From a virus, in IMG/VR virus record IMGVR_UViG_3300024270_000070: a stretch of DNA of 64,000 nucleotides; one strand, 5' to 3'. The notes beneath the pieces are model-generated. The model was not told where the DNA came from. It worked only from the letters and a program-made list of their open reading frames with translations, and did not search any database. Positions within the stretch are counted from its first letter, which is position 1. Each line of letters opens with the position of its first letter. Of this stretch, positions 1-64,000 are shown one piece after another. The position numbers were made by a program, and so were the translations under genes.

Positions 1-1176
1 GAATATGGTGATGTCTACATTGAAACCACAGAGGAATTGAAAGTTTATGATGAAGGTGTTAAATATCTCAGGTTTCAAGATAAGATTTCTGACCTTCTGA
101 ATATCGTGGGTGAATACCCTAAGACTAATGATGTCTATTATGTATATGACATTACTGAACAAGATAAGTATGATTGGGGACTTATAGGAGAGGAACCCCA
201 ACCAACAATGTCTCATTATTTCATCCTTAAGGATACGGCATATGATGAGGTTTTGGGTGTTATCAGGGATGAAAATGGTAATATGACCATTGAAAATGAT
301 GGGGAATATTTTAATGAAGAAGGGGAACTTGTGGATGACCCAACTAACGAGCCCGGATATCCTAACCTTAAATGGAGAAAATATCCAACGAGAAAATGTG
401 GTTGGAAGAATATCAGTGAGGAAGAATTGAAAGAAGGTAAGACAAGGGATGCTCAAAAGGTTTTCTACCTTGAAAGTATTGTTGAAAACAATCTTGGAAA
501 TGCGCCTCACTCAGGTAAGGGTGAATATGATGACGGAGAAGAATATAAAGTATTCTTTGAAGATATGTTCAAACCTGCAAGGGATAACGAAGAATTCGAT
601 TATGTCGATGATAGAGTACTCCCGTGGACAGATTCCTTTAATTGGGAAGGTATGGAAAATCTTAGTGGTCAGACAATTGGTTTTAATATGAAGAAAGAAA
701 TCGACAATATTAAATGTTGGTATTTTACTGATTTGTCAATGACTCACAACCTCCAACTTCTCTCTCATGTGGGGGGTAATAAATATGATGAATTGGGTCA
801 TGAGGTACCGAGTGTTGGAATCGGAGACTCACCTCGTTTCTATGAAGACCGCAGGGACGAAGGGGATGGTTCGACAGGCCTTTTCAATAGCAGGCAATAC
901 CCAATAATGACTCCATATAATATGGAGGGTGGTTCAGTAGATGATGAAGCGGCGGCTAATTCAATTATAAACACAAAAGCGTTATATATTGAATTTATCC
1001 CTGATTTACAGGCGCCGAACAGCATGTATGAGTTTATAGATGACTCAGCAATGCATTATGTTAAGCAAATAATCCCTTCAACGACGATATTTAAGTATAA
1101 GGTACCGATGACGGGATGGGATGTATTCTGTTATCATAGAACTTATTTACAATCAGCAATATTAAATAACGAATAA
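1..1176 (+). CDS. hypothetical acidic structural-module protein, 5' partial
   Basis: ORF track 37..1176; the same frame is open back to base 1 so the gene probably starts upstream of the window; no recognisable catalytic motif. Confidence 0.45.
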   Translation, partial: EYGDVYIETTEELKVYDEGVKYLRFQDKISDLLNIVGEYPKTNDVYYVYDITEQDKYDWGLIGEEPQPTMSHYFILKDTAYDEVLGVIRDENGNMTIENDGEYFNEEGELVDDPTNEPGYPNLKWRKYPTRKCGWKNISEEELKEGKTRDAQKVFYLESIVENNLGNAPHSGKGEYDDGEEYKVFFEDMFKPARDNEEFDYVDDRVLPWTDSFNWEGMENLSGQTIGFNMKKEIDNIKCWYFTDLSMTHNLQLLSHVGGNKYDELGHEVPSVGIGDSPRFYEDRRDEGDGSTGLFNSRQYPIMTPYNMEGGSVDDEAAANSIINTKALYIEFIPDLQAPNSMYEFIDDSAMHYVKQIIPSTTIFKYKVPMTGWDVFCYHRTYLQSAILNNE

Positions 1177-1194
1177 GATAAAATATATAATACA

Positions 1195-2637
1195 ATGGCA
1201 GTAACTTACGCTTGGAGACTCGACTCCAATAAATATGCATATATTCTTCCACCATACAAGTTAGAAGCATGTACGGGGCCTAAAACAGAAAATAACCCTG
1301 AAGCGAAGTATAGTTTGGAATATGGTTTCTTGTCGAACACCCCTTTAACCGATTACTTTTTACGTGCTGTGGGAACTGCGGCTGAGGATAAATTTGGCAA
1401 AAATTCTGAAGGGGGGCTTGCAGCATATCAGGACGCATTTGATGCTATGCTGGCTAAAATATCCGGCGCAACAAATGGTGCTCTTACTCAAATTGGGGAA
1501 AATGAAATTACTACAATTTCTGATTGGAAGGGTTTGGGGAATGCCGATATACTTAGTGCTGACGTGTATTTTAATGTGGATTCTGAAAATTGTGCTGATT
1601 TAAGGGGTGTTGGTATTAAAGGAACTCGTTATCTTGGTTCTATCAAAGATGATAATAATAATGGGGTTGATATTAATAGTGTGACATATCAGGCTGCAAG
1701 TGAAACTGTACGAGCCGGTATGCCGGGGTATATTGACGTGTATGGTATATATATGGAAGATAATCCTGCGATGGAAGACCCTAATTCAGGAGTAATAAAA
1801 AATGCTCCTGAATATATGTTTGTAATCAGGAATGGTAAAGATGGGGCTCAGGGACCTCAGGGAGAAAAGGGGGATGAAAATACTAATGATTTATCAGAAT
1901 ATGCTAAGAAAACAGACTTAGAGGCTTTAAGTAAGCGCGTGGATGATTTGGCAGACGAGATATCGAAACTTGATTTAGAGACAATTCTTCAGCGTATTGG
2001 TAATATAGAAGGTCTGTATAATACTTTACTAAATGAGTTTGAGCGGCTTAAATCTTACGTTGATGACCTTAATGAAAAAATCGATAATAGTAATAATAAT
2101 GATAATAATGATGGGCCAACCACTATCGTTGGTGGTGGAAGTAAAATAGAGATTGTACCACTGGGTGATGTTTCAGGCGATAGAAATGATTATGATTATG
2201 AGGAAGGTGCCACGGAAGATGGGGATATTGATGGATGGTATGGTGAACCTGTAAATGATAAAGTATTTCATCTTTTAGGATATCTTGAACAAGACGGATA
2301 TCTTAGTGTAGATGGTGGGGGGCTTCGTGAAATGCCGGAGGTGACAAGACTTTATTCGCTCCCTAATATTGGAGTTACGCTTAAGGGTGTCACTTTTGGT
2401 GTTGAGAGAGAAATGGATTTATATGTTAATGGTAATACTCACATTGAAGGGGATGCAGTGGTGATGGATAATATTAAAGCTAAAAACTTGATTGCCTCAA
2501 ATAAATCATATGTAAAAGAAGGTTTTTATCAAGCAACTCCAGAAGAAATAGCAGAAGAAATAGGAGAAGAAGTACCAATTATTGAGGAAGTTGAAAAGTA
2601 TAATGAGTTTTCAACTGACCCAAGTGAAAATAACTAA
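1195..2637 (+). CDS. tail fibre protein with short collagen-like segment and coiled coil
   Basis: G-x-y x5 (GKDGAQGPQGEKGDE); heptad stretch LEALSKRVDDLADEISKLDLETILQRIGNIEGL; acidic C-terminus; placed among fibre genes. Confidence 0.5.
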   Translation: MAVTYAWRLDSNKYAYILPPYKLEACTGPKTENNPEAKYSLEYGFLSNTPLTDYFLRAVGTAAEDKFGKNSEGGLAAYQDAFDAMLAKISGATNGALTQIGENEITTISDWKGLGNADILSADVYFNVDSENCADLRGVGIKGTRYLGSIKDDNNNGVDINSVTYQAASETVRAGMPGYIDVYGIYMEDNPAMEDPNSGVIKNAPEYMFVIRNGKDGAQGPQGEKGDENTNDLSEYAKKTDLEALSKRVDDLADEISKLDLETILQRIGNIEGLYNTLLNEFERLKSYVDDLNEKIDNSNNNDNNDGPTTIVGGGSKIEIVPLGDVSGDRNDYDYEEGATEDGDIDGWYGEPVNDKVFHLLGYLEQDGYLSVDGGGLREMPEVTRLYSLPNIGVTLKGVTFGVEREMDLYVNGNTHIEGDAVVMDNIKAKNLIASNKSYVKEGFYQATPEEIAEEIGEEVPIIEEVEKYNEFSTDPSENN

Positions 2638-2650
2638 GTTAATAAGAAAA

Positions 2651-2680
2651 AGCATCGCCATGGCGATGCTTTTTTATTTT
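2651..2680. terminator. bidirectional intrinsic terminator
   Basis: perfect palindrome AGCATCGCCATGGCGATGCT followed by TTTTTTATTTT; between convergent genes 1195..2637(+) and 2679..3161(-). Confidence 0.75.
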
Positions 2681-3161
2681 AAGAATTTTTCTTCTTTGCT
2701 TTCTTAAGTGCCTTTTCCTCAGCCTTGCGTTTCTTTTCTTCATCTTCTATCTGTTGAAGAGTTAATGCAGCAAGTTCAAGTTTCTGTATGATGATATCCT
2801 TATACTTATGGTACATTCCGAGAGAGACTGTAATTGTTGGTTCCCCACCAATTACAACTTTATCTTTTTCCATATCATAGTGTACTGGAGCGAGAGCGTT
2901 TTCTATCCAAAGACGCTTTGTTTGGTCATCCACGAGGTCAAAGGCTGCTTCATATATTGAAATGACAACAACATCTTCCATGTCAAGGGCAAGTTCAACA
3001 ATTTCATTTGCTTTCTGAACCTTTGTAACTTCTTTCTTCGATTTCTTAATATTAAAAACCTTGAATTCAACGTAACCACTTAGGTCGGTACGTTCTTTAA
3101 CAACTTCTTTTACCAATTCCTCATATTCGGGGCTTGCTACTGTTAAATTTTTCTTTCCCAT
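2679..3161 (-). CDS. hypothetical protein (K/E-rich C-terminus)
   Basis: ORF track 2679..3215 begins with TTG; first ATG (MGKKNLTV) at 3161; promoter-like CAAAGATA (TATCTTTG on minus) at 3185..3192 lies between the two candidate starts. Confidence 0.5.
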   Translation of the reverse strand: MGKKNLTVASPEYEELVKEVVKERTDLSGYVEFKVFNIKKSKKEVTKVQKANEIVELALDMEDVVVISIYEAAFDLVDDQTKRLWIENALAPVHYDMEKDKVVIGGEPTITVSLGMYHKYKDIIIQKLELAALTLQQIEDEEKKRKAEEKALKKAKKKNS

Positions 3162-3184
3162 AATTTTTATTTCATTTAATGTTG

Positions 3185-3192
3185 CAAAGATA
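3185..3192 (-). promoter_or_regulatory. Bacteroides-type -7 promoter motif (TATCTTTG on minus strand)
   Basis: TAnnTTTG consensus read on minus strand, ~20 nt upstream of ATG at 3161. Confidence 0.4.
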
Positions 3193-3283
3193 GGTTTTAA
3201 TAGGGAAAAAAACAAATTTTTTTGACGAAAAAATGATATTTATAGTGTGTTTGATAATTTATTGATATTTAAACGTTTTAGTG

Positions 3284-4264
3284 ATGTCTGAAATCAAAGA
3301 AAATAGCAAAGAAATAACTAATAATACACTTTTGAGGGAGGAGTGTATTCGCCGTTGGCATGAGGCGGGAATTGAGGCCCGTAAACGTAATAAGGAAAAG
3401 AGGGATGCTGAGCGTTTAGAACATGAAAAATGGCTTGAGGAACATCCGGAAGAGGCCGAAAAAGAGAAGGAAAGAGAGAGGGAGAAACGGAGAAAATCGC
3501 ATGTAAGGAGAAGAGGGCGCCCTAAAAAACGAGGTCCTAAGAAGAAAAGACGATATATTCCCAAAAAGAAGAAGGAACGTCGTAAAGTTTATTGTGATTA
3601 TAAGATAGTTGGGGTTTTGAATGGGAGCCAAAACGAATATATAGGGCAATTCATAAGTATTGAAGACGCTTACGAGTGTTTTCATGCTCTTGAAAAATCA
3701 AATGATGAAGTTATTTTTAGAAGAAAAGTTATTAATGCTGGCTCCTTAAAAGATAGTCGCGATGAATATCTTCTTCTTAAGAAAAATAGGAACGGGGATT
3801 TACAGAATACCAAACTCAGAAATGAATATGGGAAACTCGTTGAACATATAACAAATCACCCCAAATGGGTTGTTTATGACAAATGCGAACGTTTTGTTGA
3901 AGAAACTTTTTGGGTATATGGTCATTGCCCGAAAACGGACAGGAAAACTTTTAAATGGATATTTGATAATATGATTGTTGGTGGGCTCGTTAGAGATTAT
4001 GATATTGAACGCATTCTCATATATAAAAACAAGATTATAATCAAATATGATGACGGAAATATGGGTATTGTCATCTGTAAGAATACTTCTGATGCGATGC
4101 GTTTCTATGACCTTCTTCAGACGTGGTGTAAAAAAATGCGTCAGATTTTTTTCTTAGGCTCTTTTGATAAAATTTCCGATAGGAGGAGAGAACTTGAAAA
4201 AGAACTTATTGAATATACAGGTTGGTCGAAAGTTAAAATACAAAGAGACTCGACAAGAGCCTAA
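3284..4264 (+). CDS. highly basic protein with AT-hook-like GRP motifs (putative DNA-binding)
   Basis: first ATG at 3284 (track start 3281 is GTG); segment RRRGRPKKRGPKKKRRYIPKKKKERRK preceded by an E/K/R-rich run; C-terminal globular part has no known motif. Confidence 0.5.
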   Translation: MSEIKENSKEITNNTLLREECIRRWHEAGIEARKRNKEKRDAERLEHEKWLEEHPEEAEKEKEREREKRRKSHVRRRGRPKKRGPKKKRRYIPKKKKERRKVYCDYKIVGVLNGSQNEYIGQFISIEDAYECFHALEKSNDEVIFRRKVINAGSLKDSRDEYLLLKKNRNGDLQNTKLRNEYGKLVEHITNHPKWVVYDKCERFVEETFWVYGHCPKTDRKTFKWIFDNMIVGGLVRDYDIERILIYKNKIIIKYDDGNMGIVICKNTSDAMRFYDLLQTWCKKMRQIFFLGSFDKISDRRRELEKELIEYTGWSKVKIQRDSTRA

Positions 4265-4305
4265 ACCTTTAAAATAAAAGGATATTTATAGAAAACTATT
4301 TTTCA

Positions 4306-6033
4306 ATGTTTGGTAATATAAAAAAGAATAATGTCAGGGGCCTTGGGCTTAAACTGAGAAACGATGAATATTATGATTTCATGCTTTATAAAGGTGAGTG
4401 TTATTCGGCTTACGATTTCTCGTCTTGTATTGTTATGGGGTTGGATGCTAAGAACATTGGAAAAGATGGGTCTTGGAAATCGTCATATATGTGGGGTGAG
4501 GCAACCACATCTGACGTTCTATTAAATAATATCGGTTATACTGGTGTTGACAACGGTCTGATAAAATTTGAAAAAGATAGGATTACTAACAAAGAGTTCC
4601 TCGATGTTTTCACAGGAAGCAGTTTTACTGCATCAGGTGGAGCAATAACTATGTATCCAATAACAGGGAATACATTAAGATATTCATATCCTTATGAGGC
4701 CAATGATGATTTTGTTTCACTTAAAGGCGGATTTTTTCAAGGTTTTTATAAAATTGAGGGGTCTGATTACCAAATCTTGCCTAATGTAATTGAAAGTGAT
4801 TGGAATTTTGAGATTACGTTACGGAGAAGGGATTATGAGGTGGGGGATGACACGTTAGTCTACAGATATCCAAATAATAAAGGAATTTTCTTTTATATGG
4901 GTACAAGAGCCGAAAATAAGTTTTCGGTTTACTATGGTGTTGATGAGAAGGAATTTGTAAGTAATTCGGGGGATGATTATTTTGCTGAAGGCGGACCAAC
5001 ATATGAAAATATGTGTGGTGGGGAATATCTTTGTGCAAACAAATCTGTGGATATAATAAAGGATACCCCTTTTGATTCCGATTATTTTGGTGAAGAAATG
5101 GAATACAATACCAATGTATGTGGTGAGGATGATTACTTCAGTGGAGATTATTTCGATAAAGGATGTCCTGATAATGGGCTTGCTCTTGATGGGGAATATT
5201 TTGAAACGGATGTTGATATTAATGATGATACACTTAAAGGTTTGAAGACAAAAGATGGATATTCATTATCCCAACAAGAAAAAGATACACTTATAACTGA
5301 TAATAAATTTTTGTTGTTCAATAGGACGAAAACAGGTTATACAACAGATACATGGGATAGTACAATTGAAAAAGTTAAGTTCGTTGATGTCCCAAAACCT
5401 GAAACTGAAAATAAATTCTTATTGTTCAACAGAACAAAAACAGGTTATACAACGGATAATTTCAATGAGTATGAAGTTGGAAATAAGGACCAATATGATG
5501 TTCTTAAGGACTTGAAAGAAAATGCTTTTGCTGTTAAGATTGATGAGGATGGCGCGATAAGTTATCGTTACGCAATAAATGATTGTGATTCTGAGAGTGG
5601 TTACAGCGTTCTGAGTGAAAGGAGTGTTACGGGTCTTGTTAAGGTGGATGAATGGGTAACTATTAATATTAGAGTTTCGATATTAGGTTCTGATGGTGTT
5701 GAATGTGGTACGGGAGTGGGTGACAGAAAAATGAAACTATATTTTTATGTAAACGGTAATCTTGTTCTTGTAAGTAAAGAACTCCCTGAATTTAGATTTA
5801 GAGGTCTTGATGAAATTCCTGAAAAACAGGAGGCGGTTCCTTATAATATTTCTATTGGTGGGGGTACTCAGGGGCTTGTTGATGGAATATGGTTGAAAGA
5901 CATTATCGTATCCGATGATTATTTCCCTTTAATGAAAGATTTTGGTGGTAGTTTCATTGGTGATATAAAAAGTTTTAGATTTTATAATTGTTTCCGCAAT
6001 TATCCTGATATTCGCAACTCGGTTTTGGCTTGA
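4306..6033 (+). CDS. structural protein with LamG/concanavalin-like C-terminal domain and internal duplication
   Basis: KLYFYVNGNLVLVS..GIWLKDIIVSDDYF resembles laminin-G jelly-roll; duplicated segment NKFLLFNRTKTGYTTD x2 (nt 5303-5350 and 5411-5458). Confidence 0.5.
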   Translation: MFGNIKKNNVRGLGLKLRNDEYYDFMLYKGECYSAYDFSSCIVMGLDAKNIGKDGSWKSSYMWGEATTSDVLLNNIGYTGVDNGLIKFEKDRITNKEFLDVFTGSSFTASGGAITMYPITGNTLRYSYPYEANDDFVSLKGGFFQGFYKIEGSDYQILPNVIESDWNFEITLRRRDYEVGDDTLVYRYPNNKGIFFYMGTRAENKFSVYYGVDEKEFVSNSGDDYFAEGGPTYENMCGGEYLCANKSVDIIKDTPFDSDYFGEEMEYNTNVCGEDDYFSGDYFDKGCPDNGLALDGEYFETDVDINDDTLKGLKTKDGYSLSQQEKDTLITDNKFLLFNRTKTGYTTDTWDSTIEKVKFVDVPKPETENKFLLFNRTKTGYTTDNFNEYEVGNKDQYDVLKDLKENAFAVKIDEDGAISYRYAINDCDSESGYSVLSERSVTGLVKVDEWVTINIRVSILGSDGVECGTGVGDRKMKLYFYVNGNLVLVSKELPEFRFRGLDEIPEKQEAVPYNISIGGGTQGLVDGIWLKDIIVSDDYFPLMKDFGGSFIGDIKSFRFYNCFRNYPDIRNSVLA

Positions 6034-6091
6034 GTTTACTATTTATAAACAAATAAGGCGACGAATAATATTCAATTAATAATAATACAGT

Positions 6092-8080
6092 ATGGCTACA
6101 CAAAACGGTGTTATATACTATAAGCTTGACCCACGAAACCATTATGATGGTGATGTTACGAAAAATTGTGGTTTGAGCGGAGGTGAAATCGATGGCAACT
6201 TCAATTTCCTTAGGGGATATGATATTGCTGATTTTGAAGTATCAAAAGATAAAACCGAACTTACGATTATACGCCACAATGGTGAAAAACTCCCGGTTAA
6301 CATATATAACCCAAATCTCTATCAATTTGAGTATGATAAGGTTAATGGGGTGTTGAAAGTTACTATGGTGAAAGGCGATGATGGTGAACCTGTTGTTGTA
6401 AATGAGGTTGAAGGTTTTCTTTCTGAGAAAAATTTCCATGTTTATGGGAATCCTACAATTACAGGTGACGGTACGAGATATCGTCCAATACAGGTTTCTT
6501 CAATAGCAAAGACCGGAACATATCAACCTGTGATTGATATTCTTGATACAATTGAAGGGAAAACTATTCCTATTAAGGGAAATACAAAGGGGGACCGTTA
6601 TGTAACGAAGGAAAAAATTAGTTCTTTCGGGCTTCTTTACCCTCTTGATGGCATTGAGGCTATACAGAAACGCCTTGAAGAAATAGGGAGTGAATGGCGA
6701 GTACCTACAAAGGCGGATTGGGACCAACTTCTTAATATAGTAGAGGATTGTCCTCAGGATAAGACGCATGATGATAAGAGAAATCCCGCCAATGAATATC
6801 TTGGTGTAAATGCTGGTAAGTATCTTAAATCTAATGAACTTTGGGAACCTATCTACAGAAAGATTCGTGAGGATGAAGATTTTGTTGAAGGTGAACGTTA
6901 TGATTATGTGGATGGACAGTATATACCTAATGAAAATGGGGCTTATGTTAAGGAACTTTATTCTGACGATAGATTTGGTTTCGGTATTTATCCTCTCGGT
7001 TTCGGTGAAAGAAGAGGTATAAGTACAATAGGTGGTTTTGGAAAATGGGCTGCTTTTTGGACATCTTCAGAAGAAGATACCAAAAAGGATATGTTCGTTA
7101 AGGTTTTTTCAAACGATGAATGTGCTGTAGAGCAGAATACATGGGGTCGCGATTGTTACCTTAGCCTTAGACTTGTTAAAAATTATAATGGTACTAATCT
7201 TTATGATACTGAGGTAATTGATGGTAATACGGTACCAACAATTTATATTGATGTTAAGGATGGTGACCGTGAAAAATACGATACTACCCTTATTTGGACA
7301 AAAGAAAACATTGGTTTCAATAATAAGGAGTTCGGGGGTGTCGTTTCAAAAGAATGGGAACCTCATTTGGAAAACTATTCCGATATCAGATACTATGTAA
7401 ATGATTGGGATGGCACAAAATGGGTAAAACACGAACTTCATGAAGGTGAGTCGATTGTAGTCATTGAACATGATGATATCAGAATGCATGAGTGGCGTCT
7501 CGTTGATGGCGAATTTGTAGATACTGCAGAGATGGTAAAGGGTGAGTTCGGTGAAGAACTCGCAAAACTTGATGCTGTAATCAAAGAGGTCTCAGGTAGA
7601 ATTGATGCCTTAGATGATAGAATGGATGTTGTTGAAACTTGCATTGCTGATGTTGAGGAGAACATAAAGAACAACGAATCTGAAATAAAAGTTCTTGATG
7701 AGAAAATTGAACTTGAAAAAAGTGAGAGAATTGCAGCAGATGCTGTTCTTGATGGGAAGCTCGTTGCTAATGAAGAAGGCTTATTGAAAGAAACTGAGGC
7801 TCGTATTGATGGGGACATGGCCCTTGATGACAGGATTGATTCTGAGGAGAAACAGAGATATGAGGCAGATGCTGACCTTCAGAGGCAGATAAGTGAAAAT
7901 AAGGTTACCCCTGCTGATGATACACTTGTGATAGTACCGGGTTTTACCGATGAAAATGGTGCCGTTGAAGGGGCTAAAATTTCGGTGAAACTTCCATTAG
8001 GTGGAATGATAAAGTTTGATGAGGAAGGACTTTATTTTGATGGGGACTACAGTTTCGGGGGAAACATTATAACTGAGTAA
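6092..8080 (+). CDS. tail fibre protein with Fib_succ_major-like domain and C-terminal coiled coil
   Basis: WRVPTKADWDQLLNIV...GFGIYPLGFGERRGISTIGGFGKWAAFWTSSEED matches the Fibrobacter succinogenes major paralogous domain pattern (GW-LPS--EW--L ... SGFSALPAGYR ... FWSST); followed by heptad repeats (IDALDDRMDVVETCIADVEENIKNNESEIKVLDEKIELEK). Confidence 0.55.
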   Translation: MATQNGVIYYKLDPRNHYDGDVTKNCGLSGGEIDGNFNFLRGYDIADFEVSKDKTELTIIRHNGEKLPVNIYNPNLYQFEYDKVNGVLKVTMVKGDDGEPVVVNEVEGFLSEKNFHVYGNPTITGDGTRYRPIQVSSIAKTGTYQPVIDILDTIEGKTIPIKGNTKGDRYVTKEKISSFGLLYPLDGIEAIQKRLEEIGSEWRVPTKADWDQLLNIVEDCPQDKTHDDKRNPANEYLGVNAGKYLKSNELWEPIYRKIREDEDFVEGERYDYVDGQYIPNENGAYVKELYSDDRFGFGIYPLGFGERRGISTIGGFGKWAAFWTSSEEDTKKDMFVKVFSNDECAVEQNTWGRDCYLSLRLVKNYNGTNLYDTEVIDGNTVPTIYIDVKDGDREKYDTTLIWTKENIGFNNKEFGGVVSKEWEPHLENYSDIRYYVNDWDGTKWVKHELHEGESIVVIEHDDIRMHEWRLVDGEFVDTAEMVKGEFGEELAKLDAVIKEVSGRIDALDDRMDVVETCIADVEENIKNNESEIKVLDEKIELEKSERIAADAVLDGKLVANEEGLLKETEARIDGDMALDDRIDSEEKQRYEADADLQRQISENKVTPADDTLVIVPGFTDENGAVEGAKISVKLPLGGMIKFDEEGLYFDGDYSFGGNIITE

Positions 8081-8097
8081 GAAGAAATTAATATATC

Positions 8098-9939
8098 ATG
8101 AAGAATAGATTACAATTTAACTATTATATGCCTGCTTCTTTCCCTTATACAAGGGAAAAGGCGGTGCTTTTCATAGAAAATCTCTTCAGTAAGAATACAA
8201 ATTCTCAAACTTCCCTTCCTGCTGAGCCTGTTGTTGTCTTTTATGGTGAAACAGCGGAAGAGTCGACGCCATTGATTGGTATTGGACGTGGTGGTGATGG
8301 TAAGGATATTCTTAATAATATGCCTTATTATCTGATTGACTATACAAAGGCGATTAATGACATTGAAACTCTTTTTGGCAATGTAGATACTTTAAAAAAA
8401 GAGGACGAGAAACTTAATCTTGCTATTGCTGAAATTAACAATAATATTGATGAGATTAAGAAAAATGCAATAAGAATTGAGGAGAAATTTGATTCGGAAG
8501 TCAAGAGAATAGATGAAGCAATCGCCACAGAAATATCAAGAGCAACGGGGGTTGAAGATGAAATCAAGGGATTACTCCATGAGGAATCCGACCGTGCAAA
8601 AAGTGCTGAAAGTGACCTTCAGTCTAAGATTAATGTTAATAGAACATACGCTGAAGGAGTTGACCAACGTCTTTCTGAAACAATTGCAAGCAACACAAAT
8701 GACCATACCGAAATAAGAACTGCAATAAATGCTGAAGTTGGGAGAGCGACAAGTCGTGAAGATGCGTTAAGTGGTGAAATTGCTGCAGAATCATCAAGAG
8801 CGATGGGCGCTGAGCATGAAATTAGTGATAGGCTTTCAATCGCGATTGCAAATATTGACTCAGCCAAAGCAAGTATTACAACTAATAAGGTAATGTCAAC
8901 AAATAAAACCATTGGTGTTGTCGCTACCGATGGTGTTGGAACTGACCTTTCTGTAAATGTTGACCAAAAGACTATTGTTATTGATGCATTAACAGGTAAA
9001 CTTAGTGTTGACGCAAACGAAATTAGACAACCAATTAGTTCGGAAGATAAAGTTCTGACAAATGATGAAAACGGTCTTTATGCTCAGCTTTCATTGATGT
9101 GGGTGAAATCAACAGACGGGGCCGCCAATGATGAAATTCAACTCATCGGTAAGAATGGTCTTGTAATTTCAAGAATTGATGTTGCGGATTTCATTAAAGA
9201 TGGTATTCTTAATGGGGTTGAACTCATTGATATTGATGGTGTTAGTTATATTCGTTTTACTTTCAATACGGGGGAGGTAATTGACCTTAATGTGAAAGAC
9301 CTTATTGATGTTTACAAGGCGGGTGACGGTCTTCAACTTGTTGACAACGTTTTTTCAATCAAGAGGGATGCAACTTCAGAGAATTTTCTTACAGTATCAC
9401 CTGACGGTATAAAGGTATCGGGCATACAATCTGCAATTGATGTTGCTAATGTTGGGCTTGTAAATGCAATTGATGCTGTTGATGCGAAGGTTGAAGTGCT
9501 TAATGGGAGTCTTGAAACTCCTGGTTCGGTAAAACAGATAGTTTCACAAACAATCATAGCAAATGAGGTGACTGATATTACTCCGGAGAATGTTTCGGGA
9601 CAAACTCTTCTTAGACGAGTTGCAACTTCAGGCTCAATTTATGCTTCGAACAGGGCAGCCGACATTGTTTATGTTGGGGCAGATAGTTCGCAGTCCAATG
9701 TTAATGTAATTCTCACAAAATTGCTTGAAGAGAATGCAATTCTTAAGGAAAAGGTTGCTGTTCTTGAAAGTAATGAATATAAGGAGGCTCTTTATACGGA
9801 ATTTGCAAACAGAATTTACAATTCAATTAAGGGCACAGCACTAGAAATTGGTGTTAAGAAAACTTATGACGTAACAGATGCAGTTAATGGTCTTGAAATA
9901 GGTTTTGCTGATGACGCTGTTTTCCAAGCAGGTGCTTAA
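8098..9939 (+). CDS. tail fibre protein (repeat-containing)
   Basis: repeated EIS/GRATxxEDxxSG-EI units (ISRATGVEDEI, VGRATSREDALSGEI, SSRAMGAEHEI), coiled-coil and beta-rich C-terminus. Confidence 0.5.
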   Translation: MKNRLQFNYYMPASFPYTREKAVLFIENLFSKNTNSQTSLPAEPVVVFYGETAEESTPLIGIGRGGDGKDILNNMPYYLIDYTKAINDIETLFGNVDTLKKEDEKLNLAIAEINNNIDEIKKNAIRIEEKFDSEVKRIDEAIATEISRATGVEDEIKGLLHEESDRAKSAESDLQSKINVNRTYAEGVDQRLSETIASNTNDHTEIRTAINAEVGRATSREDALSGEIAAESSRAMGAEHEISDRLSIAIANIDSAKASITTNKVMSTNKTIGVVATDGVGTDLSVNVDQKTIVIDALTGKLSVDANEIRQPISSEDKVLTNDENGLYAQLSLMWVKSTDGAANDEIQLIGKNGLVISRIDVADFIKDGILNGVELIDIDGVSYIRFTFNTGEVIDLNVKDLIDVYKAGDGLQLVDNVFSIKRDATSENFLTVSPDGIKVSGIQSAIDVANVGLVNAIDAVDAKVEVLNGSLETPGSVKQIVSQTIIANEVTDITPENVSGQTLLRRVATSGSIYASNRAADIVYVGADSSQSNVNVILTKLLEENAILKEKVAVLESNEYKEALYTEFANRIYNSIKGTALEIGVKKTYDVTDAVNGLEIGFADDAVFQAGA

Positions 9940-9963
9940 TATTAGAGAAAAACGTTTAAAAGA

Positions 9964-10317
9964 ATGGCTTTTAACAATCACATAGGAATTTATGCAACAA
10001 TGGAGGAGTTTCAGGCAAATGTTAACTTGCTTGAAACCCCTTGGGTTGCTTATGTGGGAACCCCCGGGTCTCCAGACTATAAAGTTCTTTACCCAAATGA
10101 CCTTGTTGTAAAGGATAATGCGGGTGTTAATATTGCTGAGGAAATTCTCAGACTTAAACCTGTTATATGTACTCAGGATGAGTACGATATTCTCATTTCT
10201 GAAGGTTCAGGATATGTTACGGGTGCTGATGGTATTACCAATGGTCCTGTTGATTATAATCCTGAGGTATACTATTATACTTATGATGCCACTGAGTTGG
10301 AAGAGGAGGAAGCATGA
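9964..10317 (+). CDS. hypothetical small structural protein
   Basis: ORF track; ATG start; acidic C-terminal tail EEEEA. Confidence 0.4.
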   Translation: MAFNNHIGIYATMEEFQANVNLLETPWVAYVGTPGSPDYKVLYPNDLVVKDNAGVNIAEEILRLKPVICTQDEYDILISEGSGYVTGADGITNGPVDYNPEVYYYTYDATELEEEEA

Positions 10318-10505
10318 TTTATAGAAATGGCATAGAATTAACGGGGCTTAAAACTCCTAAAAAAGAAAGTATTGGTAAAGGGCTGACCGTACAGGCAATT
10401 TATTATATGGGGGTAGTCCTCTATCAGGCAATACGTTCTTGTTTTGGTAGCGGCATTTGGGTGAATACCAAAGGTTGGGCCAATGATGAGGCGTGGAAAA
10501 ATTAA
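10314..10505 (+). CDS. hypothetical small protein (translationally coupled)
   Basis: ATGA stop/start overlap with upstream gene at 10314. Confidence 0.35.
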   Translation: MIYRNGIELTGLKTPKKESIGKGLTVQAIYYMGVVLYQAIRSCFGSGIWVNTKGWANDEAWKN

Positions 10506-10529
10506 AGATAAAAACATACCAATTATTAT

Positions 10530-13500
10530 ATGGCAAAGAAATTTTGGGAAGGCGAAGTAAATATGTTGACCGATTGGGGTGGTGATGCCTCTACGGGTAA
10601 TCTCCCTCTTTCAGGAGAAAGAGTACAATCTTTCATTAAAGAAAGCATTAATTCTAAAGTAGGTTATATTGGTGAGGTAAAGACGACTTCAGGTGGTTTC
10701 TACGTTCTTTGTAGGGATGCTGAAGTTTTTGCTGCTTATCAGGAGACCATTACTGAAGATGCCCCATTTGGAGACCTCACCCTTGATGGTGTTGTGGGTC
10801 GTTTTGACGCTCCTTTTAATTACACGATGAAAATTGAGGTCCTTGAACCCGAAGGCGGTTATAAGTCCGCACTGGCCGGGTCTACAGGAAATGTGATTCG
10901 TTTTAAGGCTGAGACACAGGATAACTCAGGGGCTCCTCAGCAAGAGGGTGTTACAGTTACTTACCGTATCAAGAACGGTAGTGGAGTTGAATCATCACAG
11001 ACAATTATTTACCCTTATAATCAGATTTCGGATGGAGTGACATATAATCTTGATGGAAGAATATCTGCAGGCGAAAATGTTGTAACAATAACAGTTGTCG
11101 GTGAAAATACGGGTATTTCAAGTATGCGCCGTATCACATACAACCTTTTGGATATATATTTTACTGATAGGTTTGATATTACGAAACGTTATGCGTTCGA
11201 TTCGACTGGCGTCCTTTCAATCCCTGTGGGATATGACCTTAAGGGTGTCGGTGAAACCACTGTTTATTATTATTTTGATGGGAATCTTCAAGGTGAATAT
11301 AAGGAAAGTAATGAAAATCCTGTTATCAATAATGCAAACAAGAATTTTGTGTTCACAACACACGATGCTTGGATGAATATCGGCCTTCACACTCTTCAGA
11401 TGTACATGAAGTGCGTTGATACCGAATCAAAGGAAGCATTCTACACCCCAATTTATTATAGGGAATTTATTGTTGAAAACACTCCTACCGAAATTGAAAC
11501 CCCTTATATAACAAGAAAGTTGGATTTCGATTACTCTAAAGGTATTCTCCCTAAGGGTGGGGTTCCTACTTATTATGGGGCAAAACAATTTGAAAACCTT
11601 GCAATAACTTATGCTGCTTATTATAATGGTAAAAGTACTTGTAATGTTAAGACATATATTGAATATCCGGGAATGGATATGATGGAGATTTCTACTGAAG
11701 ACCTCCCACTCGTTCTTGACAGTTTCTCTGCAATCAAGAAACAGGAGTTCAATCTTTTAGAGGAAGGTCCAACGAAACTCTATCTTCGTGCTTATTATGA
11801 TGAGGAATACTTTGAGGCGGAAGCAAATATCGAAATTGATAAGAGTGATATGAATCTTACAACTTCAGATGAAGGCGTTGTTCTTTATCTTAATGCTTTT
11901 GGTCGAAGCAATGACTCAGATGACTTAAGCGTCCTTGCAAAATGGGAGTACCGTTATCTTAATGCATTGGGGCAGGAAGAAGTAATTACCACCGATTTCT
12001 CGACAAACGAATATGTTGTCGTATCTTCTAAGGATAATGATGGGAATATAATTCCACCAACAGGTATTGAAGTTGATAACTGTCTTGAGGTGGACGAACT
12101 TCCTCTTGAAGAGAATGAAGATTATGACTTCTTGATTTTTAATGGGGAGTATTATGCATGGAATCGTGAGTTCGACTGGTCAAATACATCAGGATGGTCA
12201 GATGGTAAACTTAAACTCGCAAATGGTAATGCAATTACAATTAATTACAAACCATTTGATGAGGATAAACTTGCAACAATGAAGTTGCAGGGAGCAACAT
12301 TTGAGTTTGAATTCGAGACAACCAATGTATATAACGATGATGCTGTGATTTGCCGTATTTGTGGTAGTGATAATTTTGCCCCTGGTATTAGTATCTATGC
12401 TGCAGGTGCTGAATTGGCGATTTCTCGTGATATTGTAACAGGGGATGGGGAGAATTCGGGATATGCTAAAATGGTGTCTACTAAATATAAGGCTGAGGAA
12501 AGTAACCGCATATCATTTGTTATTACCCCTGACCTTAATGAGGAAGGATATCGTAATCGCATATTGAGTATTTATGTTAATGGTGAATACTGCGGTGCAT
12601 ACGCTTATGATGCCGGTACAAATTTCTACAATGATTCAAAAATCATGTTCCGAGGAAATAAGGATGCAGGTATTAATATTTATTCGATAAAACTCTACAA
12701 CAGAGCACTTTCAAGTACTGAAATTCTTGATAACTTCATTTATTATAGGAACAGCAGTGCTGAGAAGAGAGCCCTTTATGAGCGAAACAATATAGTTCTT
12801 GAATCTAATAAGGAACAGTTCGATGCTGACAAACTTAAATCATCAATTCCTGTAATGACGTTCTATCAGATTTTTGAAAATGAAAAAATTGAAGACCTTC
12901 ATCAGGAGAAGAAGAATAAAAAGTTAACAAGACACTTCGATGTCCTTTATACCAATATTCAGAACCCAAGTTATAATTTCTTTGTGAAATGTGCTTATAT
13001 TACTCCACAGGGTACTTCTTCAATGAACTATCCGGTGAAGAATTTCCGTCTTTATACAGCAAAGGATGATAGAACGGAACTTTATGTTGGTTCAAACATT
13101 TTCTTGGATGGTAACCCAGGAAATCGTGATGCAAGTAATCTTAATCCTGAAGCGCTTGTTGCAAAGGGTAAATACGCATTTAAAGAGGGTTCTATACCTG
13201 TTAAGTGTTGGTGCCTTAAAGCCGATTTTGCTGAGTCATCGTCATCACATAATACAGGTACTGCACGTTATTGGAACGGTGTGTTGAAAAATGGTGGATA
13301 CAAGACCAAAGCACAGGCAAAGGCTGAAAAATATGCTGAAGAATATCCATATGATGTCCGTACATGTATCGATGGTTTCCCAATTGTTCTTTTCTACGAA
13401 AGATTGGGTGGTGCTGCGCCGGAATTCCAAGGGAAATATAATTTCAATAACGATAAATCAACTGAAGATGTCTTCGGTTTTACCGGCGGTATTGAAATTG

Positions 13501-16500
13501 ACGACCAAGAGGTTCAATATTTTTACATTGGTAATGAAAAGCCTATAATACATGGTGAAGAGGATGATAAAACAGGTGAGATAGAATACGCTTGTTCTTG
13601 GTCAGAGGGTGGTTACACTTCAACCCCTGACGTTGATTCGGACCTTTATACATCGAAATATCTTGAGGACGGTTCACAGGAATGGTATATGCTCCGTGGT
13701 AAAGAACTTCTTGATAACCCTAAGATGGAATGTTGGGAACTTCTTAACTCGGTTAATGAGCTTGCACTCTTTAAGACTGCCAAGGGATTCATGGTTGGTG
13801 ACGATGATGAAAAGGTTGGTATTCTCGTAAACGGTTCATTTGACGGTGCTTTCGAGTCTCGTTTCCCTGACTGTGGTGATTATTTCCACACAAACTCTTT
13901 GAGGAGATTTGCTGAATGGCTTGTTTCTTGTCGTTATTTGAATATCGACAATGAGACAGGTATGGCTGTGCCGTTCTCACAGGCAGCACTGCCAACAGAA
14001 AATTACTATCGTGACGCTGATGGAAAACTGATTATCCAAAGTCTTACTAAACAAACAGGGACATTTAAGATTAGTTATCCTAATTATAATTTCTATACTG
14101 AGGTCCCATATGAATCAATTTCATCGCAAATCACTAAAGATGGTTATGCATTGACAGAAATTGCTGATGATGTTATTGACAGTATTGAATACAATGAAGT
14201 TGATGTTATTCCTACTGAAAAAGATAGTGAATATGAATATATTAAATGTGGCGACTATTTCTATACATGGCAGTTAAGTAATCTTCTCCGTGTTGATGTA
14301 CTCCCTGAAGTAGAACAAGGAAATTATGATTTTGTTTGTGTCGGTGGAGACAAATATTATGTATGGAAAAACGAATTTGACTTTGCTCCATATTATGAGG
14401 CGCAACGTGTTGATGACACTCCTTTCAACAGAGCATTAAAATTTGCTGTGGAGAAATATGACCATATTGAAATGGATAAGATGGCTGCTTATTATATCTA
14501 TCTTATGCGTTTTGGTGGTGTTGACCAAACCGTGAAGAATAGTATGTTGACAACTGAAGGACCTAATACAAGTGACCCTAATTCAACATTGCCTTCTCTT
14601 TGGTTTTTCATCAACTATGACAACGATACAATTCTCGGTGTGAAGAATGATGGTCGTCTTGTTTTCGACCCTTACATTACTCGTGAGACTAAGGATGGTA
14701 CTGGTTATGTATATGCGGGCCGTGAGTCTACACTTTGGAACAACCTTGAGGCTGATGTTGAGTTCATGGAACATGTGACTGAGGTTGACAACAAACTTAC
14801 TGATTCAACTTCAAACCCTCTTTATAGCCTTTCATACGCAAATGCATTGAGAGAATATGACACAAATCAATCTGATATGTGGTGTGAGCGCATTTATAAT
14901 AAAGATGCTGAAACTAAATATATTAAGACTTATGTAGAGGGATGGACACAGAAGGTCGATAAAGAGGGCACCGCAACTCACGTTTATGAGGATTATCTCT
15001 ATGACGTGCAGGGTTCTCGTTCGGCTCATAGAAAATGGTGGCTTGGACGCCGTTTCAACGTGTTTGACAGTCGTTTTGCTAATGCTAACTTTAGGGCATC
15101 ACTTATTAAGTTCCGTTCAACAAACCTCCCTGCAGGCTCTGAGTTTACCATTAAATCAGGTGAACCTGTTTATTATGCATGGGGCCATGATAATGTTATT
15201 ACGGAGATGACTCCTACTGCACTTATTGCAGGTACAAATCATACTTTCAGAACTGCGTCAGCATTCAATATCGGTTCATATCTTGAACTAATGGGTGCTG
15301 CGAATATTTCTACATTTGACCTTCGTGGCTGCGTTGGTGCGTTGACTGAAATTGACGTTACCGGTTGCTATTCTCCTTCAGTCGGTACCAAAATGAAAGA
15401 AATTCTTGTTGGTGACCATACACGAACTGATTTAGTGAACAACGGTACTGCAATGAAATTCAGTGGACTTGATGTTGCTGAGAAACTTGAGGTTCTTGAC
15501 GTAACTAACATCAGGAATATTGATAAACTTGATGGACTTAACAAACTTCTTAATATCCGCAACGTATTTGCAAAAGGTACTTCGATTGCCAATTTTACAT
15601 TTGCGGATGGTTGCCTTGTGCAATATGTAGAACTACCGTCAACAACTGAAACACTTTCATTGACTAGGTCATCAATGATTTATTATGATGGTATTGTATC
15701 AGAAGACCCGACATTTGCGAGATTGAATAACCTTACAATTGACAATTGTAGGAACCTTATGAATGATTTCAACTTTGTATTGAATTGGGTTGCTGTTAAG
15801 AGCAATAGGAATGAACTTAACAAAGTTAATCTTAATCTGCAGGGTATCAATTGGGTATTCGATAGAACCAACTATAACAAACTGTTCTCTTTGGCGGGAA
15901 TTGGTAAGTCGCAGTTATCATCATTGAACGTTCGTGGTAATATTGAGATTAAGTCAGACCTTACCTTCAATGACATTGCGCAACTTAAGTCGATTTTTGG
16001 AGTAGATTGTTTCAAGGAAGGTTCTGCAGTGTATATTAAGGCATATACAGGTGTTTATGCGACAGAGGTTCCGTACATTTATGAAGGTGATGGCGATATC
16101 CGTATTGACGTAACAACAGTAGGTACACAACTTGGTGGTGAGATATCTGTTTATGCAACAGTCAACGAAATTGAGGAGGATGGTACTTCAGTAAACAAAA
16201 TTATTGAGGCTACTGAAGGTATTATTACAATGAATACTGATAATCTTAAGAGGGATTATTTCACCATTAAAGTATTGGAGAGCAACAACAATTATACATA
16301 TTTGAATCTTTCAATAGAATATGAGGATGAGAAAAATGAAATACCACTCCAACTTTCTATCCCAATTAAGAAACGTATCTACCCTTCAGAACTGTCAATT
16401 ATGTCATTAAAGGATTTGTATGATGATGACGATAAGAATAAACTTTGGATTGATTTCATCCCTTCATCAGTTAATGATGAAGAACTCGAAGGCCGTGGTA

Positions 16501-19439
16501 TATTCTCTGTAAAATGGGAGATTATAGGCGGTTCAAGTGGATATGCAAATAAGGTTTCTCTTACTGACACTGATAAGGAGATGGCATACATTCAGGCCCC
16601 TGCGGGTTTTGATGGCGTCGTTATGGTTCAGTGTACAGTAACAAGGGATTATGATGGTTTAGAACTTTGTGTCAACACTAAAGAAATTGGGTTTAAGGAC
16701 CCTAATACAATTATCACTGAAGCAATGAACGCCCCTGTTTATAACATTCTTGTTGATGCGGGAATTATTGTGGAAGATGAGACTGGTTATGGTAAACTTA
16801 ATAAGATGGAGGCTGCTAATGTTACCATTGAACAACTCCTTAAAACGGATTATAGCGGTAAGAAGACTTCTATCTTTGCTAATCACCCTGAAATTACATC
16901 ATTCCTTGAATTCCAATATTTTACAAGTTCTCTTATCGGACAAATGCCACAGGAGGGTAATGTAAATCAGGTACTTATTCCTGAAGGTTTCTTTGCAGGG
17001 TGTAGTGGAATGAGAGAAGTGGCATTCCCACCAAGTTTCTTCTATGCAAATGCAAAGATGTTCTCAGGTTGTACAGCCCTCGAAAGTATTTATGGAGCAC
17101 AGAGTGGGTATGATGAGGAAAAGAACCCTACTTATAAACCGCTGTCATTTAAATATATAGGAGCCCAACTTTGTGAAGGTTGTACTCAGTTGAAGAAATT
17201 TGAACTTGGTAATAACTGTGAATATATTGGAAAGCATGCTTTCAGGGGTTGCGAATTATTGACTGACTTTGCGGTTCCATCAATTGATACTCTCGAAATT
17301 GTTTATGGTGTTGATAATAACCCATTCCAGGGATGTCGTAACATCAATTTCCTTGGTTCAGAGTATGACGGAGTTTCAAAGGCAAGTAAATGTCAGGTTT
17401 ATGATGGTGCCCTCTATGAGGTGAATGATGATTCAATAACTCTTATCCGTTTGGGTAAAGATACAGCGTCAGCCAATATCATTAACACAGTTCCTGTATA
17501 TGCGTGTGGCTATTCAATGCAATATAGAAGAGAAGCCAATGTTGTTATACCTGAAAATGTTATCCTTAATGGACAGTACATATTTGAAGGGTCAGAAGGA
17601 CAAAGCATAAAGTTGAATTGTTTAACAAATAATAAATCAACAAATTTATTCACCAACACAAATTATGGGAATAACTATGCCTTTGCAAGCAATGAAACGT
17701 TAATACCTGATAAGTGTTTCTATCAAAATGGTTATCCTATTAATTGTATTATACCTGAAGGAATAAAAACAATTGGAAGTTCGACTTTCTATTCCGTAAG
17801 TAATTTGAAAACCATTACATTCCCTTCAACATTGGAGTCAATTGGAGGAAATTCTTTCTGGTTGTCAAATCAGTTAAAAACATTAAAGTTCAATGGTTTA
17901 ACCCCACCTACTACAGTAAATGGAGATTTCTTCAATGTGACGTTGGATGAAATTATAGTTAAACCGGAGGCTTATGAAGCATTCTCGACAGGTTTTGTTT
18001 CGAATGATAATGGTAAAGAGATTAATCTTCTCTCACCACTCGTTAGAATATCCCATCTTTTCAGTGAAGGATACGTACGCATTATTAAGGATGGCGCAAT
18101 TCTTTCGGCAGATGAAAACAATATAATTATGGTTGGCGGTCTTGAAACTACTCAGGAAAGTGATTACCATAAGTATACAACTGACGATATCATTACTGAT
18201 TTGAATATTACTTTGAACGGAGAAGTGGTTGGTATTGTTGAGGGTCAATACACTACGATTTATCTTGGCGATAATTCAATGCTTTTCTCGGGTGAGGGAT
18301 ATAACTTCACTAAAGGTGTTTATGATGACTCGGTTAAGGCTCTGATGGCAACTAACGGATGGTTCTATGATAAACGTTTTGAGGGTATTAGAAATGGTAA
18401 ACTTGAAGGTGGAACTTCTAGTTCTCCAGTACATACTTCTATGGAGTTCGACCTTTCAATGCTTTCAGATACATCATCGGTTAACGTGGAAATGGGACAG
18501 TGGTCACAGTCTGATTATCGTTGGGCGGTCATAACCAATGGTAATGGTGATGAAATTATGAATTTCAAGAGAGACAATGGTTTCAATAAAAAATTGAACA
18601 TTGCATTAAACGATGATTCAATTATATTTAAATATAGGGGCGAAAACTCTATTGGTACAGGTATTGATGGTTTGGTTGTTAACACAATTGGTAATAAGAT
18701 ATATAGTGACCCTATGATGTCGGCAATGTTACTTTCTAATGATACCACAAATTATGTGCGACCTATTGCAATAACATTGGTATGTGACCAAGATATTCCA
18801 TATGGAACTGTTATTGAACTTGTTGATAACAAGGGGCATGAATACCGTCGAATATATTCGGGCGAAACCATGTATTTTACGCTCCCAATGAATAATTTCA
18901 ATGTAAAGGCTAATGGTTTCGTAACTGAGGGCGGTAAAAAGTTTAATACTGTTATTGATACAATTCCTGCATCATTTGAAGGCGATTTTGAAATTGTCTA
19001 TGAAACTGAAATAGGTGTTGAAACAGTGGGTAGTGTCATTTGTGTGAAACTTTCCGATACTGATTATTACATCGATACTGTAAGCGGGGCAATGCCATGG
19101 GGTTCTAAGGGGATTGCAATTGAAGGAACTGATGTTGATGATGTCATGATGTCGTCAGCAAATGGCTTTAAAAATACTAATGCAGTTCTCGCTGCTGACC
19201 CTGAGAATGAAATGTTTGCAATTGCAGTAAACAATAATTTCGGCGATAAGACAATAAAAGGTTATATCCCTTCATATGAGGAAATGCTTGTTGTTGCCGA
19301 AAATACGGATATTGATTTTACCGGATGTTGGACTTCTGAAACTCAGGGAACTGAAACAGCATGGTGTTTTGATGGAAATGCTTATGATAGAGGGGCTACC
19401 ATGAAATATTATATTTTTGGTAAAAAGATTGTTTTTTAA
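10530..19439 (+). CDS. giant (2969 aa) virion/adhesin-like protein with LamG-like domain and BspA-type leucine-rich repeats
   Basis: LamG-like block ~aa 590-740 (ICRICGSDNFAPGISIYAAGAEL...ILSIYVNGEYCGAYAYD...IYSIKLYNRALSSTEILDNF); BspA-like LRR block ~aa 2130-2450, nt ~16920-17880 (IPEGFFAGCSGMREVAFPPSFF..MFSGCTALESIYG..GAQLCEGCTQLKKFELGNNCEYIGKHAFRGCELLTDFAVPSI..). Confidence 0.6.
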   Translation: MAKKFWEGEVNMLTDWGGDASTGNLPLSGERVQSFIKESINSKVGYIGEVKTTSGGFYVLCRDAEVFAAYQETITEDAPFGDLTLDGVVGRFDAPFNYTMKIEVLEPEGGYKSALAGSTGNVIRFKAETQDNSGAPQQEGVTVTYRIKNGSGVESSQTIIYPYNQISDGVTYNLDGRISAGENVVTITVVGENTGISSMRRITYNLLDIYFTDRFDITKRYAFDSTGVLSIPVGYDLKGVGETTVYYYFDGNLQGEYKESNENPVINNANKNFVFTTHDAWMNIGLHTLQMYMKCVDTESKEAFYTPIYYREFIVENTPTEIETPYITRKLDFDYSKGILPKGGVPTYYGAKQFENLAITYAAYYNGKSTCNVKTYIEYPGMDMMEISTEDLPLVLDSFSAIKKQEFNLLEEGPTKLYLRAYYDEEYFEAEANIEIDKSDMNLTTSDEGVVLYLNAFGRSNDSDDLSVLAKWEYRYLNALGQEEVITTDFSTNEYVVVSSKDNDGNIIPPTGIEVDNCLEVDELPLEENEDYDFLIFNGEYYAWNREFDWSNTSGWSDGKLKLANGNAITINYKPFDEDKLATMKLQGATFEFEFETTNVYNDDAVICRICGSDNFAPGISIYAAGAELAISRDIVTGDGENSGYAKMVSTKYKAEESNRISFVITPDLNEEGYRNRILSIYVNGEYCGAYAYDAGTNFYNDSKIMFRGNKDAGINIYSIKLYNRALSSTEILDNFIYYRNSSAEKRALYERNNIVLESNKEQFDADKLKSSIPVMTFYQIFENEKIEDLHQEKKNKKLTRHFDVLYTNIQNPSYNFFVKCAYITPQGTSSMNYPVKNFRLYTAKDDRTELYVGSNIFLDGNPGNRDASNLNPEALVAKGKYAFKEGSIPVKCWCLKADFAESSSSHNTGTARYWNGVLKNGGYKTKAQAKAEKYAEEYPYDVRTCIDGFPIVLFYERLGGAAPEFQGKYNFNNDKSTEDVFGFTGGIEIDDQEVQYFYIGNEKPIIHGEEDDKTGEIEYACSWSEGGYTSTPDVDSDLYTSKYLEDGSQEWYMLRGKELLDNPKMECWELLNSVNELALFKTAKGFMVGDDDEKVGILVNGSFDGAFESRFPDCGDYFHTNSLRRFAEWLVSCRYLNIDNETGMAVPFSQAALPTENYYRDADGKLIIQSLTKQTGTFKISYPNYNFYTEVPYESISSQITKDGYALTEIADDVIDSIEYNEVDVIPTEKDSEYEYIKCGDYFYTWQLSNLLRVDVLPEVEQGNYDFVCVGGDKYYVWKNEFDFAPYYEAQRVDDTPFNRALKFAVEKYDHIEMDKMAAYYIYLMRFGGVDQTVKNSMLTTEGPNTSDPNSTLPSLWFFINYDNDTILGVKNDGRLVFDPYITRETKDGTGYVYAGRESTLWNNLEADVEFMEHVTEVDNKLTDSTSNPLYSLSYANALREYDTNQSDMWCERIYNKDAETKYIKTYVEGWTQKVDKEGTATHVYEDYLYDVQGSRSAHRKWWLGRRFNVFDSRFANANFRASLIKFRSTNLPAGSEFTIKSGEPVYYAWGHDNVITEMTPTALIAGTNHTFRTASAFNIGSYLELMGAANISTFDLRGCVGALTEIDVTGCYSPSVGTKMKEILVGDHTRTDLVNNGTAMKFSGLDVAEKLEVLDVTNIRNIDKLDGLNKLLNIRNVFAKGTSIANFTFADGCLVQYVELPSTTETLSLTRSSMIYYDGIVSEDPTFARLNNLTIDNCRNLMNDFNFVLNWVAVKSNRNELNKVNLNLQGINWVFDRTNYNKLFSLAGIGKSQLSSLNVRGNIEIKSDLTFNDIAQLKSIFGVDCFKEGSAVYIKAYTGVYATEVPYIYEGDGDIRIDVTTVGTQLGGEISVYATVNEIEEDGTSVNKIIEATEGIITMNTDNLKRDYFTIKVLESNNNYTYLNLSIEYEDEKNEIPLQLSIPIKKRIYPSELSIMSLKDLYDDDDKNKLWIDFIPSSVNDEELEGRGIFSVKWEIIGGSSGYANKVSLTDTDKEMAYIQAPAGFDGVVMVQCTVTRDYDGLELCVNTKEIGFKDPNTIITEAMNAPVYNILVDAGIIVEDETGYGKLNKMEAANVTIEQLLKTDYSGKKTSIFANHPEITSFLEFQYFTSSLIGQMPQEGNVNQVLIPEGFFAGCSGMREVAFPPSFFYANAKMFSGCTALESIYGAQSGYDEEKNPTYKPLSFKYIGAQLCEGCTQLKKFELGNNCEYIGKHAFRGCELLTDFAVPSIDTLEIVYGVDNNPFQGCRNINFLGSEYDGVSKASKCQVYDGALYEVNDDSITLIRLGKDTASANIINTVPVYACGYSMQYRREANVVIPENVILNGQYIFEGSEGQSIKLNCLTNNKSTNLFTNTNYGNNYAFASNETLIPDKCFYQNGYPINCIIPEGIKTIGSSTFYSVSNLKTITFPSTLESIGGNSFWLSNQLKTLKFNGLTPPTTVNGDFFNVTLDEIIVKPEAYEAFSTGFVSNDNGKEINLLSPLVRISHLFSEGYVRIIKDGAILSADENNIIMVGGLETTQESDYHKYTTDDIITDLNITLNGEVVGIVEGQYTTIYLGDNSMLFSGEGYNFTKGVYDDSVKALMATNGWFYDKRFEGIRNGKLEGGTSSSPVHTSMEFDLSMLSDTSSVNVEMGQWSQSDYRWAVITNGNGDEIMNFKRDNGFNKKLNIALNDDSIIFKYRGENSIGTGIDGLVVNTIGNKIYSDPMMSAMLLSNDTTNYVRPIAITLVCDQDIPYGTVIELVDNKGHEYRRIYSGETMYFTLPMNNFNVKANGFVTEGGKKFNTVIDTIPASFEGDFEIVYETEIGVETVGSVICVKLSDTDYYIDTVSGAMPWGSKGIAIEGTDVDDVMMSSANGFKNTNAVLAADPENEMFAIAVNNNFGDKTIKGYIPSYEEMLVVAENTDIDFTGCWTSETQGTETAWCFDGNAYDRGATMKYYIFGKKIVF

Positions 19440-19448
19440 TAAAAAAAT

Positions 19449-19477
19449 GAAACCGGATTGTAAAATATCCGGTTTCT
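19449..19477 (+). terminator. hairpin after giant gene (weak U-tract)
   Basis: GAAACCGGAT-loop-ATCCGGTTTC 10-bp stem directly after stop of 10530..19439; downstream T content modest. Confidence 0.45.
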
Positions 19478-19497
19478 AATAACTATTTATTGTTGAT

Positions 19498-19989
19498 ATG
19501 AAAATTAAGAACAGAAAGAACGAATACAAGCCAATTAAAGTTGTTGGTAAAAACAAGTATATCGTAGCATGGGATTATCAGCCAATTTTCAAGAACGGTA
19601 AGGAAACTAATCTTGGGATTTGGGAAGAATTCTGTTTTAATCATAAACCAAGCGAATCTGAAATCAAGGATATTATCATCTCTTATTACAATACCAAGGT
19701 TGAAGAAAATATATTAGATGGTTATCAATGGAAAGGATATAATATATGGCTTTCTTCTGAAAATCAGTTTAATTATAAGGCAGCATATGACCTTGCAGTG
19801 CAGACTAATGGTGCAACACTCCCTTTAAAGTTTAAGTTCGGTGAAACAACTTCTCCTGAATATCATGTTTTTGAAGACCTGAATGAACTTCAGGAATTTT
19901 ATATGGGGGCAATCGCTCATATCCAAACGGTATTGAATGAAGGTTGGGTAGTTAAGGATTCTATTGATTGGAAATTATATGAAATATAA
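19498..19989 (+). CDS. hypothetical protein
   Basis: ORF track; ATG start; no motif. Confidence 0.4.
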   Translation: MKIKNRKNEYKPIKVVGKNKYIVAWDYQPIFKNGKETNLGIWEEFCFNHKPSESEIKDIIISYYNTKVEENILDGYQWKGYNIWLSSENQFNYKAAYDLAVQTNGATLPLKFKFGETTSPEYHVFEDLNELQEFYMGAIAHIQTVLNEGWVVKDSIDWKLYEI

Positions 19990-20008
19990 AATTAAATAAC
20001 ATATATAT

Positions 20009-21703
20009 ATGGCAAGACAAACATTAATACATTTACACGGTACGACTCGACTCGCCGATGCTACAAAACTTAATCTTGGTGAGATTGCGGTACGTAATGC
20101 TGCAACAAAGGCTGATACTGAGTTGGCTGTATTGACAAGCGCAGGTGATGCTCTTGTATACATACCTTCACTTGATAAGGTAACGGGTTTAACAAGTGCA
20201 ATTTCAAATAACGTAAATGGAATTGATACTCGTTTAAGTGCTGCAGAGGGTAAAGTTACTGCTCTCGAAACTTTCAGAGATAGCAGCGCAGCAACAAAGG
20301 CTGATATTGCCGCTCTTAGTGGAAGTACTTCAGGAAACAGTACTCATGTGACAGTTAAGGTTGACCAGGCTGGTGGTAAAATCACAGGTGTTACAGTAAC
20401 TGAGGATATGAGTGAGTTCGCTAAGGGTGCTGATTTAACCGCTCTCGGAACTCGCGTTGGGGACAATGAGGCTGATATCGCAGAACTTCAGGCTGCTGTA
20501 GGTGTTGGTGCAGGTTCTGGCGAAACCCTTACAAGTCGTGTATCTGACCTCGAAGCACTTGTGGGTGACAGTACTGATGGTCTCGTAAAGGACGTTGCTG
20601 ATAATACTGCCGCAATTAGTGCAAATACTGCAGCAATTAGTGCAAATACTGCTAATATTGCAGGACACGGCACAAAGATTGAAGCACTTGAATCATCTGC
20701 ACATACCCATGATAATAAGGGTGTTATTGATGGTATTACATCAGCAAAGGTTAACGCATGGGATAATGCTGAGAGTAACGCAATTGCGAGTGCTAAAACT
20801 TATGTTGATTCTGCAATAACTGCAACTACAACAGCCCTTAATGGCCAAATTAGCGCTGTTGATAAGAAAGCCGATGACAATGCGGATGCAATTGATGCTC
20901 TTGAGGAACTTGTAGGCGACACTGCAGTTGCAACTCAGATTAGCAACGCAATAGGGGGACTTGATGCATCTGAAACAGGTTCAAGTGCTCATGTAACAGT
21001 TAAAGTTGACCAGCTTGATGGCGTTATCACAGGTGTTACAGTAACTGAGGATATGAGTGAGTTCGCTACTTCAGATGACCTTTCAGCCCTTCAGACAAAA
21101 GTTAATACACTCGTAGGTGACGATGAAGATATGTCTGCTCGTGAAATTGCCGCTGCAGAGGTTGCGAAGGTTATTGCTGAGGCACCAGAAGATTTTGATA
21201 CATTGCAAGAAATCGCTGCTTGGATTTCCAGTGATGAAACTTCATCAGCGCAGATGGTTAGTGATATCGACAATCTTAAGAAAGTAACATCAGGATATAC
21301 TACACAGGGTTCAATTCAGGCTGCAATAACCGCTGCTCAGACAAAGGCTGATAATAATGCAACAGCAATTACAGGTCTTCAGGGGCTCGTAGGCGAGACT
21401 CCAGTTGCAACTCAGATTAGCGACGCAATAGGAGCACTTGATGCTACAGCAGGTACTGCTACTGTTGCAAGTGGTAAGCACGTTGCTGTTGAGGTTATTG
21501 AGCAAGATGGTAAGGTTACAGCTGTAAATGTTGCTGAAAATGATATTGCATCGGCTGATGCTCTTGTAGGTGTTAAATCAACCGCAGATACAGCCGTTCA
21601 GAGTGTTACAGTATCTAATCTTACAGGTGTAAGTGCCGTTAAGACAGGTACTGCAGTAGCGATTGATTTTTCTAACATGACAATTGACTGTGGCGAATAT
21701 TAA
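20009..21703 (+). CDS. tail fibre protein with internal repeats
   Basis: tandem TAAISAN x2; duplicated ~40-aa module HVTVKVDQ..GVITGVTVTEDMSEFA at two places; A/T/S-rich fibre composition. Confidence 0.5.
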   Translation: MARQTLIHLHGTTRLADATKLNLGEIAVRNAATKADTELAVLTSAGDALVYIPSLDKVTGLTSAISNNVNGIDTRLSAAEGKVTALETFRDSSAATKADIAALSGSTSGNSTHVTVKVDQAGGKITGVTVTEDMSEFAKGADLTALGTRVGDNEADIAELQAAVGVGAGSGETLTSRVSDLEALVGDSTDGLVKDVADNTAAISANTAAISANTANIAGHGTKIEALESSAHTHDNKGVIDGITSAKVNAWDNAESNAIASAKTYVDSAITATTTALNGQISAVDKKADDNADAIDALEELVGDTAVATQISNAIGGLDASETGSSAHVTVKVDQLDGVITGVTVTEDMSEFATSDDLSALQTKVNTLVGDDEDMSAREIAAAEVAKVIAEAPEDFDTLQEIAAWISSDETSSAQMVSDIDNLKKVTSGYTTQGSIQAAITAAQTKADNNATAITGLQGLVGETPVATQISDAIGALDATAGTATVASGKHVAVEVIEQDGKVTAVNVAENDIASADALVGVKSTADTAVQSVTVSNLTGVSAVKTGTAVAIDFSNMTIDCGEY

Positions 21704-21730
21704 TAGGCCTAATAGTTTATGTTAAAATAT

Positions 21731-21761
21731 ATGGGGGACCAATGGTCCCCCATTGTTTTTT
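21731..21761 (+). terminator. intrinsic terminator
   Basis: ATGGGGGACC-aat-GGTCCCCCAT followed by TGTTTTTT. Confidence 0.75.
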
Positions 21762-21806
21762 ACATGTATTTTAACTATTTATAGATAATTAAAAAGGTTA
21801 TAATCA

Positions 21807-23753
21807 ATGGCAAATAATAGAAACATTGTGCACGGCCATGTAAACCGTGTTACGGGAACAACTCAGACTGAAATTAATAATGAACTTGCAAAATTTTTCA
21901 TAGACGTTCAGCCTGACCATCCTCTATATGATGTTCTTAAAACAGAACAATTGGAACTCAATAAAGGTATTCTTGTTATTAACAATAATGCGAATGACCC
22001 AAGCATATACATTAAAAATACATTGGGGGATGTTGTAAAAATATCCGGAAACGGTTCACTTGCAGTAGAGGAATATAAAGACGCAGTTATTGAAGCATCT
22101 GCCGAAAATCTTGGACAAATTATATTCGTTAAGAACGATAGTGTATATGACAATCAAACATATTACACAGGGCCTTATATTGTTATAGGTGAAGGTGAAC
22201 TCATGAAACTTTCAATGTCACTTGCTTCCGGTGATGCTGATGTGGATACTGAGATTGCAGGGTTGAAAATAAGCGTTGGGGAATTAAATTCTGAACTTGA
22301 TAAAAAAGTTGATATTAAAAGTGGTTACTCACTTGTTTCAGATTCAGATATCACAAAACTTCAGGGCATTGAAACCAATGCTCAGGCTAACGTTATTGAA
22401 AAAATCATTGTAAATGGTGAGGAACTTCCGGTTACTGATAAGACTGTTGCATTTACTGTTTCTGTTGATAACATTGAAGGCGTTGCTGATGGAAGAGTTG
22501 AAAATGTTTATATTGATGAGGTTGATGGGGTAAAATACCTTGTGTTGACATTTACTGAAGCCGCCCAAAAAGAGGATATTATGGTTGACGTTTCAGAGAT
22601 GTTTACTGAACAATACTCTTCGGGGGATGGCATTTCTTTAGAAAACCAAATTATTGGAATTAGGTTAGGTGAAAATGAAACTATTCTTGCATTTGATGAA
22701 AATGGTAGTCTTGTTATTGCTGAAACGTTTAAAACACGCATATCTGAGATTGAAAATATTTTATCGGTAATTACTGATACAATTAGTGGCCACACAGAAG
22801 AATTGGCAAGTCTTTCAGAAACAGTATCAGGTAATACAGAAGAATTGGCGAACCTTTCAATGGTTGTATCAGGATATAGTGAGGAATTGGCAAGTCTTTC
22901 AGAAACAGTATCAGGTAATACGGATAGTATTTCGGCAATAAGTGGCGAAACTTCCTCGTTGAAATTGAATATGAATAATTTAAAACCTCAGGAAGTTGAG
23001 AATTATGCCACTGCAGTTCAACGTGCCACCGCAAACAATGTAGGACAAATTTTTAAGACCAAGAAGGATTCGGAGTATAATGAGGTTGTTTACCTTGAGG
23101 GATTTTATCTTGTTGAAGGTGAAGGAAAACTTTCATATATAGTATCTGCTGACGGTACTCAGGATGAACTTAAGGTTCTTGCTGATAAAATTGAGGAACA
23201 GGGAAAAGCTTTCAATGAAAAGACTGAGGCTATTGATGCATATACCGTAAATGGTTATACAATTTCCCAAGAAAATGGCGTTGTTCTTGAAGGCAAGGAT
23301 ATTGTTCTTGATGAAACTCTTGAAGAAGCATCTTATACAATGGATTCAATTGTAATGGGGGATAACGTCAATACTGCTGTGAGGAAAATTGAGAATACTC
23401 TTGGGGCAACTGTTATTGCAATGACAGCATCCCTTAATGATATTAATTCACAGGTGAATTGGGCTATAGACACAACAGTTCCGGTGGAGGGTACTCTTAC
23501 AATTAAACCAAATACATTGCATGTTATTGAGGAACCGGTATCCAATTTAACATTAACTTATGAGGAAACTGAGGGCGAGGTTGCTTATCGTTATTCAGTT
23601 CTGTTCAAGACAAGTGATACATTTGGAACAATATCCCTTCCTGCAGATATAATTTTATCAAATATTCCGATTGCTGATTTGGAAACTAATACAAATTATT
23701 TGCTTGAAATTCAACACAATTTCGCTAAGTGGACTAAAATGATAGCACTTTAA
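21807..23753 (+). CDS. tail fibre protein, paralog of 38941..40989 (shared N-terminal domain)
   Basis: N-terminal GNGSLAVEEYKDAV..IVIGEGELMKL shared with 38941 ORF (GNGSLAVEEYKDAV..IVIGQGQLQKL); tandem 14-aa repeats EELASLSETVSGNT. Confidence 0.55.
   Translation: MANNRNIVHGHVNRVTGTTQTEINNELAKFFIDVQPDHPLYDVLKTEQLELNKGILVINNNANDPSIYIKNTLGDVVKISGNGSLAVEEYKDAVIEASAENLGQIIFVKNDSVYDNQTYYTGPYIVIGEGELMKLSMSLASGDADVDTEIAGLKISVGELNSELDKKVDIKSGYSLVSDSDITKLQGIETNAQANVIEKIIVNGEELPVTDKTVAFTVSVDNIEGVADGRVENVYIDEVDGVKYLVLTFTEAAQKEDIMVDVSEMFTEQYSSGDGISLENQIIGIRLGENETILAFDENGSLVIAETFKTRISEIENILSVITDTISGHTEELASLSETVSGNTEELANLSMVVSGYSEELASLSETVSGNTDSISAISGETSSLKLNMNNLKPQEVENYATAVQRATANNVGQIFKTKKDSEYNEVVYLEGFYLVEGEGKLSYIVSADGTQDELKVLADKIEEQGKAFNEKTEAIDAYTVNGYTISQENGVVLEGKDIVLDETLEEASYTMDSIVMGDNVNTAVRKIENTLGATVIAMTASLNDINSQVNWAIDTTVPVEGTLTIKPNTLHVIEEPVSNLTLTYEETEGEVAYRYSVLFKTSDTFGTISLPADIILSNIPIADLETNTNYLLEIQHNFAKWTKMIAL
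22800..22921 (+). repeat. three tandem 42-nt coding repeats
   Basis: identical 38-nt copies GAATTGGCAAGTCTTTCAGAAACAGTATCAGGTAATAC at 22800-22837 and 22884-22921 flanking a diverged middle unit. Confidence 0.8.
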
Positions 23754-23760
23754 TATAGAA

Positions 23761-23792
23761 AAGGGAGGTTTTAAAACCTCCCTTTATTATTT
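23761..23792. terminator. bidirectional intrinsic terminator
   Basis: AAGGGAGGTT-ttaa-AACCTCCCTT then TATTATTTC; between convergent 21807..23753(+) and 23787..24110(-). Confidence 0.7.
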
Positions 23793-24110
23793 CAATAACT
23801 TATTCGCGAATGGATTTTCTTTTAATGCCTCAGCCTGTTTTTCAATTTCCTTGCAATAGTTTTCAAAAAGAACTATATCTTGAACGTCAAGATTGAACCA
23901 CTCATTGCGTTTTTGTTTTGGATACAGTTTTTGGTGAAGAAGCCTTTCGACGAAGAATGGATATTGCGTTTCATATGTTTTCACAAGATATATTTCTCCA
24001 CCATTTCCTGTTTGAAGTTGTTTGATTCTCTTTTCAACAGGGCCACGTGTCACACCAATTTTGAAAGTATTATCTTGCCCTGAATCACCAAGTATGTAAA
24101 CTATAGCCAT
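23787..24110 (-). CDS. T5orf172 / MUG113 (GIY-YIG-like) domain protein
   Basis: VYILGDSG..FKIGVTRGPVEKRIKQLQTG matches the T5orf172 domain signature; lone minus-strand gene at the end of the plus-strand structural module. Confidence 0.55.
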   Translation of the reverse strand: MAIVYILGDSGQDNTFKIGVTRGPVEKRIKQLQTGNGGEIYLVKTYETQYPFFVERLLHQKLYPKQKRNEWFNLDVQDIVLFENYCKEIEKQAEALKENPFANKLLK

Positions 24111-24367
24111 TATTCTTCCCCCACGTATTTGAATGTAATTCCGTTAGTTGTAACTGCGACTTCATCAGCAGGCTCAGGTTCTCCTTCATTATTATATCTA
24201 TAATAGAAATCTTCATTGACTTTCTGTATCATGTTTTTCCCAACGTTAAAACGTATTTCCATCATAGAGAAATCTATTTCTTTTTCAAATTCTGATTTTA
24301 GCAAATCAGCAATTCTAATTAGAATATCACCCTTAGGAATTTTATTCATAACTAATCTCATTATCAT
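24110..24367 (-). CDS. hypothetical protein
   Basis: ORF track; overlapping stop/start with neighbours. Confidence 0.35.
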   Translation of the reverse strand: MIMRLVMNKIPKGDILIRIADLLKSEFEKEIDFSMMEIRFNVGKNMIQKVNEDFYYRYNNEGEPEPADEVAVTTNGITFKYVGEE

Positions 24368-24614
24368 CCTTATTCGTCTTAAAGAAAAGTATCTTGAAAT
24401 CTTCTTTTAATTTGCCCCAAAAACGTTGTCTTTTAAGCCTTCTCCCCGCCTTTTTATTGGGTTTTGAAGGGTTGACCAATTCTTTCTTTATCTCCTCTCC
24501 TAAGCCATTTTTCAAGGCTTTTGCGAACGAATTCATTTCTTTATTTCTTTTTGTTTCATCGTTCTTTCTTAAAACCTCGTTCAATATGATTTCATTTTTC
24601 ATTTCCTCAGTCAT
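24342..24614 (-). CDS. hypothetical basic protein
   Basis: ORF track; K/R-rich. Confidence 0.35.
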   Translation of the reverse strand: MTEEMKNEIILNEVLRKNDETKRNKEMNSFAKALKNGLGEEIKKELVNPSKPNKKAGRRLKRQRFWGKLKEDFKILFFKTNKDDNEISYE

Positions 24615-24996
24615 CTTCGTAAACTTTTTCTCCTGATGTTATAACCTTATTTTCAAAATATTCTTCAATGTGATGAATAAGCCATACAATACCTGAGGTG
24701 AATGCTCCGTCACAAATAGCCGCTAACCACCAAAGGCCTGTAACACTACCAAACATGATATTAAACGGTGTAAATGCAATTGGAATTAGGAACCAATTTA
24801 TAATGGATAATACAATTCCTAAATTGGTTGGAAGACACATCATGCAGGAAAAAAGTTGACCAAAATGTTCATCAATGTAATCACTCCAATATCTTAATTT
24901 TTCAAAAATACGAAATGGCCCGGACCCAAAAACAATAATATTACAAATCCCATAAGCCATTATAGAATAACAAAGAACAATTAACCAGCTAGACAT
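24607..24996 (-). CDS. integral membrane protein with CxxC motif (DUF1360-like)
   Basis: 3-4 predicted TM helices; SCMMCLP CxxC within a TM; resemblance to DUF1360 is tentative. Confidence 0.4.
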   Translation of the reverse strand: MSSWLIVLCYSIMAYGICNIIVFGSGPFRIFEKLRYWSDYIDEHFGQLFSCMMCLPTNLGIVLSIINWFLIPIAFTPFNIMFGSVTGLWWLAAICDGAFTSGIVWLIHHIEEYFENKVITSGEKVYEDD

Positions 24997-25427
24997 GATT
25001 CACCTTCTTCTATTTTTTCATTATTATCTTCGATATTTTCTTCAGTTTTACGGGTGTTTTTTGGTTTTTTCTTTCTATATTTGAATTCTATTGTTTGAAG
25101 TACATCAAGAGGTTCTTCCTCGAATATTGTTTGAAGTTCGTTTACCTTTTCCAAGAAAAGTGATTTTTTAATACCCGCAACCTCATTAAATGTAATTGTT
25201 TCATCAATTGCATTAAAAATTTTATCAATTCCTGTTGCAAGTGTCGCTGCAAAATAATATCCAACGCCATCTTCTGTGGGCATTACTTTCACATCATGTT
25301 TTGCAATGATTTTCTCACTTATTTTCCACTCTTTAGGAAAATCCACAGTAAGGAATATGATTCCCTCAGCAATGTTCATTTTTCTGAACCTTGACCCCAA
25401 CTTTGCAATTTTATCATTAAGTTCCAT
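24981..25427 (-). CDS. hypothetical protein
   Basis: ORF track 24981..25490; likely start at MELNDK (25427), which abuts the stop of the upstream gene (TAATG overlap). Confidence 0.35.
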   Translation of the reverse strand: MELNDKIAKLGSRFRKMNIAEGIIFLTVDFPKEWKISEKIIAKHDVKVMPTEDGVGYYFAATLATGIDKIFNAIDETITFNEVAGIKKSLFLEKVNELQTIFEEEPLDVLQTIEFKYRKKKPKNTRKTEENIEDNNEKIEEGESCLAG

Positions 25428-25609
25428 TAGAATCCAATTCCTGTAAAGATTATTGTAAAAATGTAAGCCAATGACAAACCTATACCCCAAAGTCGTGTTG
25501 TTGTCATGTCAGACTCTCCCATACGTAATGAACGATAGAATATAAATCCTTCTTTGATAAGATTAAGGATTGCGAATATAAGTATAAAAACAAAAATCTT
25601 AGTCACCAT
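25427..25609 (-). CDS. small two-TM membrane protein (holin candidate, unproven)
   Basis: 60 aa, two hydrophobic helices; located downstream of endolysin/spanin but separated from them by a terminator. Confidence 0.3.
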   Translation of the reverse strand: MVTKIFVFILIFAILNLIKEGFIFYRSLRMGESDMTTTRLWGIGLSLAYIFTIIFTGIGF

Positions 25610-25659
25610 ATCTTAACATATTTTATAATGAAAATAGTTATTTTATGGTTTATAGTAAA

Positions 25660-25700
25660 CAAAAACAGGTGCTTTTAAAAGCACCTGTCGTTATTTTTTA
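25660..25700. terminator. bidirectional intrinsic terminator after spanin gene
   Basis: ACAGGTGC-ttttaaaa-GCACCTGT with T-runs on both sides. Confidence 0.7.
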
Positions 25701-26218
25701 AATTTTAAATAGATTTTTACAATTCCAATTCCGACGACAATAACAAAGAACCCAAGCAGCCACCAATAAGTTTTAGGATATTTAACTTTCTCCACCTCCA
25801 CTTCAACAGGCACCTCTTTTATTTGTATTGAATCACGATATACAATTTTTTCTTCTGTAATATACCTATCTTTATATACGATTTTCTCAGATATAACAGT
25901 ATCTTTATTTTCCAAAGAATGGATTATCATTAACGAGGTTGTGTCAACATAAGCAGTTGATTTAGCCACGCTTGTTTCGAGATTGCTTGTGTCGATTTGT
26001 GAAATTATATCCATCACTTTTTCACGAGGGATTTGCACATAAATAATAGAATCAATAACTCTTGTGCTGTCTCGAAAAATAATGCTATCACGTGTTGCCA
26101 CATCGGTTTTATCGGTTACCGGCACATGTTTTATTGTTCCGCATCCTCCTAAAGATGCAAGCATTACAAAACTCACGAATATAGTCAATAAAATGTTTTT
26201 TTTCATGTTTTTCTTCAT
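25691..26218 (-). CDS. u-spanin-like lipoprotein (N-terminal lipobox, C-terminal TM)
   Basis: signal peptide with lipobox LGGC; C-terminal TM YWWLLGFFVIVVGIGIV plus basic tail; immediately downstream of endolysin. Confidence 0.5.
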   Translation of the reverse strand: MKKNMKKNILLTIFVSFVMLASLGGCGTIKHVPVTDKTDVATRDSIIFRDSTRVIDSIIYVQIPREKVMDIISQIDTSNLETSVAKSTAYVDTTSLMIIHSLENKDTVISEKIVYKDRYITEEKIVYRDSIQIKEVPVEVEVEKVKYPKTYWWLLGFFVIVVGIGIVKIYLKFKK

Positions 26219-26223
26219 TTTCT

Positions 26224-26760
26224 TCAGTTATTTTTTTTTTCTTCGGGGATTTCTTCCTCGAATGTATAATCAGCAAGTCTATTTAACCATCCTTTTAGGA
26301 AAACCTCTTGACTTGGGTTATTTTTGCATATATTATAATAGAAGTTTTCGCGCTCTTTGTAAATCTTATCGAACAAAGGTTTCTGTTCCATTGAATTTAA
26401 TGATGACATTGTAATTGGTCCTACAATCCCATCATCTTTGACGCCTAATATTTTCTGTATTTTTTTTGACACTGTTTTAACACCGCTCATCCACGCCCAA
26501 TCTACAATAATATTAGCAATGCTTTGGTTTTTAATGGAATCTCCACACATGGGGTCCCAATATCCATTTTTGAAAATTGCAAGCCATTCATCATCAGTAA
26601 TACATTTAAGGTCGGTGCATGTTTTTGAATAACCGTAGAATTTTTGATAGGTTCCGATTGTTATCCCTTTCATGGTACACCTACCCTTATCTGAAGGATG
26701 GTGAGAATATCCACCTTCCCATTTCAATATAAGTGGCATTAATTTTTCAGCGTTAGCCAT
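26224..26760 (-). CDS. endolysin, GH108 N-acetylmuramidase family with C-terminal peptidoglycan-binding region
   Basis: LKWEGGYSHHPSDKGRCTMKGITIGTY matches the GH108 N-terminal motif (EGGY..D.GG.T.YGIT). Confidence 0.7.
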   Translation of the reverse strand: MANAEKLMPLILKWEGGYSHHPSDKGRCTMKGITIGTYQKFYGYSKTCTDLKCITDDEWLAIFKNGYWDPMCGDSIKNQSIANIIVDWAWMSGVKTVSKKIQKILGVKDDGIVGPITMSSLNSMEQKPLFDKIYKERENFYYNICKNNPSQEVFLKGWLNRLADYTFEEEIPEEKKNN

Positions 26761-26802
26761 ATTTTTTAGTTTTATAACAATAAATAGGAGAATAATTAAA
26801 AG

Positions 26803-26830
26803 AAAAAGGCGGTTTTAAACCGCCTTTTTT
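26803..26830. terminator. bidirectional intrinsic terminator
   Basis: AAAAAGGCGG-ttttaaa-CCGCCTTTTT; downstream (on minus) of gene 26847..27551. Confidence 0.7.
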
Positions 26831-26846
26831 ATACAAAATGTTTATG

Positions 26847-27551
26847 TTATATTTTAATTCGTTCACCGTATTGTTGGTTGATTTCAAACAAAAGGGAGAG
26901 TTCAAGAGCGCAGTGTCTAATATTTTCTCTTACTTCATCACAGTTATGGTCAATGTATCTTTCATCATAGGAAACAATCAGAAGCGCAAGAGGTTTATCT
27001 ACACCTTCAATGGTGACAGCCGTAAAATGCTCTACGCCGCTTGCCTTAAGTCTATAACAGAATGAGCGGTCAATGTCTTCCATATCATGAATATCCCCAC
27101 ACCAATATCCTGTTGTCGCCATGTGGCTTGCAAATGGCATTAAACTTAAATTGATTTCAGCATAATCATGGGCAATGGGCATGACGCCAACATTTATTGC
27201 TTCATAAGTTGCAGAACATTTACGAAAAGGGAGACCCGTTACACTTTCAGTACCATTATGATATTCGAGAATAAAGACACGTGCACTATTTGTTTTAAAG
27301 TTCAGTTTTTCTATAATTGTGTGAATTTTCATATCAATATGTTCACGGTCAATCATTGCCACCTCATGTTGTTTGTCCAACCAAGTTTGATATTGTTCGA
27401 AAATCCATGTTGGGTTTTTAATGAAGCCTATTGTTGCTGCAATAATCAATATATAGATAACTGCCTTAAAAATTGTCTTGAATTTGTATTTCTCAACAAT
27501 CTGCAGTGCTTTCTCAAACCAATTTAACCCTTTGTCAATCTTTTCTTCCAT
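26847..27551 (-). CDS. membrane-anchored hypothetical protein
   Basis: one N-terminal TM (AVIYILIIAATIGFI); His/Cys-rich C-terminal domain; no assigned family. Confidence 0.4.
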   Translation of the reverse strand: MEEKIDKGLNWFEKALQIVEKYKFKTIFKAVIYILIIAATIGFIKNPTWIFEQYQTWLDKQHEVAMIDREHIDMKIHTIIEKLNFKTNSARVFILEYHNGTESVTGLPFRKCSATYEAINVGVMPIAHDYAEINLSLMPFASHMATTGYWCGDIHDMEDIDRSFCYRLKASGVEHFTAVTIEGVDKPLALLIVSYDERYIDHNCDEVRENIRHCALELSLLFEINQQYGERIKI

Positions 27552-27559
27552 GATAACCC

Positions 27560-28375
27560 TTATTTCTTATAATTTCTTATATTATTCAGGGTTTCACGCA
27601 CCCCATCATTATTTTCATACATCCTTCCTTGTGAAGTTGTTCTTGTTGTTTTTTCACCCAATTTGAAACCATACAGTGCTTTCATGCGTTCAATACTTTC
27701 GTTAACTTTCTTTTCATTAGTGTGTTCAAGAATGACAGCACTTTCTTTACCACTGTACTGATTTTTAGTCCATTCGAGAAGATATGTTTGGTCATTCATA
27801 TCCTTCATCCTGAAACGTCGTCCTTCAATTTTCATTTCATCAGGAATCTTTGACATCATGTGTTCTTCAGTAAGGAATTCAGTCCTTTTGAATCTCACGG
27901 TTTTGACACTTTTTTCTTCATACATGTCTTCCTTTTTGAATGTTCCGTCAGGAAGTTCACGAGCCTGTAACCCTGATTTTTTCAAGTCTTCTTCCTTCTG
28001 ATGAAGTTCCTGTCCTGCCTCTTTTGCCACTTTATAAAAATCATCACCAAATTCAGCATTTTTTTCAATGTCATTCTCTTCTTCAGCCTTGCTTGTATAA
28101 CCTTTGGCTTGCGCGTGAACCCTTTCTTTATATTCTTTACCCGGGTCAGAATTGAATGTGTAATCGAGGGTTGTTTTGTTTTTATCTTCCTTTTTAGGAA
28201 CATCATGTTTAACTTTCACCTCTTTTGCGTCAGTTTTGGTTTTGGCATCTTTGTAGGACTTTTCATTGTTTTTCTTGTTTTCGCTCTCAACGCCATCTCC
28301 AATTACAGGATTGAATTGGCCTTGACTTTCCTTGATGAGTTCTCTCATCCTTCCTACTGTAATACTTTTGTCCAT
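27560..28375 (-). CDS. hypothetical K/E-rich protein
   Basis: ORF track; highly charged low-complexity. Confidence 0.4.
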   Translation of the reverse strand: MDKSITVGRMRELIKESQGQFNPVIGDGVESENKKNNEKSYKDAKTKTDAKEVKVKHDVPKKEDKNKTTLDYTFNSDPGKEYKERVHAQAKGYTSKAEEENDIEKNAEFGDDFYKVAKEAGQELHQKEEDLKKSGLQARELPDGTFKKEDMYEEKSVKTVRFKRTEFLTEEHMMSKIPDEMKIEGRRFRMKDMNDQTYLLEWTKNQYSGKESAVILEHTNEKKVNESIERMKALYGFKLGEKTTRTTSQGRMYENNDGVRETLNNIRNYKK

Positions 28376-28385
28376 TGTTTATAGT

Positions 28386-28580
28386 TTAATATAATTTATA
28401 GTTTCTACCTTGTCCTGTGTTTATTTCCATTCCCGCCATAAATTGTCTGTAAACCAATTTTTTCATTTTTTCTTCATCGGGAATGATTTGTTGCTTTTCA
28501 TCCTCAAGTTCCTCAGCAATTTTCATTATTTTTTTTGCTGCATCAGGATTTATATTGGAATAATAGTCAAATCGTGTCAT
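28386..28580 (-). CDS. hypothetical small protein
   Basis: ORF track. Confidence 0.3.
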   Translation of the reverse strand: MTRFDYYSNINPDAAKKIMKIAEELEDEKQQIIPDEEKMKKLVYRQFMAGMEINTGQGRNYKLY

Positions 28581-29203
28581 TTTTTACCGTCCTCCACAGA
28601 AGTTTTAATCAAGTCCTTATGATTGTATGTAGGGTCATCATCCTTTTCAAAAGGTGGAGCATCATAACCGAAATCACCTATTGCAGTATCCATTACAGCC
28701 TCCTCTTTCAATGCTTGGAGCCTGTCATATTGTTCTTGTGTGACGTAAATTGTTTTTCGCCTGAGTGGTTTACCAAAAAGAGGCTGTTCAAAAGCACCTG
28801 AAGCATCTGCAGATGTTGCACCGCCATCCTCCTCATTAATTACACAACCATCAGCGATGTTGATTTCAAATAGTTTAGTATAAAGCCTTTTGATTTTTCT
28901 TTCAAAGTTCTGACGAGGGATTTTGTATGAAATTGTAAATTGGTCTTTATCCCCTGAACTGTCGATTTTTTCATCTTTAATAATAACCCCGTTATCAATA
29001 AGCAATGATAATGCTTTTTCACCATCTAACCCATTAGCAATAAGAAAAGCATCGGGTTTTGCATATATGGGGTCGGTTAAAAGTTGTTTTAGATACGCCT
29101 TGATATGAGACATGAAACTGAAGAAGGTGACTTCCTCATTAATCATCTCAATATTTTTTCTCAAGGCATTAACCTGAGACTCATTTATAAGTATGGTTCT
29201 CAT
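28577..29203 (-). CDS. hypothetical protein
   Basis: ORF track; ATG start at 29203. Confidence 0.4.
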   Translation of the reverse strand: MRTILINESQVNALRKNIEMINEEVTFFSFMSHIKAYLKQLLTDPIYAKPDAFLIANGLDGEKALSLLIDNGVIIKDEKIDSSGDKDQFTISYKIPRQNFERKIKRLYTKLFEINIADGCVINEEDGGATSADASGAFEQPLFGKPLRRKTIYVTQEQYDRLQALKEEAVMDTAIGDFGYDAPPFEKDDDPTYNHKDLIKTSVEDGKK

Positions 29204-29209
29204 GTTTTA

Positions 29210-29389
29210 TTATCTCTTAAGTTCTGATTCGTAAGAAGATTTCCTTTGCCAAAGCACACGAAAGAGGTCAGTAACCACATCAGTTGTGATTTCTTTGATT
29301 CGTTTTTCAAATTCTTTATCACGCTTGATTAACTGCATGACATCATCTCTGTCGAACTCCTCTCTTATATGTTTTTTACAGTTTTTCAT
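29210..29389 (-). CDS. small hypothetical protein (59 aa, below ORF-track cutoff)
   Basis: hand translation of minus strand: MKNCKKHIREEFDRDDVMQLIKRDKEFEKRIKEITTDVVTDLFRVLWQRKSSYESELKR; fills a 260-nt gap. Confidence 0.35.
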   Translation of the reverse strand: MKNCKKHIREEFDRDDVMQLIKRDKEFEKRIKEITTDVVTDLFRVLWQRKSSYESELKR

Positions 29390-29430
29390 TTATCTTTTTC
29401 TATTACTGATAAATAGCAATATAAAACTAA

Positions 29431-29465
29431 AAAACCACTCATTTCTGAGTGGTTTTTGTTATTTA
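29431..29465. terminator. bidirectional intrinsic terminator
   Basis: AAAACCACTCA-tttc-TGAGTGGTTTT then TGTTATTT; downstream of minus gene ending at 29463. Confidence 0.65.
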
Positions 29466-29975
29466 ATTTTTCCTAACAAGATTTTCAAGTTGTTCCAATT
29501 CTTTAGCGGATGTTTGCCATTGGGTTTTCCAATTATTATAAAATCCCATTAACTTATTGAGAGTCTTTAAGTTTTCTTTATTAAGAATTAAACCATCGGC
29601 CCACATGAAACAACCATCGCCTGTGTTATTTTTCAACACAAACTGCCATTTTAAATTATTAAGGCTTGGTATTGTTCCAGAAAAAACCATATTACCGGTT
29701 TCAGGCATATAGATAAGTGGACTATCTGCAGGATTTTCTTCATTTGGCTTAGTAAACTGTGCACCACTATCAACTGAAGATAAGAACTGATTCATTTGGT
29801 TTGTCAGAACATTATCACCGAATTTAGGGTCATCGGTTATTGCAATCGCACTTTCAATTGTTTGTGCCTCAGCCTCTTCCTTGATGAGTCCTTTTTTTGC
29901 CTCCGTATTTTCTACAATTCCGCGACGTATAGCATCAAGCATATCACATGCGGTTGAATAACTACTTTTTGCCAT
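29463..29975 (-). CDS. hypothetical protein
   Basis: ORF track 29463..30011 starts with TTG; first ATG (MAKSSYST) at 29975, 16 nt after the upstream stop. Confidence 0.4.
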   Translation of the reverse strand: MAKSSYSTACDMLDAIRRGIVENTEAKKGLIKEEAEAQTIESAIAITDDPKFGDNVLTNQMNQFLSSVDSGAQFTKPNEENPADSPLIYMPETGNMVFSGTIPSLNNLKWQFVLKNNTGDGCFMWADGLILNKENLKTLNKLMGFYNNWKTQWQTSAKELEQLENLVRKN

Positions 29976-29989
29976 TTTATTAATATTTT

Positions 29990-30358
29990 TTAATATGCTA
30001 TGCCATTCCAAACGTTAGTAAAACGAGGATTCGCTTTCTTAACCTTCTCAACAACTTTTGTGATTTCAGGATATTTTTCTTCCATCTCGTTAATTTTTTC
30101 CGCTACTGTTGCAACGAGTTCATCTACTTTTTTTAACTCATTGTCAATAATTTCTTCAACTTCCTCCGGTTCTGAAGCCATAATTGTTTCAATAACATTT
30201 TCTGCAGGTTGCAGGTTTTCCATCTGTTCTTTTATGTCTGAAATTTCATTTTCAACTTGCGTTTCAATTTCAGTTTGTATCTGCTGTTCCATTAATGTCA
30301 CCTCAGACTGAACCTCAGGGGTTTCAGTTGTCTTTGTACTCTTTTTAACCATTTTCAA
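29990..30358 (-). CDS. hypothetical very acidic protein
   Basis: about 30% Glu/Asp, predicted helical. Confidence 0.4.
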   Translation of the reverse strand: MKMVKKSTKTTETPEVQSEVTLMEQQIQTEIETQVENEISDIKEQMENLQPAENVIETIMASEPEEVEEIIDNELKKVDELVATVAEKINEMEEKYPEITKVVEKVKKANPRFTNVWNGIAY

Positions 30359-30366
30359 AACAAAAT

Positions 30367-31080
30367 TTATCTTTTATAAATATCTTTAGAAAAGCAATTC
30401 TCAAGTGCCGAAACACGTAGTTTTTTCATTGCTTTTTCATATATCTGTCTAACTCGTTCTTTAGTTAATCCCAATTCATTTCCAATTTCTTCTAATGTTT
30501 TAGGCTTGCGTTCACCAATGCCGCTATATTTAGTAACAATGAATTGTTCTCTTGGGGTTAAATCTTTTAAGAGAAGGTTTACAACTGTATTAATATCCTT
30601 TTCTCTTTCAGATTCAGAGTTATCTTCAATGTAGATATCATCACTCATTTTTTCATCAATGTAATCAGCCTCCTCATAGGTTTCCAATTCATTGTATTCA
30701 ACAGGCAATTCTTCTGAGGGGAGAGAATTTCTTTTCTTAAGGGCTGATAATATCGACTCCCTAATCCAATTTACTGCATAAGATATAAATTTATTACCAA
30801 GTTCAGGTTCAAATTTATCTGCAGCCTTAAAAAGCCCTGCATTCGCTTCTTGAATTAAATCAGAATATGATAATCCAAGCCCTTTATAATTTTTCGCAAT
30901 ATTTGCAGCGAATTTCAGATTTGATTGAACCAACTTATTTCGTGCATTTACATCTTTTTTTTCTCTCCATCTTTTTGAGAGTCTTCTTTCTTCAGCCCTT
31001 GTTAAGGGCTTAGTGTTTGTTATGTCTTTAAAATAATATCCTGCGTTTACGTCATAGATATTATTAAAATCTTTTAACAT
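30367..31080 (-). CDS. sigma-70 family RNA polymerase sigma factor
   Basis: region 2 (SYSDLIQEANAGLFKAADKFEPELGNKFISYAVNWIRESI) and region 4 HTH (TLEEIGNELGLTKERVRQIYEKAMKKLR). Confidence 0.75.
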   Translation of the reverse strand: MLKDFNNIYDVNAGYYFKDITNTKPLTRAEERRLSKRWREKKDVNARNKLVQSNLKFAANIAKNYKGLGLSYSDLIQEANAGLFKAADKFEPELGNKFISYAVNWIRESILSALKKRNSLPSEELPVEYNELETYEEADYIDEKMSDDIYIEDNSESEREKDINTVVNLLLKDLTPREQFIVTKYSGIGERKPKTLEEIGNELGLTKERVRQIYEKAMKKLRVSALENCFSKDIYKR

Positions 31081-31106
31081 TACATTCTCATGTTTCTTTT
31101 TTTATT

Positions 31107-33497
31107 TTAAACAGCCTTTTGGCTAATTGACGATATCTGATTCTCTTTTCTTACCGTTATGATTGACGTGTGCCAATCTATAATCTGATTAAGGTGGGTT
31201 ATGTGGAGGACAACACTATAATCTTTTACTATACGGTCAAACAAAAGTTTGATATTTTCATAGTTTTCCTGTGCTACACCACCAAGTACCTCATCAAGAA
31301 GAAGAATTGACGGACGGCTTAATGTCGAAATGTTCCCAAGAACAACTCTCAAAGCCAATGCCGCTGCAGTCTGTTCAAATCCTGAACCACCTGACAATTT
31401 TGTAACGGTGTTATTTCTTACAAGATTAAACGCAACATCATTGTGGTCGTCAATGACAACTTCAACATCAAAATCACAAACTCCTGAGAGAAGACGTTTA
31501 AGTTCTCCGTTTATCAGAGGTAGAGCCTGACGTAAAACCATTTTTCCAATACCATTCTTACCAACAAGAGTGAGATATATTTTCCACGTCTTGACAATTT
31601 TTTCCTCATTGTCAATCTGAGAAATTATGTTTTCTCTATTTTTAATGTTGTCTTGAAGAGTTTTATTTTCATTTTCAAGGCCATTTATTTGAAGGAGAAG
31701 ATTATCTCTAATACCCTCTTCAGTTTTTAATGAAACATTAAGGACATTAAGTGAATTTTCTATCTTATTATTCGCTTCAATTACAGCCTTATTGTCTTCA
31801 AGGGCTTTCATTGTCTGCCTGAGGTCTTTAAGTTTAAGTCTAAGAACCTTTAAATCAGCATCATACTTATCAATAAGTATTGATAAACGACTTTTTTCAT
31901 TAAAAAGACGACGATTTTCGTCCATTTTAACGATATTTTCCTTAATTTCGTTTAATTTCCCGTTCTTTTTCTCCCCATCACTGATAAGAGTTTTAATTTT
32001 TTCTTCGTTTTCTGCAATTGTTGCGCTATAATTAACCCCTTCAAGTTTTCTTTTACATGTGGGGCAATACTCTGAAGCAGCGAGATTTTTATTTGTCTCG
32101 CGGAGTTGACGTATTGTATTTTTAATACCGTTTATTTCAACAGCAAGATTTTCCCTTTTATTTTGCAGGTCCTGATATTCGTTTTCGGAGAATTCAACAT
32201 TAGCAATTGCATCAAGGTCGTTTTTCGTTTTATCCATTAATGCCTTTGTCTGTTTTCCTTTCTCAGTGACATCTTCAATTTGACGCTCAATTGTATGCAC
32301 ATCTACTTTGGTAAGGGAGGAGTCAACTTCTCTCTTGGCTGAAAGAAGTGCTTCTTTTTGTTTAGCCAATTCATCGCATCTCTTGGTAGAGTCAGTGTGT
32401 TTTACTTTAGTCTCATCAATTCTTTTACTATTATCTTCGATAGAGAGATTAAATGCATCAATTTCAGTTTTCAACACTTCACGACTATATATGTTGGAAA
32501 GAAGTGACTTTGATATTTCTTTATTCCACTTCTCACGTGCGATGGCATCTTTTTCCTCAAGAGGTAGAAGACCAATCCATTTAGAAAGAAGACGCCCCCT
32601 TTCAGTATCCTTAAGGGAAATTAAAGACTTAAGATTGTCGGAATTAGCACAAATTACGAGGTCAAAATCTTTTTCGTTACCAATAGCCTCTTTAATGATT
32701 TTAGTTGTTTGAACATTATTCTCACCTTCCATGTTTTCAATATCGTCAAGAACCTGTTCTTCACCGTTGACGACTTTGAAATATTCCACCTTCTGCGTAA
32801 CCTTGCTTTTTGCTGTACGTCTTTTATGTGCGGGGCGAGTAAGTGTGCGCCTAATGATATAATCTTCACCGTCTATTTCAATACAACCTTCAACCTTAAC
32901 TTCTGTTGTTTCCGGACGATATCTATTAAAGATACCTGCAAGGTCGTCAGCCTTACCCGAGGTTGTCTTACCAAAGAGTACGAAATGAAGAAGGTCATAT
33001 GCAAAAGTAGATTTACCGCTCTGATTAGCAGGTTCACCATTAAGAAGAACCAAACCATTCAAAGTTGTAAAATCAAAAAAGTTATCATCTCCATAAGAAA
33101 GGAAATTTGACCACTTTAACCACTTGATTTCATATCTCTTGAACTTATCATATACCTCATAATCTATGAGGGAGTTAATATGACTGTCGATTTTAATGAT
33201 TTCATTAAAATCATAATCCTCGATATTGTTTTCATCAAGATATGCTTGGAAAAGTTGCTGTTGAAATTTAGGGTCCTGAATGTTTTGTATTGTGTCATTG
33301 GTCAATGCAACCTTTTCTCCTTTATTATTTAAGGAGATAAAAATAGGAACAATTTCTACATTCTTTGATGGAACACCGTATTTCTTTGCGACGTTTTCTC
33401 TGATACTTTCTTCTTTTTCCTTTGAAAAATCAACAGGAAGCACTTTCCATTCAATTGTTATTTTGGCGTTTTCGCCAATTTTCAAATCTTTAGCCAT
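31107..33497 (-). CDS. SbcC/Rad50-like SMC ATPase
   Basis: Walker A NGEPANQSGKST; long coiled coil with CPTCKR zinc hook; signature LSGGSGFEQ; Walker B ILLLDEVLGG. Confidence 0.8.
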   Translation of the reverse strand: MAKDLKIGENAKITIEWKVLPVDFSKEKEESIRENVAKKYGVPSKNVEIVPIFISLNNKGEKVALTNDTIQNIQDPKFQQQLFQAYLDENNIEDYDFNEIIKIDSHINSLIDYEVYDKFKRYEIKWLKWSNFLSYGDDNFFDFTTLNGLVLLNGEPANQSGKSTFAYDLLHFVLFGKTTSGKADDLAGIFNRYRPETTEVKVEGCIEIDGEDYIIRRTLTRPAHKRRTAKSKVTQKVEYFKVVNGEEQVLDDIENMEGENNVQTTKIIKEAIGNEKDFDLVICANSDNLKSLISLKDTERGRLLSKWIGLLPLEEKDAIAREKWNKEISKSLLSNIYSREVLKTEIDAFNLSIEDNSKRIDETKVKHTDSTKRCDELAKQKEALLSAKREVDSSLTKVDVHTIERQIEDVTEKGKQTKALMDKTKNDLDAIANVEFSENEYQDLQNKRENLAVEINGIKNTIRQLRETNKNLAASEYCPTCKRKLEGVNYSATIAENEEKIKTLISDGEKKNGKLNEIKENIVKMDENRRLFNEKSRLSILIDKYDADLKVLRLKLKDLRQTMKALEDNKAVIEANNKIENSLNVLNVSLKTEEGIRDNLLLQINGLENENKTLQDNIKNRENIISQIDNEEKIVKTWKIYLTLVGKNGIGKMVLRQALPLINGELKRLLSGVCDFDVEVVIDDHNDVAFNLVRNNTVTKLSGGSGFEQTAAALALRVVLGNISTLSRPSILLLDEVLGGVAQENYENIKLLFDRIVKDYSVVLHITHLNQIIDWHTSIITVRKENQISSISQKAV

Positions 33498-33502
33498 TAA
33501 TT

Positions 33503-33916
33503 TTATAATTTACGTTTTTTACTTTTTTTTTCCGTTTGTTTTTGGGTTACTTTTATTTCTTCATAATAATTTTTCGGGACCTCTCCTTTGTAACGTTCAA
33601 TATCACAATCATCATTAAAAATGGTTTTAGGTTCGTCTACAATTTGAATTTTTTTTTCCACCACTTCAGTTTGACTTATTGAATTGTTTCGCTCGTGGAG
33701 TATTGTGGTTGATTGGACATCAGAAAAACGCCCGTCTACTTCAGTATTATGAATTTTAGGTTTTAATGAAACCTCCCCAAATGGGGTTTCCCCATATTTT
33801 TCTACAGTAAATGATTTTTTAAGAAGTTTGTTGACAAAATCTTTCATCACCAAACCATTCATTCTACAATATTCTTTTATGTCATTATGTAATTTATTTT
33901 CAATGTCAATTGTCAT
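33503..33916 (-). CDS. hypothetical protein
   Basis: track ORF 33503..33964 starts with TTG; first ATG (MTIDIENK) at 33916; CAAATATA (TATATTTG on minus) at 33933..33940. Confidence 0.4.
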   Translation of the reverse strand: MTIDIENKLHNDIKEYCRMNGLVMKDFVNKLLKKSFTVEKYGETPFGEVSLKPKIHNTEVDGRFSDVQSTTILHERNNSISQTEVVEKKIQIVDEPKTIFNDDCDIERYKGEVPKNYYEEIKVTQKQTEKKSKKRKL

Positions 33917-33932
33917 AACAAAAATATTTGTT

Positions 33933-33940
33933 GCAAATAT
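33933..33940 (-). promoter_or_regulatory. Bacteroides-type -7 promoter motif for the minus-strand block
   Basis: TATATTTG on minus strand 17 nt upstream of ATG 33916. Confidence 0.4.
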
Positions 33941-34011
33941 AGTGATAAATTTTGATACTAACAACTTTACTTTTAAACTTTTTTAACTTATTTTTCTTTA
34001 AAAGATGTTGA

Positions 34012-34827
34012 ATGACTGAAGCAGATAATATACGAATTACCGAGAAAGATGACAAAATTCATCGTGTCATCTTGGGACTTGATATTAGTACCTCATGCAT
34101 TGGGGCATCAATTGTTATTGATGACGGTGTAAGTAAACCTGAAATAGTAAAAATCACTCAGATTTCACCTAAAGTGCCTAAAGATATTAGTGGTATTGAG
34201 ATTTTGTTTATTAAGAAACAAATTTTCGAGAATGAATTTATTGTACCATTAAAAGAATTTGGTATAACTGATGTTATAATTGAGGAACCTCTCTTATCAT
34301 CCAATAACATTTCGACTGTCGGTAAACTTATACGATTCAATGGTATGGTTTCAGAGGCAATATATCATCATCTTGGTATTGTCCCTAAATTTATTTCATC
34401 ATATGATTCTCGTGCTTTTTCTTTCCCTGAGTTGTGTTCAATAAGAAAATATAATAAAAAGGGAAAGGAATATCCTCTTGCACATATAAAGAAAGATATT
34501 AATTCAAATAATCTCGTTCTTTTTGGTGCCTATCCTTATGATATTGACAAGAAAGTCATCATGATGGACCTTGTAAATAACCTTTATCCTGATATTGAAT
34601 GGTCAAGAAATGGTAAAGGGGAGATTAAAAAAGAAAATTATGATGCTTGTGATTCTTTGATTTGTGCATTAGCATACATTAATGTTAATCGCTATGGAAT
34701 TGAAAAACCTGAGATATTCAACCCTGATATTGAAAAAACTGATGGCGGCTACGTTATTAGATATTCAACAAAGATTTGGGGTAATATCTATGATAAACGT
34801 CTTGAACTTGGTAAGACTACTGAATAG
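34012..34827 (+). CDS. RuvC-like Holliday junction resolvase
   Basis: N-terminal ILGLDISTSCIGASI (RuvC motif I) ; IIEEPL ; C-terminal CDSLICALAYI resembling RuvC D/H-ADAL motif. Confidence 0.55.
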   Translation: MTEADNIRITEKDDKIHRVILGLDISTSCIGASIVIDDGVSKPEIVKITQISPKVPKDISGIEILFIKKQIFENEFIVPLKEFGITDVIIEEPLLSSNNISTVGKLIRFNGMVSEAIYHHLGIVPKFISSYDSRAFSFPELCSIRKYNKKGKEYPLAHIKKDINSNNLVLFGAYPYDIDKKVIMMDLVNNLYPDIEWSRNGKGEIKKENYDACDSLICALAYINVNRYGIEKPEIFNPDIEKTDGGYVIRYSTKIWGNIYDKRLELGKTTE

Positions 34828-34850
34828 GAAACCTACAGTCAATCTTGATA

Positions 34851-34858
34851 TATTTTTG
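34851..34858 (+). promoter_or_regulatory. Bacteroides-type -7 promoter motif TATTTTTG
   Basis: in the 118-nt gap upstream of 34946. Confidence 0.35.
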
Positions 34859-34945
34859 CACGAAGTCTTTCTTTTGGATTTTTCATAAGAGAGGCTTCTT
34901 TTTCTTAGTCTTTTACCTATTTATAAGAAATTAAATTAGTATACC

Positions 34946-35911
34946 ATGAGTTACTTAGGAGATATACGTGAAAATTCAATCGGCCCAAACGGTGAACTTT
35001 GGGAGGGTGATAACAGGATAGAGGAACGTCATTATTGGAATGGTGCATATATTGACCTTTGCAACCTTCCGGGAGAAGAATATTCAAAAACTATTTTTAT
35101 TACCAACGGTAGTGGTTCAGGTTCCGGTTCTGATTCTAATACCGGAGATACAACGCCTACAATACAAACCAAGGCAATGTCACTTGAGATAGTGAATGGT
35201 GACGCTGTTGTTATGTTTGCGGGAACGACTGCTTCTGATATGTATGTGGCAATTTCTTACAATGGTGATGAACAATACACTGTTAAAATAGAGAAAGGAA
35301 CTTCAGGCGCTTCAGGAATTCAATTCGGGCTTGGGGATATTGCCTCTATTGAAAACTATGGTATTGGTGGTTCTGAAACCGATGCCCTTGCAGGTAAGAA
35401 AACTTATCAGGATGAGGAATTTAAGTATCAGATAACACTTAATGCACCGGTAGTTTTCCCAGTTGCATATCAAATTGCAGCCATGAAAGGGCATATTGAT
35501 ACTATGACAGATGAAGAAATTTTTGATGCAATATCTGTTATAGATAGCATAACAATGGAGAGTGAAAGTGCAACTGAGACATTTGTTGCTGATATTGAAC
35601 CTATTGCAATAGAGGGTCTTGCAGAAATGTCCCCTGCTGAAATAACTGAGGTTCTTCTTAATAATGCTCAGGATATTATAATCATCACTGACCGTGAGGT
35701 TGTTGATATTCTGGCTGCTTCCACAAACGATTCTGTTATTGAAGGATGGAATAAAAGGGAGCATGATGCAATAATTGATGGCGTTGCTTACCATGTATGG
35801 TATAAGACGGCTAACGACACAGAACTTTCTGCTGTCTATGACCCTGCAGTTCCTGAGGCTGTGATTGATATTCCAGAAGATTCAATAACTTATATAATCA
35901 AATACGCATAA
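34946..35911 (+). CDS. hypothetical structural protein with GS-linker
   Basis: NGSGSGSGSDSNTGDTTP low-complexity linker; acidic. Confidence 0.45.
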   Translation: MSYLGDIRENSIGPNGELWEGDNRIEERHYWNGAYIDLCNLPGEEYSKTIFITNGSGSGSGSDSNTGDTTPTIQTKAMSLEIVNGDAVVMFAGTTASDMYVAISYNGDEQYTVKIEKGTSGASGIQFGLGDIASIENYGIGGSETDALAGKKTYQDEEFKYQITLNAPVVFPVAYQIAAMKGHIDTMTDEEIFDAISVIDSITMESESATETFVADIEPIAIEGLAEMSPAEITEVLLNNAQDIIIITDREVVDILAASTNDSVIEGWNKREHDAIIDGVAYHVWYKTANDTELSAVYDPAVPEAVIDIPEDSITYIIKYA

Positions 35912-35913
35912 AG

Positions 35914-36846
35914 ATGGCAGTTATAAATTATTCAGACCAATTCAAATACTCTGGTAAGGGTTATATTGATGCTAAGGTTGCACCTGTCGCCAATATTGAA
36001 GACCTGACTAAAATCAGTTCATTTGTATTGGCCAAGTATTACACGCCTGGTATGGTTGTGATGGTACTTGATGATGGCCTTGGTGAGGGCCCCGCACAGT
36101 ATATTCTTACTGAAGATTATTCTTGGGAGAAGTATGGCTCTATTGACTTGGGGAAAGTCGAGGAGCGTGTTGATGCAGTTGAGGGTGAATTGAAAAATCT
36201 TGATTCACGCATTAAGGATATAGCATCAAAGGCAGATGAAAATGCAAACGGTATTTCAAACCTTAATTCAAAAATTGAAAAGATTGCGGGTATTGACAAA
36301 CTTAAAGCAGGTGATAATATTGCTTTTGTAGAAGAAATTGATGGCAGTCTTGTAATTTCCGCTTCAGTTCCGGATGTTGACCTTACTGAGGTTGAAACCC
36401 GTATCAGCGAAATTGATGAAGCCTATAAAAAGGCTGATGAAGGCCTTTCAGAACGAATCAATTCAATAGCAGGAAATGTTTCAGTAAATACTCAGAATAT
36501 TGAAGCAATTTCAGCAAGGGTTTCAGGCAATACTCAGCAAATTCAAGATGTTTCTAAAAAGGTTGGGACTTTGGAAGAATCATTTAATGAGTATACCGCA
36601 AGCACTGACGCTAAGATTCAGACAATTTCGGGTGATGTAATCACAATTCAAGACAGGCTTGATTCAATCACAAGTGGTGAGGGTGATGTTGCTGTTGATG
36701 GAATTACAATTCAGAAAGACGAGAATAAGAAACTTTCCGTGAAGATTTCAAACGCTGAAGATAATGTTTTGGTTGTTAATGAGGATGGTCTTTATTCAAC
36801 GGGCATATCTCTTTCGGGTGATGATTTGGAAAACGAAATTCTCTAA
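35914..36846 (+). CDS. tail fibre-like coiled-coil protein
   Basis: heptad-rich (VEERVDAVEGELKNLDSRIKDIASKADENANGISNLNSKIEKIAG). Confidence 0.45.
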   Translation: MAVINYSDQFKYSGKGYIDAKVAPVANIEDLTKISSFVLAKYYTPGMVVMVLDDGLGEGPAQYILTEDYSWEKYGSIDLGKVEERVDAVEGELKNLDSRIKDIASKADENANGISNLNSKIEKIAGIDKLKAGDNIAFVEEIDGSLVISASVPDVDLTEVETRISEIDEAYKKADEGLSERINSIAGNVSVNTQNIEAISARVSGNTQQIQDVSKKVGTLEESFNEYTASTDAKIQTISGDVITIQDRLDSITSGEGDVAVDGITIQKDENKKLSVKISNAEDNVLVVNEDGLYSTGISLSGDDLENEIL

Positions 36847-36964
36847 TATAAGTAAGAAAATATCTTAATAAAAATATAATATTTAAAATAATATTATTAT
36901 TTATAAGAGATATTAATTTAATGTTAAAATAAACTGGAATTATAAGAATAAATAATAATCAGAT

Positions 36965-38911
36965 ATGTCAAAACAACTTTTTAAAGGTATTAAGTCCGTA
37001 CTTGGTACGACTTTCGCAGAGGTTGCTGCAGCTGATAGAAAAGGTTATATTTGGTTCGTTAGAACAGTTGTTGATTCTGATGCCAACACTGAGGGCGTAC
37101 AGGATGACAATGATTTAAGAAACGACATTTATGACATTTATTTCGGTACAAAGCACTATGCTCGTTATCAGGAAGGACAGATTGAATCTCTTGCTGATAA
37201 AATTGCCACTCTTGATGACGAGAGCGCTGATGTAGCTGCAGCCCTTCTTAAGGTGGTAGGTATTGTAAATGTTAGTCTTGATGGTGAAGGCAAAATCACT
37301 GTAATGGATGAGGATTTTGCAAATCTTGCTGCTGCTTTCGCTAAGGTTACTGCTCGTTTCGACGAAGTTGAAGGTGATATTAAGGACCTTCAAGATTCAC
37401 TTACTGAAATTATGGTGAAGAATGTTGCTGAAGGCGACAAAGTTCTTAATGTTGCTGACGGTATTCTTTCATCAACAATTGGTCTTAAATATGAGAACAA
37501 TAAAATCTCTCTTACGGGAATTGGTGGCGAGGAAATTGCAGGATTTGATGCAACTGATTTCCTGAAAGACAGCGTTCTTGAGGATGTTAAAGTTGAAACT
37601 AAAGAAGATGGTGAGAAATATATCATTTTCACTTGGAAGACTGAGGGTGAGTCAACTAAGACTGATGAGATTAAGGTTTCTGATTTTGCGAAACTTTACA
37701 ATGCAGGTACCGCACTCGAACTCGCTGAGGATGGTGTGACTTTCAATGTTAAGGTTGCTGAGGCTAACAACTTCCTTTCAGTTAACGAATCCAATGAACT
37801 TGTTGTTGACGATATGACAGTTGATAAGACAGTTCTTAAGGAATCTATTACAATTGAGGGTGGCCCTCTTGCTTCTGATGCAGTTAAATCTGCTTTTGCT
37901 GATGGTGTCATCCCTGCAGGTACTGACCTTCAGGCAGTTCTTAAGGCTCTTCTTTGTGTTGAAATCTATCCGGTACCTTCAAAGAATACTCCAAGTTATA
38001 GTGTTTCAATTTCAGCACCAACTGTTAGTGCAACAGGTGGAAACAATAATGGGCTTGTAGAAGTTGGACAGGCAATTACATTCAGTGAGGTTACAGCAAA
38101 TGCAGTTTCAATTTCTAAGACTGAGCCTAAAGTAAGTGGATTTGAGCATGGTTATTCTGCTACTGTTGATGGTGATGATGTTGTAGACGCAACTTCAGTT
38201 TCAGGTGCTTGGACAGTTTCACAGATGAATAACAACGTTTATGAACTTTCAGCGGCTTCTACCGGTTTCACAGGAACACTCCCAACAACAGTTCAAGACG
38301 CTACCGCTTCTTTATGTAAGCTTGCTTCATGTACTCTTGTTGCTGTTGAAGGAACTAATAAGTATGTAGTAACTGAGGATGCGCCTAAGCATACAGGTTC
38401 ACATGATGGAGTTGCTTCTTATTATATCGTTTCAAACCTTGGTGGAAGAAGTGAGGAGAAGAAATCAGTTGCAATTGCTGCTCAGGCAGGTGTTGAAAAA
38501 GACCCTTCTAATCAGTCTGCAACATTCACTGTAACAGGTGTTTATCCTGTATATACCAATGGCGTTAGTGCTTCTACTACAGATGCAACTGGTGCGGCTA
38601 TGGCAGACCTCGCTGCTCCAGTAACAGGTGATGGTACTAAATTGGCTCTTATGAAATCAAATACTTCATTTGCGGTTTCATTTGCTAATCAGGGCCTTGA
38701 ACCATACCGTCTTTTCCTCCCTGGTGCTTGGAAGGTAACAACTGCAATGGCAATCAATCCAACTACAGCGAAATATGCTATTGATTGTAAAGATAAGTTC
38801 GTCGCAAACGGTACTGTTACAAGAACTATTCAGGGTAAAGAGGTGACTTATACAGTTTATGAGTGGGCTTCAACTGAAGGACCTAACCGTGTTAAATTCA
38901 CAGTGGCTTAA
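36965..38911 (+). CDS. tail fibre / structural protein with Ig-like beta-rich C-terminus
   Basis: coiled-coil N-part, T/S/V-rich beta C-part. Confidence 0.45.
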   Translation: MSKQLFKGIKSVLGTTFAEVAAADRKGYIWFVRTVVDSDANTEGVQDDNDLRNDIYDIYFGTKHYARYQEGQIESLADKIATLDDESADVAAALLKVVGIVNVSLDGEGKITVMDEDFANLAAAFAKVTARFDEVEGDIKDLQDSLTEIMVKNVAEGDKVLNVADGILSSTIGLKYENNKISLTGIGGEEIAGFDATDFLKDSVLEDVKVETKEDGEKYIIFTWKTEGESTKTDEIKVSDFAKLYNAGTALELAEDGVTFNVKVAEANNFLSVNESNELVVDDMTVDKTVLKESITIEGGPLASDAVKSAFADGVIPAGTDLQAVLKALLCVEIYPVPSKNTPSYSVSISAPTVSATGGNNNGLVEVGQAITFSEVTANAVSISKTEPKVSGFEHGYSATVDGDDVVDATSVSGAWTVSQMNNNVYELSAASTGFTGTLPTTVQDATASLCKLASCTLVAVEGTNKYVVTEDAPKHTGSHDGVASYYIVSNLGGRSEEKKSVAIAAQAGVEKDPSNQSATFTVTGVYPVYTNGVSASTTDATGAAMADLAAPVTGDGTKLALMKSNTSFAVSFANQGLEPYRLFLPGAWKVTTAMAINPTTAKYAIDCKDKFVANGTVTRTIQGKEVTYTVYEWASTEGPNRVKFTVA

Positions 38912-38940
38912 TAATAATTGAAGAATATTGATTTTAGGAT

Positions 38941-40989
38941 ATGGCAAAATTATTTAATGGTATGATAAACTTCGCATCGGCAATTAAACCTACCGGTGCA
39001 CAGCCACTTGATGATAGAACAGTAGTACAGTCATTTGCTGACTTGCTTGCTGATGATACATTTGGTTTGGCGAAATATAACGGTATGCTTGTTGCTGTTG
39101 TTGAAGATGGACAGGTATACATGCTTAAAGATGCGGCTAATTCGACTTCAGAAGACGCTTGGGTTGCCGTAGGTTCAGGAAATGGTTCACTTGCTGTTGA
39201 AGAATATAAGGATGCAGTTGCTCTTGCAACTGATGATAATATTGGTCAGGTTATCTATGTTAAGACTAAATCTGAGTATGATGCTGACGGAGAAGGTGAA
39301 GGTGCTGCTGTTGAATATGACGCTGCTCCTTATATTGTAATCGGTCAGGGACAACTTCAGAAACTCGCAGCTTCTACTGCAAGTGGTAATCTTGACGCTG
39401 ACGTTGCTGAACTTAAGACTAAGGTTTCAGGTATTGAATCTGAAATAGGAAAAGCGGCTGCAGGCGAGGATGCTGCTACAGGACTTTACAAAGAAATTGC
39501 CGATGCTGAGGATGCAGCAAAGACTTATGCTGATGAACAGGCTGCTCAGGCTCTTACTGACGCTAAAGACTATGCCGATGGTAAGGACGAGGCTATGGAT
39601 GGGCGCGTTAAGGTTCTTGAAGCAATTGACCATGATGCTTATATAGGTGCTGATGCTGCTCTTAAATCTGAAATAGAGGGTGAACTTGGTAAGAAAGTCG
39701 ATAAGGTTGAGGGTTCTCGTCTTATGACTAATGATGAGGGTACTAAACTTGGTAATATCGAGGCAGGTGCTCAGGTTAACAAACTTGAGGTCGTTAAAGT
39801 TAACGGACAGGCTCTTGTGATAGCAGAGGCTGATAAATCAGTTGATGTTATTGTTCCAACTGCTCCGGTTCAGGGAGTTGCTGATGGTGAAAAAGTTATT
39901 TCCCTTGATGGAGATAAATTGAAAACAACTCTTACTCTTGCTTATGTTCCGGCTTCAGATGAACAGAATGCAGTGCTTCGTCTCCAGGGAATTAATGGTG
40001 AGGTTGTTTCATCAATTGATGCAACTGCTTTCATTAAGGATGGTATGCTTGAAGGTGCTGTTCTTGATGGACCTAAAGAAGGTGAGGCCGGTGAGAAATA
40101 TCTCGTATTGACCTTCAATACTGCTGCAGGTAAAGAAGATATCCGCATGGATGTAACAGACCTTCTTGATTACTATGCTGCGGGTGATGGCCTTGTTCTT
40201 GATGGTAAAACGTTCAAGGTAAAGGTTGATGAGACTGCAAACACTTATCTTCAGGTAACAACTAATGGTATTGCAGTTTCACAAGCATTCCTTGATAAGA
40301 TAACTGAACTTGATAATGAGGTTCTTAGGGCTGCTAAAGAATATGCTGATGGCCTTGCAGGAAACTACGAGGTTGCAGGCGCAGCTGCTCAGGCTCTTGC
40401 TGACGCTAAGGCTTATACCGATGAGCGTGAGGTTGAGATTGATAAGAAGTGGGCTGCTGCTGACGCTCAGGTTCTTGCTGATGCTAAGAAGTATGGCGAC
40501 GATACTTTCGTAACCAAAGACGGTTTCAATGAATTTGAGGCTTCTTATGAGGAGAAACTTAATAACATTGCTGAGGGCGCTCAGGTTAACGTAATTGAGG
40601 CTGTTAAGGTTAATGGTATTGATGCTGTAGTTTCTGAGGGTAAGGTTGCTGAACTCGAAATTGCTGCTAAGGATATTGCTCTCGGTAGTGATATTACTGG
40701 CGCAACAGGTGATGCGATTTATTCAGGAGATACCAAGATTTCAACAGTCCTTCAGGGTATTCAGGATAGCATTCGCGCTGCTGTTGCGGGTGGTGTGAAT
40801 TCAGTTACTTCCGCAGACAATGCTATTGAAGTAAACAACGCTGACCCTAACAACCCTAAGGTTTCGGTTAAGGTTGAAACAGCAACTGATGAGACAGTCG
40901 CTGCAGGACACATCGAACTTGTCAAAGGTAGTGAAGGCCTTTATGGTTTCATGTACTATGACGGCGACGATGCAGAGGTTCTGAATTAA
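38941..40989 (+). CDS. tail fibre protein, paralog of 21807..23753
   Basis: shared N-terminal domain; A/D-rich coiled coil; repeated AADAQVLADAKKY / ALADAKAY units. Confidence 0.55.
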   Translation: MAKLFNGMINFASAIKPTGAQPLDDRTVVQSFADLLADDTFGLAKYNGMLVAVVEDGQVYMLKDAANSTSEDAWVAVGSGNGSLAVEEYKDAVALATDDNIGQVIYVKTKSEYDADGEGEGAAVEYDAAPYIVIGQGQLQKLAASTASGNLDADVAELKTKVSGIESEIGKAAAGEDAATGLYKEIADAEDAAKTYADEQAAQALTDAKDYADGKDEAMDGRVKVLEAIDHDAYIGADAALKSEIEGELGKKVDKVEGSRLMTNDEGTKLGNIEAGAQVNKLEVVKVNGQALVIAEADKSVDVIVPTAPVQGVADGEKVISLDGDKLKTTLTLAYVPASDEQNAVLRLQGINGEVVSSIDATAFIKDGMLEGAVLDGPKEGEAGEKYLVLTFNTAAGKEDIRMDVTDLLDYYAAGDGLVLDGKTFKVKVDETANTYLQVTTNGIAVSQAFLDKITELDNEVLRAAKEYADGLAGNYEVAGAAAQALADAKAYTDEREVEIDKKWAAADAQVLADAKKYGDDTFVTKDGFNEFEASYEEKLNNIAEGAQVNVIEAVKVNGIDAVVSEGKVAELEIAAKDIALGSDITGATGDAIYSGDTKISTVLQGIQDSIRAAVAGGVNSVTSADNAIEVNNADPNNPKVSVKVETATDETVAAGHIELVKGSEGLYGFMYYDGDDAEVLN

Positions 40990-40997
40990 TAATTAAT

Positions 40998-41049
40998 AAA
41001 TGGCTACCCCCCCCCCATTAGGATAGTTCTATGGGGGGATGGCCATTAA
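40998..41049 (+). repeat. GC hairpin containing a C10 homopolymer paired to G6
   Basis: AATGGC-ta-CCCCCCCCCC ...loop... GGGGGG-at-GCCATT directly after stop of 38941..40989. Confidence 0.7.
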
Positions 41050-41075
41050 TAAAAACGAGTAAGTTTTTGGGCAAA

Positions 41076-41540
41076 ATGGCAGAAAACAAAAACATGGTAA
41101 AATTTTGGAGAGGTACTGAGGAAGGGTATAATTTATTGGCTAAGGCTAATATGTTGGATTATTGGACCCGATATTCAGTAAAGTCGGTTGATTCGGAAAC
41201 GGGAGTTATCACTTGGAGAGAGTATTTCGGTGATAATCTTATAACAGAACCAACTGGGCAACTTTTACCTGTTATTGATATTGTGTCCGCATTACCCAGC
41301 ATGTTGAATCCGGGTGACCGTTACCTCGTTGGTGAAGATGCCAACGGAATAACCTCCGCAACATATTATATTGTTGAGATTGGGGTAGAGAGGGACGATA
41401 CAGGATATTCTCAGACAACAAAAACAAAACGTTTTGAAGATGGCATGTCAGTCAGAGTTAAAAACAGAGATTATAAATCATATCTGATTGTGAATGGCCA
41501 AATCAGGACCTATGATGAAGTTGATTGCGGCACATATTGA
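41076..41540 (+). CDS. hypothetical protein
   Basis: track ORF 41031..41540; 41031 ATG lies inside the GC hairpin; MAENKN at 41076 more plausible. Confidence 0.4.
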   Translation: MAENKNMVKFWRGTEEGYNLLAKANMLDYWTRYSVKSVDSETGVITWREYFGDNLITEPTGQLLPVIDIVSALPSMLNPGDRYLVGEDANGITSATYYIVEIGVERDDTGYSQTTKTKRFEDGMSVRVKNRDYKSYLIVNGQIRTYDEVDCGTY

Positions 41541-41569
41541 TGGCAGAGTATATAAAATAAGTGAATATA

Positions 41570-41601
41570 AAGGAGGACTTCGGTCTTCCTTTTGTTTTTT
41601 T
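41570..41601 (+). terminator. intrinsic terminator
   Basis: AGGAGGAC-ttcg-GTCTTCCT (G.U wobble, UUCG loop) followed by TTTTGTTTTTTT. Confidence 0.75.
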
Positions 41602-41614
41602 AATATTTTATCAC

Positions 41615-41622
41615 TATATTTG
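41615..41622 (+). promoter_or_regulatory. Bacteroides-type -7 promoter motif TATATTTG
   Basis: 19 nt upstream of ATG 41641. Confidence 0.45.
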
Positions 41623-41640
41623 CGAAAAATTTTTTATCAA

Positions 41641-42642
41641 ATGTTTCAGAAGATTTATAATATTTTAGTTTCAATTTTAGGTGAATCAAAGCAGGGTGGA
41701 TACATGAAAGGGTGTTCACAGTATCAGTTCAATTGCATAATGGATTGTGCTGAGGAAAAAGGTGGGCCCGATGGGAAATATAATCTTGAGGTTTCATTTG
41801 CCATTGGCAAGTATCATTGTTGGGCTTGTGACGGGAAGGGGAACCTTTCGTATTTAATACGACGATATGGTGGTAAAGAAAAATTCAAGATATATGAGGA
41901 AGAAATAAAATCCATTAGAGAGAGTAAAATGTACGACTTGTCGTCGTATATGGATGAGATATATGGCAATACAGATAAGAATGGAAAAACACTTAAATTG
42001 CCAGAAACTTATACCAAGATAGATATTTCATCACTTAAGAGTAAAAAACTTAAAAATTACCTCGAAAAACGCCAAATAACGCAGGATATCGTTGACCGTT
42101 TCAATATAGGCTATACACAATGGGATGGTGAGACATGGACAATGAGAAACAGGATTGTAATTCCGTCTTATGATGAATATGGGTTCCTTAATTATTGGGT
42201 GTCGCGAGATTTTTCCGGATACGAAAAGAAAACGAAATACAAGAATTGCGATGCTGATAAAAAAGAAATAGTCTTCCAAGAAAGTTTAATTAATTTCGAT
42301 GCCGATATAGTTCTGGTTGAAGGTGCTCTTGATTGTATCTATTATAATAATGCTATTTCAATGCTCGGTAAATTTTTGTTGAAAGATAGTGAATTATATA
42401 AAAAACTGTATTCCAAAGCCAATGCTGATATTATAATATGTCTTGATTCGGATACCACTATAGAAGAAACGAAGAGAATATATAATCTTCTTAATGTGGG
42501 GAGATTACGAGGTAGAATAAAGTATATTGAACTCAATGAATATAAAGATTTCGGTGAGGTATATGAGGCTTTGGGGAAAAAAGGAATTATTGAAACAATT
42601 AAATCTGCGAAAAAATTTGATGAAATTGATTTGCTGATTTGA
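41641..42642 (+). CDS. DNA primase (CHC2 zinc finger + Toprim)
   Basis: CIMDC...KYHCWAC zinc-binding cluster; Toprim E (LVEGALDC) and DxD (CLDSDTT); the track start 41494 precedes the terminator/promoter so start is placed at the first ATG after the promoter. Confidence 0.6.
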   Translation: MFQKIYNILVSILGESKQGGYMKGCSQYQFNCIMDCAEEKGGPDGKYNLEVSFAIGKYHCWACDGKGNLSYLIRRYGGKEKFKIYEEEIKSIRESKMYDLSSYMDEIYGNTDKNGKTLKLPETYTKIDISSLKSKKLKNYLEKRQITQDIVDRFNIGYTQWDGETWTMRNRIVIPSYDEYGFLNYWVSRDFSGYEKKTKYKNCDADKKEIVFQESLINFDADIVLVEGALDCIYYNNAISMLGKFLLKDSELYKKLYSKANADIIICLDSDTTIEETKRIYNLLNVGRLRGRIKYIELNEYKDFGEVYEALGKKGIIETIKSAKKFDEIDLLI

Positions 42643-42652
42643 ATAATATTTG

Positions 42653-42660
42653 TATATTTG
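42653..42660 (+). promoter_or_regulatory. Bacteroides-type -7 promoter motif TATATTTG
   Basis: 4 nt upstream of ATG 42665 (leaderless-type arrangement). Confidence 0.4.
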
Positions 42661-42664
42661 CAAC

Positions 42665-43501
42665 ATGGTAAAGAAAATTATTGCTTGTGCGGATATTCAC
42701 ATCCGCAATCTTAAAAGAATGGATGAGACTTATGACATGCTTAACAAATTCATTAATAAATGTCATATTGATATGGAAGATGGTGGATTTGAAAGGGATG
42801 AAGTAAGAATTGTTGTGGCCGGTGATATCTTTGAAAATAAGATAACAGTATCAAATGAGGCTAATCTTGCGGTATCATGGTTTTTAAATTCATTATCTAA
42901 AGTGGCAAAGGTAATTGTGATTTGTGGAAATCATGATTTTCTAATGAACAATAAGTCTCGTGTTGATTCATTGACCCCTGTTATAGAAATTGCAGGCAAT
43001 GAAGATGTGGTTTATCTTGATTCTTACACTGAATACACTTCGGGAATGTATGTGGATGATAACATTGTTTGGTGTCTTTATTCATCATTTGATGATTTCA
43101 ATCGCCCTGACATTGAATGGGCTAAGTCAGAATATGGGGAAAACAAGACTTATGTTGGTGTAATTCATGCTGATATTAATGGCGCGGTATCTCATACCAA
43201 TAGAGTGACTGAAAATGGACTTGATGCAAGCATTTTTGAGGGCCTTGATTTTGTTATTGCAGGACATATACATAAACATCAGGAGATAAAGAAGAATGGT
43301 GTTAAGGCTGTGTACTGTGGCTCATTGATTCAACAGAATAACGGTGAAAGCATTTATGGGCACGGATATGTCGTGTGGGATGTTGAAAAATGCACATATA
43401 AACTTGTTGAAGTGAAAAATGAAGATTATGGTTTTTATAAGTTCATAATCGAATCAGAAACTGATATTGAGGAAGATAAAGAGATATTGATTAACATTTA
43501 A
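42665..43501 (+). CDS. SbcD/Mre11-like calcineurin-fold nuclease
   Basis: phosphoesterase motifs ADIH, VVAGDIFE, VICGNHD, GHIHKHQ; track start 42650 is TTG. Confidence 0.75.
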   Translation: MVKKIIACADIHIRNLKRMDETYDMLNKFINKCHIDMEDGGFERDEVRIVVAGDIFENKITVSNEANLAVSWFLNSLSKVAKVIVICGNHDFLMNNKSRVDSLTPVIEIAGNEDVVYLDSYTEYTSGMYVDDNIVWCLYSSFDDFNRPDIEWAKSEYGENKTYVGVIHADINGAVSHTNRVTENGLDASIFEGLDFVIAGHIHKHQEIKKNGVKAVYCGSLIQQNNGESIYGHGYVVWDVEKCTYKLVEVKNEDYGFYKFIIESETDIEEDKEILINI

Positions 43502-43512
43502 TAAAAAAAAAT

Positions 43513-44202
43513 ATGGATAAATTTAGAAAAGATTATGAACTTTTTGCTCGTTCAGAGTATGGTATTGGTAGTAATAAGTTGAATGAATATGATAAGTATC
43601 TTCAGAGAACCAATGGTGGATACGTGGAGCCATACATTCTTGAGGAACGTGAGATGAATGTAACGCAGATGTCTGTATTTAGCCGTCTGTTTAAGGACCG
43701 TATTCTTTTCCTTGGAACTGAGGTTACTTCTGATAGTGCTAATATCCTTGCTTCACAGTTGATGTTCCTTAACTCTGTGGATGAAACCGAAGATATTAAA
43801 CTATATATTAATTCCCCTGGGGGAAGTGTCGCAAGTGGCTTGATGTTATATGATATCATGAATTTTGTAACACCTGATGTTTCAACTTATTGCATGGGAA
43901 CATGTGCATCAATGGCTGCAGTTCTTTTGTCTTCGGGGGCGTCAGGAAAAAGATATTCACTCCCACATTCAGAGGTTATGATTCATCAGCCATCAACCGG
44001 GATTGGAAGGATTAAAGCTGAGGACCTTCGTGTTGAGTATGAACAGATGGAGAAGTGTAAGAATACTCTTTATCAGATTCTTGCGGAAAATACAAACAGG
44101 CCTATTGACGAAATTGCAGAACTTTGTAAGTTGGATAGGTGGTATACTGCGGATGAGGCTGTTGAATTTGGCCTTATTGATTCAGTAATCAGAAAGAAGT
44201 AG
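43513..44202 (+). CDS. clpP: ClpP-family serine protease
   Basis: GTCASMAA (Ser), MIHQPS (His), LYINSPGGSV; overall ClpP layout. Confidence 0.75.
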   Translation: MDKFRKDYELFARSEYGIGSNKLNEYDKYLQRTNGGYVEPYILEEREMNVTQMSVFSRLFKDRILFLGTEVTSDSANILASQLMFLNSVDETEDIKLYINSPGGSVASGLMLYDIMNFVTPDVSTYCMGTCASMAAVLLSSGASGKRYSLPHSEVMIHQPSTGIGRIKAEDLRVEYEQMEKCKNTLYQILAENTNRPIDEIAELCKLDRWYTADEAVEFGLIDSVIRKK

Positions 44203-44206
44203 AAAT

Positions 44207-44401
44207 ATGGGTAGATTTCACTTTGAACCAATGGTTTATGACCATGTTGATAAACGAGGGATATATTGGAGAAGTTCGAAAACGGGACTTCTCTATATAT
44301 TCTATTGGAATCCTATTATGTGGTTGCATACATTGTTATGCAAAGATTGCTATTTTGGATTTTTGCCATTTAAAACCAAACATATAAAATATGGGGATTG
44401 A
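44207..44401 (+). CDS. hypothetical small protein
   Basis: ORF track. Confidence 0.3.
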   Translation: MGRFHFEPMVYDHVDKRGIYWRSSKTGLLYIFYWNPIMWLHTLLCKDCYFGFLPFKTKHIKYGD

Positions 44402-44564
44402 ACATAAAGTAGGGGATTGTTATTTAGCCAAAGGCTACTCTGACGATGTTTTTGAATTGGTTGAAATTAATGATAAAGAGTTGACTTTAGTTGGAAAGAA
44501 TACCAATAAAGTGTTTTTTATTGAAGAAAGCAGAATTGAAAAATTTTATAGAAAATTGTCATGA
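44391..44564 (+). CDS. small hypothetical protein (57 aa, below track cutoff)
   Basis: hand translation MGIEHKVGDCYLAKGYSDDVFELVEINDKELTLVGKNTNKVFFIEESRIEKFYRKLS; ATGA overlap with next gene at 44561. Confidence 0.3.
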   Translation: MGIEHKVGDCYLAKGYSDDVFELVEINDKELTLVGKNTNKVFFIEESRIEKFYRKLS

Positions 44565-44989
44565 GAAAAATTAATAAACTATATCACCTTAGCCATGCAA
44601 ATCATGACGGTGAAGTATTTAAACCAAGAGTGCCTGATAATATCATTATAGGCGATTATGAATGTGAACAACTTGAGGATAAAAAGACAAAACGAATATG
44701 CTTTTCTAAAACCATTTCAGGTGCATTCCTCGGTATTAATTTTGATGGGGCATACGAAGAGATGTATGTTCATGTTCCTGAGAATATTGAATCGGTCCCT
44801 GATGATAAAATAGTTATCCCAACTGAAAAACAGGTATGGGATGCTGAGTTCACAAGAGAAGTTTGGGTAAAGGCTCCTGTGAAGATGAAATGCGTTGGAA
44901 AGGTCCTTATTGGATATAATCTTGCTAACACAACATGGCGACAGTGGAGACCTTCAGTTAAATTCAGGTGGCTTGAAAAATACGTTTAA
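44561..44989 (+). CDS. hypothetical protein
   Basis: ORF track. Confidence 0.4.
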   Translation: MRKINKLYHLSHANHDGEVFKPRVPDNIIIGDYECEQLEDKKTKRICFSKTISGAFLGINFDGAYEEMYVHVPENIESVPDDKIVIPTEKQVWDAEFTREVWVKAPVKMKCVGKVLIGYNLANTTWRQWRPSVKFRWLEKYV

Positions 44990-45235
44990 ATGGGGCGACG
45001 TATGATGACTCTTTTTCCAGTTTTTGTTACTTTTTGAGATGTTCTTGGGGAAATTGGTTTATTAACGGTTTTCTGAACCTGTTTTACCGGTTGTACATTT
45101 TTTTTACTATTTTTACAAGCACATGCCATGATAAATTCAATTTTTATAATAAATAGTGCGATTTTTTTATTTTGAACGATATTTATCGTCAAATAACCGC
45201 CACATCGGTTTCTAACCACACTATATCATTTTTCT

Positions 45236-45276
45236 CTCCAACGGTTCCCTGCGCAAGAAACGTTGGAGTTTTTTTG
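45236..45276 (+). terminator. intrinsic terminator
   Basis: CTCCAACG-17 nt loop-CGTTGGAG followed by TTTTTTTGTTTT. Confidence 0.6.
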
Positions 45277-45295
45277 TTTTCTACTAAAAAGTTTC

Positions 45296-45303
45296 TATCT
45301 TTG
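45296..45303 (+). promoter_or_regulatory. Bacteroides-type -7 promoter motif TATCTTTG
   Basis: 15 nt upstream of ATG 45319. Confidence 0.45.
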
Positions 45304-45318
45304 CGAAAAAAAAAAGAA

Positions 45319-45699
45319 ATGGAGAATTACGATTGTTTTACACTTAGTGGTGATAATCTTGCAAAAGATTATGGAAGTGATTACGTTGAATTGCCTGTAG
45401 AAGAAACTGCTTCTGATGAATATGTTGATTACTTTAATGATGTTCTGCATGAAATGGACGTTGTTCATGCTAAAAAGAATGCCGATTATGGAAATAATTT
45501 CCATAAGAGATTTAAGAAATGGGGTTTTCTTACAGCCTTGTTAAGGCTGTCGGATAAGATGGAACGTCTTGAAAACATTTATGAGAAAGGACAGATTCAG
45601 GTAAAGGACGAATCCGTTGAAGATACTCTTCTTGACCTTGCTAATTACGCAGTTATGACTGTTGTTGAACTTAGGAATGAAAAGAAAAATAGGAAATAA
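45319..45699 (+). CDS. hypothetical protein (possible MazG-like nucleotide pyrophosphohydrolase, weak)
   Basis: start re-set to first ATG after terminator/promoter; HAKKNADYGNNF and helical bundle composition weakly MazG-like. Confidence 0.35.
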   Translation: MENYDCFTLSGDNLAKDYGSDYVELPVEETASDEYVDYFNDVLHEMDVVHAKKNADYGNNFHKRFKKWGFLTALLRLSDKMERLENIYEKGQIQVKDESVEDTLLDLANYAVMTVVELRNEKKNRK

Positions 45700-45718
45700 T
45701 TTTTAATTTTTTAAATAT

Positions 45719-47278
45719 ATGTCAAGTACACTTACTTATGTGGTCATTGGAATTGTGGCATTCCTTGTCCTTTTTATTTTTGCGTCTTATGTTAAGACAT
45801 CGCCACAGATTGCTTATATTATATCAGGACTTACTAAAAAGCCTAAAATTCTTATTGGTTCAGGTGGATTTAGGATTCCGTTCTTTCAGAAACTTGATAA
45901 GGTTTATACCGGACAGATTACAGTTGATGTAAAGACAACAACCCCTGTCCCAACCTCAGACTTCATCAATGTAGATGTGGATGCTGTGGCAAAGGTTAGA
46001 ATTATGCCAACTGAAGATGGGATTAGGCTTGCAAGTGCGAACTTTCTTAATATGTCTCCTGAGATGATATCTCATCAGGTGAAGGATGTTCTTCAGGGTA
46101 ATATGCGTGAGATTGTTGGAACACTCGACTTACGCGCCCTTAACACAGACCGTGATGGTTTCTCTAATCAGATTCAGAAGAAGGCTGCTGTTGATATGGA
46201 ACGCCTGGGTATTGAAATTCTTTCATGTAATATTCAGTCAGTAACTGACCGTGAGGGGCTTATTGAGGCTCTCGGTGCTGATAATACATGCAAGATTACT
46301 AAGGAGGCTGCCATTAATAAGGCACAGGCCACAAAGGATGTGAAGGTAGCAGAGGCTCAGGCTCTTCAGGAATCAAATGATGCACGTGTTGCGTCGGAGA
46401 CGAAGATTGCTGAGAAAAACAATGAGCTTGCAATCAAGAAGTCAGAACTTAAGATTTCGGAAGACATCAAACGTGCTGAGGCTGATGCTGCATATGAAAT
46501 TCAGAAGCAGGAACAGGCAAAGACCATTAAGGTGAAGACCGTTGAGGCACATGCTGCCGAGGCTCTTATTGAGGCTGAAAGACGCAAGGAAATCAATGCA
46601 AAGCAGGTTGAGGCGGAGGTTGAAAAGGCTGCCAAGACACAGGAATTGAAGGCTCAGGAAATTGCCATCATGCAGAAGACTCTTGAGGCGGAAGTAAATA
46701 AGAAGGCTGATGCTGATAAGTATCATAAGGAAGTTGCGGCTGCAGCAGAACTTGAACAGCGCAAGAGAAAGGCTGAAGCAGAGACATATGAGGCTGAGCA
46801 GAGGGCAAAGGCTATGAGAGCGGAGGCTGAGGCACTTAAGTTTAAGATGGAACAGGAGGCTCTCGGTATCAAGGCTAAGGGTGAAGCTGAGGCTTATGCA
46901 ATTCTTAAGAAGGGTGAGGCTGAGGCTGAAGCAATGAACAAGAAAGCCGACGCTTATCAGAAGTATAATGATGCTGCAATTGTTGAAATGCTTGTTGGTA
47001 TTCTTCCTGACATGGCCAAGAACGTTGCTGAACCAATCAAGTCAATTGATAATGTTACCATTTATGGTGGCGGTGATAATAATGGTGTCTCAGGCGTATC
47101 AGCAAATGTCCCAATGGTCATCAAACAGACATTTGATACGGTTTCCAATGCGACAGGCGTGGACCTTTCTAAGATTCTTGAGTCCCACACAATTAATGCT
47201 AAGACCGATAGAAATGTTTCGCTTAAGGGTGGACATGTTGAGGTTGAAGCAACGGGTAAACAGATTCTTCACGACTAA
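45719..47278 (+). CDS. SPFH/band-7 (flotillin-like) membrane protein
   Basis: N-terminal TM; SPFH core (ILIGSGGFRIPFFQKLDKVYTGQITVDV...VDAVAKVRI); long A/E/K coiled coil typical of flotillin/YqiK. Confidence 0.65.
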   Translation: MSSTLTYVVIGIVAFLVLFIFASYVKTSPQIAYIISGLTKKPKILIGSGGFRIPFFQKLDKVYTGQITVDVKTTTPVPTSDFINVDVDAVAKVRIMPTEDGIRLASANFLNMSPEMISHQVKDVLQGNMREIVGTLDLRALNTDRDGFSNQIQKKAAVDMERLGIEILSCNIQSVTDREGLIEALGADNTCKITKEAAINKAQATKDVKVAEAQALQESNDARVASETKIAEKNNELAIKKSELKISEDIKRAEADAAYEIQKQEQAKTIKVKTVEAHAAEALIEAERRKEINAKQVEAEVEKAAKTQELKAQEIAIMQKTLEAEVNKKADADKYHKEVAAAAELEQRKRKAEAETYEAEQRAKAMRAEAEALKFKMEQEALGIKAKGEAEAYAILKKGEAEAEAMNKKADAYQKYNDAAIVEMLVGILPDMAKNVAEPIKSIDNVTIYGGGDNNGVSGVSANVPMVIKQTFDTVSNATGVDLSKILESHTINAKTDRNVSLKGGHVEVEATGKQILHD

Positions 47279-47297
47279 ATGTTGATATAATAGAAGT

Positions 47298-47332
47298 AAA
47301 CGGGATGTGTCTCACGACAGGTCCCGTTTTTT
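47298..47332 (+). terminator. intrinsic terminator, copy 1 of a 35-nt element repeated at 62848
   Basis: AAACGGGATGTGTCTCACGACAGGTCCCGTTTTTT: ACGGGA/TCCCGT outer stem, TGTC/GACA inner stem, T6. Confidence 0.65.
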
Positions 47333-47380
47333 ATATAAGTAGCAAAAAAAAGAATTTTTTTAGGTTTGGCATGGTTTTTG

Positions 47381-47388
47381 TATATTTG
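47381..47388 (+). promoter_or_regulatory. Bacteroides-type -7 promoter motif TATATTTG upstream of IS left end
   Basis: no ORF follows for ~260 nt. Confidence 0.35.
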
Positions 47389-47653
47389 CCCTGAGAATGT
47401 TAAATTATGATTTTATGACAGAACGTACTAAAACACATTTGAAATTAATCGGTTTGAGACTTTGGTTAATTCCTTATTTTTTCATATAAATTTATCGTAG
47501 GGAAACTCCATCCTTTAGGGTGGAGAGGAACTACGATTAAACCCTTTTTGGTTAAACATTATTTTCTTAATGTAAATATATAACTTTTAAAAAAAAATAA
47601 AACTTTTTAATTTATTATAATATTTATATATAGAAATCACATACGTGAATGCT

Positions 47654-48820
47654 ATGATTGTACAAACCTATAACATACCTCTAATAATGGATGATACCAA
47701 TGCAACGCATTGGTACAATCTTCTTGTATGTGCAAGAGATGCGTACAATAGGTGTACACGTATTCTACATGATAACAAAATAACACTGTCACTTAAAAAA
47801 GTACACGAGGCGTGTTATAACGTAATTAGGACAGAGTTTCCTGCTTTATCTTCACAGATGGTAATCAAGTGCGAACAAGCAGCAGCGTCTGCTTTGAAAT
47901 CAATTAAAGCAAACAAACATAAGAACGCTGAAGTACCACAGAGAAAATCATTAACAATGACCCTCGATAAACGCCTCTACGGAGTGCTTACATCTGAAGG
48001 AATAACCATTACTGGGGCACAGAAAAACAAACGTACTTTCGTACCTTTTAATGTCTATCCTAAGGCAAAAGAAATGCTTAGTACTTATAAGGCATATGAC
48101 CCTACAATATTCTATAGAAACGGGAATTTCTTCCTTTCAGTACCCTTCGAAGTACCTGAAAAACCATTACATTCTGAGGAGTGCATAGGTGTTGACCTCG
48201 GTGCAAGAATGATATTTGTTACCTCAGAGGGTAAGGCATTTAAAGATACAACATATCTTAAGAAGCGTAGGGACATCCGTTATCTTAAGCGTAAACTACA
48301 AGAGAAAGGTACCAAATCAGCAAAGCGCCACCTTAAGAAAGTTCGCAACAAGGAACGCAACCTCTCTAAGGACATGTGTTATCGTGCAAGTAAAGTACTC
48401 ATTAATAGTACAAATGCTTCCATCATTGTGATGGAAGACCTCACAAAGATTAAAAAGAAAACTTCACGTACCAGTGAGGGGTACAAGAGAGCGAAGCATA
48501 ACAATGCTTTATCTCAGATTCCATTTTATGAATTTAAACGTATATTGACTTACAAGGCACCACTTGCGGGCAAGCAGGTGGAAACAGTTTCTCCGATGTA
48601 TACAAGTCAGATGGATTGTCGCACCAATAATCGTGATGGAGAGCGCCGTGGTCGCAGATATATCTGCGTTGACGGAGTTGTCTTTGACTCAGATTGGAAT
48701 GCTGCGATTAATATCGGACAAAGGTCCAACCACCCTGTATCGAGTTTTTTACCAATTGAAGGTCAATTGGTTATCCTTACAGGCAGGGAGCAGTCAACCT
48801 CCCAATCGACATGCCTCTAA
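47654..48820 (+). CDS. tnpB: TnpB (RuvC-like RNA-guided nuclease / IS605 OrfB family)
   Basis: RuvC-I GVDLGARMIFV, RuvC-II IVMEDLTKIKK, zinc finger CRTNNRDGERRGRRYICVDGVVFDSD, RuvC-III DSDWNAAINI; track start 47645 is GTG. Confidence 0.8.
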   Translation: MIVQTYNIPLIMDDTNATHWYNLLVCARDAYNRCTRILHDNKITLSLKKVHEACYNVIRTEFPALSSQMVIKCEQAAASALKSIKANKHKNAEVPQRKSLTMTLDKRLYGVLTSEGITITGAQKNKRTFVPFNVYPKAKEMLSTYKAYDPTIFYRNGNFFLSVPFEVPEKPLHSEECIGVDLGARMIFVTSEGKAFKDTTYLKKRRDIRYLKRKLQEKGTKSAKRHLKKVRNKERNLSKDMCYRASKVLINSTNASIIVMEDLTKIKKKTSRTSEGYKRAKHNNALSQIPFYEFKRILTYKAPLAGKQVETVSPMYTSQMDCRTNNRDGERRGRRYICVDGVVFDSDWNAAINIGQRSNHPVSSFLPIEGQLVILTGREQSTSQSTCL

Positions 48821-48866
48821 CGAGGCAGTGTCAAGCACCCTCCTTTAGGTGGGTGTAGTTGACTGC
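48650..48866 (+). ncRNA. putative TnpB omega-RNA (reRNA) scaffold overlapping tnpB 3' end and RE
   Basis: long-range pairing CAGTCAAC (48791-48798) with GTTGACTG (48858-48865) enclosing the RE hairpin; extent approximate. Confidence 0.4.
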
Positions 48867-48878
48867 AATGGAATAACC

Positions 48879-49082
48879 ATGATTTTGGGTATTTTTATCT
48901 TTTTTACAACAATTGTTCTTGGAGGACCATTGTGGATAATTAATGGAAATCCTTTTTCTTGGATGGATTGGTTTCCTGATAATTTGGATATTCCTACATT
49001 ATTCGAATGGGATGATTTTAGGGAAGATGTTGCTGATAAGCAAAGAAAGTTTGACAAAGGTGAAAATATTTTTGGGGACTAA
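48879..49082 (+). CDS. small membrane protein
   Basis: first ATG of track ORF 48849..49082 (track start is GTG inside RE hairpin); one TM (ILGIFIFFTTIVLGG). Confidence 0.35.
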   Translation: MILGIFIFFTTIVLGGPLWIINGNPFSWMDWFPDNLDIPTLFEWDDFREDVADKQRKFDKGENIFGD

Positions 49083-49136
49083 TTACTTTGGCACGGTATT
49101 TGCAGTAAGATAAGAAAACTTTTAAATAAAAACTTT

Positions 49137-49892
49137 ATGAGAATTAATGAATTGATTTTAAACAGACAGAGAAGTTTTGACCTTGATGATACCCTTCTTT
49201 GGAAGAAATCTGCAGAGAAACAGGAATGTTTTGTTAGGGATAGTATATGTACTAATCTCTTGAAAACTCCTTGTTTTGTCGTATCATCACATATGAGCAA
49301 GAGTTGCTTACTTCCCGTATATATGTTTAGACTTAATAATGGTATTACTGTAATTTGTCGAGACAATTTTCATGGGTGGGTTGTAACTGTTAAGACCCCG
49401 GGAGACGCATTCATAGTAAGTCTTCCTAAGGACCTTGTATATGGCGATTTATATAGTACTAATAATGATATCAGTCCTTTATATTGTGAGGGGTTCATAG
49501 AAAAATGGGTTTTCCCTTATAATAATGCTTATGGTCATGAGATGACAGTGAATGTGCGTGACGATTTTTCATTTTGGGCGTTGATGAGGGAACTAAATAA
49601 ATATGATTTCGGATGGAGGCCTCACGTTGGGTTGCCACAGAATAGTGAATGTATTGCTGATGCCCTGTCTTACGCTAAATCAGTGAATAAAGAAATGCGT
49701 CTTTATGAAATTTTCAGTCAGACATATCGTGCAACTGAAGACCAAATGGGTTGGTGTTCGGCTTATGATGTTTGGGCTGATGAGGGTCAAATCATTGAAC
49801 TCCTGATTAAAGACAATGGACTTTTCAGTGTTTTTGGGAGAGAATGGGACACGTTCCAATATGGTACGAATTTTGAAAATTTTGATGAGTAA
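49137..49892 (+). CDS. hypothetical protein
   Basis: ORF track. Confidence 0.4.
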   Translation: MRINELILNRQRSFDLDDTLLWKKSAEKQECFVRDSICTNLLKTPCFVVSSHMSKSCLLPVYMFRLNNGITVICRDNFHGWVVTVKTPGDAFIVSLPKDLVYGDLYSTNNDISPLYCEGFIEKWVFPYNNAYGHEMTVNVRDDFSFWALMRELNKYDFGWRPHVGLPQNSECIADALSYAKSVNKEMRLYEIFSQTYRATEDQMGWCSAYDVWADEGQIIELLIKDNGLFSVFGREWDTFQYGTNFENFDE

Positions 49893-50158
49893 TGGATAAA
49901 CGAGAATACAGAACTCCTGAGAGGTTTAAAGCTGCATTGAAATCAATTAAAAGTTATAATACGGGCCTTGGTTTGGATATGAGAAAATTCAGCAAAAATG
50001 AAATGATGGATGAGTTTTGCAAGGGTGCTGTATATGGTGAGGAAAGGGCTTTTGAATGGTTTAAGGATTTTGCTCTTGATTATATATCCGGGGATGTTAC
50101 TGATGTTAGGTTTGGATTAATGTACGATGATTATAAAAAAGCAATGGGGTATGAATAA
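49892..50158 (+). CDS. hypothetical protein
   Basis: ORF track; ATGA-type coupling. Confidence 0.35.
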   Translation: MDKREYRTPERFKAALKSIKSYNTGLGLDMRKFSKNEMMDEFCKGAVYGEERAFEWFKDFALDYISGDVTDVRFGLMYDDYKKAMGYE

Positions 50159-50327
50159 AGAAGAAAAAAGAAAAATGTTTAAGCCTAAGCCTCATGCAGT
50201 ATATGAGAATGGAATATGTATAGGAGTTTTCGAGTCACATAAGGTTGCTAAGGCGGTAAAACACAAATTAATGGTCGAATCTTATCAAGATATGCTTGAT
50301 TTGAATTACGAAGTTAAACCTGTATAA
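50127..50327 (+). CDS. hypothetical small protein
   Basis: ORF track; alternative start 50151. Confidence 0.3.
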   Translation: MIIKKQWGMNKEEKRKMFKPKPHAVYENGICIGVFESHKVAKAVKHKLMVESYQDMLDLNYEVKPV

Positions 50328-50339
50328 ATAGTAAAAGAT

Positions 50340-50654
50340 ATGGCATGTAAAGGATGTAATTGTTCTGGTGGATGTGTTCATCAACAGATTAGGTCTCTTA
50401 TGAAAAGATGCGAAGAAACTGATTCGAACGGAAAAGTTTTTATGGTGTGGAACGAGTTTCTTGGCTATGAACATTATTGTGACCTTTACCCTGAAAGATA
50501 TAAAAAGTTTTCGGAAGAAAATGGTTCAAAATTGAGTACTTGGGTCATGGATAACGTTGTTATGGATTGTTATGAGCCCAATGAAATTCAAAAGAGTCTG
50601 AATGAAATGACTGAACTCGCTAAAGATATTTTAGATTCGATTAAAGAAAAATAA
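50340..50654 (+). CDS. hypothetical protein with N-terminal Cys cluster
   Basis: MACKGCNCSGGCVHQ. Confidence 0.35.
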   Translation: MACKGCNCSGGCVHQQIRSLMKRCEETDSNGKVFMVWNEFLGYEHYCDLYPERYKKFSEENGSKLSTWVMDNVVMDCYEPNEIQKSLNEMTELAKDILDSIKEK

Positions 50655-50655
50655 T

Positions 50656-51126
50656 ATGTTGTCTAATAAAGATTTTTGTTCAAAAGATTGTAGTTTAAAC
50701 CTTAAGAAATTGGGTTTCAATGAAAGAACATTTGGATACTATACCCGTCAAGGTGAAGAACTCATAAGAATTTCTTCTCAGTTTAGGGGTTCATATGCTG
50801 AAGATTGTTCTTTTTCTCATAATTCATTGCCTGATGATTGTCTTGGATACGACAATATTGATGCTCCGACTCATTATGATGCTCAGAGGTGGTTGAGGGA
50901 GGCGTTTAATATTGATGTGGAGGTTTCAAATATGCCTTCATTGAAGAGGTATTGTTTTATTGTAGCGGATGAAATTTCCATACTTATTGACTCTGATGCA
51001 TGGGATATGCTTTATCACACTTATGAAACCGCATTGAATGAGGGGATTCTATGGGCGACCAAAGAACTTTTGGAAAAGAAATATAAAATAGAAAAACAGG
51101 AAGAAGATGACAAAGAAGGAATTTGA
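50656..51126 (+). CDS. hypothetical protein
   Basis: ORF track. Confidence 0.35.
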   Translation: MLSNKDFCSKDCSLNLKKLGFNERTFGYYTRQGEELIRISSQFRGSYAEDCSFSHNSLPDDCLGYDNIDAPTHYDAQRWLREAFNIDVEVSNMPSLKRYCFIVADEISILIDSDAWDMLYHTYETALNEGILWATKELLEKKYKIEKQEEDDKEGI

Positions 51127-51433
51127 AAATAGGATGGCTGATATTGACTTGAAAATACATGAGTTAAAGTCCAAGAAGGAAATCATTAAAAAGGAATATG
51201 CAGATAGTATTGGCGGACAATATGACCATCTTATTGGTAAATGGGTAAAAGTGACATATCGTAACTACACGGTGGAAAGGAGTTTGGTTGGCTTTTGGAA
51301 AGGTGTTAGTATTCAAGCGGGCTCACTAATAATGGTTGAGGTATATAAAGCAAAGAAAGACAATACACAATCATCCCGCACTGATTATGATTATTTTACT
51401 GAATTGGTTTCCGTAGTTGAAATCGAACACTAA
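51107..51433 (+). CDS. hypothetical protein
   Basis: ORF track. Confidence 0.35.
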   Translation: MTKKEFENRMADIDLKIHELKSKKEIIKKEYADSIGGQYDHLIGKWVKVTYRNYTVERSLVGFWKGVSIQAGSLIMVEVYKAKKDNTQSSRTDYDYFTELVSVVEIEH

Positions 51434-51461
51434 TATTTTTGGTATTTTCAAAAACAATCAA

Positions 51462-51469
51462 TATATTTG
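51462..51469 (+). promoter_or_regulatory. Bacteroides-type -7 promoter motif TATATTTG
   Basis: 27 nt upstream of ATG 51497. Confidence 0.45.
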
Positions 51470-51496
51470 TATTTACTAATTTAAAAGAAAAATTTT

Positions 51497-51847
51497 ATGA
51501 GAAAGAAGAATGCTAAGACCAATACTTCCTATGAGAAGTATCAGTTGCGTGGAGCAATTAAGGAAATTATGAGAAATTATGGGCTCAGAACCATTTCGCT
51601 TGCAAACTATAATAAATGGTTGGGAAATACCACTGTAGAAGGGGTTCACTCTGTGAGATATGATATCATGAATGGCTATATCCACATGCATGAGTTCAAT
51701 TCTAATGGTAAGGTGGGAATGCCTTATGATTCTGTTGGGGTGGATGTTTATCAGAAGGTATATGACACAATTCTTAACATCCTTAAGACTGAGAATGAGA
51801 TTCCAAGCAAGGTTAAGAGAAATATTCTTGTAAAGGTTAACAGATAA
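51497..51847 (+). CDS. hypothetical protein
   Basis: ORF track. Confidence 0.4.
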   Translation: MRKKNAKTNTSYEKYQLRGAIKEIMRNYGLRTISLANYNKWLGNTTVEGVHSVRYDIMNGYIHMHEFNSNGKVGMPYDSVGVDVYQKVYDTILNILKTENEIPSKVKRNILVKVNR

Positions 51848-51854
51848 ATAACAT

Positions 51855-52583
51855 ATGATTAGCAAGCGGATAATCAAGAAATGGAATGAGAAAAGAGGGG
51901 TGATTGAGAATTTTTCTTATGGAAACCCTCTTTCCATTGCGATTCATGAAAAACGAAATTTCTTGGAGGAAGGCCTAATTAGAACCTATCCAATAGAGAA
52001 AACGAGAAAATATATCATTGATTTATATGATTTTGATGATAGTCAGATAGAGGTTTTCAGTAATAACAAAGTTGAAAAACTTCGTGTAATCATACCTAAC
52101 AATGAGAACATCATTGACAAAGTGAAGAAAGCAATGGATTTATGTGGCTATTTTTGTTCTGTTGAAAATGATTATCCGTATATTGATAATTGGGTATATC
52201 TTAACTTTGAACCTAAAAATCAGGATGATGTAAACAAGTATGTAAGGAGTATGGATAGAATATATCATGTTACCTCCGAAAAGAACGTTGAAAAGATTAG
52301 TAAAATAGGTTTATCACCGAGATTTAAAAACCCACTATTCTCTTATCCTGAACGAGTGTACCTATTTGTTGAAGATACACCTCCTGATGATATATACAGC
52401 CTTACAAAACAACTTAAAACCGTAAAACAGGACGAGGATAAGCATTGTTTGTTAATAATTGATGTAAGTAAGATTCCTGAAAACATTGATTTCTATCTTG
52501 ACCCCAATTATAGTTATGGAGTTTATACCAAAGATAATATCCCACCATCTGCAATTTTAGAAATTTATGAAATGATAATATAG
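51855..52583 (+). CDS. hypothetical protein with possible Tpt1/KptA-like (ADP-ribosyltransferase-fold) C-terminal motif
   Basis: IYHVTSEKNVEKISKIGLSPRFKNP..ERVYLFV parallels KptA [29 protein letters not shown] (YH-T...I...GL...R...R-YV-L); N-terminal R/H motif not found. Confidence 0.3.
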   Translation: MISKRIIKKWNEKRGVIENFSYGNPLSIAIHEKRNFLEEGLIRTYPIEKTRKYIIDLYDFDDSQIEVFSNNKVEKLRVIIPNNENIIDKVKKAMDLCGYFCSVENDYPYIDNWVYLNFEPKNQDDVNKYVRSMDRIYHVTSEKNVEKISKIGLSPRFKNPLFSYPERVYLFVEDTPPDDIYSLTKQLKTVKQDEDKHCLLIIDVSKIPENIDFYLDPNYSYGVYTKDNIPPSAILEIYEMII

Positions 52584-52703
52584 TTTGGCACGTTTTTTGT
52601 CGTAACTTAAATTATAATTTTAAAACACTATTTTATATGTACAATATTGGTGATAAGATTACAAAGAAGATTGACAAACGGTTTAAATGCCCTTGAACGT
52701 ATA

Positions 52704-53213
52704 ATGGGAAAAATAGAGTTAAAAAAACCCGTGTTTTCCAATTATAATTCAAATGTGCGTCTCTTTCAAGAGGATGCTAATGTCTTGGTAAAACATCTTA
52801 AAGGGCTTGATATAACTTATATAGACCCACCATATAATCAACATCCATATGGTTCTAATTATTTCATGCTTAATACTATTATAAAGAATGAAATAGGTTC
52901 TAACATTAGTAAAGTCGCGGGAATACCTGATGATTGGAACAAATCGTCTTATAATAAGAAAAATGACGCCCTAAAAACATTTGAAGAACTTGTTAGTGAT
53001 ATTGATTCAAAATATTTGATTATATCATATAACAATGAAGGGTTTATTTCTTATGAGGAAATGGTAGAAATGCTTTCTAAATATGGGGAATTAAAAGTTA
53101 AAAATATTGATTACGTTGCGTTTAGAGGCAGCAGAAACCTTAGAGAACGAGATATTCATACAACTGAATATTTGTTTATATTAAAAAAACACCTGAATAA
53201 AGAGTTTGAATAA
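52704..53213 (+). CDS. Dam-like (D12-class) DNA adenine methyltransferase C-terminal fragment lacking SAM-binding half
   Basis: DPPY motif IV (ITYIDPPYNQ) then D12 C-terminal region (YLIISYNNEGFISYEEM..RDIHTTEYLFILKK, compare EcoDam IPVLISNHDT..VDELLALYK); no FxGxG / KWAGGK segment; track start 52647 is TTG. Confidence 0.5.
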   Translation: MGKIELKKPVFSNYNSNVRLFQEDANVLVKHLKGLDITYIDPPYNQHPYGSNYFMLNTIIKNEIGSNISKVAGIPDDWNKSSYNKKNDALKTFEELVSDIDSKYLIISYNNEGFISYEEMVEMLSKYGELKVKNIDYVAFRGSRNLRERDIHTTEYLFILKKHLNKEFE

Positions 53214-53248
53214 GACTCTTTATTTTTGTTTTATTCAAACCTTATTTC

Positions 53249-53256
53249 TATATTTG
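53249..53256 (+). promoter_or_regulatory. Bacteroides-type promoter (-7 TATATTTG, -33 TTTG at 53225-53228)
   Basis: upstream of polymerase N-half. Confidence 0.45.
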
Positions 53257-53345
53257 CACATATATTATTATATGGTGGTAAATGATACCATAGTGATTAT
53301 GGTTTAACCTTACCAAAAATAACAATTAAATATAATTTAAAATTT

Positions 53346-55880
53346 ATGCTTGAACCTCAGAGAAAAACAGAGATTACGACCGATGTAATCAATTCATTTA
53401 TTAATGGTACCGACCCTCAGGAACGTATCGTAAATCTTGAATATAAGTACAATGAAGATAAAATAAAAGTGTTCTACAGGGACGCAAATGACGTTAAACA
53501 CTACAAGATGGAACCATTCCGTCCATTCGTGTGGGCAACACGAAGAGCCTGTGAGAAACTTTGCAATGGAGACCGTTCTGAAGTGCAACGCCTAATGCGT
53601 GAATTTGGAATTGGCATAAAAGTCCTTGATACAAAGAATAATCAAGGTGAAGTGGTTCCCGAAATCGCTGACAATGGCTATATCTTCATGTTCTATGCAA
53701 AAAGGCCGATGTCATATCAGAGATTTTCAAAATTCTTTAAAGAAGCCGAAAACCCTTTATATTCGAAATCAAAGGCTGATGATAACTCAGAAGAAGAGGA
53801 AAATGAGAATTTCGTTTCAAAAGCAGATGAAAGACAGTATCTTGTGGTAACTCCACAGGAACAGTTCATGATATCCACAGGAAAACGATTCTTTAAGGGG
53901 TATGAAGATTATGATAAACTCTTGAGGATGATATTCGACTTGGAGACTGAAGGCCTCGACCCTCGATATAATAGAATCAATCAGATTGGTGTGCGTTTTA
54001 ATCGTCCTGTGATGTATAAGGGTAAAAAAGTTGATTTTGAACGCATCCTCACAGTAACAGGAAACACAAAGGAAGAACGTGATGCAAGTGAGTTGCACAA
54101 CATTAAGGTATTCCTTTCAATGATTCAATATTTTAATCCTGACGTCATTACGGCACATAATGGAGAAAACTTCGACTGGAACTTCATTATCACAAGATGT
54201 GAACAACTTGACTATCCAATTGAGTACATTTGTGAGGAGATGAAAATGTTTGGTGATGATGTTATTAGAAAGAATACCAAGGATACAGTCCTTAAACTTG
54301 GTGGTGAGGTGGAACAGTTCAAGCAGACAATCGTTCCGGGAATAATTGTGACAGATTCTCTCCATGCGGTAAGACGCGCTCAGGCAATTGACAGTAATAT
54401 GCTTAAGGCTGACCTTAAGTACGTTACCAAGTATTCAAAGATGGAAAAGGTTAACCGTGTCTATGTACCGGGTGACAAGATTTCAGATACATGGAATGAT
54501 ACTGTTAACACATATGCATTGAATAATGAAAATGGTGATTGGTATAAAGTAACTGAAGATAAACCAATTAAGGCCGGTTATTTACCTACCACAGGAAAGT
54601 ACATTGTTGAACGTTATCTTCTTGATGACCTTTGGGAATGTGATAAGGTAGAACATCGTTACAATACAACCAATTTTCTTATATGTAAAATGCTACCGGT
54701 CCCATACCAGAAATGTTGTACAATGGGAACTGCGGGACAGTGGAAAAGTTTGATGCTTGCTTGGTCATATGAAAACGGTCTCGCAATCCCACAGTTCGGT
54801 GAAGGTGGAACATTTACAGGTGGTCTCTCAAGACTTCTCACAGTAGGATTTGTTGATAATGTTGCGAAATTTGACTTTAACTCACTTTATCCGTCAATTA
54901 TTCTTACATGGGGAATTACTCATGGTAGAGACCTTATGGATTCAATGCTTAAGTTCCTTGAATATGTGCTTACTGAACGTGAGAAATATAAGAAACTTAA
55001 GAAAAAAGCAGGAAAAGAAATAGATAAACTAAAAGAACGTATAAAAAACTTTAGTGGTAGTGATGATGAACTTAATGAGTTAAAAGATAAATTGAAATTG
55101 GTGGAAAAAGAGGAATCAGCAAATGATAAAAAACAGCTTCAAATGAAGGTGTTAGGTAATAGCTTTTTCGGGTCATACGGGGCCGAGAATCTTTTTCCAT
55201 GGGGAAGCAAGATATGTGCTGAGAGGACAACATGTACAGGTCGTATGTGCCTTCGCCTTATGATTTCTCACTTTAATAGTCTTGGCTATAAACCTATCGT
55301 TGGTGACTCTTTCACTCCTGACACGCCATTATTTATCCGTTGGAAAAATAGTGGGCTGATTGACATTCTTCCTGTTGAAACGCTTATCAATCCATTTGCT
55401 ATTAAAGTAGATGAACTTGGTAGGGAATACGATTATTCAGAAAAGCCGTTTGAAGTGCTTTGTAGAAGTGGTTGGGTTTCACCTGAATACATTTATCGTC
55501 ATGGGTGCGATAAGCCAATATACGAGGTTTCTGAGGGTGATATGAGGGTGGAAGTAACTGAGGACCACAGCCTCTTCAATTCTGATAAGGTTAAGATTAA
55601 ACCAAGTGAGATAAATGAAAGTACGAAATTGGAGTATTATGAGGGCGAGATAAAGGGGCTTAATCAGAAGCGTTTCCCGTATGATGATTGGAAACAAATT
55701 GGTATTGATGCGGCAAACAATCCTAATGGCAAGATAAACTGCGTTATTTTCAATACAACAAAGGAGAATATGAAGATTTTCTACGATTCGTTCATGGAGA
55801 ATTATAAGGAGGGGGTTACGTACTCGAAAACCATTGTTGCAGGTCTCCAATATGTAAAGAAAATGATAAAAAATAGTTAA
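53346..55880 (+). CDS. family B DNA polymerase N-half (exonuclease + palm motifs A,B) fused to N-terminal split-intein half
   Basis: Exo I FDLETEGLD, Exo II NGENFDWNF, motif A DFNSLYPSII, motif B KVLGNSFFGSYG, then ..YKPIVGD | SFTPDTPLFI.. ; ORF stops 190 aa after junction without motif C or thumb. Confidence 0.85.
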   Translation: MLEPQRKTEITTDVINSFINGTDPQERIVNLEYKYNEDKIKVFYRDANDVKHYKMEPFRPFVWATRRACEKLCNGDRSEVQRLMREFGIGIKVLDTKNNQGEVVPEIADNGYIFMFYAKRPMSYQRFSKFFKEAENPLYSKSKADDNSEEEENENFVSKADERQYLVVTPQEQFMISTGKRFFKGYEDYDKLLRMIFDLETEGLDPRYNRINQIGVRFNRPVMYKGKKVDFERILTVTGNTKEERDASELHNIKVFLSMIQYFNPDVITAHNGENFDWNFIITRCEQLDYPIEYICEEMKMFGDDVIRKNTKDTVLKLGGEVEQFKQTIVPGIIVTDSLHAVRRAQAIDSNMLKADLKYVTKYSKMEKVNRVYVPGDKISDTWNDTVNTYALNNENGDWYKVTEDKPIKAGYLPTTGKYIVERYLLDDLWECDKVEHRYNTTNFLICKMLPVPYQKCCTMGTAGQWKSLMLAWSYENGLAIPQFGEGGTFTGGLSRLLTVGFVDNVAKFDFNSLYPSIILTWGITHGRDLMDSMLKFLEYVLTEREKYKKLKKKAGKEIDKLKERIKNFSGSDDELNELKDKLKLVEKEESANDKKQLQMKVLGNSFFGSYGAENLFPWGSKICAERTTCTGRMCLRLMISHFNSLGYKPIVGDSFTPDTPLFIRWKNSGLIDILPVETLINPFAIKVDELGREYDYSEKPFEVLCRSGWVSPEYIYRHGCDKPIYEVSEGDMRVEVTEDHSLFNSDKVKIKPSEINESTKLEYYEGEIKGLNQKRFPYDDWKQIGIDAANNPNGKINCVIFNTTKENMKIFYDSFMENYKEGVTYSKTIVAGLQYVKKMIKNS
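55308..55877 (+). other. N-terminal split-intein half (Int-N) with ~85-aa C-terminal extension
   Basis: block A SFTPDTPLFI (Ser1, DT), block B VEVTEDHSLF (T-x-x-H); extension ends ..TIVAGLQYVKKMIKNS. Confidence 0.7.
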
Positions 55881-55886
55881 AAAAGT

Positions 55887-55917
55887 AAACCCAGGATAAA
55901 ATCCTGGGTTTGTTTAT
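55887..55917. terminator. bidirectional intrinsic terminator
   Basis: AAACCCAGGAT-aaa-ATCCTGGGTTT then GTTTATTCT; between convergent polB N-half and minus-strand fibre gene. Confidence 0.75.
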
Positions 55918-55971
55918 TCTCCTTCTATGATTTCATTTTCATCATTAGTTGATGTATCTTCGGGGTCTATG

Positions 55972-57855
55972 CTATTCCCCCGAATAGTCTTCAGGAGCAA
56001 TGGTCCAATTAGTGCGATTGACTACATATGTAACTCCATTCAAAAGACCTTTAAACTTAGTTGGGTTATCATAGTCGTCCCATTCAACTACAACTATTGG
56101 TTCACCACCTGTTATTCTCATTATATTCCAACACCAATCACAGAAAAAATTTGTTTTACTTTCATTCAATAATTCATCTGGTATTGTAGTCACACTGTTA
56201 GAAGAAATCATAAATGGGGTATATAAATATTTTGACATTATTCTATACTGTTCCTCGTTAAGAATTCCTCCATCACTACTATACTGTTCAAAACTATTTA
56301 CAGAACCTATGTTATTTCTAATTGTTTGTTTTTCTTCATTGGTTAAATCATTTGTTGTTAATAAAACATTTTTAACTGAATCACCGATATGATTTTTATC
56401 AACTTTATTGGACAACTTATGTTCTCCTGCAATAAAATCTTGAGAAATTATAGGTTCTACAGTTGTAACTTTCGAAACAAATAAGCCATAATTATTAAAT
56501 GTCGCAATTTTATTGCCCTCATTATCAATAATATGAAATTCATCGTTAAAGTCATCAGTTAAATTAGAATCGTTTTCAAGGTGACTAATTTTTGTTGGTA
56601 GCGGTATTGTTGTCACAGAACTACCATTGAAAATGTCGATACTAAAGTTTTTACTTGACCCTGCTTTAATTGTTAGTGCATTAGCCACACTATCAGCCGC
56701 ACCACCTTTACTTGATGAAGAAGCATATTTTATATTTTGCAATTCAGTAATAGCAGATGTATTTAAAGAAACTTCATTTGTTAAAGTTTCTACATCATCA
56801 CTTAAAGATGATATATTTTTTTCATTATTTTGGATATTGTCTTTTAATGTGCCAACTGAAGTGTTGATGTTTAAAAAATTATTATTTACATAATTTAAAT
56901 CTGATTTTTCAGTTAATTTATGCTTTCCTGCAATAAACTCAGTTGAAGTTACGCCATTGTTATCTATAGTTACTATTATATTAGTCTTATTATCGACAAT
57001 TTTTAAAGTACCTTCCTCTGAATCGTTAAATGGATTTTCAGTTAAGTCAGAAAACTTAATATTCCCTATCGATTTTTGAGTATCAACTCGAAGTTTTAAA
57101 AGTTCATTGTCAACGTAAGTTCTTTCCGTTTTATTAGTAAGATAATGTTTACCTGCACGAAATTCCACTGCCTCGGCCCCTTTTTCGTCAACCTTAAATG
57201 CAATGTTATTTTTGTTATCGGATATTTGAAATGCGGGGTCTTCATCAATTTTAATTGCGTTTGATAACTTAGTGTCACTAATTTTAACATTAGTAATGCG
57301 TCCTTTCTCTTGTTTAAGAGTAATATCAACATATTCTCCTGAAGAAAAATTAGTTGTTGTTAAATCATCTAAACGGTTTTCAAGTATATTATTATCAATT
57401 TTTTCAGTTAATTTATGACCACGTGCATTAAATTCTACAGAAGAAACACCATTGCTATCTATGCTGGTAATTATATTACCATTTAAATCCGCAATATCAA
57501 AAGAGCCTGATTCATCTTCTTTAAAAGGTAAATTTTCATTAGCATTAAAAATTAGATTATCTACATAATTTTTATCTACTTTATTAGAAAGTTTATGAAT
57601 ACCATCTTCAGAAATAACTTCAACATCAATAACGTGCAGACCTTTATCATCGAATTTTGCTACTATATTACCATTTTCGTCAACAATATTAAATTCCCCA
57701 TCATCAGTAATTGCGAATGGGTTATCAGTCAAATCATTAAAATTACCCGAAAAACTACTTGGAGTATACCCCAAAGCCTTATGAATTGTTTCTTTAGTTA
57801 CATCATCACCTATTTTAAGCAATTTATCGGATAATTGTATATAAAATGTTGCCAT
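55972..57855 (-). CDS. tail fibre protein with five ~45-aa tandem repeats
   Basis: repeat units F-I-DxNGN-I..-D.NGV...EF.AGKHKLTEK.D.NYV x5. Confidence 0.55.
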   Translation of the reverse strand: MATFYIQLSDKLLKIGDDVTKETIHKALGYTPSSFSGNFNDLTDNPFAITDDGEFNIVDENGNIVAKFDDKGLHVIDVEVISEDGIHKLSNKVDKNYVDNLIFNANENLPFKEDESGSFDIADLNGNIITSIDSNGVSSVEFNARGHKLTEKIDNNILENRLDDLTTTNFSSGEYVDITLKQEKGRITNVKISDTKLSNAIKIDEDPAFQISDNKNNIAFKVDEKGAEAVEFRAGKHYLTNKTERTYVDNELLKLRVDTQKSIGNIKFSDLTENPFNDSEEGTLKIVDNKTNIIVTIDNNGVTSTEFIAGKHKLTEKSDLNYVNNNFLNINTSVGTLKDNIQNNEKNISSLSDDVETLTNEVSLNTSAITELQNIKYASSSSKGGAADSVANALTIKAGSSKNFSIDIFNGSSVTTIPLPTKISHLENDSNLTDDFNDEFHIIDNEGNKIATFNNYGLFVSKVTTVEPIISQDFIAGEHKLSNKVDKNHIGDSVKNVLLTTNDLTNEEKQTIRNNIGSVNSFEQYSSDGGILNEEQYRIMSKYLYTPFMISSNSVTTIPDELLNESKTNFFCDWCWNIMRITGGEPIVVVEWDDYDNPTKFKGLLNGVTYVVNRTNWTIAPEDYSGE

Positions 57856-57893
57856 ATCTTGTTATTTTTATTGTTTTATAAAATGGGGTGTGG

Positions 57894-59012
57894 TTATTCA
57901 TTAACCACACCCCCAGGTAAATAAGGTCCAAAAAATGTCGAACCATCATTTCCATTTAACACCGCACTTGGGTTGGTATGGAAGTATGTGTTTGTTACCA
58001 TATTTTGATTTTTTAATCCTTCTGAATGTGTACTTGTAAATTGAACATTACCCCAAATATTTCCATTAAATATAACTCCTTTACAATCTTTTAATGTAAC
58101 AGCACCATACCAAATATTTTGTCCCGTAAAATTCCATCCAACGGTGCTTTTATTCATGTAAATTGCAACACCGCCACCTAATCCAGTAATTGAATTATGG
58201 TTGTAAGTACAACTATAACAGCCTCCGTGTGACTCGTTAGTAATTCCGTCCCCATTCAAAGCAAAACCGCAATAATTGTTACAAAACATGTTGCCAACAT
58301 ACATATTGTTTCCACCTTCATTTAGAACACCAATAAAGTTGTCACCAAAATTACAACATTCCACCTGATTATATTCGCCATATTGAGCAAACCACAAACC
58401 ATAATAATTAAAATAAAAACTAGAACGTGTCACTTCTATAGTATGGAAGAAACGGCCATATTCACCCCCTCCTGAATCGTTGTCTGCACAATATAGTCCA
58501 CACATGTCCCATCCTAAAACATCAACATCAGTAATTTTAACACGTCTGGTTTTTTCACACCAAATACCATAACGATTGCCTGAATTTGTTTTATCAAGAA
58601 TATCATCGACATTACCCGTAGGTTGCACTTTAGATGCCCCGCCATCAATAAACATTCTTGAAATTGTCACATTAGTCGAACCAACGATGTAAAAAAGAAT
58701 ATTAGATGCACTATCACTTGATAATTTAAATATGGTTTTAGTGTTTCCGATAAATGATATGTTAGAAGGGACTGTTATATGCGAAGGAAAAATATATTCA
58801 CCATCATTAAACCTAATAGTTTTGCCATTGGCTGCTGATAATAACTCATTCATTTTACTCATATCAACAACACCAGGTACTACACCATATGACGATGCAT
58901 AAATATCCTCTACACCTCCTTGTGAAGCACTTATTATTCCATCTTCCATATTAATAAGGTGAGTATGCTCTAATGTCATTCCCTTCACAAACCCTTGTTT
59001 TGTATAACCCAT
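57894..59012 (-). CDS. parallel beta-helix (pectate-lyase-like) tailspike / putative depolymerase
   Basis: repetitive N-x-x-G / GN.hF beta-helix coils (VIFNGNIWGN, CNNYCGFALNGDGITNESHGG, GLGGGVAIYMN); first ATG at 59012 (track start 59072 is TTG). Confidence 0.45.
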   Translation of the reverse strand: MGYTKQGFVKGMTLEHTHLINMEDGIISASQGGVEDIYASSYGVVPGVVDMSKMNELLSAANGKTIRFNDGEYIFPSHITVPSNISFIGNTKTIFKLSSDSASNILFYIVGSTNVTISRMFIDGGASKVQPTGNVDDILDKTNSGNRYGIWCEKTRRVKITDVDVLGWDMCGLYCADNDSGGGEYGRFFHTIEVTRSSFYFNYYGLWFAQYGEYNQVECCNFGDNFIGVLNEGGNNMYVGNMFCNNYCGFALNGDGITNESHGGCYSCTYNHNSITGLGGGVAIYMNKSTVGWNFTGQNIWYGAVTLKDCKGVIFNGNIWGNVQFTSTHSEGLKNQNMVTNTYFHTNPSAVLNGNDGSTFFGPYLPGGVVNE

Positions 59013-59044
59013 GTCAATTATTTTTTTTTGAAAAAAATTATATT

Positions 59045-59908
59045 TTAATAACCATAAATTACCATAGGACAATAATAATTAGCAGTTTTTCCTGCAACTG
59101 TTTGTCCCAAAACAATTGTTGTACCAAAATAAGGTTTACCAAGTATACTATTAGAAGTCGTATAATTTACATAAGGGATAGTATACAATGATGAATAATC
59201 ACTATAACCTTCATTTACTGTAATACCAAGATGAATATTTTTTTGCAATGTACGTTTAATAGGACATCTAATAATTTGATAACCATTTGTTTCGGTAGTA
59301 TCAGATAAAATAGATGATTGATTTGCTTGGTCATATACTAATTCTTCGACAGTTTCTGTTTCAGCATCCACAAAATATAGTTTAATATATGGAATAGTTA
59401 TAGGTTCGCTAGGGAAAGTTTTGTTAGGTGTGATAACATAAAAATCAACATAATCTACATATGTACCTCCTGAAAGAGCACATCTTTCTACGAATGAAGA
59501 ACCACCTGTACCTTGAGTAGGACCATATGATGAAACACTTAAATCTGAGAAATTAACATTATTGTTTAACAATATAACTGTTTCTTGTCCATCACTTCCA
59601 TCTCCATTATTTTCATAAATGCTTGCAATTGAAATACTGATGTTATTGGTTACTACTGGAATTGTTATAGTCATAATATTATCTTGAATATTTGGTTCTA
59701 TTACCTCACCACCCATAACAATACTATATTCACCAAATATATAATCTTGTGATAATGTAACAGTCCATACTACGTTTTCCTCGTTTCTATTAATAAAATT
59801 AGGAATATTGTGCGATATACCTGCACCCATAGTTTTTTGCACAATATAAGTGCTAAGTGTTCCTATATTTGATGCTGAAAAATTAGCACCTTTAATATAT
59901 AAAATCAT
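59045..59908 (-). CDS. hypothetical tail-associated protein
   Basis: ORF track; ATG start. Confidence 0.4.
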   Translation of the reverse strand: MILYIKGANFSASNIGTLSTYIVQKTMGAGISHNIPNFINRNEENVVWTVTLSQDYIFGEYSIVMGGEVIEPNIQDNIMTITIPVVTNNISISIASIYENNGDGSDGQETVILLNNNVNFSDLSVSSYGPTQGTGGSSFVERCALSGGTYVDYVDFYVITPNKTFPSEPITIPYIKLYFVDAETETVEELVYDQANQSSILSDTTETNGYQIIRCPIKRTLQKNIHLGITVNEGYSDYSSLYTIPYVNYTTSNSILGKPYFGTTIVLGQTVAGKTANYYCPMVIYGY

Positions 59909-59923
59909 CTCTTTATTTATTTT

Positions 59924-60274
59924 TTATTCTAAAATCATTTCTCCAATTACACCCTCACCTAATTTAGATGAAGCGCCATTTGTGTTTTCTTCATCATCTA
60001 TAATGACAACAATTGCGCCTATTGCAATTTTACCAGCAGCATATGCCGCATCGTATTCTGCCTGTGTACCATAAAACAGTTTTGAATCAATATACGATTT
60101 GGGAACAAATATATCTAATGCTTCACCATCTTGTGATAATACATAAAGTTCTGAGTCTCCGCTAACACCATGTTTAATGGCAATTTCTCCTTGGAGCATT
60201 CCTATTTCTTTAGCTTTACCAATTGATAATGGTGAATTTCCACGTAGATGTTGTATTATATTTCGGTTTTCCAT
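59924..60274 (-). CDS. hypothetical protein (first gene of minus-strand fibre cassette)
   Basis: ORF track; ATG start. Confidence 0.4.
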   Translation of the reverse strand: MENRNIIQHLRGNSPLSIGKAKEIGMLQGEIAIKHGVSGDSELYVLSQDGEALDIFVPKSYIDSKLFYGTQAEYDAAYAAGKIAIGAIVVIIDDEENTNGASSKLGEGVIGEMILE

Positions 60275-60473
60275 ATATATATTTATTTTTCACTATAAAA
60301 ATTATTTCTAACATTTTTAGCAGTAACGTATTGTAAATTCATACTACTTTTTCTTAATAAATATCATAAAAAGTCCAGACATTTTCGTATAGACTTCAGT
60401 TATTTATGGCATTTTTAGTGTAACTTGTATATCATTCCCAAAAAATATATTTGGAAAAAAGAAAAATAGTTTT

Positions 60474-60481
60474 TATTTTTG
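60474..60481 (+). promoter_or_regulatory. Bacteroides-type -7 promoter motif TATTTTTG
   Basis: 27 nt upstream of ATG 60509. Confidence 0.45.
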
Positions 60482-60508
60482 CAAAAACTTAATGAAAAAT
60501 ATTTTAAT

Positions 60509-60610
60509 ATGATTAAAGTAGAGAAAAAGGGAAAAACAGATGATTACGTTTATGATATTTCATGTGATGGTACAATTGTAAATGCGTTGGGACTAAATGT
60601 AATCTCAAAT
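60509..60610 (+). other. C-terminal split-intein half (Int-C)
   Basis: blocks F/G (VYDIS..., LNVISN) ending in Asn, +1 Thr. Confidence 0.7.
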
Positions 60611-62029
60611 ACTGACGGATTTAACTTCAAACTCCCGTCAGAGTATCGTTATACTGACGAAAACCCTTACATTGGAAAAGGACTAAATAGAAATGTCGTA
60701 GAAGGGCAAAAATATACAGGTTTCAAGGCCGATGTCGCTGAGTTCAATGACCTTTATATGCGAGGAAAGATGGGACTCGGCATAGATGAGATTGTTGATT
60801 CGACCATCAACTTCTCACGTAAAAATTACGCAGATTATTTCCCGGAAAATCCATTTCCTAATGATGTGAAACTTGTCGGTAATACCATTAAATCCAAGAA
60901 AATGCCTATATATATTTCAAAGTTTCTTGAAAAAGGTATCAGGTTGCTTCTGCAGAACAATGGCTCAGGATTTTTGGATGAATATTATTCTTATATAGAA
61001 AAGATATACAATTATCAGATTCCGCTTAAGGATATTGCATCCAAGGGTAAGGTAAAAAAGAACATTAAAGATTATATTAAGGATTGCAAGACGCTTACTA
61101 AGGCAGGTAGGCCTAAGTCACGTCAGGCATGGATGGAATTGGCAATTAAGGAAGGGCTTGATGTCAAGCAGGGTGAGACTTTGTATTATGTAAATACAGG
61201 TAAAAGCAAGTCACAGGCTGATGTCAAGAAAGTGGCTAAATATTATGAATATCAGACTTTATCAAACGGTGAACACGAGAAGGTGGATGTAACCACTAAA
61301 ATTGAAAAGGAGTTCAAGGCGCATAAGAAAGAGGACAAGTCCCTTACAATGAATGAATTCTTAACAAAGGCCTATCCATATGCTCAGAAAGAGGATGAGA
61401 TTATTCTTAACGCACGACTTCTTCCACAGAATATTGTTGATTCTGAAACAGATGTATATTGTCAGGAAGGTGAGGAATATAATTCAGCAAAGTATATTGA
61501 CATGTTCAATAAGAGAATCACACCTCTTCTTGTATGCTTCTCGAAAGATATTAGAACACGTATTCTTATTACCAATCCTGAGGACCGTCCATATTTTACC
61601 GAGGAAGAATCAGTACTTACTTCGGGACAACCTAATAAGGAAGGCGACCAAGATACATATGAACAGTTGATGACAATGGAAGATAAGGAGATTCGTTTTT
61701 GGAAAGCCCATCCTGAGTTCGATATTCCTTTCATTGATGAATGTTCTATGAATTGGGAGGAAATTGTGGCTGACTATGATAGGAGAATGGCTGAGGAAGA
61801 GGAAAAGGGTATTAATGAAATTCGTAATGCATTCAATGAGGCGTTTGAAGCCCTGCCATATGATGAAAAAGTAGCATTTGCTGAAGATGGGGATATACCT
61901 AAGAGCATATCGGCAATTGCTGATATTGACCCTAAGACAGGAAATTTTGTTTCAAAGAAGTACCCTGAATATGTTCTTATGACATTATCAGACCTTATTG
62001 AGAGTATTAGTGAGTATAATGCAGTTTGA
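60509..62029 (+). CDS. family B DNA polymerase C-half: C-terminal split-intein half + motif C + thumb
   Basis: MIKVEKKGKTDDYVYDISCDGTIVNALGLNVISN (34 aa) resembles Npu DnaE Int-C MIKIATRKYLGKQNVYDIGVERDHNFALKNGFIASN; followed by TDGFNF (motif C DTD completed with N-half ..IVGD); KSKKMPIY KxY-like; track start 60479 is TTG. Confidence 0.75.
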   Translation: MIKVEKKGKTDDYVYDISCDGTIVNALGLNVISNTDGFNFKLPSEYRYTDENPYIGKGLNRNVVEGQKYTGFKADVAEFNDLYMRGKMGLGIDEIVDSTINFSRKNYADYFPENPFPNDVKLVGNTIKSKKMPIYISKFLEKGIRLLLQNNGSGFLDEYYSYIEKIYNYQIPLKDIASKGKVKKNIKDYIKDCKTLTKAGRPKSRQAWMELAIKEGLDVKQGETLYYVNTGKSKSQADVKKVAKYYEYQTLSNGEHEKVDVTTKIEKEFKAHKKEDKSLTMNEFLTKAYPYAQKEDEIILNARLLPQNIVDSETDVYCQEGEEYNSAKYIDMFNKRITPLLVCFSKDIRTRILITNPEDRPYFTEEESVLTSGQPNKEGDQDTYEQLMTMEDKEIRFWKAHPEFDIPFIDECSMNWEEIVADYDRRMAEEEEKGINEIRNAFNEAFEALPYDEKVAFAEDGDIPKSISAIADIDPKTGNFVSKKYPEYVLMTLSDLIESISEYNAV

Positions 62030-62844
62030 TTATGATTAAAACACTTGAAATTAACTATAAGGCAAAGAATAGTGTTAATGACTATTATTATCTTAGTGAG
62101 GATGAAAATGAGAAAAAAAGAAAACTTCTTCCTAAGAAGATTGAGTTTACACCGGGGTTGAATCTTGTTATTGGTGAAAACGGTTGTGGTAAGACGACAT
62201 TGGTTGATATAATAACAAGGTTGACGCTTGCTCGTGGTGGCCTCAATAATGAATATACGTTTTGGGATGATGTAAAGATTTTTTATCCTGATTCATCAGG
62301 GTTTGACCCCGCTTATAAGCCGCAGGATATGTTCAGAATTGTCAATGATTATGATGCTCCTGTTCATAGAATGGATGATACGGGTGTGAAAAATAAGAGA
62401 GGCGGTTACAATTTTCAAAATTTCCGTGATTTTGCACAGTTTTTTTCTGAAGGAAAAATGAGCAAAGGACAGAGAATGATAAATACGCTTAAAATGGCAA
62501 TCATTGAGGCCAATGAAAAAATGGGGGTATATACCAAAGATTCTTTGTTTCCTAAAAAACCGATGAATGATATGTGGACAAAGGCTGTTGAGAAAACGAA
62601 AGAGGCTATTGACGGTTTTAATGATGATACACTCCCAAAGAAAGCGGTTTTCATTATGGATGAACCTGATGAGGGGCTTGATGTGGATAATCTTGCAGCA
62701 TTGAGGGATTTTTTGGTTGATGCATCACAAACAGTGCAAATTATTGTTGTTCTTCATAATCAACTTCTTATTAAATCTCTTGCTAACAAAGCAAATATCA
62801 TTGAATTATCTGAGGGATATTTGGATAAGATTAGACGATTTTAA
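62026..62844 (+). CDS. small ABC-type (RecF/SMC-like) ATPase
   Basis: Walker A GENGCGKTT, signature-like MSKGQR, Walker B/D-loop VFIMDEPDEGLD; ATGA overlap with polB C-half. Confidence 0.55.
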   Translation: MIMIKTLEINYKAKNSVNDYYYLSEDENEKKRKLLPKKIEFTPGLNLVIGENGCGKTTLVDIITRLTLARGGLNNEYTFWDDVKIFYPDSSGFDPAYKPQDMFRIVNDYDAPVHRMDDTGVKNKRGGYNFQNFRDFAQFFSEGKMSKGQRMINTLKMAIIEANEKMGVYTKDSLFPKKPMNDMWTKAVEKTKEAIDGFNDDTLPKKAVFIMDEPDEGLDVDNLAALRDFLVDASQTVQIIVVLHNQLLIKSLANKANIIELSEGYLDKIRRF

Positions 62845-62847
62845 AAT

Positions 62848-62883
62848 AAAACGGGATGTGTCTCACGACAGGTCCCGTTTTTT
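62848..62883 (+). terminator. intrinsic terminator, copy 2 of the 35-nt element
   Basis: identical to 47298..47332. Confidence 0.65.
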
Positions 62884-62921
62884 CGTGTGTAAGTATATAA
62901 TAAGTAAGTAAATGTTCAATA

Positions 62922-63545
62922 TTAACTATAAAATTCTTGAAAAGTAAAGGTTTGTATTGACCAGTTCCTAAGTGCTTCAACGTTAGTTCCTGAATTTAAC
63001 TGACTTGCTTCCGATGGTTCATAATATCCAGATAATACAGCATAACCAGTCTGAGTTGTACAAATGTATACGAGATAACAGAGGTAAGAACCTATTGGCC
63101 ATGTACTGTGTTTGCTTGTGTTAAGGGTTAATGTCGCACCTGTGGTATAAGTTGAGTTTAAAGTACCTGGTGAACAATAAAAAATAGATGTACCTGTTTC
63201 CAATGAGCTATATTTTAACGAGGGGAGGGTTGAAGTTGTATATCTCCATCCATTTAATACTGTGTTTGATGTTAACGCACTAGTATAAAAATGAATTGTT
63301 AGTTTACCAATGTTTTTTGTCATAGACCAATCTTTGCTTGGTACAAGTTGTTTAGCATTATAGGCTGTTGAAATTGTTAAAGTATAACCGGTTTTTGCTG
63401 CTGCAGTAATTTGGGCTTTTGTTGGACACATATCTAAACTTGGTATGTATGATGCGTTATTGATGTTCGTTGTGTTGAAACTGAACTTCCCTGTATTTTG
63501 CATTTCTCCTGCTGTGTATATAGCATTACTATTATCCGTCGCCAT
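62922..63545 (-). CDS. hypothetical S/T-rich beta protein (fibre tip / receptor-binding candidate)
   Basis: ORF track; T/S/Y/N-rich. Confidence 0.4.
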   Translation of the reverse strand: MATDNSNAIYTAGEMQNTGKFSFNTTNINNASYIPSLDMCPTKAQITAAAKTGYTLTISTAYNAKQLVPSKDWSMTKNIGKLTIHFYTSALTSNTVLNGWRYTTSTLPSLKYSSLETGTSIFYCSPGTLNSTYTTGATLTLNTSKHSTWPIGSYLCYLVYICTTQTGYAVLSGYYEPSEASQLNSGTNVEALRNWSIQTFTFQEFYS

Positions 63546-63681
63546 ATGTATTTTACATTTTTACTTTTCGTTATTAAAATATACACTTGATTTATAACTA
63601 TAAATAGTTATAAATCAAGTAAACAACTCACTTAGTTAAAAATAATTTCTCACATTTTTTGTTTAATCCAAAAGAAAACAC

Positions 63682-63689
63682 TATCTTTG
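63682..63689 (+). promoter_or_regulatory. Bacteroides-type -7 promoter motif TATCTTTG
   Basis: 21 nt upstream of ATG 63711. Confidence 0.45.
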
Positions 63690-63710
63690 CAACAAAAATT
63701 ATTTGGTTTT

Positions 63711-64000
63711 ATGAGTACATATGTTGTATCAATGATTGAGGTCCGTAATGGTGGAAAATGGGAACTCCTTAGAAAGTTTCGTCGTGATGATTACCTTGCT
63801 TGCGAGGCAGATGGGGCATTTCCTAAAGACCTTACTTGGAAAATGTCGAAAGAGTATCTTGATGAGGGTGAGGAGCCAATTGAATTTGGGTATATTGAGG
63901 ATACGACTCATTTTATGGAGGATTATGAAATTCAGGATTTCCTATTGAATAAAGAATATAATTTTGGATATATTGAATCAGACCTTGGCATGCCTAAGGA
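63711..64000 (+). CDS. hypothetical protein, 3' partial (runs off window)
   Basis: stop-free frame from ATG 63711 (MSTYVVSMIEVRNGGKWELLRKF...) to window end; not in ORF track because it has no stop. Confidence 0.45.
   Translation, partial: MSTYVVSMIEVRNGGKWELLRKFRRDDYLACEADGAFPKDLTWKMSKEYLDEGEEPIEFGYIEDTTHFMEDYEIQDFLLNKEYNFGYIESDLGMPK

Follow-up and report, generated by a model that had tools for sequence, protein, structure and literature searches.

What kind of element carries the tnpB gene that lies between two phage genes in IMG/VR virus record IMGVR_UViG_3300024270_000070, and does it still move? The stretch that was analyzed (64,000 nt, hereafter the window) belongs to a large phage of the virulent type from herbivore-gut-type (gut or rumen-type) metagenomes, and no near-DNA relative of the locus was found in the GenBank phage collection. 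The gene block of the phage that surrounds it encodes primase-like, ClpP, methyltransferase and family-B polymerase proteins. That phages often carry TnpB genes is already known. An earlier note on this DNA had proposed a tnpB-only element of the IS200/605 type, an interpretation that is supported by our analysis and borne out by the ends, the hairpins, the omega-RNA, the mobile copies and the lack of tnpA in the window. Positions 47486-48863 are very probably a non-autonomous (tnpB-only) insertion sequence (IS) of the IS200/IS605 family, carrying tnpB and an omega-RNA and lying 3' of the pentamer TTCAT; as such it is a well-known kind of element and a clear but ordinary case. Several details of the note were wrong (the zinc finger, the guide start, the outer stem of the right end and a promoter), and their correction leaves the interpretation unchanged.

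The element spans 1,378 bp (47486-48863; this and all other features are on the plus strand unless indicated) and is intergenic, lying between a flotillin/SPFH gene (45719-47278) and a small ORF that begins at 48879, 16 nt past the end of the right end (RE). This ORF (48879-49082), present in the ORF list and as a gene call in the source assemblies, encodes a predicted 67-aa membrane protein and is a neighbor outside the element. The element was delimited by homology to the loci L031, L032 and L033, and it also stands out in composition, GC skew being ~0 inside it and +0.2 to +0.45 in the phage genes on either side. Of 438 homologs of TnpB in a large protein database, the closest are encoded by L031 (98% aa identity) and by L032 and L033 (84%), all of them on contigs with gene neighbors wholly different from those in the window. 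When compared by blastn, the window region was 96.9% identical to L031 over 1,396 nt and ~79% identical to L032 and L033, with homology limits at 47473-47481 on the left and 48863/48864 on the right, and the rest of the 64-kb window displayed no similarity to these three loci. Base-by-base alignments refined this picture, the copies becoming alike at TTCATATAAA on the left and parting at the first base past GTAGTTGAC on the right, so that homology breaks off sharply at both ends in independent loci, beyond chance.

The same element is thus found at different genomic sites, as copies with 79-97% nucleotide identity among different neighbors, and the 97%-identical copy in an unrelated contig points to recent movement. 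The right flanks are unrelated and contain no repeat of the left flank, an absence of duplication that is read from the flanks and not from an empty site. The earlier note had considered that tnpB might be carried at the same locus of related phages without terminal hairpins; what we found were close homologs at different loci in unrelated phage contigs, with left end (LE) and RE hairpins always present, the reverse of what a domesticated gene with a single fixed locus would show. Pattern scans for the RE returned 27 copies, a few of which are repeat samplings of one insertion; almost every copy continues past GTTGAC with unrelated sequence, and ~20 distinct right flanks could be counted. At least three TnpB lineages carry the common LE and RE. 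Besides the 388-aa type of the window there is one of 441 aa, which aligns with it over 87 aa at only 25% identity, and a third is present in L038/L039. The same ends also occur in a 401-nt mini-element consisting of LE and RE (L080), which retains the RNA scaffold, and L035 and L037 are truncated or solo right ends. Ends common to several TnpB clades and to PATEs have been described for IS605-group elements of bacteria (PMC10055086).

Comparison of the copies also defined the transposon-adjacent motif (TAM). TTCAT (47481-47485) is part of the target and lies outside the element: in 15 of the 17 LE copies the spacing between (T)TCAT and the LE hairpin is constant, the flanks being otherwise unrelated. 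At the equivalent place, more distant sister elements (37-50% aa identity) show TTCAC or TTCAT and then unrelated sequence, which sets the TAM as TTCAY and the first base of the element as 47486. Defined in this way from the 5' flank of the LE, as the earlier note had suggested, the TAM is therefore TTCAT here and TTCAY overall.

The LE contains a subterminal stem-loop (47494-47537), identified by DNA folding (-9.6 kcal/mol, z = -2.6) and by an alignment of copies. Its outer stem (47494-47500/47531-47537) is separated by an internal loop (GGAAA/AGGAA) from an inner hairpin (47506-47513/47518-47525), CTCCATCC-TTTA-GGGTGGAG, which is imperfect and contains a conserved T.G/T.T mismatch. When 12 distinct copies were aligned without gaps, seven out of seven outer-stem pairs had changes on both sides and 97.6% of the cells were paired, as against 41-52% in slid controls; both the fold and the covariation thus confirm the LE hairpin that the earlier note had placed here. 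The RE in turn has a subterminal imperfect hairpin (48836-48855, CACCCTCC-TTTA-GGTGGGTG; stems 48836-48843/48848-48855), which is also helix P3 of the RNA described below and has a conserved T.T mismatch where the LE has T.G. The two hairpins have a common architecture: their loops are identical, and in each the third pair, counted from the loop, is a conserved mismatch. In sister families the RE stem is wholly different in sequence with its complementarity kept. Mismatched hairpins of this kind are typical imperfect palindromes of IS200/IS605 elements, and at both ends of this element they are found in place of terminal inverted repeats.

The earlier note had drawn the RE hairpin with an additional outer arm, GTCAA/TTGAC. 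The inner hairpin stands, but the arm has no covariation support: only CAA/TTG is kept among the copies. We rejected this local extension, since no compensation accompanies the variation of its outer bases, whereas a competing pseudoknot is compensated. The last six bases of the element, GTTGAC (48858-48863), through which the copies are alike before they diverge, are the predicted RE cleavage end and the 3' strand of that pseudoknot.

The tnpB gene (47654-48820) encodes a predicted RNA-guided nuclease of 388 aa, an assignment to which Pfam, PDB hits, a family alignment, AlphaFold2/Foldseek and dN/dS all contribute. Homologs begin at the ATG at 47654, and an in-frame GTG is present upstream at 47645. 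The protein matches PF07282 (Cas12f1-like_TNB, E 3e-15) and, weakly and below threshold, PF01385 (OrfB_IS605); phmmer against PDB sequences retrieved TnpB and Cas12f chains (E ~1e-8 to 1e-6), with which GVDLG, VMEDL and DSDWNAA align at RuvC-I, RuvC-II and RuvC-III, respectively. Residues D181, E261, D345 and D347 are invariant in a family alignment of 28 sequences (52-97% identity to the window), so the complete RuvC-I/II/III triad that the earlier note had seen (D181/E261/D345) holds across the family. An AlphaFold2 model built from this alignment (mean pLDDT 86) gave full-length Foldseek matches to Cas12f, ISFba1 TnpB and ISDra2 TnpB (E 1e-18 to 1e-12, TM ~0.5-0.66). The zinc finger, also claimed in the note, had to be given up: the TNB domain is there but the four cysteines of the CxxC...CxxC pattern are absent, the window reading DCRTN...ICVDG where reference TnpBs read CxxC...CxxC, and the clade having C/S/N and C/G at these positions. 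As the zinc-binding cysteines typical of TnpB are missing, we infer nuclease activity from conservation only. Between copies at different sites dN/dS is 0.065-0.23, indicating that the protein is kept functional as the element moves. Judged from its sequence, the predicted TnpB nuclease is intact and under purifying selection.

The second component of the system would be the omega-RNA (reRNA). Its predicted scaffold (48734-48863), defined by folding, a covariance model and covariation, runs from the 3' part of tnpB through the RE. The last 164 nt of the element fold as RNA with -60.1 kcal/mol (z = -4.3), the fold including a long-range GUCAAC/GUUGAC helix. Five local helices were recognized: P0 (48734-48739/48777-48782), S0 (48752-48758/48764-48770), P1 (48786-48790/48799-48803), P2 (48808-48817/48822-48832), whose loop holds the tnpB stop codon, and P3 (the RE hairpin). 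P0, which encloses S0, is compensated in L039 and L076, and the scaffold is accordingly ~130 nt long. In sister elements the layout consists of a stem with a GTCAAC loop, CCAATCG, a variable hairpin, CAAGC, the RE hairpin and GTAGTTGAC.

A covariance-model search had been suggested in the earlier note, for which the lack of any conserved omega-RNA structure would have spoken against the element; a conserved and covarying structure is what we found. Within the window, the model made from six window-type copies matched a single site (48739-48863, 157 bits); its other matches were the 3' ends of 42 related elements, and all 43 matches stop at the RE boundary. Paired cells amounted to 87.6% versus 60.2% in shuffles, the covariation score was 0.453 versus 0.115 (shuffled) and at most 0.078 (slid partners), 26 of the 28 RNA pairs had changes on both sides, and none of 500 shuffles reached any of the pairing or covariation measures; these values come from an alignment fitted to the model, which favors the structure, but compensations are also seen in the raw sequences. 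For P1 these are GGGAG/CTCCC, GGCAT/ATGCC, GCCG/CGGC, GGCCA/TGGCC, GGTTG/CAACC and GCAC/GTGC, and for P2 GCCTC/GAGGC, GCTTC/GAAGC, ACTTT/AAAGT, GCCCCG/CGGGGC and AAGGGT/ACCCTT. Some compensations lie in coding sequence and change amino acids while the pairing is kept, as in S0, where the window has CCAATTG/CAATTGG and L033 has CCAGTCG/CGACTGG.

Regarding the long-range stem around the RE, of which eight base pairs had been proposed in the note, six are real and conserved, while the other two (CA/TG) use insertion-specific flank bases. The 5' strand, GUCAAC (48793-48798), sits in the loop of P1 and pairs with 48858-48863, so that the long-range pairing forms a pseudoknot. This helix is 99.5% paired among the matches and has compensated variants: GTCAAT/ATTGAC (L039), ATCAAC/GTTGAT (L013) and TTCAAC/GTTGAA (L008 and L009). 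In prokaryotic omega-RNAs the 3' end adjoining the guide canonically forms a pseudoknot (PMC13565253), and the predicted covarying scaffold with its pseudoknot has the canonical layout of a TnpB omega-RNA.

A scan of 46500-50000 against Rfam (E up to 10) gave no match to a TnpB omega-RNA family. Over the RE the sole hit was HEARO, on the minus strand, with 19.7 bits against a threshold of 83 bits (E 0.42), which we judged to be a chance match or a resemblance between shared ends. An IStron was also considered and rejected, given that no group I intron family was found (Rfam, E up to 10) and that just 168 nt separate the start of the LE from the ATG.

Directly 3' of the RE the flanks of the copies diverge right past GTTGAC, as would be seen with a variable guide taken from the adjacent DNA. 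The predicted guide, TGCAATGGAATAACCA, comprises about 16 nt (48864-48879), a length taken from published TnpB systems. Its start, given as ~48866 in the note, was moved to 48864, which is the first divergent base past GTTGAC; the overlap with the start of the downstream membrane-protein gene was correctly noticed and involves the ribosome-binding region and the first base of the ORF. The only perfect match of the guide in the window is its own position, and this is preceded by GTTGAC and not by the TAM, so the occupied site would be immune.

We then consider the transposase. No tnpA was detected in the window by tblastn with three TnpA probes, in agreement with the earlier note, nor in any of the fetched loci that have the same ends; as a positive control, the same probes detected tnpA beside the distant elements L022 and L029. 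L022 is a related autonomous element whose right end also reads CAAGC-hairpin-GGTAGTTGAC, which ties this type of end to elements mobilized by TnpA. Most tnpB genes reside in elements that lack tnpA (PMC10055086). The exact RE was present in 1 of 185,579 species-representative genomes, the match being on a 5-kb MAG contig.

Empty-site junction patterns had no match in viral and metagenome collections, and the phage contigs on hand represent one clone. Exact-protein look-ups with three neighboring genes returned element-bearing contigs only, 100% identical to the window over 4.2 kb. Since all contigs of the locus are identical, one clone has been sampled repeatedly and the missing empty allele is uninformative. 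The relatives of the 251-aa neighbor are only ~50% identical and have a different gene order, and SPFH relatives in IMG/VR have no other neighbor in common with the window.

Following published work on ISDra2 and on the Geobacillus stearothermophilus elements, from which the steps are drawn, we propose that the tnpB transcript would be processed into the omega-RNA, the 3' ~16 nt of which (TGCAATGGAATAACCA) derive from flanking phage DNA. TnpB together with this RNA would then cut copies of the phage locus without the element, the predicted target being the unoccupied allele, in which TTCAT is directly followed by TGCAATGG... Repair from an occupied copy may restore or spread the element, resulting in retention after excision and in homing into co-infecting relatives. 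The many genome copies and the co-infections of a phage make homing plausible; homing into co-infecting phages has been discussed as a theoretical mode only (PMC13565253). New insertions at other sites would need a Y1 TnpA provided in trans, which would use the single-stranded hairpins to excise the top strand and insert it 3' of TTCAT. Excision is predicted to leave a donor joint in which ...TTATTTTTTCAT is followed by TGCAATGGAATAACC, and a circle junction in which ...GTAGTTGAC is followed by ATAAATTTATCG.

The same observations could be read in other ways. The element might act as a weapon or homing device of the phage, much like the free-standing homing endonucleases of T-even phages: it would cut co-infecting relatives that lack the insertion, so that it and linked phage genes are over-inherited, and TnpA would not be needed. 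That the guide by construction corresponds to the unoccupied site of the phage itself, that no tnpA was detected near elements with these ends, and that the exact RE is almost absent from bacterial genomes and recurrent in viral contigs all fit such a device, a mode discussed as theoretical in PMC13565253. However, the presence of the element at ~20 unrelated sites, all 3' of TTCAY, requires true transposition and not homing alone, no naive allele was found with the junction patterns (the phage copies being clonal), and the proposal overlaps our best explanation, that of a non-autonomous IS, without replacing it; we regard it as rather unlikely. Equally doubtful is a broader version, in which an IS200/IS605 lineage resident in phages would persist and spread mainly by RNA-guided homing between co-infecting phages, as a phage-against-phage weapon, and reach new sites through a rare or unrecognized transposase. 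This version builds on the presence of at least three very different TnpB lineages and protein-less mini-elements on common ends, on the failure to see tnpA in ~0.86 Mb of carrier DNA, and on the near-absence of the exact RE from bacterial genomes.

The lack of a detected helper transposase and of an empty site, with all phage copies clonal, would also agree with an immobile relic, that is, a decaying IS remnant with an ORF open by chance and no current activity. This is very unlikely in view of the dN/dS values between copies at different sites (0.065-0.23), the invariant catalytic triad, the 97%-identical copy in an unrelated contig and the RNA pairs kept by compensatory change. Hardly credible, in turn, is a domesticated TldR-like RNA-guided regulator that would control the downstream membrane-protein gene by binding close to its start. 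It is suggested by the position of the guide, which overlaps the ribosome-binding region of the gene at 48879 and its start codon, yet a guide matches the adjacent DNA in every TnpB element by construction, and that DNA is here without a TAM; moreover, the RuvC residues are intact and invariant, unlike in TldR, and the gene moves among unrelated contexts together with its ends.

As a non-autonomous IS200/IS605 member, the element closely resembles the ISGst-type elements of G. stearothermophilus (PMC10055086), in which LE and RE likewise flank tnpB alone and bear imperfect subterminal hairpins in place of terminal inverted repeats. Those elements, too, are inserted 3' of a short TAM, have an omega-RNA that overlaps both the tnpB 3' end and the RE, are expected to receive TnpA in trans, and use one set of ends for several TnpB clades and protein-less mini-elements. 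The element of the phage differs from them in its hosts, which are phage genomes, in its TAM (TTCAT), in the extra covarying outer stem of the LE, and in that no cognate tnpA was located. With TnpB of ISDra2 from Deinococcus radiodurans (PDB 8EXA, 8H1J and 8BF8) it shares the WED/REC/RuvC/TNB fold, the D-E-D triad, a scaffold that ends at the RE, a pseudoknot involving the 3' end beside the guide and a 5-nt TAM starting with TT; nevertheless, identity is ~17-19%, the four zinc-finger cysteines are missing here, and ISDra2 is autonomous (tnpA) with TTGAT as TAM. The best structural matches are Cas12f (type V-F) proteins (Foldseek E 1e-18, TM ~0.6-0.66), which belong to the same compact RuvC nuclease lineage, but here there is no CRISPR array, the gene lies between IS ends, and the end of the transposon would supply the guide. 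The likeness to the Seg/Mob homing endonucleases of T-even phages lies in a selfish nuclease gene between conserved phage genes and in a predicted target that is the unoccupied allele; in contrast to these, recognition would be RNA-guided, transposon ends are present, and homing is only predicted.

The biology of the element fits existing knowledge on IS200/IS605 elements. Given that its ends, TAM, guide and RNA structure are set by comparative evidence, it offers a usable test case for TnpB homing between co-infecting phages, and its TnpB clade, compact (388 aa) and lacking the cysteines, joins the pool of candidate genome-editing nucleases with its TAM and scaffold already defined.

Between the LE hairpin and the ATG lies an AT-rich LE interior with the tnpB 5' leader (47538-47653), kept across A-type and B-type copies and presumed to be the promoter region of tnpB; a sigma-70 promoter scan gave a number of sites no higher than expected by chance. 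A Bacteroides promoter that the earlier note had placed just upstream of the LE, at 47381 (TATATTTG), turned out to be a partial match with no TTTG at the canonical spacing, and no canonical -33/-7 promoter was found at this position. The TATATTTG motif overlaps a repeated sigma-54-like motif.

The helix S0 of the omega-RNA scaffold (window 48752-48758/48764-48770) lies inside the tnpB reading frame, and when its stem (48752-48770) is compared with that of the related locus L033 the two differ by compensatory changes, which alter the TnpB residues from I to V and from Q to R. Pairing is kept at the cost of amino-acid changes, so that the protein sequence is here plainly constrained by the structure of the RNA.

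The ends of the element are shared with elements that encode another TnpB. A 441-aa TnpB, which has only about 25% identity over 87 aa to the 388-aa TnpB of the window, is flanked by left (LE) and right (RE) ends nearly identical to those of the window type, and this near-identity takes in the final ~40 nt of the RNA scaffold. This second element was located at 3127-4648 of the contig L031 and also in L034, L036 and L064-L077; in L031 both TnpB types are present, 4.5 kb apart. The same ends also occur in a PATE-like mini-element of 401 nt (L080, 23-399), which contains LE and RE and no protein gene, and in which the omega-RNA scaffold is kept. Truncated or solo right ends were detected in two viral contigs, L035 (about 12564-12656) and L037 (2962-3054).

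A weak Rfam match to HEARO, the IscB omega-RNA, covers RE on the minus strand (48766-48863; 19.7 bits against a threshold of 83 bits, E 0.42). The likeness is confined to the GUCAAC...hairpin...GUUGAC end, and is probably due to chance or to a common architecture of IS200/IS605 ends. A perfect-palindrome version of the RE motif (CACCCTCCTTTAGGAGGGTG...GTTGAC) was found in unrelated context in five GC-rich contigs (L070, L074, L078, L079 and L082), one of them from a Synechococcus MAG; this version may represent a separate IS200/IS605 lineage.

At the left end, a putative 24-aa ORF (47415-47489, plus strand; product MTERTKTHLKLIGLRLWLIPYFFI) has its stop codon within the first bases of the element. 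With the element removed, its frame would read on to ...FIAME, with the stop codon at 48874, which is 4 nt ahead of the ATG at 48879 that begins the ORF of a 67-aa predicted membrane protein.

The motif TTTGGCA[CT]G(G/T)T.TTTG has 4 matches at ≤2 mismatches in the window versus 0.87 expected, with plus-strand intergenic copies immediately 5' of genes at 47365-47380, 49087-49102 and 52584-52599, and it resembles a sigma-54 -24/-12 promoter (TGGCAC-N5-TTGC). The "Bacteroides promoter" that the earlier note placed at 47381 overlaps the first copy. The canonical Bacteroidota-type pattern TTTG-N17-23-TAnnTTTG matches 11 times in the window versus 5.4 expected (plus strand; 45273, 51438, 53225, 60450 and others), several matches being directly 5' of gene starts, which fits a Bacteroidota host.

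Since its source contigs reach the 0.2-1 Mb size class, the data suggest that the phage is a jumbo phage; the window also encodes a very large ORF of 2,969 aa (10530-19439, plus strand).

Follow-up and report, generated by a model that had tools for sequence, protein, structure and literature searches.

Organization of the locus

The window analysed here is one strand of 64,000 nt from the IMG/VR virus record IMGVR_UViG_3300024270_000070. Within it, a family B DNA polymerase (PolB) is encoded by two open reading frames (ORFs) lying 4.6 kb apart on the same strand, at the positions given by an earlier sequence-only reading. The N-half (listed at 53346..55880, +, 844 aa) begins with 654 aa of PolB that contain the exonuclease and motifs A and B and end at the first Asp of motif C; a 190-aa N-terminal intein piece (Int-N) follows. 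As had been described, Int-N follows ...YKPIVGD directly, running from SFTPDTPLFI through VEVTEDHSLF to a stop codon 190 aa past the Asp. The C-half (60509..62029, +; 506-aa product) opens with a 34-aa C-terminal piece (Int-C), followed by Thr+1 and the rest of PolB. In the ORF list this frame begins at TTG 60479; from ATG 60509, the start proposed earlier, the product begins with the 34-aa peptide MIKVEKKGKTDDYVYDISCDGTIVNALGLNVISN and continues with TDGFNF. The ATG is taken to be the real start because 76 of 103 homologous C-halves start exactly 34 aa upstream of TDGFNF and because the TTG falls within the -7 promoter box of the C-half. It is confirmed that this large gut phage encodes PolB as two genes, each carrying one piece of a split intein. 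As in a naturally split intein, each piece is joined to one extein in a gene of its own, with its own stop or start codon, and about 100 loci share this split architecture. The arrangement is not due to chance: hundreds of database proteins conserve the junction, Int-N and Int-C.

Table 1. Features of the split polymerase locus and of the genes lying within and beside it
Feature	Position	Strand	Remarks
Promoter-like site of N-half	53225..53256	+	TTTG ... TATATTTG; -7 box 53249-53256; consensus match only
N-extein	53346..55307	+	654 aa; PolB N-terminal domain, 3'-5' exonuclease, motifs A (DFNSLYPSII) and B (KVLGNSFFGSYG); ends ...YKPIVGD; Pfam and PHROG matches
Int-N splicing part (about aa 1-117)	55308..55658	+	Block A Ser1 (SFTPDTP); NX motif R64-H65 (55497-55502); block B T84-E-D-H87 (55557-55568)
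Int-N helical tail (about aa 118-190) and stop codon	55659..55880	+	Without catalytic GDG
Hairpin	55883..55915		Between convergent N-half and 627-aa gene; candidate bidirectional terminator
Gap gene 4	55972..57855	-	627 aa; repeat-rich, fibre-like; internal repeats
Gap gene 3	57894..59012	-	372 aa from ATG 59012 (listed 392 aa from TTG 59072); beta-helix tail-protein type
Gap gene 2	59045..59908	-	287 aa; syntenic partner of gene 3 in other phages
Gap gene 1	59924..60274	-	116 aa; small, fibre-adaptor-like; weak Phage_tail_C match
Promoter-like site of C-half	60450..60481	+	TTTG ... TATTTTTG; -7 box 60474-60481; consensus match only
Int-C	60509..60610	+	34 aa; block F VYDI, block G ...NVISN; terminal Asn, penultimate Ser
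C-extein	60611..62029	+	472 aa and stop; Thr+1, second (metal-binding) Asp of motif C (TDGFNF), rest of palm, thumb
AAA/SMC-type ATPase gene	62026-62844	+	Overlaps C-half end; same transcription unit as C-half
Terminator-like hairpin	62848-62880	+	Downstream of ATPase gene

Promoters of Bacteroidota type, sought as TTTG-N19-21-TAnnTTTG, had been assigned to both halves. The -7 boxes were found where expected (53249 and 60474), but the 64 kb window holds 11 such matches against 5.4 expected, an about twofold excess, and their function ahead of the two halves is suggestive only. Hairpins occur at both places where terminators had been proposed. The ATPase gene beyond the C-half also lies downstream of a contiguous PolB in one relative (L001).

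Polymerase exteins and the junction in motif C

The N-half was matched by the Pfam families DNA_pol_B_exo1 (3.3e-11) and DNA_pol_B (1.6e-08, positions 53-194 only), and in Exo II and motifs A and B it could be aligned with Thermococcus PolB (1qht). The exonuclease and motifs A, B and C thus occur in the order of a family B DNA polymerase, with the DTD formed only across the junction. In the alignment to the Thermococcus enzyme, the N-half alone ends before motif C; the hypothetical spliced sequence aligns through it (gykpivgDTDgfnf vs GFKVLYADTDGLHA). Contiguous homologs, 78-95% identical, read ...PIVGD/TDGFNF... (the slash marks the junction) exactly where the window breaks, and the N-extein is 95% identical to one of them, P0026, with residues about 664-1135 of which the C-extein is collinear at 95% identity. 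The placing of the junction within motif C was thereby borne out. This site corresponds to the pol-c allele, YGD/TDS with Ser1, Asn and Thr+1, at which the PolB of N. equitans is also broken (PMC549080); in the window, VGD/TDG is aligned to YAD-TDG of Thermococcus PolB, and Ser1, Asn and Thr+1 are all present.

P0026 resembles the window throughout except in a tract of about 80 aa at the junction; there its sequence is identical (100%) to that of another protein, P0036. Compared with a further relative (L005), the Int-N of the window is 91% identical and the N-extein 78%. The mosaic tract and this contrast in identity point to recombination or homing at the junction site.

The intein pieces

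In two relatives, L002 (P0229, 355 aa) and L066 (349 aa), a full-length LAGLIDADG intein is inserted at this site; P0229 matches LAGLIDADG_3 (9.5e-08) and Intein_splicing (4.5e-06) in Pfam. Alignment of the Int-N family profile with P0229 gave an hhalign probability of 99.5% (E 2.7e-23), and the best sequence matches of the profile in the PDB are inteins, namely Aes123 PolB1 (9hth, 1.6e-4) and TFIIB mini-inteins; the earlier assignment as an intein is hence upheld by profile. The structure matches also point to a HINT fold as the predicted fold; a model of fused Int-N and Int-C (single-sequence AF2) had a pLDDT of 32. Neither half in the window matched Pfam Intein_splicing at E<=0.1, a family that matches 7 of 28 family members weakly (best 0.0073) and scores P0229 at 27 bits, below its gathering cut-off of 35.8. 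This miss is compensated by the hhalign alignment to P0229 and by the structure matches.

The residues expected of a splicing intein are conserved. Among 28 Int-N representatives, 51-77% identical to that of the window, S1, D5, T6, P7, Y63-R64-H65, T84, D86 and H87 are invariant, so that Ser1 and the TxxH (T84, H87) of a class 1 intein are found in all, and each of the 95 split N-halves starts its Int-N with S[FVL][TA]xDTP. The NX motif, an Arg/Lys-His pair upstream of block B, is found specifically in Ser1 (oxyester) inteins (PMC10189870); it is present here, in a region that aligns with Aes123 PolB1. The Int-C family has the consensus YVYDISLDGTVVNALGxNVxSN/TDGFNF, with the 34-aa length shared by the 76 homologs noted above, and over 19 aa the Int-C of the window shares 68% identity with the splicing region at the C-terminus of the contiguous L002 intein. 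As expected of blocks F and G, nearly all of the ~90 Int-C sequences end in Asn (a few end in KQ), and Thr+1 follows in every one listed. The penultimate His of block G is absent from the window, where Ser takes its place as in most of the split family; it was found in a few split members and in the contiguous P0229. Many active inteins have this His, but not all do. Its absence may slow the cyclisation of Asn and leaves membership of the intein family unaffected. The length of Int-N is explained by its helical tail, which is probably the decayed relic of a second LAGLIDADG half-domain.

These features also bear on whether the halves might bind non-covalently as a two-subunit polymerase without splicing, the intein fragments serving only as dimerisation handles. 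Split phage enzymes of this kind exist, including the intein-less gp43 of some T4-like phages and Topo II and NrdA with added tails (PMC2677866; bioRxiv 2022.08.31.505936), and both the missing penultimate His and an Int-N tail viewed as an extra conserved module would agree with it. However, 190 + 34 foreign residues would then remain in the DTD catalytic loop, and a mere handle would need none of the splicing residues (Ser1, the NX Arg-His, TxxH, the terminal Asn and Thr+1) that are invariant or nearly so at 51-77% Int-N identity. Such a complex is accordingly considered improbable.

Decay of the gene is thought less probable again, and very unlikely. The polB gene would in that case have been disrupted by an intein remnant and a cassette and be non-functional, with replication left to another polymerase, for which the visible 64 kb of a genome of roughly 350 kb leaves room; stop codons also lie just past the junction in some relatives. 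Against this, both ORFs are intact, both halves are open in hundreds of split homologs, and the identical protein recurs on at least 23 contigs. Moreover, the exteins have a dN/dS of 0.06-0.1, and that of Int-N is as low (0.056).

The cassette between the halves

The four genes in the gap form a module of tail-fibre type. Gene 3 matched a PHROG tail protein (4.4e-08), and its homologs, one of which (P0241) has the same length of 372 aa, bear Beta_helix, DUF4988 or collagen domains. Gene 4 matched no Pfam family; its N-terminus resembles the gene that comes after the g392 homologs in each of L149-L151. The 4.6 kb block is read from the opposite strand, its G+C content is lower (0.30-0.32) and its GC skew reversed, and no inverted or direct repeats were found flanking it. 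It is a captured, portable four-gene module that lies outside the polymerase/intein element.

The strand and composition of the block might suggest that the halves are really contiguous and that the block was mis-joined in assembly or is a switchable inversion. Yet at least 23 contigs, drawn from separate assemblies in ENA, JGI and Logan, carry the exact N-half protein; at five places that hold it the neighbouring genes are mostly those of the window, and in L017, a displayed contig from a different assembler, the layout is identical. The stop codon of Int-N and the start codon of Int-C would persist even with the block removed, flanking repeats are lacking as stated, and some relatives are split without any insert, by a gap of 130 nt. 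The possibility of an artefact, raised with the initial description, is effectively refuted.

Across the related loci, about 100 from rumen and gut jumbo phages, the gap ranges from 130 nt to >10 kb. Most relatives hold DUF723/Vsr-like endonuclease genes there, with 81 of 100 gap ORFs belonging to one DUF723/DUF4379/Vsr-like family, whereas in the window the opposite-strand module takes their place, and neither the gap nor the rest of the 64 kb has a DUF723/Vsr-like ORF. The family of the element still includes contiguous, endonuclease-bearing and uncoupled forms.

Proposed mechanism and origin

The active site is complete in neither half: the N-half supplies motif A and the first Asp, the C-half the metal-binding Asp and the thumb. 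In all likelihood, the replicative PolB gene of the phage has been fractured at the pol-c site inside motif C and its halves are trans-spliced to an intact polymerase, a proposal based on sequence and predicted fold, with the individual steps taken from the chemistry of class 1 oxyester inteins. Int-N and Int-C would associate to form the HINT fold, an N-O acyl shift at Ser1 would be followed by attack of Thr+1 to give a branched ester, and the terminal Asn would then cyclise. The outcome would be a polymerase of 1126 aa with an intact DTD motif and the junction peptide PIVGDTDGFNFK, with the intein pieces released.

The family survey suggests that a full-length LAGLIDADG intein at pol-c lost its endonuclease activity and then broke. 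Free-standing DUF723/Vsr-like endonuclease genes would next have colonised the gap, the state in which most relatives are still found. In the lineage of the window these genes would have been lost, and the tail-fibre-type module now occupies the gap.

Comparison with known systems

Contiguous pol-c inteins, such as those of Mimivirus PolB and the Thermococcales Pol-2 inteins, including PI-PkoII, which we take to lie at pol-c, form part of a single polypeptide with an active LAGLIDADG endonuclease, whereas that of the window is broken after the probable decayed endonuclease remnant and divided between two genes. PI-PkoII is intein-2 of KOD PolB (PMC6759347).

A split polB with 4.6 kb between its halves had been regarded as unusual, but a PolB split at the identical site was already recognized in N. 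equitans (NEQ068/NEQ528; PMC549080). That enzyme is archaeal and thermophilic, with halves at distant loci; here they lie 4.6 kb apart in a mesophilic gut jumbo phage, and Int-N additionally carries the helical endonuclease relic, some 70 aa long. The locus is well supported as a new instance of a known split-intein trick, at the N. equitans site and with a tail-fibre cassette between the halves. Another split intein in PolB, PolB16 OarG, came from a sheep-gut metagenome; its split is atypical (Int-N of 15 aa), with Ser+1 and an N-extein ending ...GDTD, two residues downstream of the site in the window (PMC10189870). The Aes123 PolB1 or CL intein (PDB 9HTH; PMC13014065) is naturally contiguous. 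By comparison with these two, the present intein has a canonical split (190/34 aa), Thr+1 and a penultimate Ser.

The sequence-only reading had labelled the intein DnaE-like. A split intein in PolB it is, but of the Ser1/Thr+1 pol-c type; the DnaE split inteins of cyanobacteria (Npu, Ssp) have a Pol III alpha host and Cys1/Cys+1 chemistry. A DnaE-type assignment was rejected, and the perceived likeness of Int-C to that of Npu DnaE, for which BLASTP returned no alignment, reduces to the generic pattern of blocks F and G.

In the gene-breaking model of fractured genes (Dassa 2009; PMC2677866), PolB was outside the eight enzyme types reported. As in fractured genes, a phage replication-type enzyme is broken by a split intein, with the halves co-oriented and close, and in most relatives the halves also flank a free-standing gene for a Vsr-like endonuclease. 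The window, in contrast, has four opposite-strand cargo genes and no free-standing homing endonuclease gene in the gap, and fits the loss-of-endonuclease step, placed before the uncoupling of the halves in that model.

A separate feature was observed in 25 distinct relatives, the window excluded, in which inserts of the form GGY-stop-N(2-7)-GGN occur three codons past the junction. These inserts are candidates for natural translational hops.

The Two Genes and the Break in Motif C

Both genes announced by the sequence-only reading appear in the ORF listing, and the N-half ends as described, with ...GYKPIVGD followed by SFTPDTPLFI...VEVTEDHSLF and a stop codon 190 residues past the Asp. This ORF matched Pfam DNA_pol_B_exo1 (3.3e-11), DNA_pol_B at profile positions 53-194 of 453 only, and PHROG 262, DNA polymerase (1.5e-52). 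The C-half has no Pfam match and bears the database label 'hypothetical'. Its ORF is listed from a TTG at 60479, and the ATG at 60509 yields MIKVEKKGKTDDYVYDISCDGTIVNALGLNVISN followed by TDGFNF; the ATG is taken as the true start because 76 of 103 homologous C-halves begin exactly 34 residues ahead of TDGFNF, and because the TTG falls within the -7 box of a promoter-like site. Coordinates of all features are collected in the table.

Features of the window and of related contigs discussed in the text
Feature	Contig	Coordinates (strand)	Description
PolB N-half	window	53346-55880 (+)	844 aa; N-extein and 190-aa Int-N
PolB C-half	window	60509-62029 (+)	34-aa Int-C and C-extein
Predicted tryptic peptide across splice junction	window		PIVGDTDGFNFK
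Splice junction context	window	60608-60628	uninterrupted, no insert
Promoter-like site 5' of N-half	window	53225-53256	TTTG-N19-21-TAnnTTTG
Promoter-like site 5' of C-half	window	60450-60481	TTTG-N19-21-TAnnTTTG
Strong hairpin	window	55883-55915	between convergent N-half and cassette
Hairpin	window	62848-62880	end of C-half/ATPase unit
Probable start of 392-aa gap ORF	window	ATG 59012	372 aa; cf. P0241
Isolated ORF	window	62922-63545 (-)	207 aa, no family; just 3' of C-half/ATPase unit
Methyltransferase-like ORF	window	52647-53213 (+)	just 5' of polB
ORF preceding it	window	51855-52583 (+)	242 aa, no family match
TnpB/Cas12f-like gene	window	47645-48820 (+)	OrfB_IS605 and TNB domain; ~4.5 kb 5' of polB
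Large ORF	window	10530-19439 (+)	2969 aa; PHROG matches of unknown function only
Gap ORF, endonuclease family	L005	12648-13814	repeated DUF723 and DUF4379 modules
Junction insert	L005	13946-13966	just after Int-C
IMPDH gene in pieces	L002	10214-12745	Vint and Intein_splicing matches; ORF between pieces
N-extein match in two pieces	L091	7763-8908, 9224-10000

A protein homology search retrieved hundreds of relatives of the N-half. Among the best 120 matches, 95 are split in the same way (824-992 aa, each with a terminal Int-N of ~190 aa) and about two dozen are contiguous proteins of 1122-1224 aa. As the contiguous relatives P0046 (...GYKPVVGD-TDGFNFKLP...) and P0026 (...YQPIVGD-TDGFNFQLP...; 95% identical to the window exteins) read VGD-TDGFNF, the two window ORFs abut exactly at their D|T, and the proposed break inside motif C is upheld. 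At the DNA level, L001, the contig of P0026, matches the window at 95% up to 55278 and restarts at 60609, two bases ahead of the Thr+1 codon. The hypothetical spliced sequence aligns to Thermococcus PolB (1qht) across motifs A (DFNSLYPSII), B (KVLGNSFFGSYG) and C, where gykpivgDTDgfnf stands opposite GFKVLYADTDGLHA; with a contiguous homolog, the best alignments otherwise tended to end just short of motif C. The motif A Asp is on the N-half, whereas the second Asp of DTD, which binds catalytic metal in family B polymerases, is on the C-half; neither half therefore has a complete active site.

Evidence for a Split pol-c Intein

Neither PolB half in the window gave an intein match in Pfam or an intein family in PHROGs. 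Uninterrupted inteins occupy the identical site in two relatives, P0229 on contig L002 (355 aa) and L066 (349 aa, with Gln as the C-terminal residue), and that of P0229 matched Pfam LAGLIDADG_3 (9.5e-08, above the cut-off) and Intein_splicing (4.5e-06). P0229 starts just 32 residues ahead of its intein, near the contig start, and its upstream PolB part is either missing or separately encoded. A profile built from 28 Int-N representatives (A1) aligned to the N-terminal splicing region of P0229 (hhalign probability 99.5%, E 2.7e-23), and the window Int-C shares 68% identity over 19 residues with the C-terminal splicing region of the same protein. Against the PDB, inteins were the only matches to A1, namely 9hth (1.6e-4), which is the Aes123 phage PolB1 intein (PMC13014065), and the TFIIB mini-inteins 5o9i/5o9j; Int-N alone gave a weak phmmer match (E 0.19), and the family profile did better.

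The invariant Int-N columns, Ser1, D5-T6-P7 (block A), R64-H65 and T84/D86/H87 (block B TxxH), are those that matter for catalysis, and R64-H65 is the counterpart of the 'NX' motif described as specific to Ser1 oxyester inteins (PMC10189870). The terminal Asn of Int-C is nearly invariant, a few sequences ending in KQ, and Thr+1 occurs in every sequence listed. Against an intein stand the penultimate Int-C residue, which is Ser and not His, and an AF2 model of fused Int-N and Int-C, made without an alignment, whose pLDDT of 32 led to its rejection. Compared with the L005 allele, Int-N has a dN/dS of 0.056, comparable to the 0.07-0.11 of the exteins, and is under purifying selection. Beside these values, a gene in decay is very unlikely; a non-covalent two-subunit enzyme is improbable. 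The trans-spliced intein is the preferred reading. Its anatomy, homology, conservation, selection, predicted fold and recurrence are shown here, and we infer the splicing chemistry and splicing in vivo; motif C would be intact in the 1126-aa PolB that trans-splicing produces.

Insertion at YGD|TDS with Ser1, a terminal Asn and Thr+1 characterizes the 'pol-c allele' (Ogata et al., PMC549080), and the N. equitans PolB genes NEQ068/NEQ528 break at that position (PMC549080). With VGD|TDG, Ser1, Asn and Thr+1, the window therefore carries a split pol-c allele. The label 'DnaE-like' given by the sequence-only reading is rejected: BLASTP of the window Int-C against the Npu DnaE Int-C quoted there as its likeness returned no alignment, and the chemistry is Ser/Thr, whereas that of DnaE is Cys/Cys. 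Residues 1 to ~117 of Int-N constitute the beta-rich splicing part, residues ~118-145 are variable, and ~146-190 form a conserved helical module. A profile of this tail aligns to residues 201-285 of the P0229 intein (E 3.7e-5, probability 71%), the region of its second LAGLIDADG motif (VPECILNSDKEVKKAFLDGFCCGDG...SKVAMGGLYFILKELGY), and lacks the catalytic GDG of that motif.

Assembly and Expression Signals

The 4.6 kb between the halves hold four ORFs on the opposite strand, with a G+C of 0.30-0.32 against 0.35-0.38 and a reversed GC skew. The exact 844-aa protein was found in ENA, JGI and Logan assemblies, on at least 23 contigs (32 index blocks) of up to 350 kb. At five places of the exact N-half the neighbouring genes are mostly the same; the place displayed, L017, comes from a different assembler and is 100% identical, with the layout unchanged down to the four minus-strand genes. 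A search for flanking repeats, inverted or direct, that would indicate an invertible or transposed segment at the gap block found none. The assembly inversion raised earlier as a threat to the reading is answered by these observations, and an artefact can for practical purposes be dismissed.

Promoters and terminators had been claimed for each half. Consensus matches of Bacteroidota type do lie directly 5' of both, where they would act as promoters; the window has 11 such matches against 5.4 expected, a number reached by 3 of 100 shuffles. Hairpins likewise stand at both proposed terminators, whose function, like that of the promoters, is predicted from sequence. The C-half overlaps a downstream AAA/SMC-type ATPase gene, which is also found 3' of the contiguous PolB in L001. 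Similarity to L001 stops at 62828, so that the flank beyond the C-half/ATPase unit is also variable.

A Family of Fractured polB Genes

Int-N profile scans of IMG/VR and the JGI metagenomes gave 131 loci, mostly on rumen or gut contigs of 50-410 kb. In every locus with both parts, the C-extein lies downstream on the same strand, at a distance from the end of Int-N of 130 nt (with no gene between) up to 7.6 kb. In L091 and L131, each with a PolB N-half and Int-N, no C-half was found within 10 kb on either side, as in the fully uncoupled genes of N. equitans or cyanobacterial dnaE. The two-piece N-extein match in L091 suggests an extra insertion.

The 72 distinct gaps contain 100 ORFs, 81 of them of one family, present in zero to three copies per gap and almost always co-oriented. 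The L005 example carries zinc-ribbon modules (Pfam DUF723, 1.9e-08; DUF4379, 5.8e-08), and its C-terminal region resembles, as judged by eye, the Vsr-like endonucleases of Dassa et al. (PMC2677866). A split PolB with an endonuclease ORF in the gap is the same arrangement as that of the 'fractured gene' (PMC2677866); PolB was not among the enzyme types originally reported as such (PMC2677866). No other gap in the sample resembles that of the window, with its four minus-strand genes: neither this gap nor the rest of the 64 kb contains a member of the endonuclease family, and no other locus of the survey has homologs of the four genes near polB.

Earlier work had described split inteins in phage replication genes (PMC2677866), the split PolB of N. 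equitans at the pol-c site (PMC549080) and PolB16 OarG, a further PolB split intein, from a gut metagenome (PMC10189870). In literature searches on split or PolB inteins, no paper was found that describes a split pol-c PolB family of gut/rumen phages; a survey of crAss-like phages mentions inteins and introns in PolB, not the split arrangement. Against INPHARED phages, neither megablast with the region nor tblastn with the two halves gave a close relative; the matches were limited to distant Salinibacter-phage PolB, and the 50,697 GenBank phage records include no close relative of the phage. Promoters, G+C and homolog sources point to Bacteroidota-type gut/rumen jumbo phages as the host.

New, then, are the probable Bacteroidota-type phage host, a family of this size and diversity, an unbroken series of evolutionary intermediates and the cargo captured between the halves. 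Once a lone curiosity of the archaeon N. equitans, the split pol-c PolB intein now extends to jumbo phages of the rumen and human gut, a large clade in which an essential replication enzyme would be completed only post-translationally. The proposed gene-breaking pathway is represented in full within this one clade: the LAGLIDADG intein still contiguous, the split with nothing in the gap, the split with free-standing endonuclease genes (one to three), the split with unrelated cargo (the window), and halves more than 10 kb apart. The origin of split inteins and split genes is therefore directly testable with natural intermediates. The family also supplies hundreds of natural variants of a canonically split, catalytically cysteine-independent Ser1/Thr+1 intein with a 34-aa Int-C.

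Two side observations concern the relatives. The IMPDH gene of L002, the contig of the contiguous PolB intein, is a second fractured or intein-bearing gene and resembles the IMPDH-1 loci of Dassa 2009. In P0060-P0073 and P0099, the exonuclease and polymerase parts are separated by an insertion of ~80-90 aa (…YIYDPTFVP…/…YIYNPNFIEVKNKE…), with N-halves of 919 aa and a contiguous P0099 of 1224 aa; it is absent from the window.

Mobility at the Intein Site and Cargo in the Gap

P0026 is 90-100% identical to the window exteins in each 40-column block except two at the junction (55% and 82%), in which it is 100% identical to another relative, P0036, at 51-97% elsewhere; these blocks are a recombination tract centred on the intein site. 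The window Int-N is 91% identical to that of L005 and the adjoining N-extein 78%, with a dS in Int-N about half that of the exteins. Both the tract and the contrast between Int-N and extein fit gene conversion or homing at the intein site.

TnpB/Cas12f-like genes occur near polB in L001 as well as in the window, and DUF723 endonuclease-type genes at other positions in L001, L003 and L005. The methyltransferase-like ORF 5' of polB matches only the C-terminal part of D12-class N6-adenine methyltransferases (Pfam positions 158-236 of 253; PHROG positions 223-378 of 798); listed with a TTG start (188 aa), and called in L017 with a start further inside (169 aa), the gene may be truncated or split. 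For most large ORFs of the window, neither Pfam nor PHROGs gave a family, and the 64 kb contain no tRNA gene.

Among the gap genes, the 392-aa ORF has a PHROG tail protein match, and in its relatives, one of which comes from a Bacteroidales MAG, the protein is joined to Beta_helix, DUF4988 or collagen domains. Other phage contigs show the gene order g116-like, g287, g392 and g627-like in synteny at sites away from polB, where the module adjoins an Mtd_N-domain gene (L149/L150) or a DUF5906 primase-type gene and an SSB gene (L151); an IMG/VR search for loci related to the two largest gap genes gave none. From the synteny elsewhere and the tail-protein relatives, it follows that a portable module of tail-fibre/receptor-binding type landed in the gap. 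The space between the halves of a fractured gene would be a site where insertions are harmless.

Junction Inserts in Relatives

In 25 of 68 distinct junction contexts, all of them from relatives (L005, L032, L047, L025 and L143 are examples), the C-half is interrupted three codons past the splice junction. These contexts read ...SN|T-D-G(GGY)-stop-(0-4 further nt)-GGN-TTY-AAY-TTY..., with the stop (TAA, TAG or TGA) adjacent to the first of two Gly codons and a short spacer, also given as 2-7 nt, ahead of the second. The sequence from first to second Gly codon is GGT TAA GGC in L005, GGC TAGCTA GGT in L032, GGC TGAAT GGT in L143 and GGT TA GGT in L025. The inserts measure 5, 6, 8, 9 or 10 nt; the C-extein that follows is in frame with 6 or 9 nt and out of frame with 5, 8 or 10 nt. 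After the second Gly codon, the conserved FNF(K/Q)(L/M)P... resumes, and the downstream ORF stays open for 476-516 codons in 19 of 20 contexts on sufficiently long contigs, the exception being L028 (104 codons). That of L074 has only 69 codons, and four contexts reach the contig end; the early stops of L028 and L074, on contigs that continue, suggest that the ORF is interrupted again, by another insert, an intron or decay. Codons past the landing Gly vary synonymously, and the sequence there appears to be under selection. All 25 contexts have GGC or GGT as take-off codon; of the 44 insert-free loci, 19 have GGA or GGG. Gene callers cut the C-half short in relatives with inserts.

Separate initiation of the C-extein past the stop was rejected as a general explanation, as none of the insert-bearing contexts offers an in-frame start between the inserted stop and GFNF. 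Recoding or suppression of the stop codon was likewise rejected as a general explanation, since all three stops occur and 10 of the 25 inserts shift the frame. An association of inserts with endonuclease presence was not supported (Fisher p=0.73), in a test of low power with 65 of 75 gaps holding an endonuclease-family ORF and 5 of 29 insert-scored loci being without a confirmed insert.

Tentatively, the inserts may be sites of natural short-range translational bypassing, at which ribosomes would hop from one Gly codon to the other. They share the take-off, stop and landing anatomy of T4 gene 60, whose bypass also adjoins a homing endonuclease. The gene 60 insert belongs to a mobile cassette together with the MobA endonuclease, against whose cleavage it protects, and some metagenomic cassettes have a Vsr or GIY-YIG endonuclease in place of MobA (bioRxiv 2022.08.31.505936). 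According to a 2016 review, no natural in-frame stop hop was known (PMC5009743); if ribosomes do hop here, the relatives would provide a varied natural set of hops over 5-10 nt, in-frame 'stop hops' among them. It is conceivable, though we do not lean towards it, that homing endonucleases and an essential gene are engaged in an arms race at the polB locus, of which the window is one end-state and hopping in relatives a by-product. The window allele, with neither endonuclease nor insert, would fit a bypass no longer needed once the endonuclease was lost.

A last variant was seen at the junction of two independent human-gut contigs, L111 and L114, which have one extra T after the Gly codon (GGC T TTC AAC), so that a +1 shift would be needed to read the C-extein; the T could be a homopolymer error or a frameshift site.
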